From: Lepidodermella squamata
Lineage: Eukaryota > Animalia > Gastrotricha
Length of the DNA stretch: 64,000 nt
Assembly (NCBI GenBank): GCA_047495785.1
Contig: JBLDXI010000064.1
Location: 1-64,000 of the forward strand
Reading direction: 5' to 3'
Below are positions 1-64,000 of the stretch, piece after piece. Position numbers and translations under genes: made by a program. Below the pieces are notes generated by a model. It had not been told where the DNA came from and did no database searches. It saw only the letters and a list, made by a program, of their open reading frames with translations. Positions within the stretch are counted from its first letter, which is position 1. Each line of letters opens with the position of its first letter.

Positions 1-304
1 ACACATCTCGTGAGAGTAAACGAGATAAAAATGATAAATGCATGTAATTTCAAGCACACCATAAAATAATTAAAAACATGAATTGATAAATTATAAATTA
101 CGTGATTTCAATAAATTTAAAAAGCTGGGACATTTTTACGGAATTTTTGTAGCTGGCTTTGGACTCGGACTGTGTTTCGATTCAAAGTATTTTGATCGTA
201 CCTCAAATTATAATAATTTTCAATCTCACAATTAATTTTCGGTGAAATTCAGTAGCTGGTCACTGCATGCGTTTGTCCTAGAGCCTAGAAAGGTCGGCCG
301 GGTT

Positions 305-390
305 CAAAAAACGCTGCGCCATCAAAGCAGTTGTAATTTTATGCCACGTAGCGATCGCGTGCCAAGCCGGTTCAATCTAACGCGCTTGTA
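305..390 (+). promoter_or_regulatory. Conserved upstream block of the zinc-finger genes (core ATGCCACGTAG...ATCGCGTGCCAA)
   Basis: The same block lies at ~2531-2620 upstream of the diverged paralogue, while the flanking DNA is not alignable by eye. Confidence 0.45.
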
Positions 391-697
391 TTTCCTGAAA
401 GTAGTGTTCGTCAATGAATAACGTATCCATTTTTACAAAATAAAAAACAGCTTAACTGATTTTTCACGACTCGCGACGCGATCAAAATATGTTTTCTAGG
501 CGCCGCTAACTTCGCTCAATCTTCCCTTCAAGTGCGATGAGCAAACCGACAAGTTTCTATACTTATCACCAAACTTTACACATGGACCAAATGTTTACGA
601 TTTGCCTTTCAAGTCATAGCATGAAGTTTTACAGTTACTAGCGTTTCTAATTTTTTTACTACCCATTGTTTCTAGAAACCAGATACCTCTTTGAAAA

Positions 698-1331
698 ATG
701 GATGAAACTGATGCTAAGCCGTTGAACCTATCGCGGAGTAGATCCTCTCCTAAAGCGACTATTATATCGATTAGTACACTAGCTCCGTGGGCTCTATCTA
801 TACCAAAGCAAAACTCTGCCGTACCCAGCTCTGATAGGCTTTCAGCTTTCCATCCTGCTGCGGTGAACTCATTCAAATCGTCCTGTTATAATGATTCGGT
901 AAAAACTTATACTTGTTCAATGTTTTGTATATAGCTGTTTCTAATTTCTTTAGGTCAAACCTCTTTCCACTCCTTGCAATTCGAATTTGAGCCATGTAGG
1001 AAATCGAAATTTCGGATTCGTTTGCGAGTATTGTCCTAACCGAAGGGCATATTCTTCCCTCAACGGTTTTCGCTATCACGTTCGAACTCGCCATCACGAT
1101 AAATTTGCCGTCACATGCTTCGCGTGTTTGCAGCGTTTCGACAATGCGTCTCAACTCGGAAAACATGCCTATCAGCACAGAAGGCGGACTTCGATGAAAG
1201 CAAGCTCGACAGTTTCACAGGTAAACAATTCGCCAAATGGCTCTTTGGTCTCGGATATTTCTTCGCATGGTCGAGTTTCACCGAGCTCATCCCCAGAGGA
1301 AATAACTGAGGTGAGGTTGATAAATGTATGA
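698..1331 (+). CDS. Two-finger C2H2 zinc-finger protein, ~192 aa; exons 698-898 and 954-1331
   Basis: A 55-nt GT..TAG intron joins the two ORFs in frame. Fingers: CEYC..FRYHVRTRH and CFAC..F..LGKHAYQH. N-terminal PLNLS motif and Ser-rich tail. Confidence 0.85.
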
Positions 1332-2933
1332 ACTGTGATGCGTATTTGTTGAAAGATATTGCTTTTTTGGAAATCAAGCTCGCTAAATTAGAATGATAAA
1401 GTGGAATTTCTTTGAAATCAATGCAGTGCGAAATTTGAAAATTTAACTGGGTTTGATCCCAATGCCAGGAGAAAGTGGCTAAAACGTCAAGATCTTTTGG
1501 TGGTCTAATATCTAATATAGACTGGATCTATATTTAATTTCATCGCACGATCTACGTAGGGTCGAACTCCTACGATCTATCCCAATGTCCCATTATGATC
1601 TGGCCAGTGTAAGTTGTTAAAAATCGATTAAATGCCATATTATTATGTTTCTATAAGGCCTTCCGCGGCACACGTTCAACTCGGTGATTTCGCTCATTCA
1701 AAAACGTTTGAAAACATCGCGTGTTGTTTTTCTGCAAGTCCTGTTACAATGCTTGAAATCATGTGATGTTTGTAGTAAAACGCAAAATGGCGAAAAAACT
1801 AGGAAAGCACGTATTTACGCTGGTCTTGCACTGAATTAAAAGCCAATTGAGCGGCACGATAATTGCTCGCAGAAACCAATAATCTTGGGGCATCATTTAA
1901 ATTTTGATTTTAAATCAAGCTGAAGTTCAGATTTCTTCCTTTTCTTTTTATTCACTTTTGAGCTTTTATGCTCAAATATGAGGGCTGACGGAATTTTTTG
2001 CATGTCATAATCCATGCAAGAGCTTCTCTAACCTTTTTCGGTGAGCCAGCAAGGGATCGCCTGATGATAAAACACGAATATTACGAATGTGTGGTTTATT
2101 TTTTATCACATTCTCACAAATAGCGTTAGCTTCGCTTACGTCCCACTTTATTCTACTGGGCACCGGCTGAACATGTGTTTAAGAGCCCATTTTGTGAACA
2201 GGTTCCAGGAATTTTAGGGAAAACTTCTGTCAATTTGGCGATATTTTTTGGCTTGGAAGCAGAATTTAGGAATTTCGAGCATCTTTCCCAACACCGAAAA
2301 ACGATAAAAATCGGAAAGAGTTCTGGTAAGTCTCTTAAGCAGGTTTCCGATAGACACCCTATCTGAAAAAATGAAATGCAACAACACCTTACCTCTTACT
2401 TCGCACTGCCATGTGTATTATTTAAGACCTTGAAATTATTTCAATTATTCTTGGAATTATTCGAGGACTTCCATAGTTGTCCCAGATATTCATGCGTGAT
2501 AAATGATCTCGAAAATCGACAAAAATAACAAAAAAAGCTGCGCCACCAAACGAGCTATAGTTGATGCCACGTAGTAATCGCTAATCGCGTGCCAATCTGG
2601 TTCATTTCCATCGCGGTTGTTTCTCAAACTCATTCTGAATTGGCGTTTTTTACTCAATTACAACATTCGAACAGGGCCATTTCAATTGGGTTTTTTCAGT
2701 GTCTTCAGACTATTCTATTTCTCATGCAATTACCATTTATTTATGAGCTTATTTATGTGATCGTCAAAAAGAGTTGTCTGAATTTTGAGAATTGATCTTC
2801 TCTGGTTTAATTCTTGACATTTATTTTGATGCCTCATCTACCATACGTGTGCCATAAACAGCAACATCAAATGTAACAGTTATCGATATGCTACTACGTT
2901 TTTGCCTCTTGTTTCTAGAAAAATTGTTACAAC

Positions 2934-3571
2934 ATGAATAGCAAAAGTGTTTCGACGCCGTTGGATAAGCCGCTACCACAGGGCAGTTCCTCGCCTAAAG
3001 CGACAATAATTTCGATTAGCACAACCAAAGCAAAACTCAGCCATACCCAACCCGGATAGATTTTCAGCTTTTCACCCAGCGGCGGAGATCCCACTCAAAC
3101 CGTCCTGCTATGTTGATTCTCCTCCACTTTTGGTAAAACTTTATTTCTCAGACTTGTTTTTGACCTGTGTTTACCCTATAGGTCACTCCCCTTTCCAACT
3201 CTCAAACTTTCCAACTTTCCGATCTGAATTTTGGTTTTCTCAGTGCTGCAGAGCATCGAAAAATTGGATTCGTCTGCGAGCAATGTCCTAATCTAAAGGT
3301 ATATAATTCCTTCAACGGCTTCCGCTATCACGTTCGAACTCGCCATTTCGATAAAATCGCTGCTACGTGCTTCGCGTGTTCGCAGCGTTTCGACAACGTG
3401 TCGCAACTCAGCAAGCATGCCTATCAGCACAGGAAGCGGCCTTCGATGAAAGCCAGCTCGACAGTTTCGCATGCAAACAATTCGCTAAAGGGCTCTTTAG
3501 TCTCGGATAATTCTTCGAATAGTCGAGTTCCGCCAAGCTCATCATTGAAGGAAATCATTGAGGTGGATTGA
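2934..3571 (+). pseudogene. Diverged C2H2 zinc-finger paralogue, frameshifted in exon 1; exon 2 (3182-3571) still open
   Basis: MNSKSVSTPLDKPLPQGSSSPKATIISIST is followed by a 23-nt deletion relative to the arm copy, giving TAG at ~3057. Exon 2 encodes CEQC..FRYHVRTRH and CFAC..HAYQH. Confidence 0.8.
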
Positions 3572-4733
3572 TAAATGTTTGAACTGTGATGCGTATTTGT
3601 TGAAAATGCTACGATTGTAGAAATTATACAGGTTCGTGGAATTGGAATAATAAATTCACTAACACTGATTATAATGCATTTCGTCTTTAACCATTTAGCA
3701 ATAGGCGGAAAGAAATATACTAGTGCCTCACCACGGCTGTAGTAAACGTTTCAAAGTTTTCAGCACAATTTCTGAACAAGAATTATGCTGGATTCTATCA
3801 TAACATTTCTCGAAATAAATGCAGTGCCAAATTGACAGAAGTTTTCCCTAAAATTCCTGGAACCTGTCCACAAAATGGGCTCTTAAACACATGTTCAGCC
3901 GGTGCCCAGTAGAATAAAGTGGGACGTAAGCGAAGCTAACGCTATTTGTGAGAATGTGATAAAAAATAAACCACACATTCGTAATATTCGTGTTTTATCA
4001 TCAGGCGATCCCTTGCTGGCTCACCGAAAAAGGTTAGAGAAGCTCTTGCATGGATTATGACATGCAAAAAATTCCGTCAGCCCTCATATTTGAGCATAAA
4101 AGCTCAAAAGTGAATAAAAAGAAAAGGAAGAAATCTGAACTTCAGCTTGATTTAAAATCAAAATTTAAATGATGCCCCAAGATTATTGGTTTCTGCGAGC
4201 AATTATCGTGCCGCTCAATTGGCTTTTAATTCAGTGCAAGACCAGCGTAAATACGTGCTTTCCTAGTTTTTTCGCCATTTTGCGTTTTACTACAAACATC
4301 ACATGATTTCAAGCATTGTAACAGGACTTGCAGAAAAACAACACGCGATGTTTTCAAACGTTTTTGAATGAGCGAAATCACCGAGTTGAACGTGTGCCGC
4401 GGAAGGCCTTATAGAAACATAATAATATGGCATTTAATCGATTTTTAACAACTTACACTGGCCAGATCATAATGGGACATTGGGATAGATCGTAGGAGTT
4501 CGACCCTACGTAGATCGTGCGATGAAATTAAATATAGATCCAGTCTATATTAGATATTAGACCACCAAAAGATCTTGACGTTTTAGCCACTTTCTCCTGG
4601 CATTGGGATCAAACCCAGTTAAATTTTCAAATTTCGCACTGCATTGATTTCAAAGAAATTCCACTTTATCATTCTAATTTAGCGAGCTTGATTTCCAAAA
4701 AAGCAATATCTTTCAACAAATACGCATCACAGT

Positions 4734-5367
4734 TCATACATTTATCAACCTCACCTCAGTTATTTCCTCTGGGGATGAGCTCGGTGAAACTCGACCATGC
4801 GAAGAAATATCCGAGACCAAAGAGCCATTTGGCGAATTGTTTACCTGTGAAACTGTCGAGCTTGCTTTCATCGAAGTCCGCCTTCTGTGCTGATAGGCAT
4901 GTTTTCCGAGTTGAGACGCATTGTCGAAACGCTGCAAACACGCGAAGCATGTGACGGCAAATTTATCGTGATGGCGAGTTCGAACGTGATAGCGAAAACC
5001 GTTGAGGGAAGAATATGCCCTTCGGTTAGGACAATACTCGCAAACGAATCCGAAATTTCGATTTCCTACATGGCTCAAATTCGAATTGCAAGGAGTGGAA
5101 AGAGGTTTGACCTAAAGAAATTAGAAACAGCTATATACAAAACATTGAACAAGTATAAGTTTTTACCGAATCATTATAACAGGACGATTTGAATGAGTTC
5201 ACCGCAGCAGGATGGAAAGCTGAAAGCCTATCAGAGCTGGGTACGGCAGAGTTTTGCTTTGGTATAGATAGAGCCCACGGAGCTAGTGTACTAATCGATA
5301 TAATAGTCGCTTTAGGAGAGGATCTACTCCGCGATAGGTTCAACGGCTTAGCATCAGTTTCATCCAT
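4734..5367 (-). CDS. Inverted copy of the C2H2 zinc-finger gene; exons 5367-5167 and 5111-4734
   Basis: Mirror image of 698-1331; the translated ORFs are identical. Confidence 0.85.
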
Positions 5368-6790
5368 TTTTCAAAGAGGTATCTGGTTTCTAGAAACAAT
5401 GGGTAGTAAAAAAATTAGAAACGCTAGTAACTGTAAAACTTCATGCTATGACTTGAAAGGCAAATCGTAAACATTTGGTCCATGTGTAAAGTTTGGTGAT
5501 AAGTATAGAAACTTGTCGGTTTGCTCATCGCACTTGAAGGGAAGATTGAGCGAAGTTAGCGGCGCCTAGAAAACATATTTTGATCGCGTCGCGAGTCGTG
5601 AAAAATCAGTTAAGCTGTTTTTTATTTTGTAAAAATGGATACGTTATTCATTGACGAACACTACTTTCAGGAAATACAAGCGCGTTAGATTGAACCGGCT
5701 TGGCACGCGATCGCTACGTGGCATAAAATTACAACTGCTTTGATGGCGCAGCGTTTTTTGAACCCGGCCGACCTTTCTAGGCTCTAGGACAAACGCATGC
5801 AGTGACCAGCTACTGAATTTCACCGAAAATTAATTGTGAGATTGAAAATTATTATAATTTGAGGTACGATCAAAATACTTTGAATCGAAACACAGTCCGA
5901 GTCCAAAGCCAGCTACAAAAATTCCGTAAAAATGTCCCAGCTTTTTAAATTTATTGAAATCACGTAATTTATAATTTATCAATTCATGTTTTTAATTATT
6001 TTATGGTGTGCTTGAAATTACATGCATTTATCATTTTTATCTCGTTTCTAAATTTGTTTCTTAAATGTTTACAAGTTCTCAACCGCTTGGTGCAATGCTG
6101 AGTTGCCGTACGCCTCATGCGAGACGTTTACTCCTGGTTGACTATGATGCTCGCCTAACAAAACTATTCCAATCCGAATCACCAACTATTTGTGCACATT
6201 TTCAATGAAGAATCAGCTTAATTGTCTGCATTCAACTCAGTTTTCATATTTATAATTTGATTTTTACTTCTACATAAATTGAGCAATAAATTCATTAACA
6301 AAAAGCGAATAGGCTCTCGAAACTGATGCGTTACAACACATGAAAAGTGACGCTTCATTAAAAAATGAAGACACTTTTTAGCCGCAAAAAAAAAAATGGC
6401 CACAGAATTCTGTCAATTAAAAAAAATGTAAATGAAAATGTACCTATAATCGAGCGAGGCGAGGTTTTGTATCAACCTATTTTTTAAACCAGTTTGTAGT
6501 AAACCAAGCTCCAATGATGTTCGAAATTCGAATATGCGTGCCTAAAAATCTCACGGCGTCACAGGAGAACGCGTGTCGTGAACAGCTGGCGAGAAGAACA
6601 AACCGTATACGCAGCGATATTTTGACAAACAACTCGTGACTGCGTTTTCGGTGTAGTCGGACAACGGACTAGCTAATGCGTTGTAAGAAAAGTCACGCGA
6701 TCGCCTGGAACCGAACATCAAAACAACACGTTATTCTCTCCGATTCTCCAAATATTTCAAACAGGCTTATTGCTCGGTTAACCACAACAA

Positions 6791-8635
6791 ATGACTGCTT
6801 TTCACAACTCTTTACTGCTGTTACTGCTGATGCTAGCGACAAGTGACGTCGCTTGGGGCAGTAAGCCGTTGAACTGGGTTCGATGCTTCTCGCAGGTTAG
6901 CAACCGATTCACCAACTGTATTGAAGCTGCCTCTGGCTGTGATCCACTCAAAGAATATCAGGTTTTCCGTGTTAATTAGTTTCAATTGCTTGGAAATTAA
7001 ACTTCTCACTGATCAATAGTGGGGCTCCGTTTTCCGAACAGTCCGCGTCTGTAATACCGGGGTTTGCGGTCAATCATCTTTCTGTTTACGTTATATTCCA
7101 TTTCTCCCTTTATTCGATTTTAGAATGCCCGGATGTGCTACAAATACGCGGCTTTGAGCCCGTTTTGCGTGCCTGGAAACGTTGGCTGTAACAACCCGGG
7201 TGATATGAATGTAAGATTCGATAGAATCATCAGAAGTATCTTAATAACTGATAATTAAATAATCGACATGTTTTTAGGAATTTAGGAATTATTATTTTGA
7301 ATAGTTTTCTGATTTTACGACAATTTTCGTTTTGTCTTTCAGACGTTCTGGTTCAATGATCAGAATGCGACGTTGAGCTTGAAATTCAACCTAAACGAAT
7401 GTGAGAAGCAACGAGCTGTTTTCGATGTGAGTACTTCGCTAATGTTATGACGTCATAGTTTTTTCAAATCTGTAATTATTAGAAATTGCAATTTCGGCGA
7501 TGTACTTCAACCAACGCCATTCAAACTTGCGTCCCGGACCCTTACACCTGCCCCAGCAATTGGGTTAGTTTCTAAATGTTGATGTTTTTTCCATTCTCAA
7601 CATTTTTATAGCAATTTGTTGTTTTATTCAATGTTCTGTTTTTACCTAGGTAACTGAATCAACGCTTTACCCAAATTTAGCTTCCTGCATCAACGGCACA
7701 AGTTAGCCCTCCCCTTTTTTATCGCGAATTTCGGATTTTCTTCTCGAGGATTTCTTTTGCAATTATTTTCTGGTGTAATAAATTGATCTTATTATCATGA
7801 TTTTCAGTGACTGTTCCAGACAGCCAGAAGCCGCACATCCGCTGTTTCGACTCATCTTCTAGAAGATTCAAAGACTGCCGACCGCAAAGCTCAGGCTGTT
7901 TCGCTGGCAATGAAACTCGGCAGTACTCGACAGGGGTGTACATCGATCGCGATACTTGCCTGGTCGGAGTAAGATTTCGACGAACTAATCTGCTCGGCAT
8001 TGTTTCGTATTTTTGAACAGAATGCCGTGTCCTGCAAAGATTCATCTGGGAAATTCTCCTGCTATACAGCTTGTCCTCAGGATCAAACTCAGGTAAAGCT
8101 CGACCATAGGCCAATTTTTCTGGTATTGGGTGCTTTCGTCTCAATTTAGGACAAGCTTTTCACTGGATTGGAGTCTTTTCAACTCAATCACGACGCGTGC
8201 TTGAGGGATATATCTCCGGTAAGTTTTATAACATGCAAATCTGTAATTCTTTGTAATCTTTCTTTACAATACAATAAGTATTTCGGGCTATTTGTATTCA
8301 GCGACAAAGCATTCGCCCTTGCAGAATGTGTCACGCTTAATGCAACGCTAGCCACGATCAAGTCAGCCGATGAGATGGCTATCGCATCGATTGTGATGGA
8401 TGATCCGGAGTTTGGTTACATATACGCCTTCTGGATCGGTCTCACTCAGCAACAAGGCGTTCTGAAATGGGACGATGGTTCCGACTTCACGTATAACGAT
8501 GCGATGTGGTATGGGCCTCGAGCCGATGGGTGCGTTGTTACCATCTTCAACTCCGATCCAGTCGCCGGATATCACTTCAAAAGCGTTCCATGTGATGGTG
8601 CTTTCCCACAAGTCCTATGCCAGAAGGCTTCGTAA
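6791..8635 (+). CDS. Gene A1: secreted protein, five 4-Cys modules plus C-type lectin domain, ~391 aa, 10 exons (6791-6961, 7020-7061, 7124-7210, 7343-7426, 7483-7563, 7650-7701, 7808-7968, 8021-8092, 8150-8218, 8279-8635)
   Basis: Hydrophobic signal peptide; all GT-AG introns keep frame; C-type lectin motifs C..LATIKS..E, FWIGL, LKWDDGS, C..C..LC. Confidence 0.88.
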
Positions 8636-9765
8636 TTATTTTCTTTGCTATTGGTATTATGGATGATGAGGTAGAAACAGATTCTTATGAAGGGCGAAGA
8701 TTATTTTCTAATGCATGAATGATTTCGTCTTATTAAGTCATTGATAATCCAAATAATTACGAGAAGTAAAATGTTCTATCGTATCACAGTCTTTTCGATG
8801 TGTAATCAAACGTGTTGCAGTGTTAGAAGTGTGAAATAGAAAATGAATCTATTGTTATTCCCGTTGACTCCTGTTGCATTGGAATTTTCAATTTCCAAGC
8901 ACTCGGCTGTTCAAGTAGTAGCCTATTAGCTGATAGCTGCCTAATTTTAGTGGGCATCATTACGAATCCACGAGATATTTTACCGCAGTTAGATAGGCCT
9001 TTTTCTCGAAAACAATTGGTCAGATCAAAAATTGCGAGACGTACAGTGCACGCAGAGCAGGATGCTCGAACTAAGGGGTACTTTTGGACTCAATTTTTTA
9101 CAATCAAAGGATCACATGTGGTGTCTCGGGGTTTTGCGAACTGTTTGTTTTCCTTGGCGAACTGGGAGCGGGGGAGGGGGAGGAGGCGCTTTAGGGGGCG
9201 GGGTACCCAGTGTTTCCCCAGGTGTTTCGCGCACTGGAGTCAAGCAATGAATGGATCAGTCTCTGAAAAAATCGCAGAGGTACTCGGCCGTTCCAATATC
9301 AATCGGTTTTGGAGAGGGCGAAGGCAGGCGAAAGATGGAAACCACCCACCCCCACAGTTGAAAATCTTGCACTTTTTCCCAATAATTCGTAATCATCAAG
9401 AGCAACTTTTTTCATCGGCGAAACTCCTTAACAATGCCAAAGCCAGTGACAATGCCAGTGGACGCGTTTGCTCCAATCCGAAAGAGTGCTTTGGTTCAAT
9501 TTACCTCAGCGATGGGGCGAATTGGACAAGTGTTTTGGGGCTTATTGGACGAAATAACACCGCCCGCACCTGTATTACTTCATCAACGCTCGGAGGTAGT
9601 GGCTTTCGTAATCAGGGAGACCTGATGGCCAGCTAAAAATTTGCCAAACCGCCAGCATTGTAAAACTATGGGGAAATGGAAATTCAAGAGTGCGCCAGTT
9701 TGATTTCGGCATTAGAGGATTAAAGTCACCAGGAGTAATCAAATGTTTTCAGTGTCGAAGAAGCT

Positions 9766-9797
<32 letters not shown>

Positions 9798-9800
9798 GGG
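9766..9800 (+). repeat. Poly-G tract (31 G, then TGGG); potential G-quadruplex
   Basis: Direct read. A second G-rich patch lies at ~9164-9203. Confidence 0.9.
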
Positions 9801-10514
9801 ATGACAGGGATTGTCCCGGGTTCGCAAAGGGTCACCCCTGGCAGAGACCCTCGCTATCCCTGGCTCGCTAACCTGTGTTTCGTGACAAATTTGGTAGAAG
9901 ATTAGGCTATTCTCAGACTTTTCATTGAAAACATATCGCCAGCTAAGCTCGCTTCTCTCGCAACTATGAAATTTGGGCTTATTTTGCCTCAGTAACCAGA
10001 AAATGGCAGCTAGTGGCGGAGCTAATGGCGGAGCTAATGGCGGAGCCTTGCAAGCGTGTGCAGCACGCGAGCGACAAAGTCTCTTCTCCCCTCTCAGCAA
10101 AACGTGAACCTTCGACACTGAATATTTTGCTGCCACGTTATGATACGGAACTGTTTATGTTACTGAAGAGCGTTGTCTTAGACTATCGTAGACAGTCTAA
10201 GAAGTGACCAGCAACACAATGTGTCGAACAGCAGCCCGCTGATCGTATCCGGGAAAATGCTGAAAGAAAAGAGGCTTCAAGACGGGTCGAGTGGTAATTG
10301 GAATTTTCAGCGAAATCCTGGTAGCCAGCATGCATAAAATAACCGTCAGATACACTTTTCAAGCCTGTCGGAAAAACCAGGGTTGAAATAGGCATGCTCG
10401 CTCCGCTCGCATAGCCTTCTTACCCTTGATATTCTTGCTCAATCTAGGACATTGAATTTTGTTGCGTTCTCAAGTGTTATCAATCTTTCTTAAACGTGGC
10501 AGAAATGTATTCTT

Positions 10515-10722
10515 GCCGAGTTGTCGTTTCTCCATATTAGTGATTTTCATCACGTCGAGTTGTCGTTTTGCCGAATTGTCGAAACTGGACATTCTGCTCA
10601 ATATTCATTTGCCGAATTGTCGTTTTCGGTCCTCTAAATTTTTAATGCCGAGTTGACGTTTGTGGAATGGTCGTCCCGAGCTGTCGCATGTTGAATAGTC
10701 GTTTGCTCACTTGGCGCCACAC
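10515..10722. repeat. Degenerate dispersed GCCGAGTTGTCGTTT repeats, probably a MITE remnant
   Basis: About seven copies of CGA(G/A)TTGTCGTTT-like units. Confidence 0.5.
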
Positions 10723-11172
10723 CCTTGGACCTCACGCTAAATCATAGCAACCTTCAAAGGGTTGCTTCGTGTTAAGTGATGGTTTTCATTTTCTTGGCAT
10801 GTTATTTTCACAAGAGCCTCCAAATTTTTATTCGGGTTGTAGTGATCATCAATAATCGAAAGTGCGTGATTTTATATAATGTGTCGTCATTAGTTTTTAG
10901 GAATTAGGAATCTTCTCTTCAAAAAATACCTGGGCATCAATTCAATTCAATTGCTGGGTTCAATTTTTACCCTGAATTTAACTGAGTTTAAAAACCACCG
11001 AAAATGTTGATTATCATTTTTGAACGAGTAGAAAGCACCAGATTGAACACGCGCCGTGAAACGCGAGCCCCTTGGATCGAAAAACACATAAACATGCCAT
11101 TCATTACATTTCACACTTTACAGACATTTCACACATCAGGATTAGAGCTTATAGCTCTGTTTATTAAATCAA

Positions 11173-11660
11173 ATGAGTGCTCGCCCTAACTCTTTGCTGT
11201 TACTGCTAATGCTGGCATCGAGTGACGTTGCTAGGGGCGGTAAGCCTTTGAACTGGTTTCGGTGCTTCTCGCAATTCAGCAACCGGTTCACCAGCTGTGT
11301 TGAAGCTGCCACTGGCTGTAATCCACTCAAAGAATATCAGGTTATCGACGTCTAATTATGTGTGATAGCTTGGGAATTAATTGATAACCTCCTTTATCAA
11401 TAGTTGGCTCCATTTTCCGAACAGTCGGCGTCTGCAACACTGGAGTTAGTTCTCTTTTCTGTTGTATTCCATTGCAACTTTTATTCAATTTTAGAATGCT
11501 CGAATGTGCTACAAATACGCGGCTCTCACCCCGTTTTGCGTGCCTGGAAACATCGGTTGTAACAACCCGGGTGATATGAATGTAAGTGCAAGAATCTGAA
11601 GAATTATTTGATGAATGATTTTTTAATTTATGATGACAATTTTTCTTTCAGATGTTCTGT
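11173..11660 (+). pseudogene. Gene A2: truncated paralogue of A1 (exons 1-3 and start of exon 4)
   Basis: Exon 1 resembles A1; exon 2 is 41 nt rather than 42 (frameshift); homology stops after TTCAG-ATGTTCTG at ~11660. Confidence 0.85.
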
Positions 11661-11921
11661 GATGATTATGTCGCGGGTTATTGAAAAAACACACTCCTGT
11701 ATTCTTTGTTTTGTTTTTGAGATCTGTAATTTGTAATTTGTTATCGGTCAATAGTTAGGTATGTTTTGTTTTTAGAAAAAAAACAATATTTTTCCTGTAT
11801 TACATACTTTTCTTGTTTTAACAGAATACTTGAAAATGCCTTGTTTTACAGGATCAACTAATTTGCATAATTAACTTTACAGGAAACTTAAGTATTTTGT
11901 TCCTACTGGAGCAACCTAATT

Positions 11922-12276
11922 TTGGGGCCCGAGCCCGATTTCGGCCCGTATGCGGTCGGGGAAAAGCAGTTTACCACTCCGCGCTTGGGCCGGTTTGAAA
12001 CATGCCCGTATGCGACGTTTACTGTAAACTCTAAATTTAACAATTTCGAAAGAATCAAGCTTCACCGCACGCGGGCCGGCCAAGGTGCCAGCCCGAGCAC
12101 GGCGGGGAACAATGGGAACCGGTGCTATTTTTAGGCGATCGCACGCGCCGTACTCGGGCCGCCGGGTTTGGGCCGGGACTTGATACAGTTATGCTGGATT
12201 TATAAACACTTCGGATGGCGCTTCGGTTCGGACGGGTGTATCCGAACATATGAATCCGTTGCCCGGTCCGTAGTGT
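11922..12276. repeat. GC-rich CGGGCC/GGCCCG-repeat element, probably a non-autonomous transposon remnant
   Basis: Many cgggcc/ggcccg motifs in an AT-rich context; ends in CCGTAGTG; no matching second end found. Confidence 0.35.
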
Positions 12277-12677
12277 GACTTAACAATCTCGGCGACGTTA
12301 TTTATCCGTAATAATTAGTAGGTTAGCAAAAGCTGTTGGGAAAACTCCATCGAAAATGGCTGTTAGTTCGAAAGCCCGTGATAATCATGTTTGATAAATT
12401 GAAAATCCTACCTTTCTCACAGGTTTCGAACTTGGCTATGCCTCGATTTCGAAAAATGCTTCGATAAATATTGCATAATTCTGTTTATTTGGTGCTGCTC
12501 GACAAAAATAAGCACGCGTTGCTTACAATTGAATGAGTAGAAAGCGTGCTTATCAGGACTAAAAAGCAAAACACGCGCGCTCGGTGAAAACATCGCCACC
12601 ATCATTTTACTACTTTTTTTTTAATTTAAACGCCATTTTACATGATTTATGATTCATTGGTTGATTCGTAGCTTTTA

Positions 12678-15570
12678 ATGTATCGAATAATTGTTATTCA
12701 AGAAGCATTGCTGCTACTGCTGCTGACGACAAATGACGTAGCTTCGGGCAAGAAGCCGGTGAACTGGGTACGTTGCTTCTCTCAGTTCAGCAATCGATTC
12801 ACCAACTGTGTTGAAGCTGCCACCGGCTGTGATCCACTAAGCGAATTTCAGGTATGACTGAATATTATTCAAATGCTTCAACATTTTTCATAATACCGAA
12901 AGTGGGGCGGAATTTTCCGAACAACCGGTGTCTGTAACACTGGGGTATGTTAACTCTTTACAAAATTACTTTGCAATTTTCCTGTGATCTGCCAATAGAA
13001 TGCCCGAATGTGCTACAAATACAAGGCCCTGACTTCGTCCTGCGTTCCTGGAAACATTGGTTGCAACAGCCCTGGCCTACTGAATGTAAGCCGTTGGGTC
13101 TTAGCGGAGAATCTGAAATTTCAAACAAAATGAGTTACGGTCTTAATCCCAGAACCCTTCAATTATCATTCCAGTTTTTTCTGAATCAAAATTTCTCAAG
13201 TCAAATCTTACCATTTGCTACTGTAGTTGCTTTTCACCAAGCAATATTTATAGGAAAATTGAAAAAGCTTAGTCGTGCGAGTAAATTTTCGAACCTAAAT
13301 AAAATCCTTAGACCAAGAAACGAATATATTGCATTCTATATTTTATATTTTGCAATTTATTCATTTTCAGACTTTTTGGTTCGACGATCAAACGCCGATG
13401 CTGAGTTTGAAATACAACCTCAACGAATGTGAAAAGAAGAGAGCTGGTTTCGATGTGAGATAGTCGAAATTCAAATGCTAGCATGAGCATGCCCTTTATT
13501 TTAATTGCAGAAATTGCAGTTCAGACGGTGCACTTCCAGCGATGTCATTCAAACCTGCGTTCCAGATCCTTACTCTTGCCCGGAAAATTGGGTTCGATTT
13601 TGGATTTTCATAAAAAAAATTACTTCAAATTTCAATACGAGTTGTTTTCATTATTTGTGGGTCTATTTTTCATAAATTGCTATTCTTTAATCATTCAAAA
13701 AATAGATTTTTGCAATACCTATGTCAATAAAATTCATAGAAATCAGTTTGCGAAGTATCGGGAGTACGTAACGTAGAAAACCCAAAAAACCACAAGGGGG
13801 GCCTTTGGTTAGATATATTCGGGGCTGAAAATACTCCAGCTCGAGGATCCTACTTCGTACACTGATAGGAGTTCCAAAAAATAGGTACACTACAATAACG
13901 CGAAAGCTTTTCTGAGACTTGGTTTTTCTATGCTTTTCTTCCTAGATCACCGAATCAGCATTGTACCCGAATTTAACGGCGTGCATCAACGTCACAGGTT
14001 AGTCGAACTTCCCATGGGAAGTTTTAAAGACACTCAGTCGTCAATTAATGCGGAATTATTAAATGGTCACGATTTCTGTGTATATATCCATCTAAATTTT
14101 AATTCTAAGTTGAATTTCTCAAAACGGATATCTCCGTTTTCTACCAAATTTTGCATGCTTATAGAACGCGAGCTGCTCTTTCACGTGGTATAAGATTTGA
14201 GGTGGGCAACCCAACCGTTGTTACGATACAAAACCTCGTTTTACTTATTTTGATGAGATCAAGACTGAGCAGCAATTGCCCACCTCACATCTTATACGTG
14301 AAAGAGGAGCTCGCGTTCTATAGGCATGCAAAATTTGGTAGAAAACGGATATATCCGTTTTGAGAACGCACTTCTATAATATTGGAGATCAATTTTTTAG
14401 CTTGAGTGCTTACTCTGGTCATTTTTTTCTCTATGAATTACATATATAGCCCTAAAATATACTTAGCCTATGGGTATATGACAATTGTTTTCAAATTCAG
14501 TCACTGTTCCGGACAGCGAGAAGCCTCACATCCGCTGTTTCGATTCCACTACTGGCAAGTTCAGCGACTGTCGACCGCAAAGCCCCGGCTGTTTCGCCAG
14601 TAATGAAACTCAGCAATACGCAGCTAAAGTCTACATAAACTTGGGTACATGCCTGCTAGGAGTAAGTTGTGGAATTAATAGTCGCAGCTTGTGCAGTTAC
14701 AATTTCTCAACAGAATGCGGTCTCGTGCAAGGATTCTTTCAACCGAACGTCTTGCTACGCCGCGTGTCCCAAAGATCAAGCTCAGGTAATGCTCGACTCG
14801 AGTCGACTTATCTGTTATTGAGCGCATGTTTCTCAACAGGATACGCTGTTCTCTGGCTTGCAGTCCTTTCAACTCAATCACGACAAATGCATCCAGGATA
14901 TTTCGCCCCCTGTAAGTTATTTTCGATTTTCGCTCTGAAAATTCCACGCAGTTATTTTACACAAAAATAAATGTTGTGAAATTCAGCTTGTTCAAAATTA
15001 AAAAAATAGAAATTCCAGTTTTTTAAATTAACCCGAATTTTTTAATTCACTTTATAGTCTGCCTATTTCCGTTGCGTCGGCAAAAATGACGCGGTGGTGA
15101 GATGCGTGGCGAAAGCAACAGGTTGCAATTCGGCTACTGAAGGTCGCATTCCGGCTAAAGTCGAATACGTCGACCAGGCGAGCTGCCAGAATGCGACCAA
15201 GGGGTACTTTCTGGCCGTTGTTAACAACAATCGAAACTTCGCCCCAGCGAAATGCGTCGCTGCCAACGGTACACTGGCCACAATGAGGTCGGATGCTGAG
15301 CTGGATGCTGATTGGCAAGTGCTCAAGGCGGCTACTAATGTTTCCGCTGCGTGGATCGGCCTCTATCGCCAATACGAAGTGTTCATATCGGATGATGGTT
15401 CTAATTTCACTTACGTTCCAGCTCAGTGGGTCACGCCAGGTAGCAACGGCTGCGCTATTCTAACAAAACGCGATGAAACAAACGGATTCTCAGTTGCTGA
15501 TTTTTACTACGCACTCGCTTCGTGTTCCGGTTTCCAAAAATACGCCTTGTGCGAGGCATTTTCTAGATGA
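12678..15570 (+). CDS. Gene A3: secreted protein, six 4-Cys modules plus C-type lectin domain, ~445 aa (12678-12851, 12903-12944, 12999-13085, 13371-13454, 13511-13591, 13946-13997, 14501-14661, 14714-14785, 14840-14911, 15058-15570)
   Basis: Exon-by-exon homology to A1 with frames intact. The last exon adds a module (RCVGK..C..GC..YVDQASC) before the lectin domain (AWIGL, DDGS, CAIL, C..LC). Confidence 0.88.
14116..14366. mobile_element. Palindromic MITE in intron 6 of A3, arms ~95 bp
   Basis: TTCTCAAAACGGATAT..GAGGTGGGCAA pairs with TTGCCCACCTC..ATATCCGTTTTGAGAA. Confidence 0.85.
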
Positions 15571-15795
15571 GACTAACGGGTTTGATCTTGGTGAGAATGA
15601 GAAGTTGATGATAAATAATTATGGCAGTAAAATATTGAATGGTTTTTCGAACACCTAATGCCTTTTCACTTTTCACACCAGCAGGACTGGAGAATTATTT
15701 AAACGGAATTATTTTCCAACATCGTATTTCACCTTCACCGAACAGCGGATTTATTTTATAATTCCACAAAGCTACACGATTTTTACATTGCTAGC

Positions 15796-16539
15796 TAAAG
15801 TGTGAACAAACATTTTTTGCTTCGCTTTTTTTGAATAACTTTTCAACCATAAGTGATGCGAAGAAGCCGTTTTCAGCTAATTAAAGAGTAGATGTGGTCT
15901 GATTATTCCCTAAAAGCTTGTTTCAAACAGATGTACTTTCAAGTTAAGAGAAAAATGCGTTTTGGCATTTCTCATAATTTTTTCATGTTTGAAAAATAAA
16001 TTATTTTCATTCGATATGGCCTGAGTTGATTTCCTCTCTTGCCAGAGGCTTCAAGAGTTTTTAGGAGATGGTCCGTGATGGATCCAAGTCACCCATGCTT
16101 GAAAAAAAATTGCTTTAGTATCCGAAACTCAAGGTTTTTGAAAATTGGTACAGATCAATAAAAAATTCTGCAAAATCATTTTCCGATCGCGGTTTGTGGA
16201 TAAGCCCTTTGCTGTGGCCGCTAAGGCGAATTTCCCTGTTGACAACGCTTTATTTACCCAATTCTTGGTAAGAAAACTTTCCAATGAAGCCTTTTCTTAG
16301 GATTATGCCAATCGGCCACAAATCCTGTAAAATGCCATTTTTCAAAAATGCGAATTTATCAAAAAGTCGCGGACAGCATTTTCCTCGTCAGATTTCTCTC
16401 CCTAACCCCATTCTAACGGAAATTTGTGGAAAGTTCACCCTAGAATAGATCTATCGATTAGCAAAAACCGCATTGAAGAATTCCTCATGGTTACGAAGTT
16501 ACGAGGTTACGGGGCAAAACAAAATTTGCGCATACTTTA
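15796..16539. mobile_element. Non-autonomous DNA element, diverged relative of 21864-22498
   Basis: Ends TAAAGTGTG.. and ..GCATACTTTA. Shares internal blocks (TCTCTTGCCAGAGGCTTCAAG, GATCGCGGTT..GGATAAG, AAATCCTGTAAAATGCCATTTTT) with 21864-22498. Confidence 0.65.
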
Positions 16540-17161
16540 CTTCCTAGTTCGAGTGTCCAACTTCGCGAACTGATTTGATGGTCAAAAGTAGAGATGACAC
16601 GGTTAACAATTTAACCGGAGGCTCGCGGTTAACCACAGGGCCGGCCTGTCGTGGTCGAACCAGGTGGCTAATTGGAAAAATCTCGACTTATGCTATATAT
16701 TCATTTGAATTACTGAATCTTCTGGCTTGTACTCACGCTGGTTGCAATTGGTTGCAATTTCAAGTAAATTTGTACTAATTCAGTGGCAAACTTCATCATT
16801 TTGATTGCAGGCAAGATTCCGATGGATGCATCGCATGTTTATTGTTTTGCAGTTGAAACAGCTTCGAGCGGACCAGTAAGGAAGTGAATAATGCTCAAGC
16901 ACTGTTTGTCGAAGTTAGCCAGAAACTCACGACTATGAACATGACTCGGGGCATAGAGCGAAGTAGGACCGCGGAACTGCTGGGGATCCCAAAAATCGGC
17001 ATTAGGCCCCCCCTTTTGATCTTTGAATGAGCTCACCGTACGGACCGATGGAACTGGTAGCGATGATCCCTACCATCCCTAGCGGTACTTCGCTCTCTGA
17101 CTCGGGGGACGGCAAGGCAAGGCCGAGCTAAATTGAAGTCGTGACAATGAAATAAATGGTG
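16388..17161 (+). repeat. ~775-bp dispersed direct repeat; second copy at 31415-32188
   Basis: Offset 15027; near-identical spurious ORFs at 16575 and 31602. Confidence 0.92.
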
Positions 17162-18083
17162 GCAAAAATCCAGGTAAGATTGCTTACCTGAGCAGGTAGA
17201 TGCGATCGGATCGCTTCGAAAATGATACCAATCGATTCCCCGTTTATGAAAACCCTAGATTGTGACTAATCATAGCAACGTACGCAATTGAAGCCTTTGA
17301 AATGCAAGCTACAAGATACCGACTTGGCTCAACGACACGCATTTCATTACCGACTCTTGGAATATCATATGCATGTTACTACCCATGAAGGCTGTCGGTG
17401 ATAATTTGTTAGTGACTGCACTGGCTGCCATGCTTTTTGTTATGGTGAGATTTCGAATCCGATTGATACGAAATGACAACGGGCAGCCCTATTTAGGTTG
17501 AAATAAGTAAACGTTTATCTGGTATACGTATAGACAAAACAACTGAACTTCTTGTTCTTGTTCTTGTTGTCTGTCATCTGTTGTCTGGGGGCTATTCGGC
17601 TTTCGGCTAGACGATCTCATTGTGATCCATCAGTTAGGCAGTCTAGCGGAATAATTCAGTTTTTAGGAAAGAAGTGAAACACGAAAAACTAATATTCCGA
17701 AAAATGTCGCGCTGAACATGGGTTGAACCCTCAAAATTAGTGATGAAACTCTAAAATCAATAATAGCCACAATCGAACGATTGCACCTGAGGCCGTAACT
17801 TCAGGAAAGCTAGAAAGAAGTCTGTGGACAGTCCATTTTGGTGTGGACAATTACTTCACATGGGATGACATAGGCAGTCACGGCATCGAATACGGCTGCT
17901 CATAATAGGTAACAGGAGCATGGAGCAGGCTGAAGCACCTAGTCCTACCAAGTCCTAATGCCTGTGTCTAAATACTGAAATCTACGGTTTTCATAAACGG
18001 GGAATCGATTGGTATCATTTTCGAAGCGATCCGATCGCATCTACCTGCTCAGGTAAGCAATCTTACCTGGATTTTTGCCACCA
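17157..18083. mobile_element. Foldback/MITE with ~105-bp inverted arms (17157-17261, 17979-18083)
   Basis: TGGTGGCAAAAATCCAGGTAAG.. and its near-exact reverse complement; starts where the 775-bp repeat ends. Confidence 0.8.
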
Positions 18084-18696
18084 CACCTGTCCAGGTGATT
18101 CTGCTGGGAAAACGGATTGCACCACGAGAATCAGCGTGCTATGTTACGTTATATAACACCGTAACACTGCATGTTACGCAATTCTGCCCGTCATAACAGG
18201 AATGTCCCAAAATGGATGCATCCTTTCCCCATGGTAAAAGCTGAAGTTAGCAGAAATTCTGGCAGAATGCCAACGGAAGGTGTTATCGAGGTGTGGTTTT
18301 TTTCTATCGACTAGGTATGGTCCATAACACCGGATAACAAAAAATGGAGTCAGTAACATAAGTGGAAGTGCATTCTGCTGGAAAACCTCTGCTAACTTCA
18401 ATACAGTGATTAAGGAGGAATTTTAATAATATTTGCCCACTTCGAGCTTTTCAGAAAACATCAAAATTTAGTTATCAGGTTTCTCGAATTCATGATTAAA
18501 AAGCATATGATACTATTCTCCGTCCCAGAAACAGCAGACCGCAAAAAACCGCAAGCTCAAATCATCTTTTTAAGTGAGAAACAAAACCGAGATTTTTTCA
18601 TTAAATTGCAAAACTTTGTTTCACTATATCTCCAAAGTGGGTCAGGGTTTTGGCTGAGCTTTACAGAAATTAAAGTTTGGAATGTGCTCTATCAGA

Positions 18697-19153
18697 TGGC
18701 ATAAGTCTTTCGGATGGCTTTTGGGTATAACTCGAGTTATTAAGGCTCAAAGTAGGCATACTCGACCTATGAAACCATCACTTCTGGAGGTCCCATGACA
18801 ATTTGGATTGCAGCATCGTGTTCAGCATTGTCGAATTACCCAAGGTGCAAAGTTTTACATCGCTGGGTTGAGCAGTTGATGCACAGTCGTGGGGAGCGTG
18901 CAAAAGCAAATTAACGCTTAATTTGTATTGCGGTGCTAAAAACTAATTATTTTTATTTCCTAATTTCTCGCATGTTTTTACGAATATTTATTTGAAACAT
19001 GAATCTAATAGGGAATCGGCCAAGCTGAACACGATGGTGCAATCCAAATTGTCACGGGACCTCCAGAAGTGATGGTTTCATAAGTCGAGTATGCCTACTT
19101 TGAGCCTTAACAATTCGAGTTATACCCAAAAGCCATCCGAAAGACTTATGCCA
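18697..19153. mobile_element. Foldback element with ~130-bp arms; a longer right arm survives in the copy at 33134-33579
   Basis: 18697-18826 is the reverse complement of 19024-19153; 33497-33579 is the reverse complement of ~18614-18697. Confidence 0.75.
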
Positions 19154-20034
19154 ATGTCAGTTTTCACGACGAAAAACAAAAATATGCAGTTTCTAGGCCA
19201 TCGATAATGATTCGGAATTAAAAAATCCTTCTTAAAAAACTCGAAGATTTTTTCCAGAAAATTTTTGCATTGAGTTTCCTCTCTGGTTAATCTGATCTCT
19301 ATGAAATCTCCGATGTCCGATGAAATGTCCGATATCTGATCTTAATCTGATCTCTATGCAAGTTGCAAACAAGAAAAAAATCGCCGAATGAAAAGTGATT
19401 TTCTTTTTCAAACGAAGAATTGTTTTCACGAAATTTTAAGTTGGATGATTTATTTTCTCGAAATGATTATCCTGAAATCACCCCTATGAACCCATTGCAC
19501 CCTTTTTAGGGGCCCCAGAGGTGTCGTGCGCATGTAGGAATAGCATTATTCTATGGCTAGCTATAGAATAATCCTTTATAGCTTGAAAACTCGAATTTTC
19601 AAAAAATGAAAAAATTGTTAAAATTTATGTCGAAGAAATAGGCCGAAAAATTGTCAACTAAGCGAAGAATGGTCAATCTCATTAAATTTTCATCAACACG
19701 CGTTCGAATCGGGAGAAATTTTTCGATCTCGTTCTCCTTTTTTGCTAACAAGACAATAATTGATTGTCCACGCACCAATCACATTTAGTAATTGGTCAAT
19801 TTAGGTCATTTTTTGTCCTAATTGTACTATTACGTAACTCTTCTAACAAAGCGAACTAGGTCAAATTCCGAATACAAGCAAACAGTCAAATTATTGTCCT
19901 GCGACTAATTTTTCACGATTTAAGTTGCAATACTACGTCATTCTGCGATTTATCCCCTTCATTTTTAATGAATTTCCAAGGTTGTGTTAGAACGCTTCAC
20001 TATAACATTACGTACCTCAATTATGTTAAGCTTT

Positions 20035-21683
20035 ATGAATCTTTTTCTCTCAATTATTCTGTGGCAACTGATAGCCTCATCGCCATCGTTAGCAGCGAAG
20101 GCGCGTTGCTTCTCAGTTTTCAATAGCGAATTTAACGGGTGTAAAAACAATTGCTCACAACAGTTAGAGTACCAGGTGATCATCGAATATTTCGCTTTAT
20201 CTAAATAATTTCGTTAAAATATTTTCATCCTAGACTGGGACTCCGTTTTCTTCATCCGAGAACTGCAGAAACGGGGTGAGTTAACAATTATCATCATTTT
20301 CTTAAATTCGTCAAATTTCTCTCGGTTCAGGACGCTATACTTTGCTACAACTACAAGACTTACAGCGTTAGATGCATTCAAGACCGATTCAAATGCAACA
20401 GAACCAACGAGCGCCAAGTTTGTCCAACCTTTCGCTCCTAATCCGCTCAATTATCGATTCCATTCAGGCGGGAGTTTTCGAAAGACACGCATTATTCGGG
20501 GACAACTGGTCGGATTGCAGAAATGCGTCAGCGCGGTTCGCTGTTAGTTAAAATCCTACCGACTGAATGTCTATTTCATTTTTTTCGAATTCAGTCACAG
20601 CGATTCGAACGCTGCATGAGAGGCGATTCTTTCATAACCTGTTCTCCTGATTCTCTCGCCTGTCCATTCAATTTGGTAATAGGGCAATCTCTTAATTACG
20701 GAATAATTATTTCTCTTTGGTATAGGATCCAGGAGACGAAGTGACGTCGTTTCGCAATCTGGAAGCGTGCTTGAGGGGTGAAGGTAAATTTTTATAGTTT
20801 TCTTGGCTTAGCTAAGAATCTGTTGAACAGTTGACCTTGCGATTCTCGAGGACCAAAAGCCGCACATTCGCTGTGTTGACGTGAAGACTCGACATTTCTT
20901 GGGTTGCCGTCGCCGAAACACAGCCTGCTCACCAGATGCCGAACTGTACGCGCCTCGGCCTTTTGCCAACAAAGACTTGTGCCTTAAAGGGGTGAATCAT
21001 TAAGCTCTGAATTGACAAAGGTTGCCTCTAAGTTTTGTTACATTCAAGACTGCCGTGCTTTGCAACACTACGTCAGGCGAAGTTTGCAGCGCGTTCTGTG
21101 AAGAGGAATCGCAAACGGTATTGTTTGAATTTTTGTTCATGACTCAATTTCATAACGGGATCACATAGGAAACCATTTACTCAGCTTCACAAGACTTCCC
21201 CACAAACTATGCTCAATGTGAACGGGGCCGAGTCACTTCTGGGAACCATACAGTTCGTTTTGCTTATTGAATTCGTGAAATCCTATTTGGACTTGACCCA
21301 AACAGCTTGCGAAGAATTTTACGGTTGCGGTAACGGATGGTGGGACATTCACTCAAGATGACGCGAAACGAGCCTGCTCGAACTTCACAAACTCTCGCTT
21401 AGCTTTGATCAAAACCGAAGCTCAACGGCAAGCTGTCTACGCTGCGATGACGAACTCCTCGGTCACCACCGCTTACATCGGCTTGTCGAAAACCAAGGAC
21501 CAGTGGCTGTGGGATGACAGTTCAGCCTATGCGGACATGCCACCCTGGGCGCCTGGCTACCCGTCCGAGGCGAAGATGAACCGATGTGTTGGGCTGGCGA
21601 GTATACTCGATGCAGCTGTGCATTTGGCGGATGGATCTTGCGCTTCGCCTTCAGCTAACGCCTACATTTGTGAGACTCTGTGA
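20035..21683 (+). CDS. Gene B1: secreted protein, five 4-Cys modules plus C-type lectin domain, ~391 aa (20035-20175, 20234-20275, 20331-20417, 20468-20542, 20595-20675, 20726-20783, 20831-20991, 21049-21117, 21169-21252, 21306-21683)
   Basis: Same 10-exon layout and phases as A1. Lectin motifs AKRAC..LALIKT, AYIGL, WLWDD, WAPGYP, RCV, C..YICE. The exon 9 donor and the start codon (20023 vs 20035) are less certain. Confidence 0.87.
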
Positions 21684-21863
21684 TACTGCTCATTTATTCC
21701 TCTCTTGGAATTGTTAAACCCGTCATTTGCCCTCTAAATATTCGTTAGTGAACTAGTAACGTCCACTTTTTAGAAAATTAGTACATGGTTCAGTATCTCA
21801 AGTTTCGACTGTTTCGACAAGTTTGAACGAGCGCCAGAAAAGCCTGCAATTGAAATAGTAATT

Positions 21864-22498
21864 TAAAGTATGCGTAATATTTTTTTGCCTCGCATTTTTT
21901 CAATAACTTTTCAACCTTCAACTTGAGGAAATGAGGAATGTTTTAAAGTGGTTTTCATGTGTCGATAGATCTAGTCTGCGGTGAACTTTCCTAAAATTTT
22001 CATTTGAATTGGGTGTGAGAGAAAAAATTGGTGACAAAAATTCTGTCCGCGATTTTTATTGAAAATTCTCATTTTTGAAAAATGCTATTTTTGCATCTTA
22101 TTTGGTCTGAATTGATTGTCTCTCTTGCCAGAGGCTTCAAGTTTTTTGAGAGGATGGTCCGTAATGGATCTACGTCACCGATTCCTGAAAAAACATTGTA
22201 CAACTATCCAAAACTGAAGGCTTCATAAAATTGGCACAAATCATTCAAAAAATTCCGAAAATTCATTCGGATCGCGGTTGGTGGATAAGACCTTCTTTGT
22301 CACCGCTAAGTCCAATTTCCCTGTTGACGGCGCGTTATTGACCTAATTCCCTGCTAAAAAAAACCCGATAACGCCTTTTAACAGGATGATGTCTTCCAAC
22401 CACAAATCCTGTAAAATGCCATTTTTTAAAAATGAGAATTGAAAAAATTGAAAAATATTGAAAAAATGCGAGGCAAAAAAAATATTACGCATACTTTA
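21864..22498. mobile_element. MITE with ~40-bp terminal inverted repeats (TIRs); TTAA|AG..CT|TTAT ends, Kolobok-like; copy at 38455-39079
   Basis: TAAAGTATGCGTAATATTTTTTTGCCTCGCATTTTTTCAATA pairs with its reverse complement. Superfamily is inferred from the termini only. Confidence 0.8.
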
Positions 22499-22919
22499 TA
22501 TCAAGGCCTATTTTGAGAATTCTAAAAAATGATTGAAACTCTTTCATTATCCTGTCAACGCGATTAAAAAAACAATTTGATCTAGTGCTCTCTTTCGCTA
22601 ATGAGACAAAAAAGTATTGTCCAATCGCAAACATCTTCAGAATTTTTTTGAATGTTCTTCCCAGTTCAATTTTTAGCTATCAAGGACAATAGACAATATT
22701 TTTTCTCTGGTCTGGAAAAGAAAACGAGGTCAAAATCCAATCACGGAAAACGAATTTACCCTTACAAATTATCGTCCCCGGCCTAGTTTTTTAGTGATAA
22801 TTAGCTTCGTGGTAGATGTATGATTTCTCCACAACCTTTTTCACTATATCCAGGCTCTATAGCGAATATTGAAATTGTTTTTCAAAGATTTGTCTTACTC
22901 TTTAGACGCTTTTAAAAAA

Positions 22920-23322
22920 ATGTTTATTCGCATCTGCCTGTTGCTTCTTGTCTTAAACGGCCCATTGTTCACAAATGCGAAATGGTCCTGCTGCTTCTCA
23001 GTTTTTGATAACGAATTCAAGGGCTGCCAGAATAACACTTCTTGCGGGCAATTCGCGTACAAGGTTACGTTAGGAACTCATTTTGTTCAACCCAGACTGG
23101 CAACGTCTTCCGCGTTTCCAGTCAGACATGGCTTTCCCTAAATCCGACTATTGCGAAAAAGGGGTGAGCTGGAAAATATTGTTCCCGAATTTTCTCAATT
23201 TCTTCAATTTTTTCAATTTTTTCACTGTGAAGAGAGCTCGGCTTTGCTACAACTATGTGGAAGTCAGCTATAGGTGCATTCGGGGCCGATTGCAATGCAA
23301 CAGAGCCAACGAGAGTCAGTAA
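22920..23322 (+). pseudogene. Gene B2: truncated paralogue (exons 1-3)
   Basis: MFIRICLLLL..CCFSVFDNEFKGC; exon 3 ends CAG-TAA with no in-phase GT donor; no later exons found. Confidence 0.82.
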
Positions 23323-24097
23323 AAAATAGATCCTAGCTGGACCCAAACGGCTATTATTGGGTCTATCTGGATAGATCGTATGGGATGCGAAAAGTGACAC
23401 TGGATCTAGTTAGCTCAGATAATGAAAGCAAAATAATTAATAAAAATTCAAAGGAAGATTTTTGTGACATGCGAACATCCGAATTGATTTGTCAGGTCAA
23501 CCTTTAATGCTCTCGTAGAATTTTGTGAGACCTAGGATTTCGCTATTCAATTTAGATGAATTACGCATTTTCGAAGCAAAAATCGAAATTCCAATTTTAA
23601 TCAATGATTTTTTTTTTTAATTTTCGAATTTTTAATTTTCAGAAATGCTATGTGATCAGGACGAAAAATTGGAATGCAAAACAATTATTGACCGTCCGAA
23701 GCTTCAGCAATTTTCCCGAATACTCGATAAATCTTTTCGAATTCAACCCCCGTGAAATCATATTTCGATCCTAATTCGACCATTCCTCTATTTCTTGGTC
23801 TACTGATTTCCGACTGGGTCATGCCCCTAGCATCAAACATTTTTCTTGAAGCACCAATCAACAAAATCGCCATGCTTTTAGTCATGTAATATTTTTCTAC
23901 AGCTAGATATATAATGTCGATAACTGCTTTATATTTCAACAAAGCGCGATTTTGCATTATTATTTTCGAGAACAAACTCGGGCATCTCTCTTCTTTCCCA
24001 CATCTTTCTGGTGGATAATTTTGTTAATTTCGCTTTCTTGCTCGATATTCTGAAATTCCATTCCGCTCGTAATATTTCACGTTGGTTTTTCGGCTAG

Positions 24098-26979
24098 ATG
24101 ATTCTAATAATTCACATTAGCCTGTTGCTCCTAGCCGCAGACGCTCAACGTGTCACACCTTCGTTATGGCGGCGTTGTTTCTCTGTTTTCGACAACGACT
24201 TTAACGGCTGTTCAGATGACTGCGGGGAAGTTGAATACCAGGTCATTCAAATACTCAGTGTCTTCACTCATTCATCCTAACATTTATCCCTTACCAAGTC
24301 CGCCATATGGTTCGATAGGTTTACCGATTGCCGTGTTGGGGTGAGTATGAAACTATTCCATTTTTCTACATTTGTGTCACCTGCTGTTTAGAACGCTCGA
24401 CTTTGCTACAACCGCTTTGAGTACAGCTTCAGGTGCATTCCTCACGCATTGCAATGCAACAAAACCACCGAGAGCCAGGTTTGATGTGCGTCTCGGTTTT
24501 CTCATCTTTTTCTCAGCATCATATCGACTCGCAGGCTGGATTCTTCAATGGACTTAAGACATTTTCTGGCAATTGGGCCGAATGCTTGGATGCCGCTCTA
24601 CGCTTGCCTGTGAGTTGCAAGCCTTTTACCCATATTATTTTTTGTTGACTTTTAATGAATATTACATTTTATTTCAGTTGCAGCCATTTGAACGCTGTTT
24701 TGCTGGCGGAAGCTTTGCTTCCTGTTTTCCTATTTCTCTTGGCTGCCCGGCAAATTTGGTAATTTCACAGTACTGACATCTGATTTCAATGAGTACTGAT
24801 TTCAAGGACGTTATCGGAGATCTACTTCCCTCCGGCAATCTAGGACAATGCGCAAGAGGCTTTGGTAAATTTTCGGGTATCTACGCTCATTTCAATTAAC
24901 CTCGTTTTTGATAGTCCCCCCTGCTGTTATCGATGACCAAAAGCCGCACGTTCGCTGTATGAACGAGAGAACTGGCAAGTTTGTAGCTTGCCGCCGCGAA
25001 AGCACAGGCTGCTCACCGGACATCCAGATGACTGCGCCACAGCCTTACGCAAACAAAAACATGTGCCTTAAAGGGGTGTGTTCTTACAATTTCTGTGGTT
25101 ATTCTGAATTTTCTGCTTTTTCATCAAGAATGCTGTCCTCTGCCACGAATCATCCGGCGTAACGTGTCGTGCCTTCTGCGAGACAAAATCAGATAGAGTT
25201 TGCTCCGAAATCAGTTATTCATCTTTTTTTTACGCAGTGCATTGTCACAGCTGTCGGTCTTCTCGAGTTCCGCTGACTTCGCAACTAATCTTGAGGAATG
25301 TCAGCGTAGCAGATACACTGTGAGTGACTTTGTTGCTTCCCTTATCGATTCCGATTTATCGTATATGTTGTACGCCTTTAGAGGATTTAAGCTTTTAGGG
25401 TATGAGCATTGTATTTAACCAAAATAATGGCCAAACAGTGAGGGTGACTATCGATCATCATATGACCATATGTATTAATAGTTCCCTAGGGGAGGCCTGT
25501 TTCGATCACATAACAAGCCGAGGCGAAGCCGAGGCGCAGTTATGTTATCATCGAGGAACAGGCCGTACCGTGGGAACTATTTTACATATTGCCCGAAGGG
25601 GACAGCTATCACCGTTATCGAGATACAGTGGTTTGAGTGCGTCGAAATCCACATAATTCACATAATTCGCTACATATTAAAAAACCGAGGGGGACGAATT
25701 TGTAAACAATAAAAAATCCATCTTAATTATGAAAGCTAGATAATTTTGCATTTTTAAACTTGGAAACTGAATTTTCTGAATTTAAACTCTAATCAACGCA
25801 TTTTGACGATGAAAAGCCGGGCCAATTTCTGAAATCGCAAATTGCTGACACGTTCAGCAGCTTCACGTCTGAATCTCGGGCATGCAGTAGTGGAAAAATA
25901 GGTCTCGAAAAATTTGAAATAATTGAAACTCGTCTCGGCATTCGTTGCACTCGGCTGCGCCTCGTTTCACTCATGCTTCGACTCGTTTCAAGTTTGGAAC
26001 TGACCGATTTCATTTTGTTTCTGGCTCCCGCCTGTGGAAATGAAATCGTCGTTTAGAAGTGTAAGGCAGTTGCTGGTCACGTTTATCTAGCGGAATGATG
26101 ACACTAGTAGTCGGCCTTTCATCTCGCTTCGCTCGACTGAATTAAGCAGTTAATCGTTGCTTTCTCGCTTTGCTCGGTGCCTCGCTACGCTCGTCCCAAA
26201 ATCCTTGCCCCGTAATGCTCGCTCCGCTCGCTCTTACGGCGGGGCAAGGATTTTGGATCATGGCTCGCTTCGCTCGCATTTTAAAAAATCCGCCTTAAAC
26301 TGTCAATATGTGAAGTTTTCCCTAGGGGAATTATGTAACATAATTGTAATATGTGAGCTGTCCCCTAGAGCAATATGTTCTCCCAGTGGTCCGAGTACGG
26401 GGGGTAAGGGGGGTAAACAAACCCCCTTGGCGTTCGAAAATTTCTTCGAAAACTTCGCACCCTGTGGTATGTGTGGGTAATTTCATCCCTGAATTTATCT
26501 AGCGAGGATTATCCCATCGGGTTTCCTGCCAGGACACGAATTTTCATTTGCCGAACCTGCGTTTATGATAAATAAATATTTTCATGTAAATTTATGGACA
26601 GCGTGCAAAGAATTTCACTGTTGCGGTAACGGATTCAGAAACATTCACGCAAGACGATGCTAGAAGAGCCTGTTCGAACAACTCAAACTCGCGACTCGCT
26701 ATGATCGAAACCGAAGCTGAGCGACAAGCAGTTTACTCGGCGATGATAGACGCCTCGATCACCACTGCTTACATTGGCTTGTCAAAAACTAGCGACCAGT
26801 GGCTGTGGGCCGACGGTTCAGCCTATGCGGACATGCCGCCCTGGGCGCCTGGTTTCCCGTCAGAGGCAAAGATGAACCGATGTGTTGGCCTGGCGAGCGT
26901 TCTCGATGCAGCTGTGCATTTGACGGATGGGTCTTGCGCTTCGGCCTCAGCTATGGCATACATTTGCGAAACCTTTTGA
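24098..26979 (+). CDS. Gene B3: secreted protein, five 4-Cys modules plus C-type lectin domain, ~387 aa (24098-24241, 24299-24340, 24392-24478, 24535-24609, 24678-24758, 24807-24864, 24915-25075, 25129-25197, 25251-25319, 26602-26979)
   Basis: All ten exons translate in frame with conserved cysteines; last exon is the lectin domain. Confidence 0.88.
25481..26370. mobile_element. Transposon remnant in intron 9 of B3, related to the 34-36 kb foldback
   Basis: 25925-25990 matches 34568-34633; CGAGGCGAAGCCGAG and AAAATCCGCCTTAA motifs; hairpin at ~26196-26256. Boundaries approximate. Confidence 0.55.
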
Positions 26980-27370
26980 TTTCCTTTGACATAATCCGAC
27001 TAATAGCAAACTAATTACCTTAAATAGATAGATATTCAAATATTGCTTGTGTTGCGATTTTTGCTGATGTGATAACCTCGTAACTGGTCTGACAGGCTTG
27101 AAAAAGGTAAAAAAGCGGCTTAAATTAGGAGCCGGCCTTTTTTCCTCAGTAATTATTTTTTCGTGAGAAAATTATGTTTTTGCCCAGCAAAATCGATTTG
27201 CTGATCGATTTGGCATAAACTAGTTAACGTATCTTTTTCACACTATTTTCCTGCCAAAATCAATGATCATCCTGACTTGAGTGGATAAGTTCTTCCGTAA
27301 AAGATTTCTCGTCAATGAATTATTTTTCAAAGTTCACAAAATTGTTCATGCTCAATTGTTTAGGATCTCT

Positions 27371-30300
27371 ATGAATCTGTTTATTCGCATTAGTCTGTGG
27401 CTCCTCGTCGTAGACGTTGGTAGTCTGCCGCCAATAAAAAGATGGTGGCGCTGCTTCTCCGCTCTGAATAACAAATTCAACGGCTGTCGATACGAATGCA
27501 ACCAATTCGAATATAAGGTTATCATCGTCGTTAATTGTTCTAATCAGTAACATTATTCCTGTCTCTAGTCCGTCGTTCCGTATATATTTCACGAAAATTG
27601 CGTTGACGGGGTGTGTTTGAAAATATTCCGGTCACAATAGCCTATCATTTGATTTGGTTTTTTGCTATGAAGAACGTTACACTCTGCTACGACCATGTGG
27701 AATTCAGTTATCGATGCATTGAAGGCATATGGCAGTGCAAGAAAACCAACGAAATCCAAGTTTGTGCTCAACATAAGAAAATGCGTATGGCTTTCTTCAG
27801 CCTTTCCATTTTGCTGTTAATTTGCAGGCTGGATTCTACAATACAGGAAAATTTGGACGCAATTATGCAAACTGTATGACTGCCTCAAAGAAATTGCCCG
27901 TAAGTGGAGCAAATTATATCTAAGTTTATTAGTATTGCAAGTTCTCATAATAAATAAGTTAACTAATAGTCTCAACAATCTCCACTTTTCAACTACAGTA
28001 ACGAGTGGTAATTTTGGACAAAACGTGTTTTTCCAACATTAAAAATCAGCCTTTTTTCTAAACTTCTGAAATTCTTACCAATGAGTGTTGAATTTACCGC
28101 AAATTTTGAGAATTTTGAGAATTTTACTTGACCTCTGGCAAATTAAAATGTTAAAATGTGTAACTTTGGACATTTAGAGGGTAATTTTGGACGCTCATTT
28201 GCATATGCAATTTCATTGCAATTGAATGATCAGTTTTTCATGAATTTGTAATTACTTCAGGATCAGATTTCGAAAACAAATTATTGACAGATGGCACATC
28301 ATTTGTTTTTCAGAAGTTCAATAGAAATACGTTTCTGAGTTACCGTCCAAATTTACCCCATTTTTCACCTGTTTTTCAGGTAAACGCCCTGCTAAAACGC
28401 GTCGAAGGATTGTTATTTTTTCTTCGATTACAGGGACAGTAAAGATAGGAGATTATTACTCATGCCAGCTTTTTTGAAAACTAGAGGAAAGCTAATTAGT
28501 AAGATAGAAAGGGAGGTCCCAAAGTGGCCCCAAACTACTTGTAACTTTTTCTGAAATCCAATTTCAGCCCCAATCTCCTTGATTTTCATTTCAAACGAAA
28601 GGTTAAGACATTAAGAGACGGATAATTTTATGCAAAAAATCCATGATTTAAGCGTTCAACCCTGAAAAGCTAAGCCGAGTGTCCAAAGTTACCGTGTCCG
28701 CAATCACCACACGTTACGGTAATTGAAGAAAAGCAAGCAACAAGTTATTTTTCAACGACAATTGGAAAGAAAATTGAAATTAAAGTAACTGAATTGCATT
28801 TTCTACAACTCGAGAAAAAAGTGCCTTTCGATTTCAGTTGAAGCCATTTGAACGGTGCTTTTCTGGCGGCAAATTTGTTTCCTGTTGTCCTGTTTCCCTC
28901 GGCTGTCCAGCCCATTCGGTGAGTCGAACAGCGACGTCCGAACAGCTATCACCTTTCACCTTGTTTTTTTTGATAAGGGCGTGAATGACGATCTACCTCC
29001 CTACAACAATCTAGACTCATGCTTGAGCGGCGCAGGTAGTTTTGGAAGTCGGCTAAAACCTATGCACTTACTTGAACCCTCTTTGCCATTATGGCTTTGA
29101 TTGATAATTTTACAGTGCCACAATCTGTTATCGATGAGCAGAAGCCGCACGTACGCTGTTTGGATAAGAAGGCGGGTGATTTTGCGGGTTGCCGCCTCAA
29201 AAGCACAGGCTGCTCACCTGATGTGACGATGTACGCGCCGCGGCCTTTTGCAAATAAGAAAATGTGTCTGAACGGGGTTAGTCCACTTTGAAACTATTAT
29301 AAACAACAAAAAGTTACTTCTGATTTTCCAATGAAATACAACGCCAACTTTTCTGTGTACATTTTTGTTTAGAATTCTGTGAAATGCAACACATCATCCG
29401 GCACAACTTGTGGTTCTTTTTGCCAGAATGTCTCAGATATAGTTTGGTTTCAAATAATGTATTTCTACCTTTTTATGCCGATATTTCAACAGAACTTCGT
29501 CTTTTCGGGTTCGAGAGACTTCGCGACTAATTACCAGCAGTGCCGACTTTGTGGAAACATTGTGAGCGACTTTGCTTCTACCTATTTTGACTTAGATAAA
29601 ATCGTGAATGAAAAACATAATTAATTTCGATTTTCCGACTTTTTCCTAGCTCGAAAAATTATTATTAGCCAAAATATTTCTCAACTAAATAGCGCTGTGA
29701 GAGAATTCAAAGTCCAATATGCACAGCCGAAAAAAATCGGAAAATCGAAATAAATTATTCACCTGAACAATTTAATATCGTTGGATAGAGGAATTTCTTA
29801 ACGTGGATAAACTAATTTTTTCAACATTTTCAACATTTTCCTGAATTCGATTTCGATTTCGCCTTGCTGAAGCAATCGAAAAACTTGATACCGCAGGCTG
29901 ACGAAAATTACTTTTTGACGAAAATGCCCTCTCGAAAGGGGCGGTTATTTCAGATTTCGAAGCCTCCAGCTTCCTGAAAATTCCGTTGTATCACGATTTA
30001 TTGTGACTTATGGGTGTCGATGATTTGATTTGATTGATTCAGTCCTGGGAAAGTGGGACAATGATTGATTTTGATTGATTGAAGGAGGTGCGTGATTTAA
30101 TCTCCTTTAAATCAAATCAAATCCAAAGCATTTTCATATAACTGTAATGATTTTTACACGAATTTATGGTTGTTATTTTACTAGCAACGTACGAAGACTT
30201 TCACTGTTGTATTGAATGGCGAAGGATTACCATTAACGCAAGACGATGCCAGAAAGGCTTGTTCGAAAAAGCCAAACTCAAGACTGGCGGTAATCGAAAC

Positions 30301-30586
30301 CCAAGCTGAGCGACGAGCCGTTCATGCCGCGATGTATGAAGCCCCGACCTCCTTCGCAATGATTGGCTTGTCGAAAATTGACGACCAGTGGTTGTGGGAT
30401 GACAGTTCAGTTTCAGCCTATGTAGGCATGCCGCCCTGGGCGCCGGACTACCCGTCCGCGGCCAGGTTGAACAGATGTGTTGGGGTGGCCTTCCTTGGGA
30501 GCCTTGGAGAATTGTATTTGATGGATTCAAGCTGCAACGCGGCAGACATGGAAAATTACGTTTGTGAGACTCGATCAGTATCATAA
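27371..30586 (+). CDS. Gene B4: secreted protein, five 4-Cys modules plus C-type lectin domain, ~395 aa (27371-27517, 27569-27610, 27673-27759, 27828-27899, 28838-28918, 28978-29035, 29116-29276, 29373-29441, 29493-29561, 30185-30586)
   Basis: Ten in-frame exons homologous to B1/B3; lectin motifs AMIGL, WLWDD, WAPDYP, RCV, YVCE. Confidence 0.88.
27996..28719. mobile_element. Tc1/mariner-pogo-type MITE in intron 4 of B4
   Basis: TA on both flanks (27994-95, 28720-21); 25-bp imperfect TIR CAGTAACGAGTGGTAATTTTGGACA / CCGTAACGTGTGGTGATTGCGGACA (20/25). Confidence 0.8.
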
Positions 30587-31414
30587 CGTCATGCAGTCGA
30601 TTTATGAGTTCTGTTATAATTGATGCTGATGTAAATTGTGTGAGAGTTGGTGGAAAGTAAAATGAAGTAACTACTTCTTTCTTGCCTCTTTAACGCCACG
30701 AGAAGTGACTAGAAATTAAGCGCGTGTAGGAATACCTAAGTGACTTCTCAATCGTCACACATCAAGGAAAGCGCTCGGATGCCGATCGAATACACTATAT
30801 CCCCCTGAAAAAAACGTCATTAAAAATTTCAAGCTCACTACTTCACTATGATAATCATTCAAATTTATAGACGCCAATGGGCAATTTAATTTAATTTTCA
30901 GTTCGACTGCGAATGAATCTGCTGTTCTTGCTGTTCGCCTGATATCGATCTGCTTTCACCGCAGCCATTTGCTGTTCAACTGCCTCGCCGGCGTAAGGGT
31001 CGAAGTTCGATTCTATCATGAGCTTGATTTAAATGTTTTGAAGGTACCGTCATTTGGGGCAAAATGAACCTTTGGGGCTAATTGGCCAAAAATTGAAGTT
31101 TTCACATTTTTATCGATGGCTCAAAAACCGCAAGGTAAATTTTCTCAAAAATTTACGGGACAATTATCAACAAGCCTCCTACAAGCCTGCAAATTTCCAG
31201 CCACGTATGTCCCGAAATGAGGTCACGGCTTGTTGTTGCACAGAGGTGAGTTTAGGGAGGTAAAATGACCCCTCTAAATTGAATTACCTGGAGCCAATCT
31301 CGAGGTTTGATGATCAGATGAAATTTTTTCCTCCGACCATTTTCGTCGTAGATGACAGCAAAAAAACCGCGACCCCAGGCGATGCACAGGCATGGCTAGG
31401 TGATTGTGGCCAAA

Positions 31415-32188
31415 TCAGATTTCTCTCCCTAACCCCATTCTAACGGAAATTTGTGGAAAGTTCACCCTAGAATAGATCTATCGATTAGCGAAAACCGCAT
31501 TGAAGAATTCCTCATGGTTACGAAGTTACGAGGTTACGGGGCAAAACAAAATTTGCGCATACTTTACTTCCTAGTTCGAGTGTCCAACTTCGCGAACTGA
31601 TTTGATGGTCAAAAGTAGAGATGCCGCGGTTAAAAATGTAACTGGAGGCTCGCGGTTGACCACAGGGCCGGCCTGTCGTGGTCGAACCAGGTGGCTAATT
31701 GGAAAAATCTCGTCTTATGCTATATATTCATTTGAATTACTGAATCTTCTGGCTGGTACTCACGCTGGTTGCAATTGGTTGCAATTTCAAGTAAATTTGT
31801 ACTAATTCAGTGGCAAACTTCATCATTTTGATTGCAGGCAAGATTCCGATGGATGCATCGCATGTTTATTGTTTTGCAGTTGAAACAGCTTCGAGCGGAC
31901 CAGTAAGGAAGTGAATAATGCTCAAGCACTGTTTGTGGAAGTTGGCCAGAAACTCACAACTGATGAACATGACTCGGGGCATAGAGCGAAGTAGGACCGC
32001 GGAACTGCTGGGGATCCCAAAAATCGGCATTAGGCCCCCCTTTTGATCTTTGAATGAGCTCACCGTACGGACCGATGGAACTGGTAGCGATGATCCCTAC
32101 CATCCCTAGCGGTACTTCGCTCTCTGACTCGGGGGACGGCAAGGCAAGGCCGAGCTAAATTGAAGTCGTGACAATGAAATAAATGGTG
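31415..32188 (+). repeat. Second copy of the ~775-bp repeat at 16388-17161
   Basis: Direct alignment by eye. Confidence 0.92.
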
Positions 32189-33966
32189 AATAATGAAACT
32201 AATAGCAACCTAAACTTCATCCAAGAATGAGCAGCTCATTTTACACCCTGTGAAGGCATCATTCAAGCGTGAAAATCAATGCTTGTATTCGGCTTCGGCT
32301 AAACCTTGAAAAATGATCGAAGCAAATAAAATTCGAAGATAAAAGGTCATTCCTACATACGCATGGTAAAATTTTGCCATTGGGAAATTTGATTTCTCTA
32401 TGGTTACAATGAATTTCTCTATGGCAACCAATAATTTCTCTGTGGCATGAAACTGCCACAAATTTGGGCAGCATTTTGCTCAGAATTAGCCTCGAAACCC
32501 CCCATGTAACGCATTTTCTCGAGAATCGTAGGAAAGTCACAAAAACAGCGAAAACCTCAATTTTACTTGAAAGCAATTTAACGTGCAAAAACAAAAATTT
32601 GACAAAATGAGGCGAAAAACGAGGTCGTCGAAAACTCTTGCTGACAGCCGTCCGCGATGCTGATCAGGTGTACGCTCTGGATTCGCGGTTTTGAACAGCA
32701 ACAGAAATTCAGCGACTAGAGGCGACAATGACTGGTTTCTCGGCGAGTCTTCGACCGGCAAAATTGACCCAAATCCGTGGTTAATTTCCACCGCGACCTG
32801 GATACCATTTTGCAGCGAGCGGATGGCTTCTACTATTGCCAGTCTTCCAAACGCCGCGAGCCGCGATGTAGATGCATTGATTTCTGCGTGAACCCAGCTG
32901 GCAGGCGACCGATTTGAGTGGCTTCATGGAGACAAAGCTCGTTTCCAGATTCGATCGAACCAAGGCAACTGATGATCTTGGGGCTTGATATCGTGGATTG
33001 TTGTCGGCGCTCTGTTCCATTAGTCTTGACCACTGATGCTTCGGGCAGCCGGAGAGCATGAATCTTTCGATGACGAATGACGGTTGACCAAAAATCAAGT
33101 TGCCATAGAGATCAGATTAACCAGAGAGGAAACTCCCATGACAATTTGGATTGCAGCATCGTGTTCAGCATTGTCGAATTACCCAAGGTGCAAAGTTTTA
33201 CATCGCTGGGTTGAGCAGTTGATGCACAGTCGTGGGGAGCGTGCAAAAGCAAATTAACGCTTAATTTGTATTGCGGTGCTAAAAACTAATTATTTTTATT
33301 TCCTAATTTCTCGCATGTTTTTACGAATATTTATTTGAAACATGAATCTAATAGGGAATCGGCCAAGCTGAACACGATGGTGCAATCCAAATTGTCATGG
33401 GACCTCCAGAAGTGATGGTTTCATAGGTCGAGTATGCCTACTTTGAGCCTTAATAACTCGAGTTATACCCAAAAGCCATCCGAAAGACTTATGCCATCTG
33501 ATAGAGCACATTCCAAACTTTAATTTCTGTAAAGCTCAGCCGAAACCCTGACCCACTTTGGAGATATAGTGAAACAAAGCTATGCTAACTTGAAAAATAC
33601 ACACATTTTCGCGCATCAATATCTCCTGTTTGGCGGCACCTAATCGGACGAGGTTTGCGTTGCCAAGCTCGTAGCGAGTCGCCGAAGAAAACTGTGTTCG
33701 AGTTGACAATAAATAGCTCAATGTCAGTTTTCACGACGAAAAACAAAAATATGCAGTTTCTAGGCCATCGATAATGATTCGGAATTAAAAAATCCTTCTT
33801 AAAAAACTCGAAGATTTTTTTCAGAAAATTTTTGCATTGAGTTTCCTCTCTGGTTAATCTGATCTCTATGAAATCTCCGATGTCCGATGAAATGTCCGAT
33901 ATCTGATCTTAATCTGATCTCTATGCAAGTTGCAAACAAGAAAAAAATCGCCGAATGAAAAGTGAT

Positions 33967-36002
33967 TTTCTAATATATGTTAGAACACCGAGTTTTGATT
34001 CTAATCGAGAAAACGCGTAATTAGAAAAAAATCCGCCGTTAAGGCGGATTTTTTTATAATCTCGAGTAAACGAAGACGAGTGAAAAACGAGCAAGCGGAA
34101 CGAGGCGCAGCCGAGTGGAGCGCGAGTTTTTCACGAGTCGAAGTTTACGAGAGGGAGCGTTTTCGAGTTTAGGATCAAAACGAGTGATCTAACATTATTA
34201 GAGCACGGCTTCTAATTTTCAGGGACTGAGTTACGCGAGTTTTTCACTTCATTTTAATCAAATTTCTGCACTAGTGAGCATCAACTAGTACCTCGCCGAA
34301 CATGCCCAGCTCATCGAAATTAAGACCACCTTTGAGAGCGAAGCCAATTTACTGAATCCGCTGCGCCTAGCAATGCGAGATTCGTGCCAGTTTTGCAACG
34401 CTCGCATTATTGCTAACACTGGTGTGTGCGTGTTTATTTGTGTGTGCGTGTTTTATTGAGGGCAATAATTGGGCACTCGCCGGACGAAGAATGAGCCACT
34501 CGCTTGGCGATACTACGTTCAATAAACAGCGGGCAGAAAAAGTGGCTTGAAAAAGTGGGAAACGTTGAAACTCGTCTCCGCACTCGTTACACTCGGCTGC
34601 GCCTCGTTCCACTCTTGCTTCGACTCGTTTCAACGTCTAATCCAGGCTCGCTTCACTCGCCTTCCACAACTAGACTCGGCTTCGCCTCGTTTCATTTTAA
34701 AGGCATCGCTGCGCTCGCCTTTGTAACCTCGGCTGTCGCCTCGGTTATTAGCAGCGAATTAGCAGTGTGTGCAATAAAAATGGAAAATTATTGCTGTGCG
34801 TAAAAATGCGTTGCTGTTTTATGAATGAGTAATTACGCGCAATAAAAAACGCACGTGTTCTAATTCGCTAATTAGAACAACGCACGTGTTCTAAGTGAAT
34901 TAGAAATGCGAATTAGAAAAACGCACGCGTTCTAAGTGAAAAAACGCTAAATTAGAGGACTGCTCCTAATTTTACAATGCAAATCGCACGATTTCTAATT
35001 TTGAGTTTTTTCACTTAGAACGCGTGCGTTTTTCTAATTCGCATTTCTAATTCACTTAGAACACGTGCGTTGTTCTAATTAGCGAATTAGAACACGCACG
35101 TTTTATTGCGCGTAATTACTCATTCATAAAAGCGACGCATTTTTACGCAAAGCAATGATTTCTCATTTTTATTGCACACACAAAACGCTGTTAATAACCG
35201 AGGTTACCAAAGGCGAGCGCAGCGATGCCTTTAAAATAAAACGAGGCGAAGCCGAGTCTAGTAGTCAAAGGCGAGTGAAGCGAGCCTGGATGAGACGTTG
35301 AAACGAGTCGAAGCAAGAGTGGAACGAGGCGCAGCCGAGTGTAACGAGTGCGGAGACGAGTTTCAACGTATTCCACTTTTTTAAGCCACATTTCTGCCTG
35401 CTGTTTATTGAACGTAGTATCGCCAAGCAAGTGACTCATACTTCGTGTGGCGAGTGCAAAATTATTACCCTCAATAAAACACGCACACACCAGTGTTAGC
35501 AATTAGCAATAATGCAATAATGCGAGCGTTGCGAAACTGGCACGAATTTCGCATTGCTAGGCGCAGCGATTTCAGTAAATCGGCTTCGCTCTCAAAGGTG
35601 GTCATAATTTCGATGAGCTGGGAATGTTCGGCTGGGTACTAGTTGATGCTCACTTGAAGCGGAAATGTGAATAAAATGAGGTGAAAAAACTCGCGTAACT
35701 CAGTCCCTGAAAATTAGAAGCCGTGCTCTAATAATGTTAGATCACTCGTTTTGATCCTAAACTCGAAAACGCTCCCTCTCGTAAACTTCGACTCGTGAAA
35801 AACTCGCGCTCCACTCGGCTGCGCCTCGTTCCGCTTGCTCGTTTTTCACTCGTCTTCGTTTACTCGAGATTATAAAAAAATCCGCCTTAACGGCGGATTT
35901 TTTTCTAATTACGCGTTTTCTCGATTAGAATCAAAACTCGGTGTTCTAACATATATTAGAAATCGTGCGATTTGCATTGTAAAATTAGAAGCAGTGCTCT
36001 AA
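33967..36002. mobile_element. ~2-kb palindromic foldback element present only in the second segmental copy
   Basis: Absent at the equivalent site (~19400). Arms ~33967-34945 and ~35008-35963; rich in CGAGGCG(A/C)AGCCGAG motifs; no coding potential. Confidence 0.88.
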
Positions 36003-36630
36003 TTCAAACGAAGAATTGTTTTCATGAAATTTTAAGTTGGATGTTTTATTTTCTCGAAATGATTATCCTGAAATCACCCCTATGAACCCATTGCACCCTT
36101 TTTAGGGGCCCCAGAGGTGTCGTGCGCATGTAGGAATAGCATTATTCTATGGCTAGCTATAGAATAATCCTTTATAGCTTGAAAACTCGAATTTTCAAAA
36201 AATGAAAAAATTGTTAAAATTAATGTCGAAGAAATAGGCCGAAAAATTGTCAACTAAGCGAAGAATGGTCAATCTCATTAAATTTTCATCAACACGCGTT
36301 CGAATCGGGAGAAATTTTTCGATCTCGTTCTCCTTTTTTGCTAACAAGACAATAATTGATTGTCCACGCAGCAATCACATTTTGTAATTCGTCAATTTAG
36401 GTCATTTTTTGTCCTAATTGTACTATTGCGTAACTCTTCTAACAAAGCGAACTAGGTCAAATTCCGAATACAGGCAAACAGTCAAATTATTGTCCTGCGA
36501 CTAATTTTTCACGATTCAAGTTCCAATACTACGTCATTCTGCGATTTATCCCCTTCATTTTTAATGAATTTCCAAGGTTGTGTTAGAACGCTTCACTATA
36601 ACATTACGTACCTCAATTATGTTAAGCTTT

Positions 36631-38274
36631 ATGAATCTTTTTCTCTCAATTATTCTGTGGCAACTGATAGCCTCATCGCCATCGTTAGCAGCGAAGGCGC
36701 GTTGCTTCTCAGTTTTCAATAGCGAATTTAACGGGTGTAAAAGCAATTGCTCACAGCAGTTAGAGTACCAGGTGATCATCGAAGATTTCGCTTTCTCTAA
36801 ATAATTAAAATATTGTTATCCTAGACTGGGACTCCGTTTTCTTCATCCGAGAACTGCAGAAACGGGATGAGTTAACAATTATCATTATTTTCTTAAATTC
36901 GTCAAATTTCTCTCGGTTAAGGACGCTATACTTTGCTACAGCTACAAGACTTACAGCGTTAGATGCATTCAAGACCGATTCAAATGCAACAGAACCAACG
37001 AGCGCCAAGTTAGTCCAACCTTTCGCTTTTAATCCGCTCAATTTTCAATTCCATTCTGGCGGGAGTTTTCGAAAGACACGCATCATTCGGGGACAACTGG
37101 TCGGATTGCAGAAATGCTTCAGCGCGCTTCGCTGTTAGTTAAAATCTTACCAAATGAATGTCTATTTTATTTTTTTCGAATTCAGTCACAGCGATTCGAA
37201 CGCTGCATGAGAGGCGACTCTTTCATAACCTGTTCTCCTGATTCTCTCGCATGTCCATTTAATTTGGTAATAGGGCAATCTCTTGATTACGGAATAATTA
37301 TTTCTCTTTCGCATAGGATCCAGGTGACGAAGTGACGTCGTTTCGCAATCTGGAAGCGTGCTTGAGGGGTGAAGGTAAATTTTCATAGTTTTCTTGGCTT
37401 AGCTAAGAATCTGTTGAACAGTTGACCTTGCGATTCTCGAGGACCAAAAGCCGCACATTCGCTGTGTTGACGTGAAGACTCGACATTTCTTGGGTTGCCG
37501 TCGCCGAAACACAGCCTGCTCACCAGATGCCGAACTGTACGCGCCTCGGCCTTTTGCCAACAAAGACTTGTGCCTTAAAGGGGTGAATCATCGAGCTCTG
37601 AATTGACGAAGGTTGCCTCTAAGTTTTGTTACATTCCAGACTGCCGTGCTTTGCAACACCACGTCAGGCAAAGTTTGCAGCGCGTTCTGTGAAGAGGAAT
37701 CGCAAACGGTATTGTTTGAATTTTTGTTCATGACTCAATTTCATAACGGGATCACATAGGAAACCATTTACTCAGCTTCACAAGACTTCCCCACAAACTA
37801 TGCTCAATGTGAACGGGGCCGAGTCACTTCTGGGAACCATACAGTTCGTTTTGCTTATTGAATTCGTGAAATCCTATTTGGACTTGACCCTAACAGCTTG
37901 CGAAGAATTTTACCGTTGCGGTAACGGATGGTGGGACATTCACTCAAGATGACGCGAAACGAGCCTGCTCGAACTTCACAAACTCTCGCTTAGCTTTGAT
38001 CAAAACCGAAGCTCAACGGCAAGCTGTCTACGCTGCGATGACGAACTCCTCGGTCACCACCGCTTACATCGGCTTGTCGAAAACCAAGGACCAGTGGCTG
38101 TGGGATGACGGTACGGCCTACGACAACATGCCACCCTGGGCGCCTGGCTACCCGTCCGAGGCGAAGATGAACCGATGTGTTGGCCTGGCGAGTATCAGCG
38201 ATTCAGCTGTGCATTTGACGGATGGATCTTGCGTTTCGCCTTCAGCTAACGCCTACATTTGTGAGACTCTGTGA
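36631..38274 (+). pseudogene. Gene B5: recent duplicate of B1, coding frames intact but two splice sites mutated
   Basis: Intron 2 donor GT>AT at 36867-68 and intron 3 acceptor AG>TG at 37057-58, relative to B1. Confidence 0.75.
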
Positions 38275-38454
38275 TACTGCTCATTTATTCCTCTCTTGAA
38301 ATTGTTAAACTCGTCTTTTGCCCTCTAAATATTCGTTAGTGAACTAGTAACGTCCACTTTTTAGAAAATTAGTACATGGTTCAGTATCTCAAGTTTCGAC
38401 TGTTTCGACAAGTTTGAACGAGCGCCAGAAAAGCCTGCAATTGAAATAGTAATT

Positions 38455-39079
38455 TAAAGTATGCGTAATATTTTTTTTTGCCTCGCATTTTTTCAATAAC
38501 TTTTCAACCATGAGGAATGTTTTAAAGTGGTTGAAAAATGCTATTTTTGCATCTTATTTGGTCTGAATTGATTGTCTATTTTGCCAGAGGCTTCAAGTTT
38601 TTTTGAGAGGATGGTCCGTAATGGATCTACGTCACCGATTCCTGAAAAAACATTGTACAACTATCCAAAACTGAAGGCTTCATAAAATTGGCACAAATCA
38701 TTCAAAAAATTCCGAAAATTCATTTCTGATCGCGGTTGGTGGATAAGACCTTCTTTGTGGCCGCTAAGTCGAATTTCCTTGTTGACGGCGCGTTATTAAC
38801 CTAATTCCCTGCTAAAAAATCCCGATAAAGCCTTTCAACAGGATAATGTCTTCCAACCTCAAGTCCTGTAAAATGCCATTTTTCAAAAATGAGAATTTTC
38901 AATAAAAATCGCGGACAGAATTGTTCCTCTCACACCCAATTCAAATGAAAATTTGAGGAAAGTTTACCGCAGACTAGATCTATCGACTGGTGAAAACCAC
39001 TTTAAAACATTCCTCATTTCCTCATGGTTGAAAGGTTATTGAAAAAATGCGAGGCAAAAAAAATATTACGCATACTTTA
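38455..39079. mobile_element. MITE, duplicate of 21864-22498
   Basis: Same TIRs at the same position in the segmental duplicate, with different internal deletions. Confidence 0.8.
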
Positions 39080-39364
39080 TATCAAGGCCTATTTTGAAAA
39101 TTCTAAAAAATGATTGAAACTCTTTCTTTATCCTGTCAACGCGATTAAAAAAAACAATTTGATCTAGTTCTCTCTTTCGCTAATGAGACAAAAAACTATT
39201 GTACAATCGCAAAAATCTTCAGAATTTTTTTGAATGTTCTTCCCAGTTCAATTTTTAGCTATCAAGGACAATAGACAATATTTTTTCTCTGGTCTGTAAA
39301 GAAAACGAGGTCAAAATCCAATCACGGAAAACGAATTTACCCTTCACAAATTATCGTCCCCGCC

Positions 39365-39656
39365 CTCTCGCTTAGCTTTGATCAAAACTGAAGCTCAACG
39401 GCAAGCTGTCTACGCTGCGATGACGAACTCCTCGGTCACCACCGCTTACATCGGCTTGTCGAAAACCAAGGACCAGTGGCTGTGGGATGACAGTTCAGCC
39501 TATGCGGACATGCCACCCTGGGCGCCTGGCTACCCGTCCGAGGCGAAGATGAACCGATGTGTTGGCCTGGCGAGTATCAGCGATGCAGCTGTGCATTTGA
39601 CGGATGGATCTTGCGTTTCACCCTCCGCCAGCGCTTTTATCTGTGAGACTATGTGA
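39365..39656 (+). pseudogene. Orphan partial C-type lectin exon at the duplication breakpoint
   Basis: Begins mid-exon (SRLALIKT..) right after the duplicated segment ends; no acceptor or upstream exons. Confidence 0.85.
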
Positions 39657-40068
39657 TGCGCTCTATTTTTTTCTGTCAGCAATTGATGCGTTTGACCTCA
39701 ATTTCATCTTTCTTCTTCATTTTCCATGCAAACTTATTTCCTCAATCCAATGACAGCCTGATCGATTTAAGTGAATTTAGCTCAAATTATCTCGCTGTAA
39801 ACATTTCTCGTTTACGATTCAACAATTTGATGGCCTCCTCGTAAAAAGTGATCATTTGCAGATTGCACACCCCATAGAAACGAATTCAGCGTATTTCTGC
39901 TCTGAAAATGTAGCGTGTTTCATAATCAATTTTTCTGGGAGCAGACTTCCCCACTTGTATGCTATTGCGTTCATAAATCTGTTCCTTCATTCTTTGAATC
40001 TATTGCTCGTTATTTTGAGAATAATTTCAGCACAGATTTATGATTCGTGTTTACATTTGTTAGGCTCC

Positions 40069-41430
40069 ATGAATCTGCTTTTTTACATCAGCCCATGGCT
40101 CCTTATCGCCGGCGCTCAGCGTGAACGCCGACTTCCTGCGGTATTGTGGCGTTGCTTCATTCAGCAAAAACTTGGTTATAAACGTTATTTATCCTCGATT
40201 CAGTCCGAAAAGTGGTATGCTGGAATGAGGAAGTGTATGACTGGGGTGTGTGCGAACTTATTAATTTTGCAAATTGTTATGACTTACTTTGTAGCACGCT
40301 CGACTTTGCTACAACCATGTTGAATTCAGCTTCAGGTGCGCTCCCGACACGACGCCGTGCAACAATTCCATCGAAAGCCAGGTTCGAAATGCGTCTTGGT
40401 TTTCTAAACTTTTTCTCAGCTTCATTCTATCGACTCGCAGGTTGCTTTCTTCGATAAATTCGGCCCATTTTCGGGCGATTGGGAAGAATGCTTGCACGCA
40501 GCGAAAATCTTGCCGGTGAGTTGCGAATATTATTAAATTAAAATTCTGAATTTTTCGCAGCCTTCAAAAATTGCGGAGCCTCATTCGAATATGAATGCTT
40601 AATTAAATTGTTTCAAAAAATTATGATTTTAAATTAAAATAAAAAAAGGTTTAATTTCAAAGCGCCAAAAAAGGGTTTGCCTGCTTTGAAAACGGTTCAG
40701 AAAACAGGCAAATGTGAGTTTGCACGTTTAGAACAAGGGGAATTCCGAGAGCTCTGATTTCTCCGCATCAGCAGGAAATCAATTGGGCTAAATCAAAATC
40801 GAATTACCCCTGAATTTCGTAAATCAAATAATCACAATGGCCTAAATCAAATCAAATCGAAGTTTCCGTTCCGAGTCTGAGCATAAATGATTAGGCAAGA
40901 GCCGCATTGATAATATCTAAAGTAATAAGTAATATACTTCGGTAGTAAAATCTACGGTTTTCCACTCATTTCCCGCTTTCAATTGCATGCCACCTTAAGG
41001 CTATCACAGACATCGATTTGTAATTCAGACGCGGCCATTCGAACGCTGCTTTTCTGGTGGCAGATTCGTTTCCTGCTTTCCCGTATCCCTCAGCTGCCCA
41101 TCACATTTGGTAATTAAACAGTATGCGGCTTCGCCAATACTAATTTTCTTTCATTTCTTTCAATAAAGGCAACAAATGACGAACTACCCCCACTTGGCAA
41201 TCTAGAATTATATGCAAGAGGTGTCGGTAAGTTTTAGGATGATCAATATAACCTTCAATTTGTTAACAGTCCCGCCATCCGTTATCGATGACCAAAAGCC
41301 GCACGTTCGCTGTGTGAACAAGCGAACCGGCAATTTCGTAGCTTGCCGCCGCGAAAGCACCGGCTGCTCACCAGACATTCCGATGGACTTGCCGCAGCCT
41401 TTTGTCAACAAGAAAATGTGCCTGAAAGGG
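40069..41430 (+). pseudogene. Gene B6: exons 1-7 only; a deletion fuses exon 1 to intron 1/exon 2 in frame
   Basis: MNLLFYISPWLL..WRCF reads through former intron sequence into SEKWYAGMRKC; Cys>Tyr in exon 6; exons 8-10 not found. Confidence 0.75.
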
Positions 41431-41916
41431 GTGAGTTCAGTATCGGAAGTCGGAAGTGCGCTAGGGAGGATTGTGATCCATCCTGGTCTCCGAGGGCGGC
41501 CGGGACAAAATTGAAAAATTAAAAATATGACTAAATTCCGATTAATCTCGCGTGATATCATCAAGAGTTGGATTATTAGGAGCCAAAGCGACAAATATAA
41601 GTAGAAAAAGACCTATCCCTACCCTTGTCTATCATTAGCAACCGTAACTGTCCCTATGTAGATCTGAATGAATTCGAGTTTTCAATGCCCTTCGCATAGC
41701 AGCGCCTATGATTCCTTCACTCTCATTTGCATATTCAGAGTTAGCGCACCCTGTGATATTATAATGAGGCTTTACTAGGCACAACTAGGCGCGCGCATAA
41801 CCGTATTTTTAACGTTCATCGAACCGCGCGCGCTCATGTCAAAGGGCTACTTACGAATATCGTGGCGGTTTTTATACCAAATTATAATTCAGACAATTCT
41901 CTTTCGATTGAATATA

Positions 41917-42730
41917 GGTTTCCTGGCGGAAAAATTCGATCTCAAATACATGCTAGTGCACACCAAGTTTTGACTTGGTTGAGTGCGGAAATGTTCCTAG
42001 CGCATACGCAAAATTTTAATTCAAGCGCTGCTTTTCGGGCCACAATTTCGTTTCCTGTTATCCTACTTCTCTCGGGTGTCCAAACAATTTGGTAATTTGA
42101 CCGTGCTGAAAGTTCCGTCACCGCTGCTATTCTTTCTATTTTCTAGGATGTCAACAATGAACTACCTACCTACAACAATTTGGAATCTTGCTTGACCGGT
42201 GCGGGTGAGTGTTTAACCTTTTTCTCTAATGTCTTTCGTTTCGGCATGCTACTGTTTTGAAAAAAGTCGACCACTTTACACTAGCACTAGCGCAATGTAA
42301 ACGTGACCTAACCACTGTGAGTCCATTTTTTACACCCCTTTCAACAAATTGAATGGACTTAGTCAGCCTGGAAAGATCTACACTGCTGTGCGTGCAGATC
42401 CTGAAACATTCTCGCGATGCGACGCAAGATCGGCTTGTTCGGAAACCACAAACTCGCGACTGGCTGTGATCGAAACCGAAGCTGAGCGGCAAGCTGTCTA
42501 CGCCGCGATGACAAGCGCTTCAATCACCACCGCTTACATCGGCTTGTCGAAAACTAACGACCAATGGTTGTGGGATGACAGTTCAGCCTATGCGGACATG
42601 CCACCCTGGGCGCCTGGCTACCCGTCCGAGGCTAAGATGAACCGATGTGTTGGCCTGGCGAGCATTCTCGATGCAGCTGTTCAGTTGACGGATGGGTCTT
42701 GCGATTCGCCTTCAGCTAGCGCTTACATTT
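41917..42730 (+). pseudogene. Gene B7: fragmented relic (exon 4/5-like, exon 6, part of exon 9, truncated lectin exon)
   Basis: FKRCFSGHNFVSCYPTSLGCPNNL; DVNNELPTYNNLESCLTG; lectin exon from ~42363 breaks before the final Cys. Confidence 0.75.
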
Positions 42731-43880
42731 CTTCAGCTCAGTGTGCGACTTTCAGGGGGGATGGGGGAGGAGGGGGGCGGGGGGGCCCGGCCGGGCCAGA
42801 TGGGCAAAATGAGAATTTATCCCACTGTTTTGTTTTTTGTTAATTTTAGAAGGTTCTGGGACGTGTTTTAGTCGAAAATCCACAACGTTTTGTTGCTTCG
42901 CTCGGTTATTAGCCGAAATGACACGTCATTTTGGCAAAAGCAGCAAAGAAAATTATTTCATCCCTGGGAGCTCGGGAGCTCGAAGATCGCACCCTGCTTC
43001 AACTTTGTTATTCGTGTTAGTTCTCTAAGTATCACATATACCGGAAAAAGGGTAAAATGTGGTATGCAGTATTTCTGCTCTGAAAATTCAATGTCTGACA
43101 ATCAAATGTTTTGGGGAACGTTTCCACTTGTATGCTATTGTGTTCAGTGTTCGTAAATCTGCTCCTTCATTCGTCGACTCTATTGCTCGTTTTCTTTTAG
43201 AATATTTTCAGCTCTTATAAATTTCGTGTCAGCAATTGATAGACTCCATGAATCTGCTTGTTTACATCAGCCTCTGGCTTGTCGCCGGCTCTCAGGGTTA
43301 CCCATCTGAGGCATTGTGGCGTTGCTTCTCAATTTTCGACAATCATCACAACGGCTGTAATGGCGATTGCAGGCAAGCTGAATACCAGGTTATTACAGTC
43401 ATTCAGTTTCATTGTGTAAAAACTTGATGGTGTAAATGAACATTTATCCTCAATTCAGTCCGCAAAGTGGTTTCGCAGCATGGCTGACTGCACCAAAGGA
43501 GTGAGTGTGAACTTAGTATCATTTTTGCATATTGTTGCGATTTTCTCTACTTTGTAGTACGCTCGACTTTGCTACAACCGTGATGACTTCAGCTTCAGGT
43601 GCCTTCCCCACCCGACGCCGTGCAACATAACCATAGAAAACCCGGTTTGAAAAGCGTCTTGATTTTCTCAACATTTCTCAGCACCATATCGACTCGCAGG
43701 CTGGATGATTGCGCGAACCAACCCGATAGGGTTCCCCTAGCGGCGGAGCCGCAGCCTGAACCGGAGGTCCAGCGCCTCTCTCTCAACTTCGCCGGTCGAG
43801 GCGACAATGGTAGAGGCGTTTTGCGCTGGACGAAAAACGAAGCTAGGGGAACGAATTTTAACGATAAAAATATGGAAAAA

Positions 43881-46800
43881 TAAGTCGTAGATAGATCTTT
43901 TTTTAAACCTCTGTATAAAAACTTTCCAGCTGTTTTCATCGGGCGGTTAATTTTTGGCGAATTTTTATTCATAAAAAACTACCCAACTGCTCATTAATAT
44001 TCATGAGCTGCTTACGCCGCCGTCTGGGTCACGGTTACCGGCACCCTCATGACCGAGGTTAGTTACCTCACACGCGAGAGCGGGGTCGTTGCTGTGTGAC
44101 TCTTCAAAATTTCAACTTTAAGCCGGTTTGGCGGCCCTCCCTGGGGGGAGGGCTGCATCAGTGACATTCTGCGAAAAATTCTGCATCGAACAGTCTAAAG
44201 TTTGTTGATAGGCGATAAACGGTTGATTTTCTATCGAATTTACAAGTTGCGCGTACATGAAAAAGTGGCGCTCACTCACTGTGTGTGAAATTTTCAAGGC
44301 GCGTGTGACACCCAGATAGGTGCATAATTTATCGTGACAAAGTCGGTTTTTTAGATACTAGGAAGGACGGCCGAATTTTTGGTACCAAAAACGCCGCGAG
44401 ATTCGCAAGATTTCCTTTGACTATAGCGTTTTGCGCGCGATTGATTTTTAGTGAAAATTAAAATTTCAATTCGTCAATTTTTTTGACACCTCACTCGGGT
44501 AGCGCTCATGTTTAATTGCACGTAGAGAGTAGCAAATTTTGCGCTGAATTTTTAGAGACCAACCGCGCTATCGTAGCCCTTATGGTTTTGGAGCTATAGG
44601 AGGCGCGGTAAATCGCGTTTTTAAGCCTATTTTTAGTGCGCGGCGGCGCTCACACACTCACGGAGAGTCGGTTTCTGTCCAATTTTGGACACATGCAGCA
44701 GTTCTGTGCGCATATCAAAATAACACTGGTCGACGTAGAATTTCATGACCAATCGAACAAGCCTAAGATCATCGTCGTAGCCCTCATAGTTTTGTGCCTA
44801 TAGGAGGCGCGGTCGATCCACCTTAAAATTTCGAAATTTCGTTGTTTTTGTGAATTTTTTCTCGACGGTTTGGAAGAGACCCGTTGAAACAAAACAACCA
44901 TTCCTAGTACAACCTTCGACAGGCTTTCGAACGGTGAAAACCGCATGTCGATGCCTCTCACAGTTTTTTGCCAATAAGCCGAGCGGTAAAATATGAGATA
45001 AAAAACACAATTGGTAAATCTCGAAATTTCTCTTCTACAAATCCAGGTCATATTTACCCGCAACTTCAGTGACGAATAATCATGAGATAGAAGTAACTTG
45101 AGACGCTCTATTGAATGGTAGACGCCACATGTTCACAGGGCACACCCATTTGACGAACCGCCCTTGACAAAGTCAAATTTTTTTATATTGTCAACTTACT
45201 TTACACTCTCATTTCAGTGGTATGGCTAGTTCGCGCTAATACCTTTATGATGTCAACGCTTAGAGCAAAGTCCGCTGGCCATTTTGAGACCAGGCTGGTC
45301 GTTATACCCGGTGTGTGAAATTTTCAGGGCGCGTGTGACACCCTGATAGGTGCGGAATCTGTCTTGACAAAGTCGGTTTTTTAGATAGTAGAAAAGATGG
45401 CCGATTTGTTGGTACCAAAACCGCTGAGAGATTCGCAAGATTTCCTTTGACTAAAGCAGTTTGCGCGCGATTTATTTTTAGTGAAAATCAAATTATATAT
45501 TTTTTCGAGTTTCGCTAATTGTTTTGACATCTCACCCTGGTAGCGCTCATGTTTGAATACACCTGGAATGTAGCAAATTTTGCGCTGAATTTTTAGAGCC
45601 CAACCGCATAATCGTAGGGCTTATGGTTGTCGAGCAATAGAAGGCGCGGCAAATCGCGTTTTCAACCCATTTTTAGTGCGCGGCGGCGCTCACACACTCA
45701 CTGAGAGCCGTTTTCTGTTAAATTTTCGACACGCGTAGCAGTTTTGTGCGCACAAAGACATTATATAGGCCGACGTAGAATTTCAAGACGAATCGAACGA
45801 CACTAGGCGCATCGTCGTAGACCTCTTAGTTTGTTGTCTATAGTAGGCGCGGCCGATCCACTTTAAAATTTCGAAATTTTTCCGTTTTTGAGATTTTTTC
45901 ACGACGATTAGAAATAGTCCCGGTGTAATAAAACGAACATTTCAATTTGACGGGCTTTCGAGCGGCGAGAACCGCATGTTAACACCTATCATAGTTCTTT
46001 GCCAATAGGCCACGCAGTATATTATGAGATAAAAAACAGAGCACGTAAATTTTGAAATTTCGTTTCTTTAATTCCGGGTAATCAGCGACGAATTTTGATG
46101 AAAACTAGGTAACTCGAGCCGCCCTTTAAAATGGTATAAGCCCCACATTCACAGGGTGCACCCTATTGACACCGCACCCCTTGTCAAAGTCAAATTTTTT
46201 TAATTTTGTTGACCAACTTTGCACTCTCATTTTTTCATTCAGCGAACTTACGCTGGTGTATTAATGATTCTAACGCGTAGAGCATTGTCAGCTAACAATT
46301 TTGAGACCAGGCTGGTCTCTGTGGCCGCCGTATTTATGACGATATTCATCGCGCGGTAAAACTTGGATAGCCATATTTTCAGTGCGCCCACTCACTTGCT
46401 TTTTTTTACCTGTGTTTTTTTATTTGTGCGCAAGATTAATTGCAACCATCCTGTGCAGAACAATGCGAGGAATAGAACGAGACTACGCCCATTTTCTATT
46501 GAATTTACAAGTTGCGCGCACTTGAAAAGTGGCCCTCACCAAGTGTGCATGAAATTTTCAGGGCGCGAGTAACCCCCAGATAGGTGCGGAATTTGTCGTA
46601 GCCAAGTCGGATTTTTAGATACTAAAAAACAAGGCCGATTTTTTGGTATCAAAACCGCCGCGAGATTCGCCAGATTTCCTTTGACTAGAGCGTTTAGCGC
46701 GCGATTGATTTTTAGTGAAAATTAAAATTTCAATTTTTTCGACTTTCGTCATTTTTTTTGACACCTCATCCTGGTAGCGCTCGTATTTGAATGCACCTAA

Positions 46801-49800
46801 ATTCTAGCAAATTTTGCGCTGAATTTTTAGAGACCAACCTCGTTATCACAGCCATCATGGTTGTTGAACAATAATAGGCGCGGTAAATCACGTTTTTCGG
46901 CCTAGTTATAGTGCCCGGCGGCGCTCACACACTCATTCAGATTCGATTTCTGTCAAATTTTAAACACATGCAGTGCGTTGTGCGCACATACTCTTTAAAC
47001 AGGCCGACGTAGAATTTCAAGACGAACCGAACGAGACTAGGCCCATCGTCGTAGCCCTCATAGTTTTTTGCCTATAAGAGGCGCGGTATAACTTGTTTTG
47101 ATCCACCTTAAAACTTGAAATTTCGAGATTTCGACGTTTTTGTGAATTTTTTCGCGACCATACGGAAGCGACCGGGCGTAATTTAATAGCCATTTCTAGT
47201 ACAACATTTCACGGGCTATCCATGGGTGAAAACTGAAAGCCGATACCGGCTGCCGTTCTTTGCCCATAAGCCTCGCGGTAAAATTTGTGATAAAAAACAA
47301 ACCCAATAAATTTCGAAATATCGTTTCTTCAGTTCTGGCTCATTGAAATGCGAGTTCAGTGGCGAATTTTTAAGAGAAATGGGCAATTCGAGGCGCTCTA
47401 TCGAACGGTATAAGCCTCATGTTCACAAGGCGCACCCATTTGACAGCATGCCCTTTGTAAGGGTCAAATTTTGAGCGAAGCCGCGCCTCCATGCACACAA
47501 GTTTCACATATGTATCGTATATTATTCGATAGCTTGTGTTATTTACTGCAGCTTGGGAGAGTTAGCCCTCATGGTTACGGAGCTATAAGAGGCGCGGTAA
47601 ATCGCGTTTTTCAGCCTATTTTTAGCGCGCCGGCGGCGCTCACACACTCACTCAGGGTCGATTTCGGTCAAATATTAAGCACATGCAGCAGTCTTGTGTG
47701 CACATAGACATTGCTTACGCCGACGTAGAATTACAAGACGAATCGAATGAGACTAGGCCCATGATCGTAGGCATTATAGTTTTTTGTCTATGGTAGGCGC
47801 GGCCGATCCACCTTAAAATTTTAAAATTTCGACGTTTTTGAGAATTGTTTAACGACGATTAGGAATAGTCCCGGTGTAATAAAATAACAATTTCTAGTAA
47901 AGAATTTGACGGGCTTTCGAGGGGTGAAAACCGCATGTCAACACCTGTCACAGTTTTTTGCCAAAGGGCCACGCGGTATAATTTGAGATAAAAAACAAAG
48001 CCAGTCAATTTTGAAATTTCGCTCCATCAATTCTCTGTATTATTAAACAGCAAATTCATTTACGAATATTCATGAGAAATAGGTAATTGGAGGCGCCCTC
48101 ATAAAAATTATAAACCCCACATTTACAGGACGCACCCATTTGACGCCACACCCTATTTCGGAATCAAATTTTTTTTTAATTTGTTGACTTACTTTGCACT
48201 CTCATTTTTTTCATTCAGCGAACTTACGCTGGTATATTAATGATTCTAACGCGTAGAACATTGTCAGCTAATAATTTTGAGACCAGGCTGGTTTTTGTGG
48301 CTGCCGTATTTATGACGATATTAACCGCGCGGTAAAACTTGGTATGGCATATTTTTAGTGCGCGCACTCACAGTCAGGCTTTTTCACTTGCATTTTTGAC
48401 CTGTATGCAATATTTGTGCGCAAGATCAATTGCAACCATCCTGTGCAGAACAATGCGAGGCAGTGTGCGAAGTAGGATGCTCGAGTTGGGGGTACTTTCA
48501 ACCATTTTCTGGCCCGAAATTTCAGACCAATCAAACGAGACTACGCCCATCATCGTAGCACTCATAGTTTTGTGCCTATATGAGGCGCGGTAGAACGTGT
48601 TTCGATCCACCATAAAAATTGGAAATTTCGAAATTTCGATGTTTTTGTCACGCTTCTCACGGCCATACCGAATCATCCCGTAGTATAAGAAGTCGTAGAT
48701 AGATCTTTTTTTAAACCTCTGTATAAGTCGATGGCTACGACAATGGGACTAGAAAATTTTTATTTTCACTAAAAATCAATCGTGCGCAAAACTCTGCGGT
48801 CAAAGGAAAACTAGCGAATCTCGCGTCGGTTTTAATACCAAGAATCGGCCGTCCTTCGGAGTAGCAAGAAATCAATTTTGAACACGACAAATTCCGCAGC
48901 TGAAAGGGTGTTACCCGCGTGTCTAACTAAGTCGTAGATAGATCTTTTTTTAAACCTCTGTATAAAAACTTTCCAGCTGTTTTCATCGGGCGGTTAATTT
49001 TTGGCGAATTTTTATTCATAAAAAACTACCCAACTGCTCATTAATATTCATGAGCTGCTTACGCCGCCGTCTGGGTCACGGTTACCGGCACCCTCATGAC
49101 CGAGGTTAGTTACCTCACACGCGAGAGCGGGGTCGTTGCTGTGTGACTCTTCAAAATTTCAACTTTAAGCCGGTTTGGCGGCCCTCCCTGGGGGGAGGGC
49201 TGCATCAGTGACATTCTGCGAAAAATTCTGCATCGAACAGTCTAAAGTTTGTTGATAGGCGATAAACGGTTGATTTTCTATCGAATTTACAAGTTGCGCG
49301 TACATGAAAAAGTGGCGCTCACTCACTGTGTGTGAAATTTTCAAGGCGCGTGTGACACCCAGATAGGTGCATAATTTATCGTGACAAAGTCGGTTTTTTA
49401 GATACTAGGAAGGACGGCCGAATTTTTGGTACCAAAAACGCCGCGAGATTCGCAAGATTTCCTTTGACTATAGCGTTTTGCGCGCGATTGATTTTTAGTG
49501 AAAATTAAAATTTCAATTCGTCAATTTTTTTGACACCTCACTCGGGTAGCGCTCATGTTTAATTGCACGTAGAGAGTAGCAAATTTTGCGCTGAATTTTT
49601 AGAGACCAACCGCGCTATCGTAGCCCTTATGGTTTTGGAGCTATAGGAGGCGCGGTAAATCGCGTTTTTAAGCCTATTTTTAGTGCGCGGCGGCGCTCAC
49701 ACACTCACGGAGAGTCGGTTTCTGTCCAATTTTGGACACATGCAGCAGTTCTGTGCGCATATCAAAATAACACTGGTCGACGTAGAATTTCATGACCAAT

Positions 49801-52800
49801 CGAACAAGCCTAAGATCATCGTCGTAGCCCTCATAGTTTTGTGCCTATAGGAGGCGCGGTCGATCCACCTTAAAATTTCGAAATTTCGTTGTTTTTGTGA
49901 ATTTTTTCTCGACGGTTTGGAAGAGACCCGTTGAAACAAAACAACCATTCCTAGTACAACCTTCGACAGGCTTTCGAACGGTGAAAACCGCATGTCGATG
50001 CCTCTCACAGTTTTTTGCCAATAAGCCGAGCGGTAAAATATGAGATAAAAAACACAATTGGTAAATCTCGAAATTTCTCTTCTACAAATCCAGGTCATAT
50101 TTACCCGCAACTTCAGTGACGAATAATCATGAGATAGAAGTAACTTGAGACGCTCTATTGAATGGTAGACGCCACATGTTCACAGGGCACACCCATTTGA
50201 CGAACCGCCCTTGACAAAGTCAAATTTTTTTATATTGTCAACTTACTTTACACTCTCATTTCAGTGGTATGGCTAGTTCGCGCTAATACCTTTATGATGT
50301 CAACGCTTAGAGCAAAGTCCGCTGGCCATTTTGAGACCAGGCTGGTCGTTATACCCGGTGTGTGAAATTTTCAGGGCGCGTGTGACACCCTGATAGGTGC
50401 GGAATCTGTCTTGACAAAGTCGGTTTTTTAGATAGTAGAAAAGATGGCCGATTTGTTGGTACCAAAACCGCTGAGAGATTCGCAAGATTTCCTTTGACTA
50501 AAGCAGTTTGCGCGCGATTTATTTTTAGTGAAAATCAAATTATATATTTTTTCGAGTTTCGCTAATTGTTTTGACATCTCACCCTGGTAGCGCTCATGTT
50601 TGAATACACCTGGAATGTAGCAAATTTTGCGCTGAATTTTTAGAGCCCAACCGCATAATCGTAGGGCTTATGGTTGTCGAGCAATAGAAGGCGCGGCAAA
50701 TCGCGTTTTCAACCCATTTTTAGTGCGCGGCGGCGCTCACACACTCACTGAGAGCCGTTTTCTGTTAAATTTTCGACACGCGTAGCAGTTTTGTGCGCAC
50801 AAAGACATTATATAGGCCGACGTAGAATTTCAAGACGAATCGAACGACACTAGGCGCATCGTCGTAGACCTCTTAGTTTGTTGTCTATAGTAGGCGCGGC
50901 CGATCCACTTTAAAATTTCGAAATTTTTCCGTTTTTGAGATTTTTTCACGACGATTAGAAATAGTCCCGGTGTAATAAAACGAACATTTCAATTTGACGG
51001 GCTTTCGAGCGGCGAGAACCGCATGTTAACACCTATCATAGTTCTTTGCCAATAGGCCACGCAGTATATTATGAGATAAAAAACAGAGCACGTAAATTTT
51101 GAAATTTCGTTTCTTTAATTCCGGGTAATCAGCGACGAATTTTGATGAAAACTAGGTAACTCGAGCCGCCCTTTAAAATGGTATAAGCCCCACATTCACA
51201 GGGTGCACCCTATTGACACCGCACCCCTTGTCAAAGTCAAATTTTTTTAATTTTGTTGACCAACTTTGCACTCTCATTTTTTCATTCAGCGAACTTACGC
51301 TGGTGTATTAATGATTCTAACGCGTAGAGCATTGTCAGCTAACAATTTTGAGACCAGGCTGGTCTCTGTGGCCGCCGTATTTATGACGATATTCATCGCG
51401 CGGTAAAACTTGGATAGCCATATTTTCAGTGCGCCCACTCACTTGCTTTTTTTTACCTGTGTTTTTTTATTTGTGCGCAAGATTAATTGCAACCATCCTG
51501 TGCAGAACAATGCGAGGAATAGAACGAGACTACGCCCATTTTCTATTGAATTTACAAGTTGCGCGCACTTGAAAAGTGGCCCTCACCAAGTGTGCATGAA
51601 ATTTTCAGGGCGCGAGTAACCCCCAGATAGGTGCGGAATTTGTCGTAGCCAAGTCGGATTTTTAGATACTAAAAAACAAGGCCGATTTTTTGGTATCAAA
51701 ACCGCCGCGAGATTCGCCAGATTTCCTTTGACTAGAGCGTTTAGCGCGCGATTGATTTTTAGTGAAAATTAAAATTTCAATTTTTTCGACTTTCGTCATT
51801 TTTTTTGACACCTCATCCTGGTAGCGCTCGTATTTGAATGCACCTAAATTCTAGCAAATTTTGCGCTGAATTTTTAGAGACCAACCTCGTTATCACAGCC
51901 ATCATGGTTGTTGAACAATAATAGGCGCGGTAAATCACGTTTTTCGGCCTAGTTATAGTGCCCGGCGGCGCTCACACACTCATTCAGATTCGATTTCTGT
52001 CAAATTTTAAACACATGCAGTGCGTTGTGCGCACATACTCTTTAAACAGGCCGACGTAGAATTTCAAGACGAACCGAACGAGACTAGGCCCATCGTCGTA
52101 GCCCTCATAGTTTTTTGCCTATAAGAGGCGCGGTATAACTTGTTTTGATCCACCTTAAAACTTGAAATTTCGAGATTTCGACGTTTTTGTGAATTTTTTC
52201 GCGACCATACGGAAGCGACCGGGCGTAATTTAATAGCCATTTCTAGTACAACATTTCACGGGCTATCCATGGGTGAAAACTGAAAGCCGATACCGGCTGC
52301 CGTTCTTTGCCCATAAGCCTCGCGGTAAAATTTGTGATAAAAAACAAACCCAATAAATTTCGAAATATCGTTTCTTCAGTTCTGGCTCATTGAAATGCGA
52401 GTTCAGTGGCGAATTTTTAAGAGAAATGGGCAATTCGAGGCGCTCTATCGAACGGTATAAGCCTCATGTTCACAAGGCGCACCCATTTGACAGCATGCCC
52501 TTTGTAAGGGTCAAATTTTGAGCGAAGCCGCGCCTCCATGCACACAAGTTTCACATATGTATCGTATATTATTCGATAGCTTGTGTTATTTACTGCAGCT
52601 TGGGAGAGTTAGCCCTCATGGTTACGGAGCTATAAGAGGCGCGGTAAATCGCGTTTTTCAGCCTATTTTTAGCGCGCCGGCGGCGCTCACACACTCACTC
52701 AGGGTCGATTTCGGTCAAATATTAAGCACATGCAGCAGTCTTGTGTGCACATAGACATTGCTTACGCCGACGTAGAATTACAAGACGAATCGAATGAGAC

Positions 52801-53738
52801 TAGGCCCATGATCGTAGGCATTATAGTTTTTTGTCTATGGTAGGCGCGGCCGATCCACCTTAAAATTTTAAAATTTCGACGTTTTTGAGAATTGTTTAAC
52901 GACGATTAGGAATAGTCCCGGTGTAATAAAATAACAATTTCTAGTAAAGAATTTGACGGGCTTTCGAGGGGTGAAAACCGCATGTCAACACCTGTCACAG
53001 TTTTTTGCCAAAGGGCCACGCGGTATAATTTGAGATAAAAAACAAAGCCAGTCAATTTTGAAATTTCGCTCCATCAATTCTCTGTATTATTAAACAGCAA
53101 ATTCATTTACGAATATTCATGAGAAATAGGTAATTGGAGGCGCCCTCATAAAAATTATAAACCCCACATTTACAGGACGCACCCATTTGACGCCACACCC
53201 TATTTCGGAATCAAATTTTTTTTTAATTTGTTGACTTACTTTGCACTCTCATTTTTTTCATTCAGCGAACTTACGCTGGTATATTAATGATTCTAACGCG
53301 TAGAACATTGTCAGCTAATAATTTTGAGACCAGGCTGGTTTTTGTGGCTGCCGTATTTATGACGATATTAACCGCGCGGTAAAACTTGGTATGGCATATT
53401 TTTAGTGCGCGCACTCACAGTCAGGCTTTTTCACTTGCATTTTTGACCTGTATGCAATATTTGTGCGCAAGATCAATTGCAACCATCCTGTGCAGAACAA
53501 TGCGAGGCAGTGTGCGAAGTAGGATGCTCGAGTTGGGGGTACTTTCAACCATTTTCTGGCCCGAAATTTCAGACCAATCAAACGAGACTACGCCCATCAT
53601 CGTAGCACTCATAGTTTTGTGCCTATATGAGGCGCGGTAGAACGTGTTTCGATCCACCATAAAAATTGGAAATTTCGAAATTTCGATGTTTTTGTCACGC
53701 TTCTCACGGCCATACCGAATCATCCCGTAGTATAAGAA
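43881..53738 (+). repeat. Tandem duplication inside element 1: 43881-48691 = 48928-53738, with a 236-bp filler at 48692-48927
   Basis: Offset 5047; identical ORF translations at 44743/49790, 45253/50300, 46363/51410, 47471/52518 and 48339/53386. Confidence 0.95.
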
Positions 53739-54220
53739 CCATTTCTGCTACAACATTTCACGGGCAATGTTATGGTGAAAGCCGTAAGTCAATACCTTTT
53801 ACGCCAATAAGCCACGCGGTAAAAGTTGAGATAAAAATCAAAACAATTAAATTTCAAAATTTCGCATTCACGATTTCCGGTCATATCTAACTGCAACTTC
53901 AGTGACGAATTTTCATGGGAGAATTGGGATGGCAGCAAAACTTACAGAGAGAAAAAACGAGAGGTCGAACCCACGACTTTTCTTAGGAATTTAAAATTGT
54001 TCAAAAAAATTGTTTAATTAATTGGAGTACAACTAAATGACATGGATTTATTGAATCTACGTCGCTGATGACGAAAACGCCGACAACACGAGAATCAGGA
54101 TGACAGAAAAAATTACAGAGCAAAAGAACGATACGTCGGGTTCGAATCCACGACCTTTCTTTGGAATTTGGAGTCATCTCGATTTTTTCGGACTTTCGTG
54201 ACCGAAATAACGAATTAATG

Positions 54221-55432
54221 TTTTTTCGTCAGCTAGTTTTCACCTTTTGTCAGCTAAATCCAGTTTTCGTCAGCAATACCTTTTTCTGTCAGCAACGACA
54301 CTTTTTTACAGCTAAACTACTATTTATCAGCTAATTTAATTAAAATACAACTTTTCGAGTTAATTCGAGAACTAATTAAATAAACACTAAATTAAAGCTA
54401 ATTTAGCTAATTTAAAAAGAGCATAAACCATAGAGCATATAAATTGTCCACGCTGAACATTCCTTACCACCTCAGCTACATATCCCTTTTTACCGATTTC
54501 GAAAATCGTTTTTTAAATGACAAGGAAGGTCAGTACCAACTCGTTCATTTTGGGCGCTGAGATTTTGAGCATTTATAACAAGGAATTCTGAGATCGGAGG
54601 AAGACGCCGATTTCACAGAAAGATTCCTCTCGGTGATATCTTTCAAATGACACCTTGAACTCAGATAATTGATGTCGCAATCGCGAGTGGTAATTACCTG
54701 AATTTTGTGGGGTAACTTGGCCGATTTTAATGTGCGAAATGCGCACCAAAACTTGGCCTAGACATGAGAGGGCGTGATGAATCATCGCCCTAGTTTCTGC
54801 CAGATGGTTCATCGCCAAGTGAAATAGCCATGCGGCCAGGTTACCCCACGCTCCGGCCAAGTGACCCCACTCGGTCAAGATCACTTCAACCTCCACAGAA
54901 TCGATTGATTTTATCGGTCGTCGACCGGGTTTTGACCAATCGATCGAGAATTGAACGGAGATTTTTTTGGTATAAAATTTAAAGCGAAACAAGTTACCGG
55001 AGACGTACTAGGTTCAAAAAACCATATTTCCGGCCAAGTTACCCCACACCACGGTACTAGAGCTACTATAAGCAGAGAATATTACATCCATTTAGTTAAC
55101 GAATTAATGTTCATAGATCATGGAACGAGCGGCGTGTTGATTTAATTAGACATTGAATTGTTTATTTTCCATCCCTGCTGGGAGCTCGGGGATCGAAGAT
55201 CGCACCCTAGCTCACAGAACGAGTGACACGGGTTCGACCAGGTGGACGACCGCGACCGCGGCCTCGTACAAGAGCAGAAAATTACGGGTTGATAATCGTA
55301 ACTATGACATTTATGTTAAATTAGCTGATAAATAGTAGTTTAGCTGTAAAAAAGTGTCGTTGCTGACAGAAAAAGGTATTGCTGACGAAAACTGGATTTA
55401 GCTGACAAAACGTGGAATTAGCTGATGAAAAA
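54221..55432. mobile_element. Nested foldback with ~115-bp arms (54221-54339, 55316-55432), containing a pogo-type MITE remnant
   Basis: TCAGCTA-rich inverted arms; internal GTGGGGTAACTTGGCC / GGCCAAGTTACCCCACACCACGGTA. Confidence 0.7.
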
Positions 55433-55699
55433 ATATACACCCGAAATAACGTTGCTACTATGAAAGCTAGCAGGTCGTGCTTAGTCTTATTTGTCTGTAT
55501 AGGATTGGAGCCATCGATCTCGTGCACAAGAAGGCATATTGGTCGAAATTCGAAGTGACAATGCTAATAGTGAGAGTACGCACCCTTAAAAAATGCCCAT
55601 CCCAAGTTTTGCGCGTGACCTTAACAAATTAAAGAGGATGTTACCTACTCCTCATTTATGTTTGTAACTGCTGTCGCAGCTAATAATCTTCCGAAATCA

Positions 55700-57000
55700 A
55701 TAATTTGAAATTTCAAAAGATAATTTGGATGTTTTTATCTCAGTTATTAACGCGCGGATTACTGGCTGGGAACGATGTAAGTTATTGACCTGCGGTTTTT
55801 ACTATTCGAAAGCCCGTCAAATTTTGCACTAGACACGCGTATTATATAATGCCAAAAATCTTCCAAATCGTCGTAAAAAAGATAAAAAAACATCGAAATT
55901 TCGAAATTTTAAGGTGGATCAACCGCGCCTATTATAGTTTCAAAACTACGATGGCTACGACTATGAGACTAGTCTCGTTCGATTCGTCTTGAAATTCTAC
56001 ATGGTACAGTGTAATTAATTTGTGCGCACAAAACAGGTAATAGCGTTTAAAACTTGACAGAAATCGTCTCGGAGTGAGTATGTGCGCGCCGCCGTCACGT
56101 TAAAAATAGGCTGAAAAACGCGTTTTTCCGCGCCTCTTAAATTTCGACAACCATGAAGCCTATGATGACGTGCCTAGTCTCTAAAAATTCAGCGGATAAT
56201 TTACTACATTTTACGTGTATTCAAATTGGAGCGCCATCGGAGTAAGGTGTCCAAATATTTGACGGAAGTCAGCAAAATTGAAATTTTTATTTTCACTAAA
56301 AATCAGTCGTGCGCAAAACGCTGCGGTCAAAGGAAAATTAGCGAATCTCGCGGCGGTTTTAGTACCAAAAAATCGGCCGTCCTTCGTATCTAGAAATCAA
56401 CTTTGAACACGACAAATTCCGCAGCTGAAAGGGTGTTAACCGCGTGTCTAACATTTTATACCTGGTTGTTGAGAGTCTAATTTTGTGAAATTTCGACGTT
56501 TGAATAATTGTCAACCGTTTCGTTATAAACCGATCAATCCGATAAATACCGGGTTTGGACTGTTCGATAGAAAATTTTGTGAGGAATTTTTTCTTGTGCC
56601 CAAATGAGGTCAGAAATCAAATTTCAAATTAAAATTTCGAGCTCACGCGTAATAAAGCCGTGACCCAGGTCATCAGTATGCCGGCGGCGGTGACCCAGCT
56701 AAAGAAGGTCAGGGCTTATGAATATTCATGAAATCTTCACTTGCTTATATGAATAAAAAATCTCCACAAATCAGCCGTCAGGCCGATCTTTCGGAAAAAT
56801 CTTTGCATCTAAGGTTTTCGGGTATGCTCTACACGATGGTATTTTTCATATTTTTTTCCGAAGATATCCTATTAACTAACTTGGAGAAGCGGTCAAGTGC
56901 ATACAATTTGTCCTCATTGATAACGCCGAGAGCGGCGTGCTCGAGACCTGATAATTAAGTAGCGGCCGCCGTCGCTAAAAACGTTCCGGTTCACGCAATC
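55700..57000 (-). repeat. Diverged inverted copy of the element's left end and first repeat unit
   Basis: GGTTCACGCAATC (56988-57000) is the reverse complement of the left terminus with one mismatch; ~56280-56390 is the reverse complement of ~44360-44467. Confidence 0.8.
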
Positions 57001-59733
57001 ATTGAAGATTGGGGAGGGGCGAAAAAAGTTCCCCTCCAAGATGGCTAGGAGGGGAATTTCAAGGGGTAGTGATTTGAATCGTATTAAACCTTTTTGCTCA
57101 GCGCAAAGCTGCCAAAATGAACCAAATTAACTTCCTAGCATGGTTTTTTACTGGATGATTGCGCGAACCAACCCGATAGGGTTCCCCTAGCGGCGGAGCC
57201 GCAGCCTGAACCGGAGGTCCAGCGCCTCTCTCTCAACTTCGCCGGTCGAGGCGACAATGGTAGAGGCGTTTTGCGCTGGACGAAAAACGAAGCTAGGGGA
57301 ACGAATTTTCACGATAAAAATACGGAAAAATAAGTCGTAGATAGATCTTTTTTTAAACCTGTGTATAAAAACTTTCCAGCTGTTTTCATCGGGCGGTTAA
57401 TTTTTGGCGAATTTTTATTCATAAAAAACTACCCAACTGCTCATTAATATTCATGAGCTGCTTACGCCGCCGTCTGGGTCACGGTTACCGGCACCCTCGT
57501 GACCGAGGTTAATTACCTCACACGCGAGAGCCGGGTCGTTGCTATGTGACTCTTCAAACATTCAACTTAAAACCGGTTTGGCGGCCCTCCCTGGGGGGAG
57601 GGCTGCATCAGTGACATTCTGCGAAAAATTCTGCATCGAACAGTCTAAATTTTGTTGATAGGCGATAAACGGTTGATTTTCTATCGAATTTACAAGTTGC
57701 GCGCACTTGAAAAAGTGGGCCTCACCAACTGTGTGTGAAATTTTCAAGGCGCGTATGACACCCAGATAGGTGCGAAATTTGTCGTGACAAAGTCGGATTT
57801 TTAGATACTAGAAAGGACGGCCGATTTTTTGGTACCAAAACCGCCGCAAGATTCGCAAGATATCCTTTGAATATAGCGTTTGCCGCGCGATTGATTTTTA
57901 GTGAAAATGAAATTTTTAATTATTTCGACTTTGGTCAATTATTTTGACGGCCCAACCTGGTAGCGCTCATATTTGATTGCACATAGATTGTAGCAAATTT
58001 TGCGCTGAATTTTTAGAGACCAACCTCGTTATCACAGCCCTCATGGTTGTTGAGCCAGACGAGGCGCGGTAAATCGCATTTTCCAACCCATTTTTAGTGC
58101 GCGGCGGCGCTCACACACTCACTCAGAGTCGATTTCTGTCAAATTTTCGACACGCTTAGCAGTTTTGTGCGCACATACACATTGCATAGGTCGACGTAGA
58201 ATTTCAAGACGAATCGAACGACACCAGGCCCATCGACGTAGCCCTCATAGTTTCTTGTCTATATGAGGCGCGGCCGATCCACCTTAAAATTTCAAAATTT
58301 CGAAATTTCGATGTTTTTGTGAATTTTCTCGCGACGTTCTGGAAATGTCCTGGCGTTATTTTATTACTGTTGCTAATGCAAAATTTCACGGGCTATTCAA
58401 TGGTTCTAACCGCATGTCAAAACCTTCGACCGTTTTTTGCCAATAATACACGCGGTAAAATGTGAGATAAAAAACAAACATGGTGAATTTCACTATTTCG
58501 CTTTCACAATTCCGGGTCATATTTAACTGCGACTCCAGTGACTCCATTTTCGTTAGACATAGGTTATTCGAGGCGCCCTACTTCATGGCACATGCCTTAC
58601 GTTCACAGGCCGCACCCATCTGACGCCACGCCCATGTCAAAGTCAATTTTTTAAAACTTTGTTGACCAACTTTGCACTCTCATTTCGATGGCTTAGCCAA
58701 TACGCGCTGACATTTAAATGATTCTAGCGCTTAGAGCATGGTCAGCTGGTCATTTTGAGAATAGCCTCGTAGTTGTAGCCCTCGTATTTATGGCGCTAAT
58801 TATCGCGCGGTAATACTGGGTATATGACCATATTTCTAGTGTGCGGACTCATTTTTTGGCATTTTTGACCAGCATGCAATAATTGTGGGCAAAATTAATT
58901 GAAGCCATCCTATGCAGAAAAATGCGAGGAATCGAACGAGACTACGCCCATGGCCATAGCACGCATATTTTTTTGTCTATAGGAGGCGCGGTTCAATTTG
59001 CTTTGATCCACCTTAAAACTGGAAAATTTTGAAATTTTGATTTATTTTGTGATTTTCTCTCGGTACCAAAACCGCTACGGGATTCGCAATATTACCTTTG
59101 ACTATAGCGTTCAGCGCTCGGTTGATTTTTAGTGAAATTAAAAATTTCAATTTTTCCTACTTTCGTCAATTTTTTTGACACCTCACCCTGGTAGCGCTCG
59201 TGTTTGAATGCACTTAGAATGTAGCAGATTTTCCGCTGAATTTTTAGAGACCAAGCTCGTCTTTGCAGCCCTCGTGGTTGCGGAGCTATAAGAGGCGCGG
59301 TAAATCGCGTTTTTCAGCCTATTTTTAGCGCGCCGGCCGCACTCACGCGCTCACTGAGATGGGATTTCTGTCAAATTTTGTACACATGCAGCAGTTTTGT
59401 GCGCATATCAAAATTGCACTGGTCAACGTAGAATTTCAAGACGAATCGAACGACACTAAGCCCATTGTCGTAGCCCTCATAGTTATGAAGGTATTGAAGG
59501 CGCGGTAAATCTCGCTTCGATCCACCTTAAAACTTGAAAATTTCGAATTTTCGATGTTTTTATGAATTTTCTCGCGACGATCTCGAAACATCCTGCCGTT
59601 ATTTGATAACCCTCTCTAGTGCGGAAGCTTAGTCAAATCAGAACAAAAATGTCATTTTTCAGACACAAAGGTGGAGACAGCTCTCTCGCAATAAAACGTT
59701 CATTGTGCTTGAGCTAAATAGTAGAATTTCTGG

Positions 59734-60005
59734 GCGCACGCTGATTGGTCAATCGATCGTTGCTATGACTCCCGGATGAAACATGTTGGTTGTGCGATCC
59801 ATGAAATTTTTTGCAACAAGTGTTTTTTGCCGCAGTAAATTGCTACGATTATTATGGGGTTTACGCTCGTGGTCAATAGAAACCGTGCAGAGGGCGTGGC
59901 AAGGTCATTTTTTGCATAAATAGAAAATAATTTATTAGTGGATCGCACGACTAAATTGTTTCATCCCGGAGTCATAGCAACAATATATTGACCAATCAGC
60001 GCGCG
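59734..60005. repeat. Inverted repeat with ~50-bp arms inside element 2
   Basis: GCTGATTGGTCAAT..TTGCTATGACTCCCGGATGAAACA pairs with TGTTTCATCCCGGAGTCATAGCAA..ATTGACCAATCAGC. Confidence 0.75.
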
Positions 60006-60632
60006 GGTCAAAGTGCTACTTACTACTTGAAACACGATGGTTTCTCTTTTTGGCGACATTTTTGCCGGTGACAAATAAGCAATACAGCCCCACTTATTAT
60101 AATGTTGTCACTATGGTCCGAATCTTTACCGACGGCATCGCTTGCATTAATCCCACCTGATTCCCCGTTATTTCAACCCCGTCAAATCACTCCAAATGAC
60201 TCAAATGAAGTCCAAGATGTTAAGGAGGAAATTATTTTTGGACGCTAAAATTAATTAATTTTTTGGGTAAGTTTTCGTTCATTCGAGGACATTTCAGCTG
60301 GCAACAGTGAAGCAATTTTGCCGAAATTTTCATCAACATTTGATCCGAATTTTCATTAAAACTGAGCTCGCATTTCGACTGTCAATAAGGCTGGTCTGTC
60401 CCTTGCGGACATGTCGCCAGCGAAAATGTCGCCGAATACCGATTTCGCACTATTTCGCACTCGTACTATTCTCAATTACGAGTCAAATAATTTGTCACAT
60501 AATCGCATCATATCAAAAAAATGCCGGCGGTTTTGTCCCCTGCTGAAAAGTCGCACGCCCATGAATTAATAGGTTTGCTGCTTGGCATAATGAATCATCA
60601 AGCATGACTTGGAGAAAATTAACAAAAAATTA

Positions 60633-60864
60633 CCGTAGAGCGGTACAATTTTGAACAAGTACAAAGTTGAACATTTTTTCAAAAGTACAATTTTGAACGA
60701 ACGTTTGCATTGAAAATTTCGTTAATGTTCAAAATTGTACTTCACACTCACGAAAGTACAATTTTGAACACTTTCATTTTTTTCAATGCAAACGTTCGTT
60801 CAAAATTGTACTTTTGAAAAAATGTTCAAAGTTGTACCCTGTTCAAAATTGTACCGCTCTACGG
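60633..60864. mobile_element. 232-bp Tc1/mariner-pogo-type MITE with TA TSD
   Basis: TA-CCGTAGAGCGGTACAATTTTGAAC..GTTCAAAATTGTACCGCTCTACGG-TA; arms ~85 bp. Confidence 0.9.
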
Positions 60865-62541
60865 TAAGTCATTTTCTTTTTATGCCGTCGCTGGGCTGGG
60901 TCTTGATGCGCAGGACTTAGAAAAAATCGCAACAAAAACGACTCGGCGAGTGGCTGGTAATTTCGGGTAAAAAACATGTTTAATGAATGAAACGTCACTT
61001 GATTTTGTTTGTAGCTTTAACAATAACCCGAGTAAAGAAATGCGTTCTTGTTGAACTAATAATTTCAACAAAAATAAAGAAATGGTCTGTTTATGGCTTG
61101 TTTTGTTAATAATTTCATCTCTGTTGGAGATAAAGAACGCGACGGCGTAATATAATAGCTATGTCTACTACAACATTTTGCGGGCTATTTTATGGTGAAA
61201 ACCGCATGTCAATACCCCTCATGGTTTTTTGCCAATAACGCACGCGGTATAATTTGAGATAAAAAACAGACCGAGCAAATTTTGAAATTTTGCTTTACCA
61301 ATTCCTGGTCATTTTTATCTGAAATTGTAGTGACGAATTTTCATGACAAATAGGTAACTCGAGGCGGCCTATCGAATGGAATATGCCCCATGTTCACGGG
61401 CCGCACAATGTGGGCAGCTCACCCTTTGTTAAGGTCAAATTTTGATCGGAGCTGCGCCTACATGCAAATGAGTTTCATATACGTATCGTATATCATTCGA
61501 TAGCTTTAAATACTTGCTACACCTTTGAAGCGGTTATTTGTCAAATTTAGACAAAAAATTGACAAAAAATGATTTTTTGACTTGAAAATGACTTGTCACG
61601 TGAAATTTGACATTAGAATACAATTTTTATATTTTTCAATCACGGTTCAAATCAACTTCAAGCCCAAGTCCGTTCACCTGGTTTTAGATTAATTCCAGGT
61701 AATAAAATGCAAGTCGTTAATTATGCAGAATAAAATTATGTTGAGGGTAATCACGGTGTGCGCCGCTTTTAACCGGGTCATGATAACCAGTTAACCGGGT
61801 CATGATCGATTTATTAATGCATCATTCCCTGTGGCTGCCATTGTCGAGAGAATATTGAAGATTAGGGGGGGGGGGCGAAAAAAGTTCCCCTCCAAGATGG
61901 CTAGGAGGGGAATTCCAAGGGGTAGTGATTTGAACTGACTTAACCGTTCATGCTCAGCGCAAAGCTGCCAAAACGAACCAAATTAATGTCCTAGCATGGT
62001 TTTTTACTGGATTCTTCGATAAATACGCATCCTTTCCGGGCAATTGGGATGAATGCTTGCACGCCGCACAACATTTGCCGGTGAGTTGCCCATAGTTGTT
62101 TAGTTAAGTGTTTAGTGGGTAGTGAGTTCGTTGAATAATTCAAATTTAAAAATTTTCAATATCGCGCGTACCTTCTTCAATTAGTTCGAGATCGCAAAAA
62201 GTAGTACCTATTTTTAGCGCAGTTCCAAGAGGAGCTGATAATTTTAGCTATGAGACGTCGCATTCGCCCAAAGTTGATAGCTTTTACTGTTTTTCGCCTA
62301 AGGAATGCATGGTTTTACGTAATTTTGAAACAATTTTACCTAAATGATTGAGCTTTGGCTTGGAGAAATGAGAGGCTGCTGCTTTATTCGTACAACGCTT
62401 TATCTTCCCCCGTACAACAAGTTTATCTTCGAAACGTACAACAAATAATTAAATATTATTGTATCTCCGAAACGTACAACATTCATTTATTTATTTATTC
62501 TCTCCTAAAACATCAATTATCTTCGACCCGTACAACAATAT

Positions 62542-64000
62542 TTAATTGCCGCCGCGTGTTGACCGGCTGCGCCGACGGCGGGTACCACGAGCGGAACGAC
62601 GGGTTGGACGACTGCCAGCACGGCTTCGGCTACCTCGAGGACGACCAGGCCTCCTTCTTTGCTGCTGCTCAGCTGCGGGGACGAGCTGCTCGTCCGGCTG
62701 TTGGGTCGGCTGCTGCCAAAACTCAGCATTTGGTCGCTCCGGCGACGGCTGGCTGACCAGAGCTGAGGCGACTTTGCTTCGACGGCCGGCTTTTCCGCGG
62801 GTGACAAGCGGGACGGAGTGATATTTGGCCGGTATGCGGCTATGATTAGGTAGATGGTGGGCGAGGGCAACAGCGTGCGGACAAGGTTTGCGACGAACAC
62901 CGTCCTCACAAGTGCAGGTGATGGCTCCAGGGGCAACAGTCAGAAGGAAGACGTGTTCGAGAGCACACGAAAAATGCTCCAGGTCCGGCCAATTACCATC
63001 TCGACGCGCGCAGAGCACAGAATCAGCAATCGTCTTGTCAGCTGGCACCCACAGCCATTTGTCGTCATCGATTTGATCAAAATGATCCATCCGCCATCAC
63101 AGCACGCGGCGAGTAGTCTGGTTTCCAGCTGCGCAACGCACTAAACAAGTCTTTGTACGCCTCCTCGTTCTCGTGTGACGCAAGACCTGTTGTACGTGAA
63201 AGAGATGAAAAATGTGCGTGTTGTACGAGAAAAAGCTATTTTACCGATTATAATAGGATGGAATTTTCGGTCGGCATCAGTCCCGCCAGCCACAAAGACT
63301 TTGTGCTTCCCTATCACCATTTTATGGGCAGCGTCAACCTGGTAACAAAATTGATAAATAAGTCACAACTAAAATATTCTTATTCTACCTGTAAGCATTC
63401 GATGCGATCAAGTTTGGAAAGCAACAATCGATTTGTAACGAAAAGGCTGAAGCGAGCGGGAATTGAGTTCTGTATGTTGTAGCCGAGGACAAAAGGCTGG
63501 TCCAACAAGTGAGGAATCGTGGATCGTTCGAGACACCATTTTTCCAATTCGCGAGTTCCGAAACCGTGGCCAGTAGCCGGTAGCGTTCCCTCCTCCGCCA
63601 TTTTCTTCTTCAAACGAAGTTTCAACTGCGATATTTGCCGTTTTGTGAACTTGCCGAACCCAGCTGCTTGTAACTCACGAACGATGATTTTCGGGGCCAC
63701 TCGCATGCGCACTGCATTTCGGACGAAATCCTTCACTTCGGTCGTAAATGCCGGCTTACTCGCATCTTTCAATACATGACTGTGTTTCAAACAGCCAAGG
63801 AACTCGCTTTCTCCACCAGATCGAAACTTCATTTGAGCGTGTGCCGGGCACGGGAAATACTTCTTATTGCGATTGAGTGAGCAGAAGAAGTAATACGTTT
63901 TTCCTTCCAACGTTGGTCGCGAGGTTCGAACCCACATCTTCTTATCTTCCCTTTTAACAGCAGCCTTGGCTTCGCGGATCGTGCATCGCGGTATCGTGAA
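62542..64000 (-). mobile_element. Mutator-like (MULE) transposase, internally deleted; exons >64000-63389, 63338-63245, 63186-~63077; C-terminal frame 63090-62542
   Basis: N-terminal Zn-binding region (YFFC..CPA..HSH); first Asp in VDAAHK..GTDADRKFHPI; second Asp in VMADG, then a stop; SWIM finger CTC..CPH; AT-hook-like RPGRPRG. Confidence 0.85.

What the first reader, a model, noticed from the sequence alone, without database searches (positions are those of the whole stretch)
43701..62012. Two related elements without TIRs stacked head-to-tail at the same 6-bp site: candidate site-specific mobile system
Seen: the order is CTGGAT (43701-06), element 1, CTGGAT (57151-56), element 2, CTGGAT (62007-12). 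Removing both elements and two hexamers restores exon 4 of B8. Paralogues B3 (~24536) and B4 (~27829) have one CTGGAT at the equivalent position, so they act as empty-site controls. The elements share asymmetric termini (GATTGCGCGAACC... and ...CCTAGCATGGTTTTTTA), have no TIR, LTR or poly-A tail, carry a 9-bp-stem hairpin (TTCCCCTCC..GGAGGGGAA) ~100 bp from the right end, and have no convincing ORF. They differ internally and at the right end, so they are not a simple local duplicate. Established: TIR-less elements with short terminal direct repeats include tyrosine-recombinase Cryptons and target-specific Dada transposons; Helitrons make no TSD and MULE TSDs are usually ~9 bp. Inference: this is a large non-autonomous family that integrates precisely, either through a circle carrying the 6-bp core or by re-targeting its own junction.
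Basis: partly seen in the sequence, partly recalled or inferred. Interest (0 to 1): 0.85.

Follow-up and report, generated by a model that had tools for sequence, protein, structure and literature searches.

The report
Stacked non-autonomous Helitron-like transposons
Two gene-less copies of a rolling-circle (Helitron-like) jumping gene sit head to tail inside a lectin gene, and the repeated CTGGAT is the element's own tail, which resembles the short site it prefers to insert behind, not a footprint of insertion.

Summary
The layout is real: CTGGAT, element 1 (13.4 kb), CTGGAT, element 2 (4.9 kb), CTGGAT, inside an exon of a C-type lectin paralogue. Two paralogues carry a single CTGGAT there.

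The hexamer is neither a target-site duplication nor a recombinase core. In 22 of 24 genomic copies the right end is exactly ...CATGGTTTTTTACTGGAT, followed by unrelated DNA. The DNA before the left end (GATTGCGCGAACC...) varies: CTNGAT in 12 of 17 host-side junctions and ...AT in 16 of 17.

The elements are non-autonomous members of a Helitron-like family. A 23.7-kb copy on the same contig (C64:715135-738810) shares both ends and encodes an HUH Rep, a PIF1-type helicase and a GIY-YIG nuclease. Relatives of that protein occur in an ostracod, a tunicate, a hagfish and metagenomes; 16 of 20 match Pfam Helitron_like_N.

Head-to-tail stacking is a family habit: about 14 of 31 distinct left-end junctions abut another element's right end.

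Most likely mechanism (inferred): the Rep nicks after a CTRGAT-like motif at both the element's tail and the target, so resident tails become preferred targets.

The termini fit neither the canonical Helitron nor the Helentron template. This is a new variant of a known kind.

Earlier notes of this scan describe the same transposase lineage and self-stacking elsewhere in this genome. Read-level checks were unavailable.

The parts
43701..43706 (+). Host CTGGAT, the target motif. It is the start of a lectin exon, directly after the cag| acceptor.
   Evidence: Paralogues at 24536 and 27829 have one CTGGAT in the same context.
43707..57156 (+). Element 1: a 13,450-bp non-autonomous Helitron-like element, including its own terminal CTGGAT (57151-57156).
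   Evidence: Its first 200 bp are 100% identical to C31:172785-172984 and 99-100% identical to about 10 other copies. Its right end belongs to the family.
43707..43877 (+). Left terminal sequence of element 1 (GATTGCGCGAACCAACCCGATAGGG...), upstream of the internal duplication.
43878..53738 (+). Internal 5,047-bp tandem duplication (43878-48691 = 48925-53738, 99.98% identical) made of ~1-kb repeat units that are 77-82% alike.
   Evidence: Self-BLAST.
56988..57000 (+). 13-nt inverted copy (12/13) of the element's 5' end. It is specific to one subgroup.
   Evidence: present in 9 copies of element 1's right-end subgroup, absent from element 2's subgroup and from the autonomous copy.
57029..57056 (+). 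Subterminal hairpin of element 1, with a 9-bp stem.
   Evidence: Present in 21 family copies, with at most one stem or loop change, at 127-132 nt from the end. It is in the MFE fold of element 2's homologous tail.
56997..57156 (+). Right terminal sequence of element 1, ending CATGGTTTTTTACTGGAT.
57151..57165 (+). Head-to-tail joint: right end CTGGAT directly abutting left end GATTGCGCG. This is the sequence expected for a circle junction.
   Evidence: This particular joint is unique in the genome sample.
57157..62012 (+). Element 2: a 4,856-bp non-autonomous Helitron-like element, including its terminal CTGGAT (62007-62012).
61885..61912 (+). Subterminal hairpin of element 2.
62013..62083 (+). 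Continuation of the interrupted lectin exon (TCTTCGATAAATACGC...), up to a gt donor near 62081.
   Evidence: the rejoined flanks translate as AGFFDKYASFPGNWDECLHAAQHLP and align to the paralogues. A C-type lectin domain lies in the upstream ORF 42349-42843.

Best explanation
Elements 1 and 2 are two different non-autonomous members of one family of Helitron-like (rolling-circle) transposons. They inserted one after the other at the same point of a lectin exon.

Shown:
- The family has at least 24 copies with an invariant 3' terminus ...TTTTTTACTGGAT and a 5' terminus GATTGCGCG....
- It makes no target-site duplication.
- It lands directly 3' of a motif that resembles its own tail (CTNGAT, more loosely YTNRAT).
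- A 23.7-kb copy with the same ends encodes Rep(HUH, YxxxY), a PIF1-like helicase and a GIY-YIG nuclease.

Inferred:
- The HUH Rep nicks single-stranded DNA just after a CTRGAT-like motif. At the donor it cuts host...AT|GATTGCG on the left and ...CTGGAT| on the right, and joins the ends into a circle with the joint CTGGAT|GATTGCG.
- It then nicks a target after a similar motif and pastes the strand in.
- Because every resident copy ends in the preferred motif, new copies often land exactly behind, or exactly in front of, old ones. This builds mixed head-to-tail chains.
- The same chains can be re-mobilised as units when an internal right end is read through.
- In the window, the host CTGGAT was the first target. 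The second insertion used either that same host hexamer or the first element's terminal hexamer; the final sequence is the same either way.
For: The hexamer belongs to the element:
- 22 exact and 2 one-mismatch sites of CATGGTTTTTTACTGGAT, with 0 in the reversed control.
- Every right end is followed by a different flank.

Left flanks vary but are biased:
- CTNGAT in 12/17, YTNRAT in 15/17, A at -2 in 16/17 and T at -1 in 17/17 host-side junctions.
- Background frequencies are 0.0009, 0.0077 and 0.079 (AT); binomial P is about 1e-17 or less.

No TSD and an empty site:
- Paired copies with non-CTGGAT left flanks show no TSD.
- The empty site in the paralogues has one hexamer.

Autonomous partner C64:715135-738810:
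- Its left end is 97% identical over 198 bp, and its first 1,571 bp resemble elements 1 and 2.
- Its right end is 87-88% identical.
- It carries the HUH motif NKCHVHGG and the tyrosine motif SYLVKYVSGKE.
- It has a PIF1 domain (E 6e-12); the same ORF in the C60 copy has Helraiser as its best PDB hit (E 3e-7). It also has a GIY-YIG domain (E 1e-9).

Related copy on C29:
- It has all three Rep motifs, with helicase and GIY-YIG in one 669-aa frame.
- It is directly followed by another GATTGCGCG... element.

Protein family:
- 449 representatives at E<=1e-3.
- Among 20 long ones, PIF1 matches 18, Helitron_like_N 16 and GIY-YIG 9.
- The family profile hits PIF1 and Helraiser helicases and SLX1 nucleases.

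Stacking is general:
- About 14 of 31 distinct left-end contexts abut a right end.
- [X]n+element arrays occur at 12 sites, and there is a three-element stack on C16.

Literature:
- Helraiser makes circles with a precise right-end/left-end joint, uses a 3' hairpin as terminator and can bypass it (PMC4778049).
- Head-to-tail Helitrons without host bases are reported from maize and bat (PMC2267711).
Against:
- The terminal AT is present on both sides, so the cut can be placed at three equivalent positions. The nick-motif model is not uniquely fixed by the sequence.
- Five of 17 host-side junctions are not CTNGAT (TTCAAT, TTTAAT x2, TCTAAT, TTTAGT).
- Some flanks counted as 'host' may be tails of unrecognised related elements. 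That would inflate the motif.
- The Rep of the partner copy itself scores only E 0.033 against Pfam Helitron_like_N. Homology rests on motifs and on relatives.
- The share of insertions at resident tails (~40%) is far higher than the hexamer alone predicts. Extra context recognition or co-mobilisation must be assumed.
- The role of the GIY-YIG domain is unknown.
Confidence: 0.82

Rival explanations
1. One-step arrival: elements 1 and 2 were already joined elsewhere and moved into the lectin exon as a single composite. Transposition started at element 1's left end and read through its right end to element 2's right end.
For: - Composites do seem to travel. The same X|element joint (..CCCCGTTTTTCTAGAT|GATTGCGCGAACC) occurs at 12 sites with different outer flanks.
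- 3'-end bypass is documented for Helraiser (PMC4778049).
Against: - The element 1|element 2 joint, with its specific upstream context, was found only in the window among the sampled junctions.
- The two elements belong to different right-end subgroups, each of which also occurs alone.
Confidence: 0.12
2. Site-specific recombination (Crypton-like tyrosine recombinase): a circle carrying a CTGGAT core recombines with a host CTGGAT and leaves the core on both sides.
For: In the window alone the three identical hexamers look exactly like attL, attP-like and attR cores.
Against: - Across the family the right hexamer is invariant, but the left one is CTTGAT, CTCGAT, CTAGAT, TTCAAT, TTTAAT and others. 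Strand exchange within a core would leave hybrids on both sides.
- No recombinase domain was found in any ORF of the autonomous copies scanned.
- Those copies encode a Rep-helicase instead.
Confidence: 0.02
3. DDE-type cut-and-paste element with a 6-bp target-site duplication (Dada-like or other), re-inserted at its own end.
For: A 6-bp direct repeat flanks the pair in the window.
Against: - There is no TIR in element 2 or in the autonomous copy.
- Copies whose left flank differs from CTGGAT have no TSD.
- No DDE transposase is associated.
- Only the right hexamer is constant.
Confidence: 0.01
4. The tandem arrangement comes from unequal recombination, local duplication or mis-assembly rather than from two insertions.
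For: - Element 1 contains a 99.98%-identical 5-kb internal tandem duplication, which could be a recent unequal exchange or an assembly artefact.
- No reads could be laid.
Against: - Elements 1 and 2 differ by 11-15% in the parts they share and have different interiors.
- Base-exact right-end|left-end joints of the same kind recur at 8 or more distinct junction types on other contigs.
Confidence: 0.03

Closest known systems
Canonical Helitrons (HLE1; e.g. Helraiser, maize and bat Helitrons)
   Same: - Rep(HUH, two Tyr) plus PIF1-like helicase transposase.
- No TSD and no TIR, with asymmetric conserved ends.
- A subterminal 3' hairpin.
- Non-autonomous derivatives that share only the termini.
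- Internal repeats and size variation.
- Precise head-to-tail joints (PMC2267711, PMC4778049).
- The cut can be written as an A|T insertion.
   Different: - The 5' end is (T)GATTGCGC, not TC.
- The 3' end is CTGGAT or CTAGAT: a CTRR followed by a fixed AT.
- The strong hairpin lies ~100-130 nt, not ~10-20 nt, from the end.
- There is an extended target preference that resembles the element's own tail.
- The transposase ends in a GIY-YIG nuclease.
- The Rep is so divergent that Pfam Helitron_like_N misses it in this genome's copies.
Helentron / Helitron2 (HLE2)
   Same: - A large multi-domain Rep-Hel transposase with an extra C-terminal nuclease.
- An OTU-like domain is seen in one relative, and an OTU-like ORF lies next to one copy.
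- Internal tandem repeats occur in non-autonomous copies.
- One subgroup has a 13-nt inverted copy of the 5' end placed just upstream of the 3' hairpin, as in HLE2 asymmetric TIRs.
- One HLE2 family with a GIY-YIG domain (HelenSM92, Sphagnum) is mentioned in PMC11417382.
   Different: - Insertion is not between T and T.
- The inverted repeat is absent from the autonomous copy and from element 2's subgroup.
- The nuclease is GIY-YIG (SLX1-like), not an AP endonuclease.
- DUF6570 was not among the Pfam families matched by the 20 relatives.
Bacterial HUH transposons IS91/ISCR and IS200/IS605 (works like these; not a member)
   Same: - Single-strand HUH chemistry.
- Insertion directly 3' of a short specific motif, without duplication.
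- The cleavage motif at one end lies in the flank and at the other end inside the element.
- One-ended or read-through events and tandem multimers (established knowledge of these families).
   Different: Eukaryotic host, helicase-fused transposase, far larger elements, and no sequence relationship tested.
Cryptons and Dada transposons
   Same: Short direct repeats at the borders in this one locus, and precise integration.
   Different: There is no tyrosine recombinase or DDE gene, no TIR and no true duplication, and the hexamer is invariant on one side only.

Membership tests
Helitron-like elements (rolling-circle transposons, broad sense) | The autonomous member encodes a Rep with an HUH motif and paired tyrosines, fused or adjacent to a PIF1-like helicase. 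| tested here: met
   - The C29 copy has FYTFTAND, CHVHGG and SYLVKYCAGKE and a PIF1 domain.
- The C64 partner has NKCHVHGG and SYLVKYVSGKE and PIF1 at E 6e-12.
- 16 of 20 relatives match PF14214 and 18 of 20 match PF05970.
Helitron-like elements (rolling-circle transposons, broad sense) | Non-autonomous copies share both terminal sequences with an autonomous copy. | tested here: met
   C64:715135-738810 has a left end 97% identical over 198 bp and a right end 87-88% identical over ~140-190 bp to elements 1 and 2.
Helitron-like elements (rolling-circle transposons, broad sense) | No target-site duplication. | tested here: met
   The right hexamer is element-borne. Flanks of paired copies are unrelated. 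The empty paralogue sites have one hexamer.
Helitron-like elements (rolling-circle transposons, broad sense) | Circular or single-strand intermediates and replicative transposition. | not testable with these tools
No wet-lab data are available.
Canonical Helitron (HLE1) | 5'-TC start and 3'-CTRR end. | tested here: not met
   The start is GATTGCGC, or TGATTGCGC if the shared T is assigned to the element. The end is CTGGAT or CTAGAT: a CTRR is present but is always followed by AT.
Canonical Helitron (HLE1) | Insertion between host A and T. | tested here: inconclusive
   AT stands on both sides (16/17 left junctions, 24/24 right ends), so an A|T cut is one of three equivalent descriptions.
Canonical Helitron (HLE1) | Hairpin ~10-20 nt before the 3' end. 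| tested here: inconclusive
   Weak stems end 11-14 nt from the end in three right-end types but fold no better than shuffles (z -0.55 to +0.47). The strong conserved hairpin lies 101-128 nt upstream.
Helentron / Helitron2 (HLE2) | Insertion between T and T. | tested here: not met
   Bases after the right end are T, G, C or A without preference. The left flank ends in AT.
Helentron / Helitron2 (HLE2) | Short (12-16 nt) terminal inverted repeats, with a stem-loop after the right repeat. | tested here: inconclusive
   A 12/13 inverted copy of the 5' end lies upstream of the hairpin in 9 copies, including element 1. None is found in element 2's subgroup or in the autonomous copy.
Helentron / Helitron2 (HLE2) | AP-endonuclease domain or the DUF6570 marker. 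| tested here: not met
   The C-terminal nuclease is GIY-YIG. Neither an AP endonuclease nor DUF6570 is among the families matched by the 20 relatives at E<=1e-3.
Crypton (tyrosine-recombinase transposon) | Encodes a tyrosine recombinase, with the same core at both junctions. | tested here: not met
   No recombinase domain was found in the scanned ORFs of long copies. The left-side hexamer varies.
Dada / other DDE transposons | TIRs and a true 6-7-bp TSD. | tested here: not met
   No conserved TIR and no TSD outside CTGGAT-flanked cases.
Penelope-like elements (considered because of GIY-YIG and tandem stacking) | Reverse transcriptase next to the GIY-YIG nuclease; hammerhead ribozyme motifs. 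| tested here: not met
   GIY-YIG follows a PIF1 helicase in one frame. No RT domain appears in the Pfam scans. No Rfam hit in 43000-62500.

The most novel reading that the evidence does not exclude
This animal Helitron-like lineage is a sequence-directed rolling-circle transposon. Its HUH Rep recognises the same ~6-nt word (CTRGAT) at its own 3' end, at the circle joint and at the target. It therefore inserts at predictable sites and preferentially into the joints of resident copies, building mixed head-to-tail chains. The fused SLX1-like GIY-YIG nuclease supplies a second-strand or target cut that canonical Helitrons lack. This would be a eukaryotic counterpart of IS91/IS605-type motif-guided insertion.
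Probability: 0.4. Interest if true: 0.7.

Novelty: new variant of a known kind. Interest (0 to 1): 0.55.

Why it matters
- It turns an apparent new site-specific mobile system into a readable case of rolling-circle transposition, with termini that can be placed to within 2 bp.
- It links a gene-less repeat family to its Rep-helicase-GIY-YIG partner.
- It gives a genome-wide target motif for a Helitron-like branch that is barely described in the literature searched here.
- Helitron target choice beyond the A|T or T|T dinucleotide is poorly understood. A lineage whose target resembles its own 3' end offers a direct test of how the HUH domain reads DNA: oligo cleavage and circle PCR.
- It explains why these elements pile up head to tail and disrupt genes, here a C-type lectin paralogue.
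- Practically, annotation tools that look for TC...CTRR ends or short TIRs will miss this family.

Tried and rejected
The joint at 57151 and the 5-kb internal duplication are unverified at read level.
A 328-bp stretch of the autonomous copy (C64:736785-737112) was never fetched.
- The 'long copy' on C60 (387459-412477) is not one element. Only its last 4.46 kb (helicase and GIY-YIG, no Rep) matches the C64 copy. The OTU-like ORF beside it lies outside the shared part.
- Penelope-like reading (GIY-YIG plus tandem stacking): dropped when the upstream ORF proved to be a PIF1 helicase and no RT or ribozyme was found.
- Pfam Helitron_like_N across the genome found 41 canonical hits, none next to this family's ends. 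The family's Rep is too divergent for that model. phmmer of the Rep ORF against PDB found nothing.
- Nematode test: the SL1 leader is absent.
- Terminal small hairpins are not better than shuffles. Whole-tail and whole-head folds are likewise not better.
That lead is not tested further.
ORFs were searched piece by piece, by reference.

Full report
**1. The observation**

- Element 1 is 43707-57156 and element 2 is 57157-62012, counting each element's final CTGGAT as its own.
- They share 85% identity over the first ~1.6 kb and 89% over the last ~155 bp, and differ inside.
- Element 1 holds a 5,047-bp tandem duplication that is 99.98% identical (43878-48691 and 48925-53738). It is itself made of ~1-kb units that are 77-82% alike.
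- The 9-bp hairpin is real and sits 101-128 nt from each right end.
- No ORF in the elements matches a protein family, and no Rfam family matches.
- Joining 43706 to 62013 restores a reading frame that aligns with paralogues at 24536 and 27829. Each has one CTGGAT right after a cag| acceptor. An upstream ORF of the same gene has a C-type lectin domain, so the host is an animal.

**2. What the hexamer is**

The window is C64:1-64000 of a 121-Mb assembly.
- Searching the first 200 bp and the last 150 bp of the elements against the whole genome gave about 30 hits each.
- Every right end reads ...CCTAGCATGGTTTTTT(T)ACTGGAT and is then followed by unrelated sequence.
- The 18-mer CATGGTTTTTTACTGGAT occurs 22 times exactly and twice with one mismatch. 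The reversed control gives none.
- The DNA just before GATTGCGCGAACC differs from copy to copy: CTGGAT, CTTGAT, CTCGAT, CTAGAT, TTCAAT, TTTAAT, TCTAAT, TTTAGT.

So CTGGAT is the element's own 3' terminus, not a duplicated target and not a shared recombination core. Copies whose left flank is not CTGGAT show no repeat of that flank on the right. The only bases always present on both sides are AT, which leaves the exact cut ambiguous by two bases. One of the three equivalent descriptions is an A|T insertion of an element TGATTGCG...CTGGA.

**3. Target preference**

I used 17 left-end junctions whose upstream DNA does not look like another element's tail.
- 12 are CTNGAT and 15 are YTNRAT. Position -2 is A in 16, and -1 is T in all 17.
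- In the window's host DNA these patterns have frequencies of 0.0009, 0.0077 and 0.079 (AT). The binomial P values are about 1e-17 or smaller.
- Caveat: some of these flanks may be tails of unrecognised relatives.

The family therefore inserts directly 3' of a word that resembles its own tail. The lectin exon happened to offer a perfect CTGGAT.

**4. Stacking is the rule, not the exception**

- About 14 of 31 distinct left-end contexts abut a recognisable right end of the same or a related family.
- Twelve copies of the main element are preceded by one to three or more copies of a ~650-700-bp relative, 'X'. X runs from 5' GGTTGCGCACCAAAGG to GGTGCCCCGTTTTTCTAGAT 3'. The outermost flanks of these arrays are again CTGGAT or CTTGAT.
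- On C16 three elements stand in a row (443543-447644, 447645-449059, 449060-461342).
- On C29 a coding element ending ...GGCCCGTTTTTCTGGAT is followed at once by GATTGCGCGAACCG....
- The hexamer alone cannot explain this frequency. CTNGAT sites outnumber element tails by orders of magnitude. Either more of the tail is recognised or stacks are re-mobilised together.
- The identical X|element joint at 12 differently flanked sites points to some co-mobilisation.
- The element 1|element 2 joint itself was seen only in the window.

**5. The enzyme**

Two right ends of a slightly different type (TTTTTTTACTGGAT) had a 283-aa GIY-YIG ORF about 300 bp upstream. Walking upstream gave a PIF1-like helicase, whose best solved relative is the Helitron transposase Helraiser.

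*The C60 copy.* It shares only its last 4.46 kb with the C64 copy and lacks a Rep.

*The C64 copy.* C64:715135-738810, minus strand, 23,676 bp.
- It starts with the family's left end (97% over 198 bp; left flank gagCTGGAT).
- It resembles elements 1 and 2 for its first 1,571 bp.
- It carries ORFs with the HUH motif NKCHVHGG and the tyrosine motif SYLVKYVSGKE, then the helicase, then GIY-YIG (GVVY...SYIGQT...REHN).
- It ends with the family's right end.
- I did not splice these ORFs.

*The C29 relative.* This 59-69% related copy shows all three Rep motifs in one 954-aa frame. Its helicase and GIY-YIG lie in one 669-aa frame.

*The protein family.*
- phmmer of the 954-aa frame against 1.84 billion representatives found 449 relatives at E<=1e-3 and 76 at E<=1e-30.
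- Of 20 long ones, 18 match PIF1, 16 match Helitron_like_N, 9 match GIY-YIG and 1 matches OTU.
- Named sources are an ostracod, a tunicate and a hagfish, plus metagenomes.
- The family profile hits PIF1 and Helraiser helicases and SLX1-type GIY-YIG nucleases in the PDB.
- In this genome's copies the Rep is too divergent for Pfam (E 0.033 at best).

**6. Mechanism**

Shown: asymmetric conserved ends, no TSD, a motif-biased target, a conserved subterminal hairpin, a Rep-Hel-nuclease partner with the same ends, and base-exact head-to-tail joints.

From established work on Helraiser (PMC4778049):
- Rep nicks the left end and becomes covalently attached.
- The helicase unwinds the strand.
- A 3' hairpin signals termination, and the right end is nicked.
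- The ends are joined into a circle with a precise right-end/left-end joint.
- The right end can be bypassed.

Inference for this family: both donor cuts and the target cut fall just after a CTRGAT-like word. One nicking specificity would then explain the invariant tail, the biased left flank, the circle-like joint at 57151-57165 and the habit of landing on resident tails. This resembles IS91 and IS200/IS605 logic (my knowledge, not tested here). What the GIY-YIG domain does is unknown. A second-strand or target cut is a guess.

**7. Comparison with known kinds**

- The family belongs with Helitron-like elements by enzyme and by overall anatomy.
- It fails the canonical Helitron end rule (TC...CTRR with a hairpin near the end).
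- It fails the Helentron/Helitron2 rules (T|T target, short TIRs, AP endonuclease).
- One subgroup, including element 1, has a 12/13 inverted copy of the 5' end (56988-57000) just upstream of the hairpin, which recalls Helitron2 asymmetric TIRs. It is missing from element 2's subgroup and from the autonomous copy.
- In the paper library, the only link between a GIY-YIG domain and a Helitron-like element that I found is one moss HLE2 family, described as a capture (PMC11417382). Head-to-tail Helitrons are known from maize and bats (PMC2267711).
- Crypton, Dada and Penelope-like readings fail on tested defining features.

**8. Earlier notes of this scan**

Other agents had already described this transposase lineage in this genome.
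- One note covers the very copy I identified as the partner: 651,499 letters beyond the window's end, reported as an intact 2,867-residue spliced gene.
- Another describes 'self-stacking' joints.

I reached the same reading independently before seeing these notes. They are AI notes, not evidence. A lead that such elements target a tRNA-Gln could not be tested with this family's left end.

**9. Limits**

- No read-level support was available.
- Pairing of left and right ends into copies of 2.8-13.4 kb is inferred from position and strand only.
- The organism is not identified.

**Verdict.** The locus holds stacked non-autonomous members of a divergent, GIY-YIG-bearing Helitron-like lineage with non-canonical ends and a target that resembles its own tail.

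Noticed in passing
G000 C42:1,248,000-1,345,000; C20:3,100,000-3,174,000; also C43, C99, C33: A more distant relative of the same Rep-Hel-GIY-YIG gene (37-39% identity) recurs with identical scores at a ~15.0-kb period (e.g. C42:1251000, 1265995, 1280988, 1296163). These are long head-to-tail arrays of a ~15-kb unit.
   Followed up: no
window 43878-48691 and 48925-53738: A 5,047-bp tandem duplication inside element 1 at 99.98% identity. It is either a very recent unequal exchange or an assembly artefact.
   Followed up: partly
L062:5368-6063 (+) = C60:407368-408063: This ORF has OTU-protease-like motifs by eye (..NPARGDCQFYAVS....GSGHYVALLP), but Pfam gave no hit. It ends at the breakpoint of a Rep-less 4.46-kb helicase/GIY-YIG fragment and lies outside the part shared with the C64 copy.
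   Followed up: partly
window 62542-63090 (-): A 182-aa ORF with a SWIM zinc-finger match (E 1.7e-4) lies just downstream of the interrupted lectin exon. It may be a Mutator-type transposase remnant.
   Followed up: no
G000, 41 places (e.g. C35:58086, C15:2399564, C23:891767, C30:1363551, C64:116631): There are many canonical Helitron_like_N matches, several with identical scores. This genome therefore also hosts ordinary, apparently young Helitron families, separate from the GIY-YIG lineage.
   Followed up: no
L054:1-705 (+) = C34:~551.1-551.8 kb: An ankyrin-repeat ORF (E 6e-43) lies ~900 bp upstream of a partial right-end-like sequence ending TTTTTTTACTGGAT. It may be a captured gene fragment or simply a neighbour.
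   Followed up: no
window 44498, 45539, 46773, 49545, 50586, 51820, 57959, 59190: Each ~1-kb internal repeat unit contains ...TTTTTTTGACACCTCACCCT|GGTAGCGCTCATGTTTGAATGCAC. This loosely recalls a T-rich tail followed by a G[AG]T[TA]GCGC head, so the internal repeats might be decayed stacked mini-elements. It rests on a loose pattern match only.
   Followed up: no
L010:2359-2558 (-) (X unit tail) and L064:7629-7828 (C29 tail): The related right ends carry their own G/C-rich palindromes of the same flavour: GCCTCCCTCCCCC/GGGGGAGGGAGGC in X, and GTTCCCTTC..GAGGGGAAC in the C29 element. They lie ~110-190 nt from the end.
   Followed up: partly
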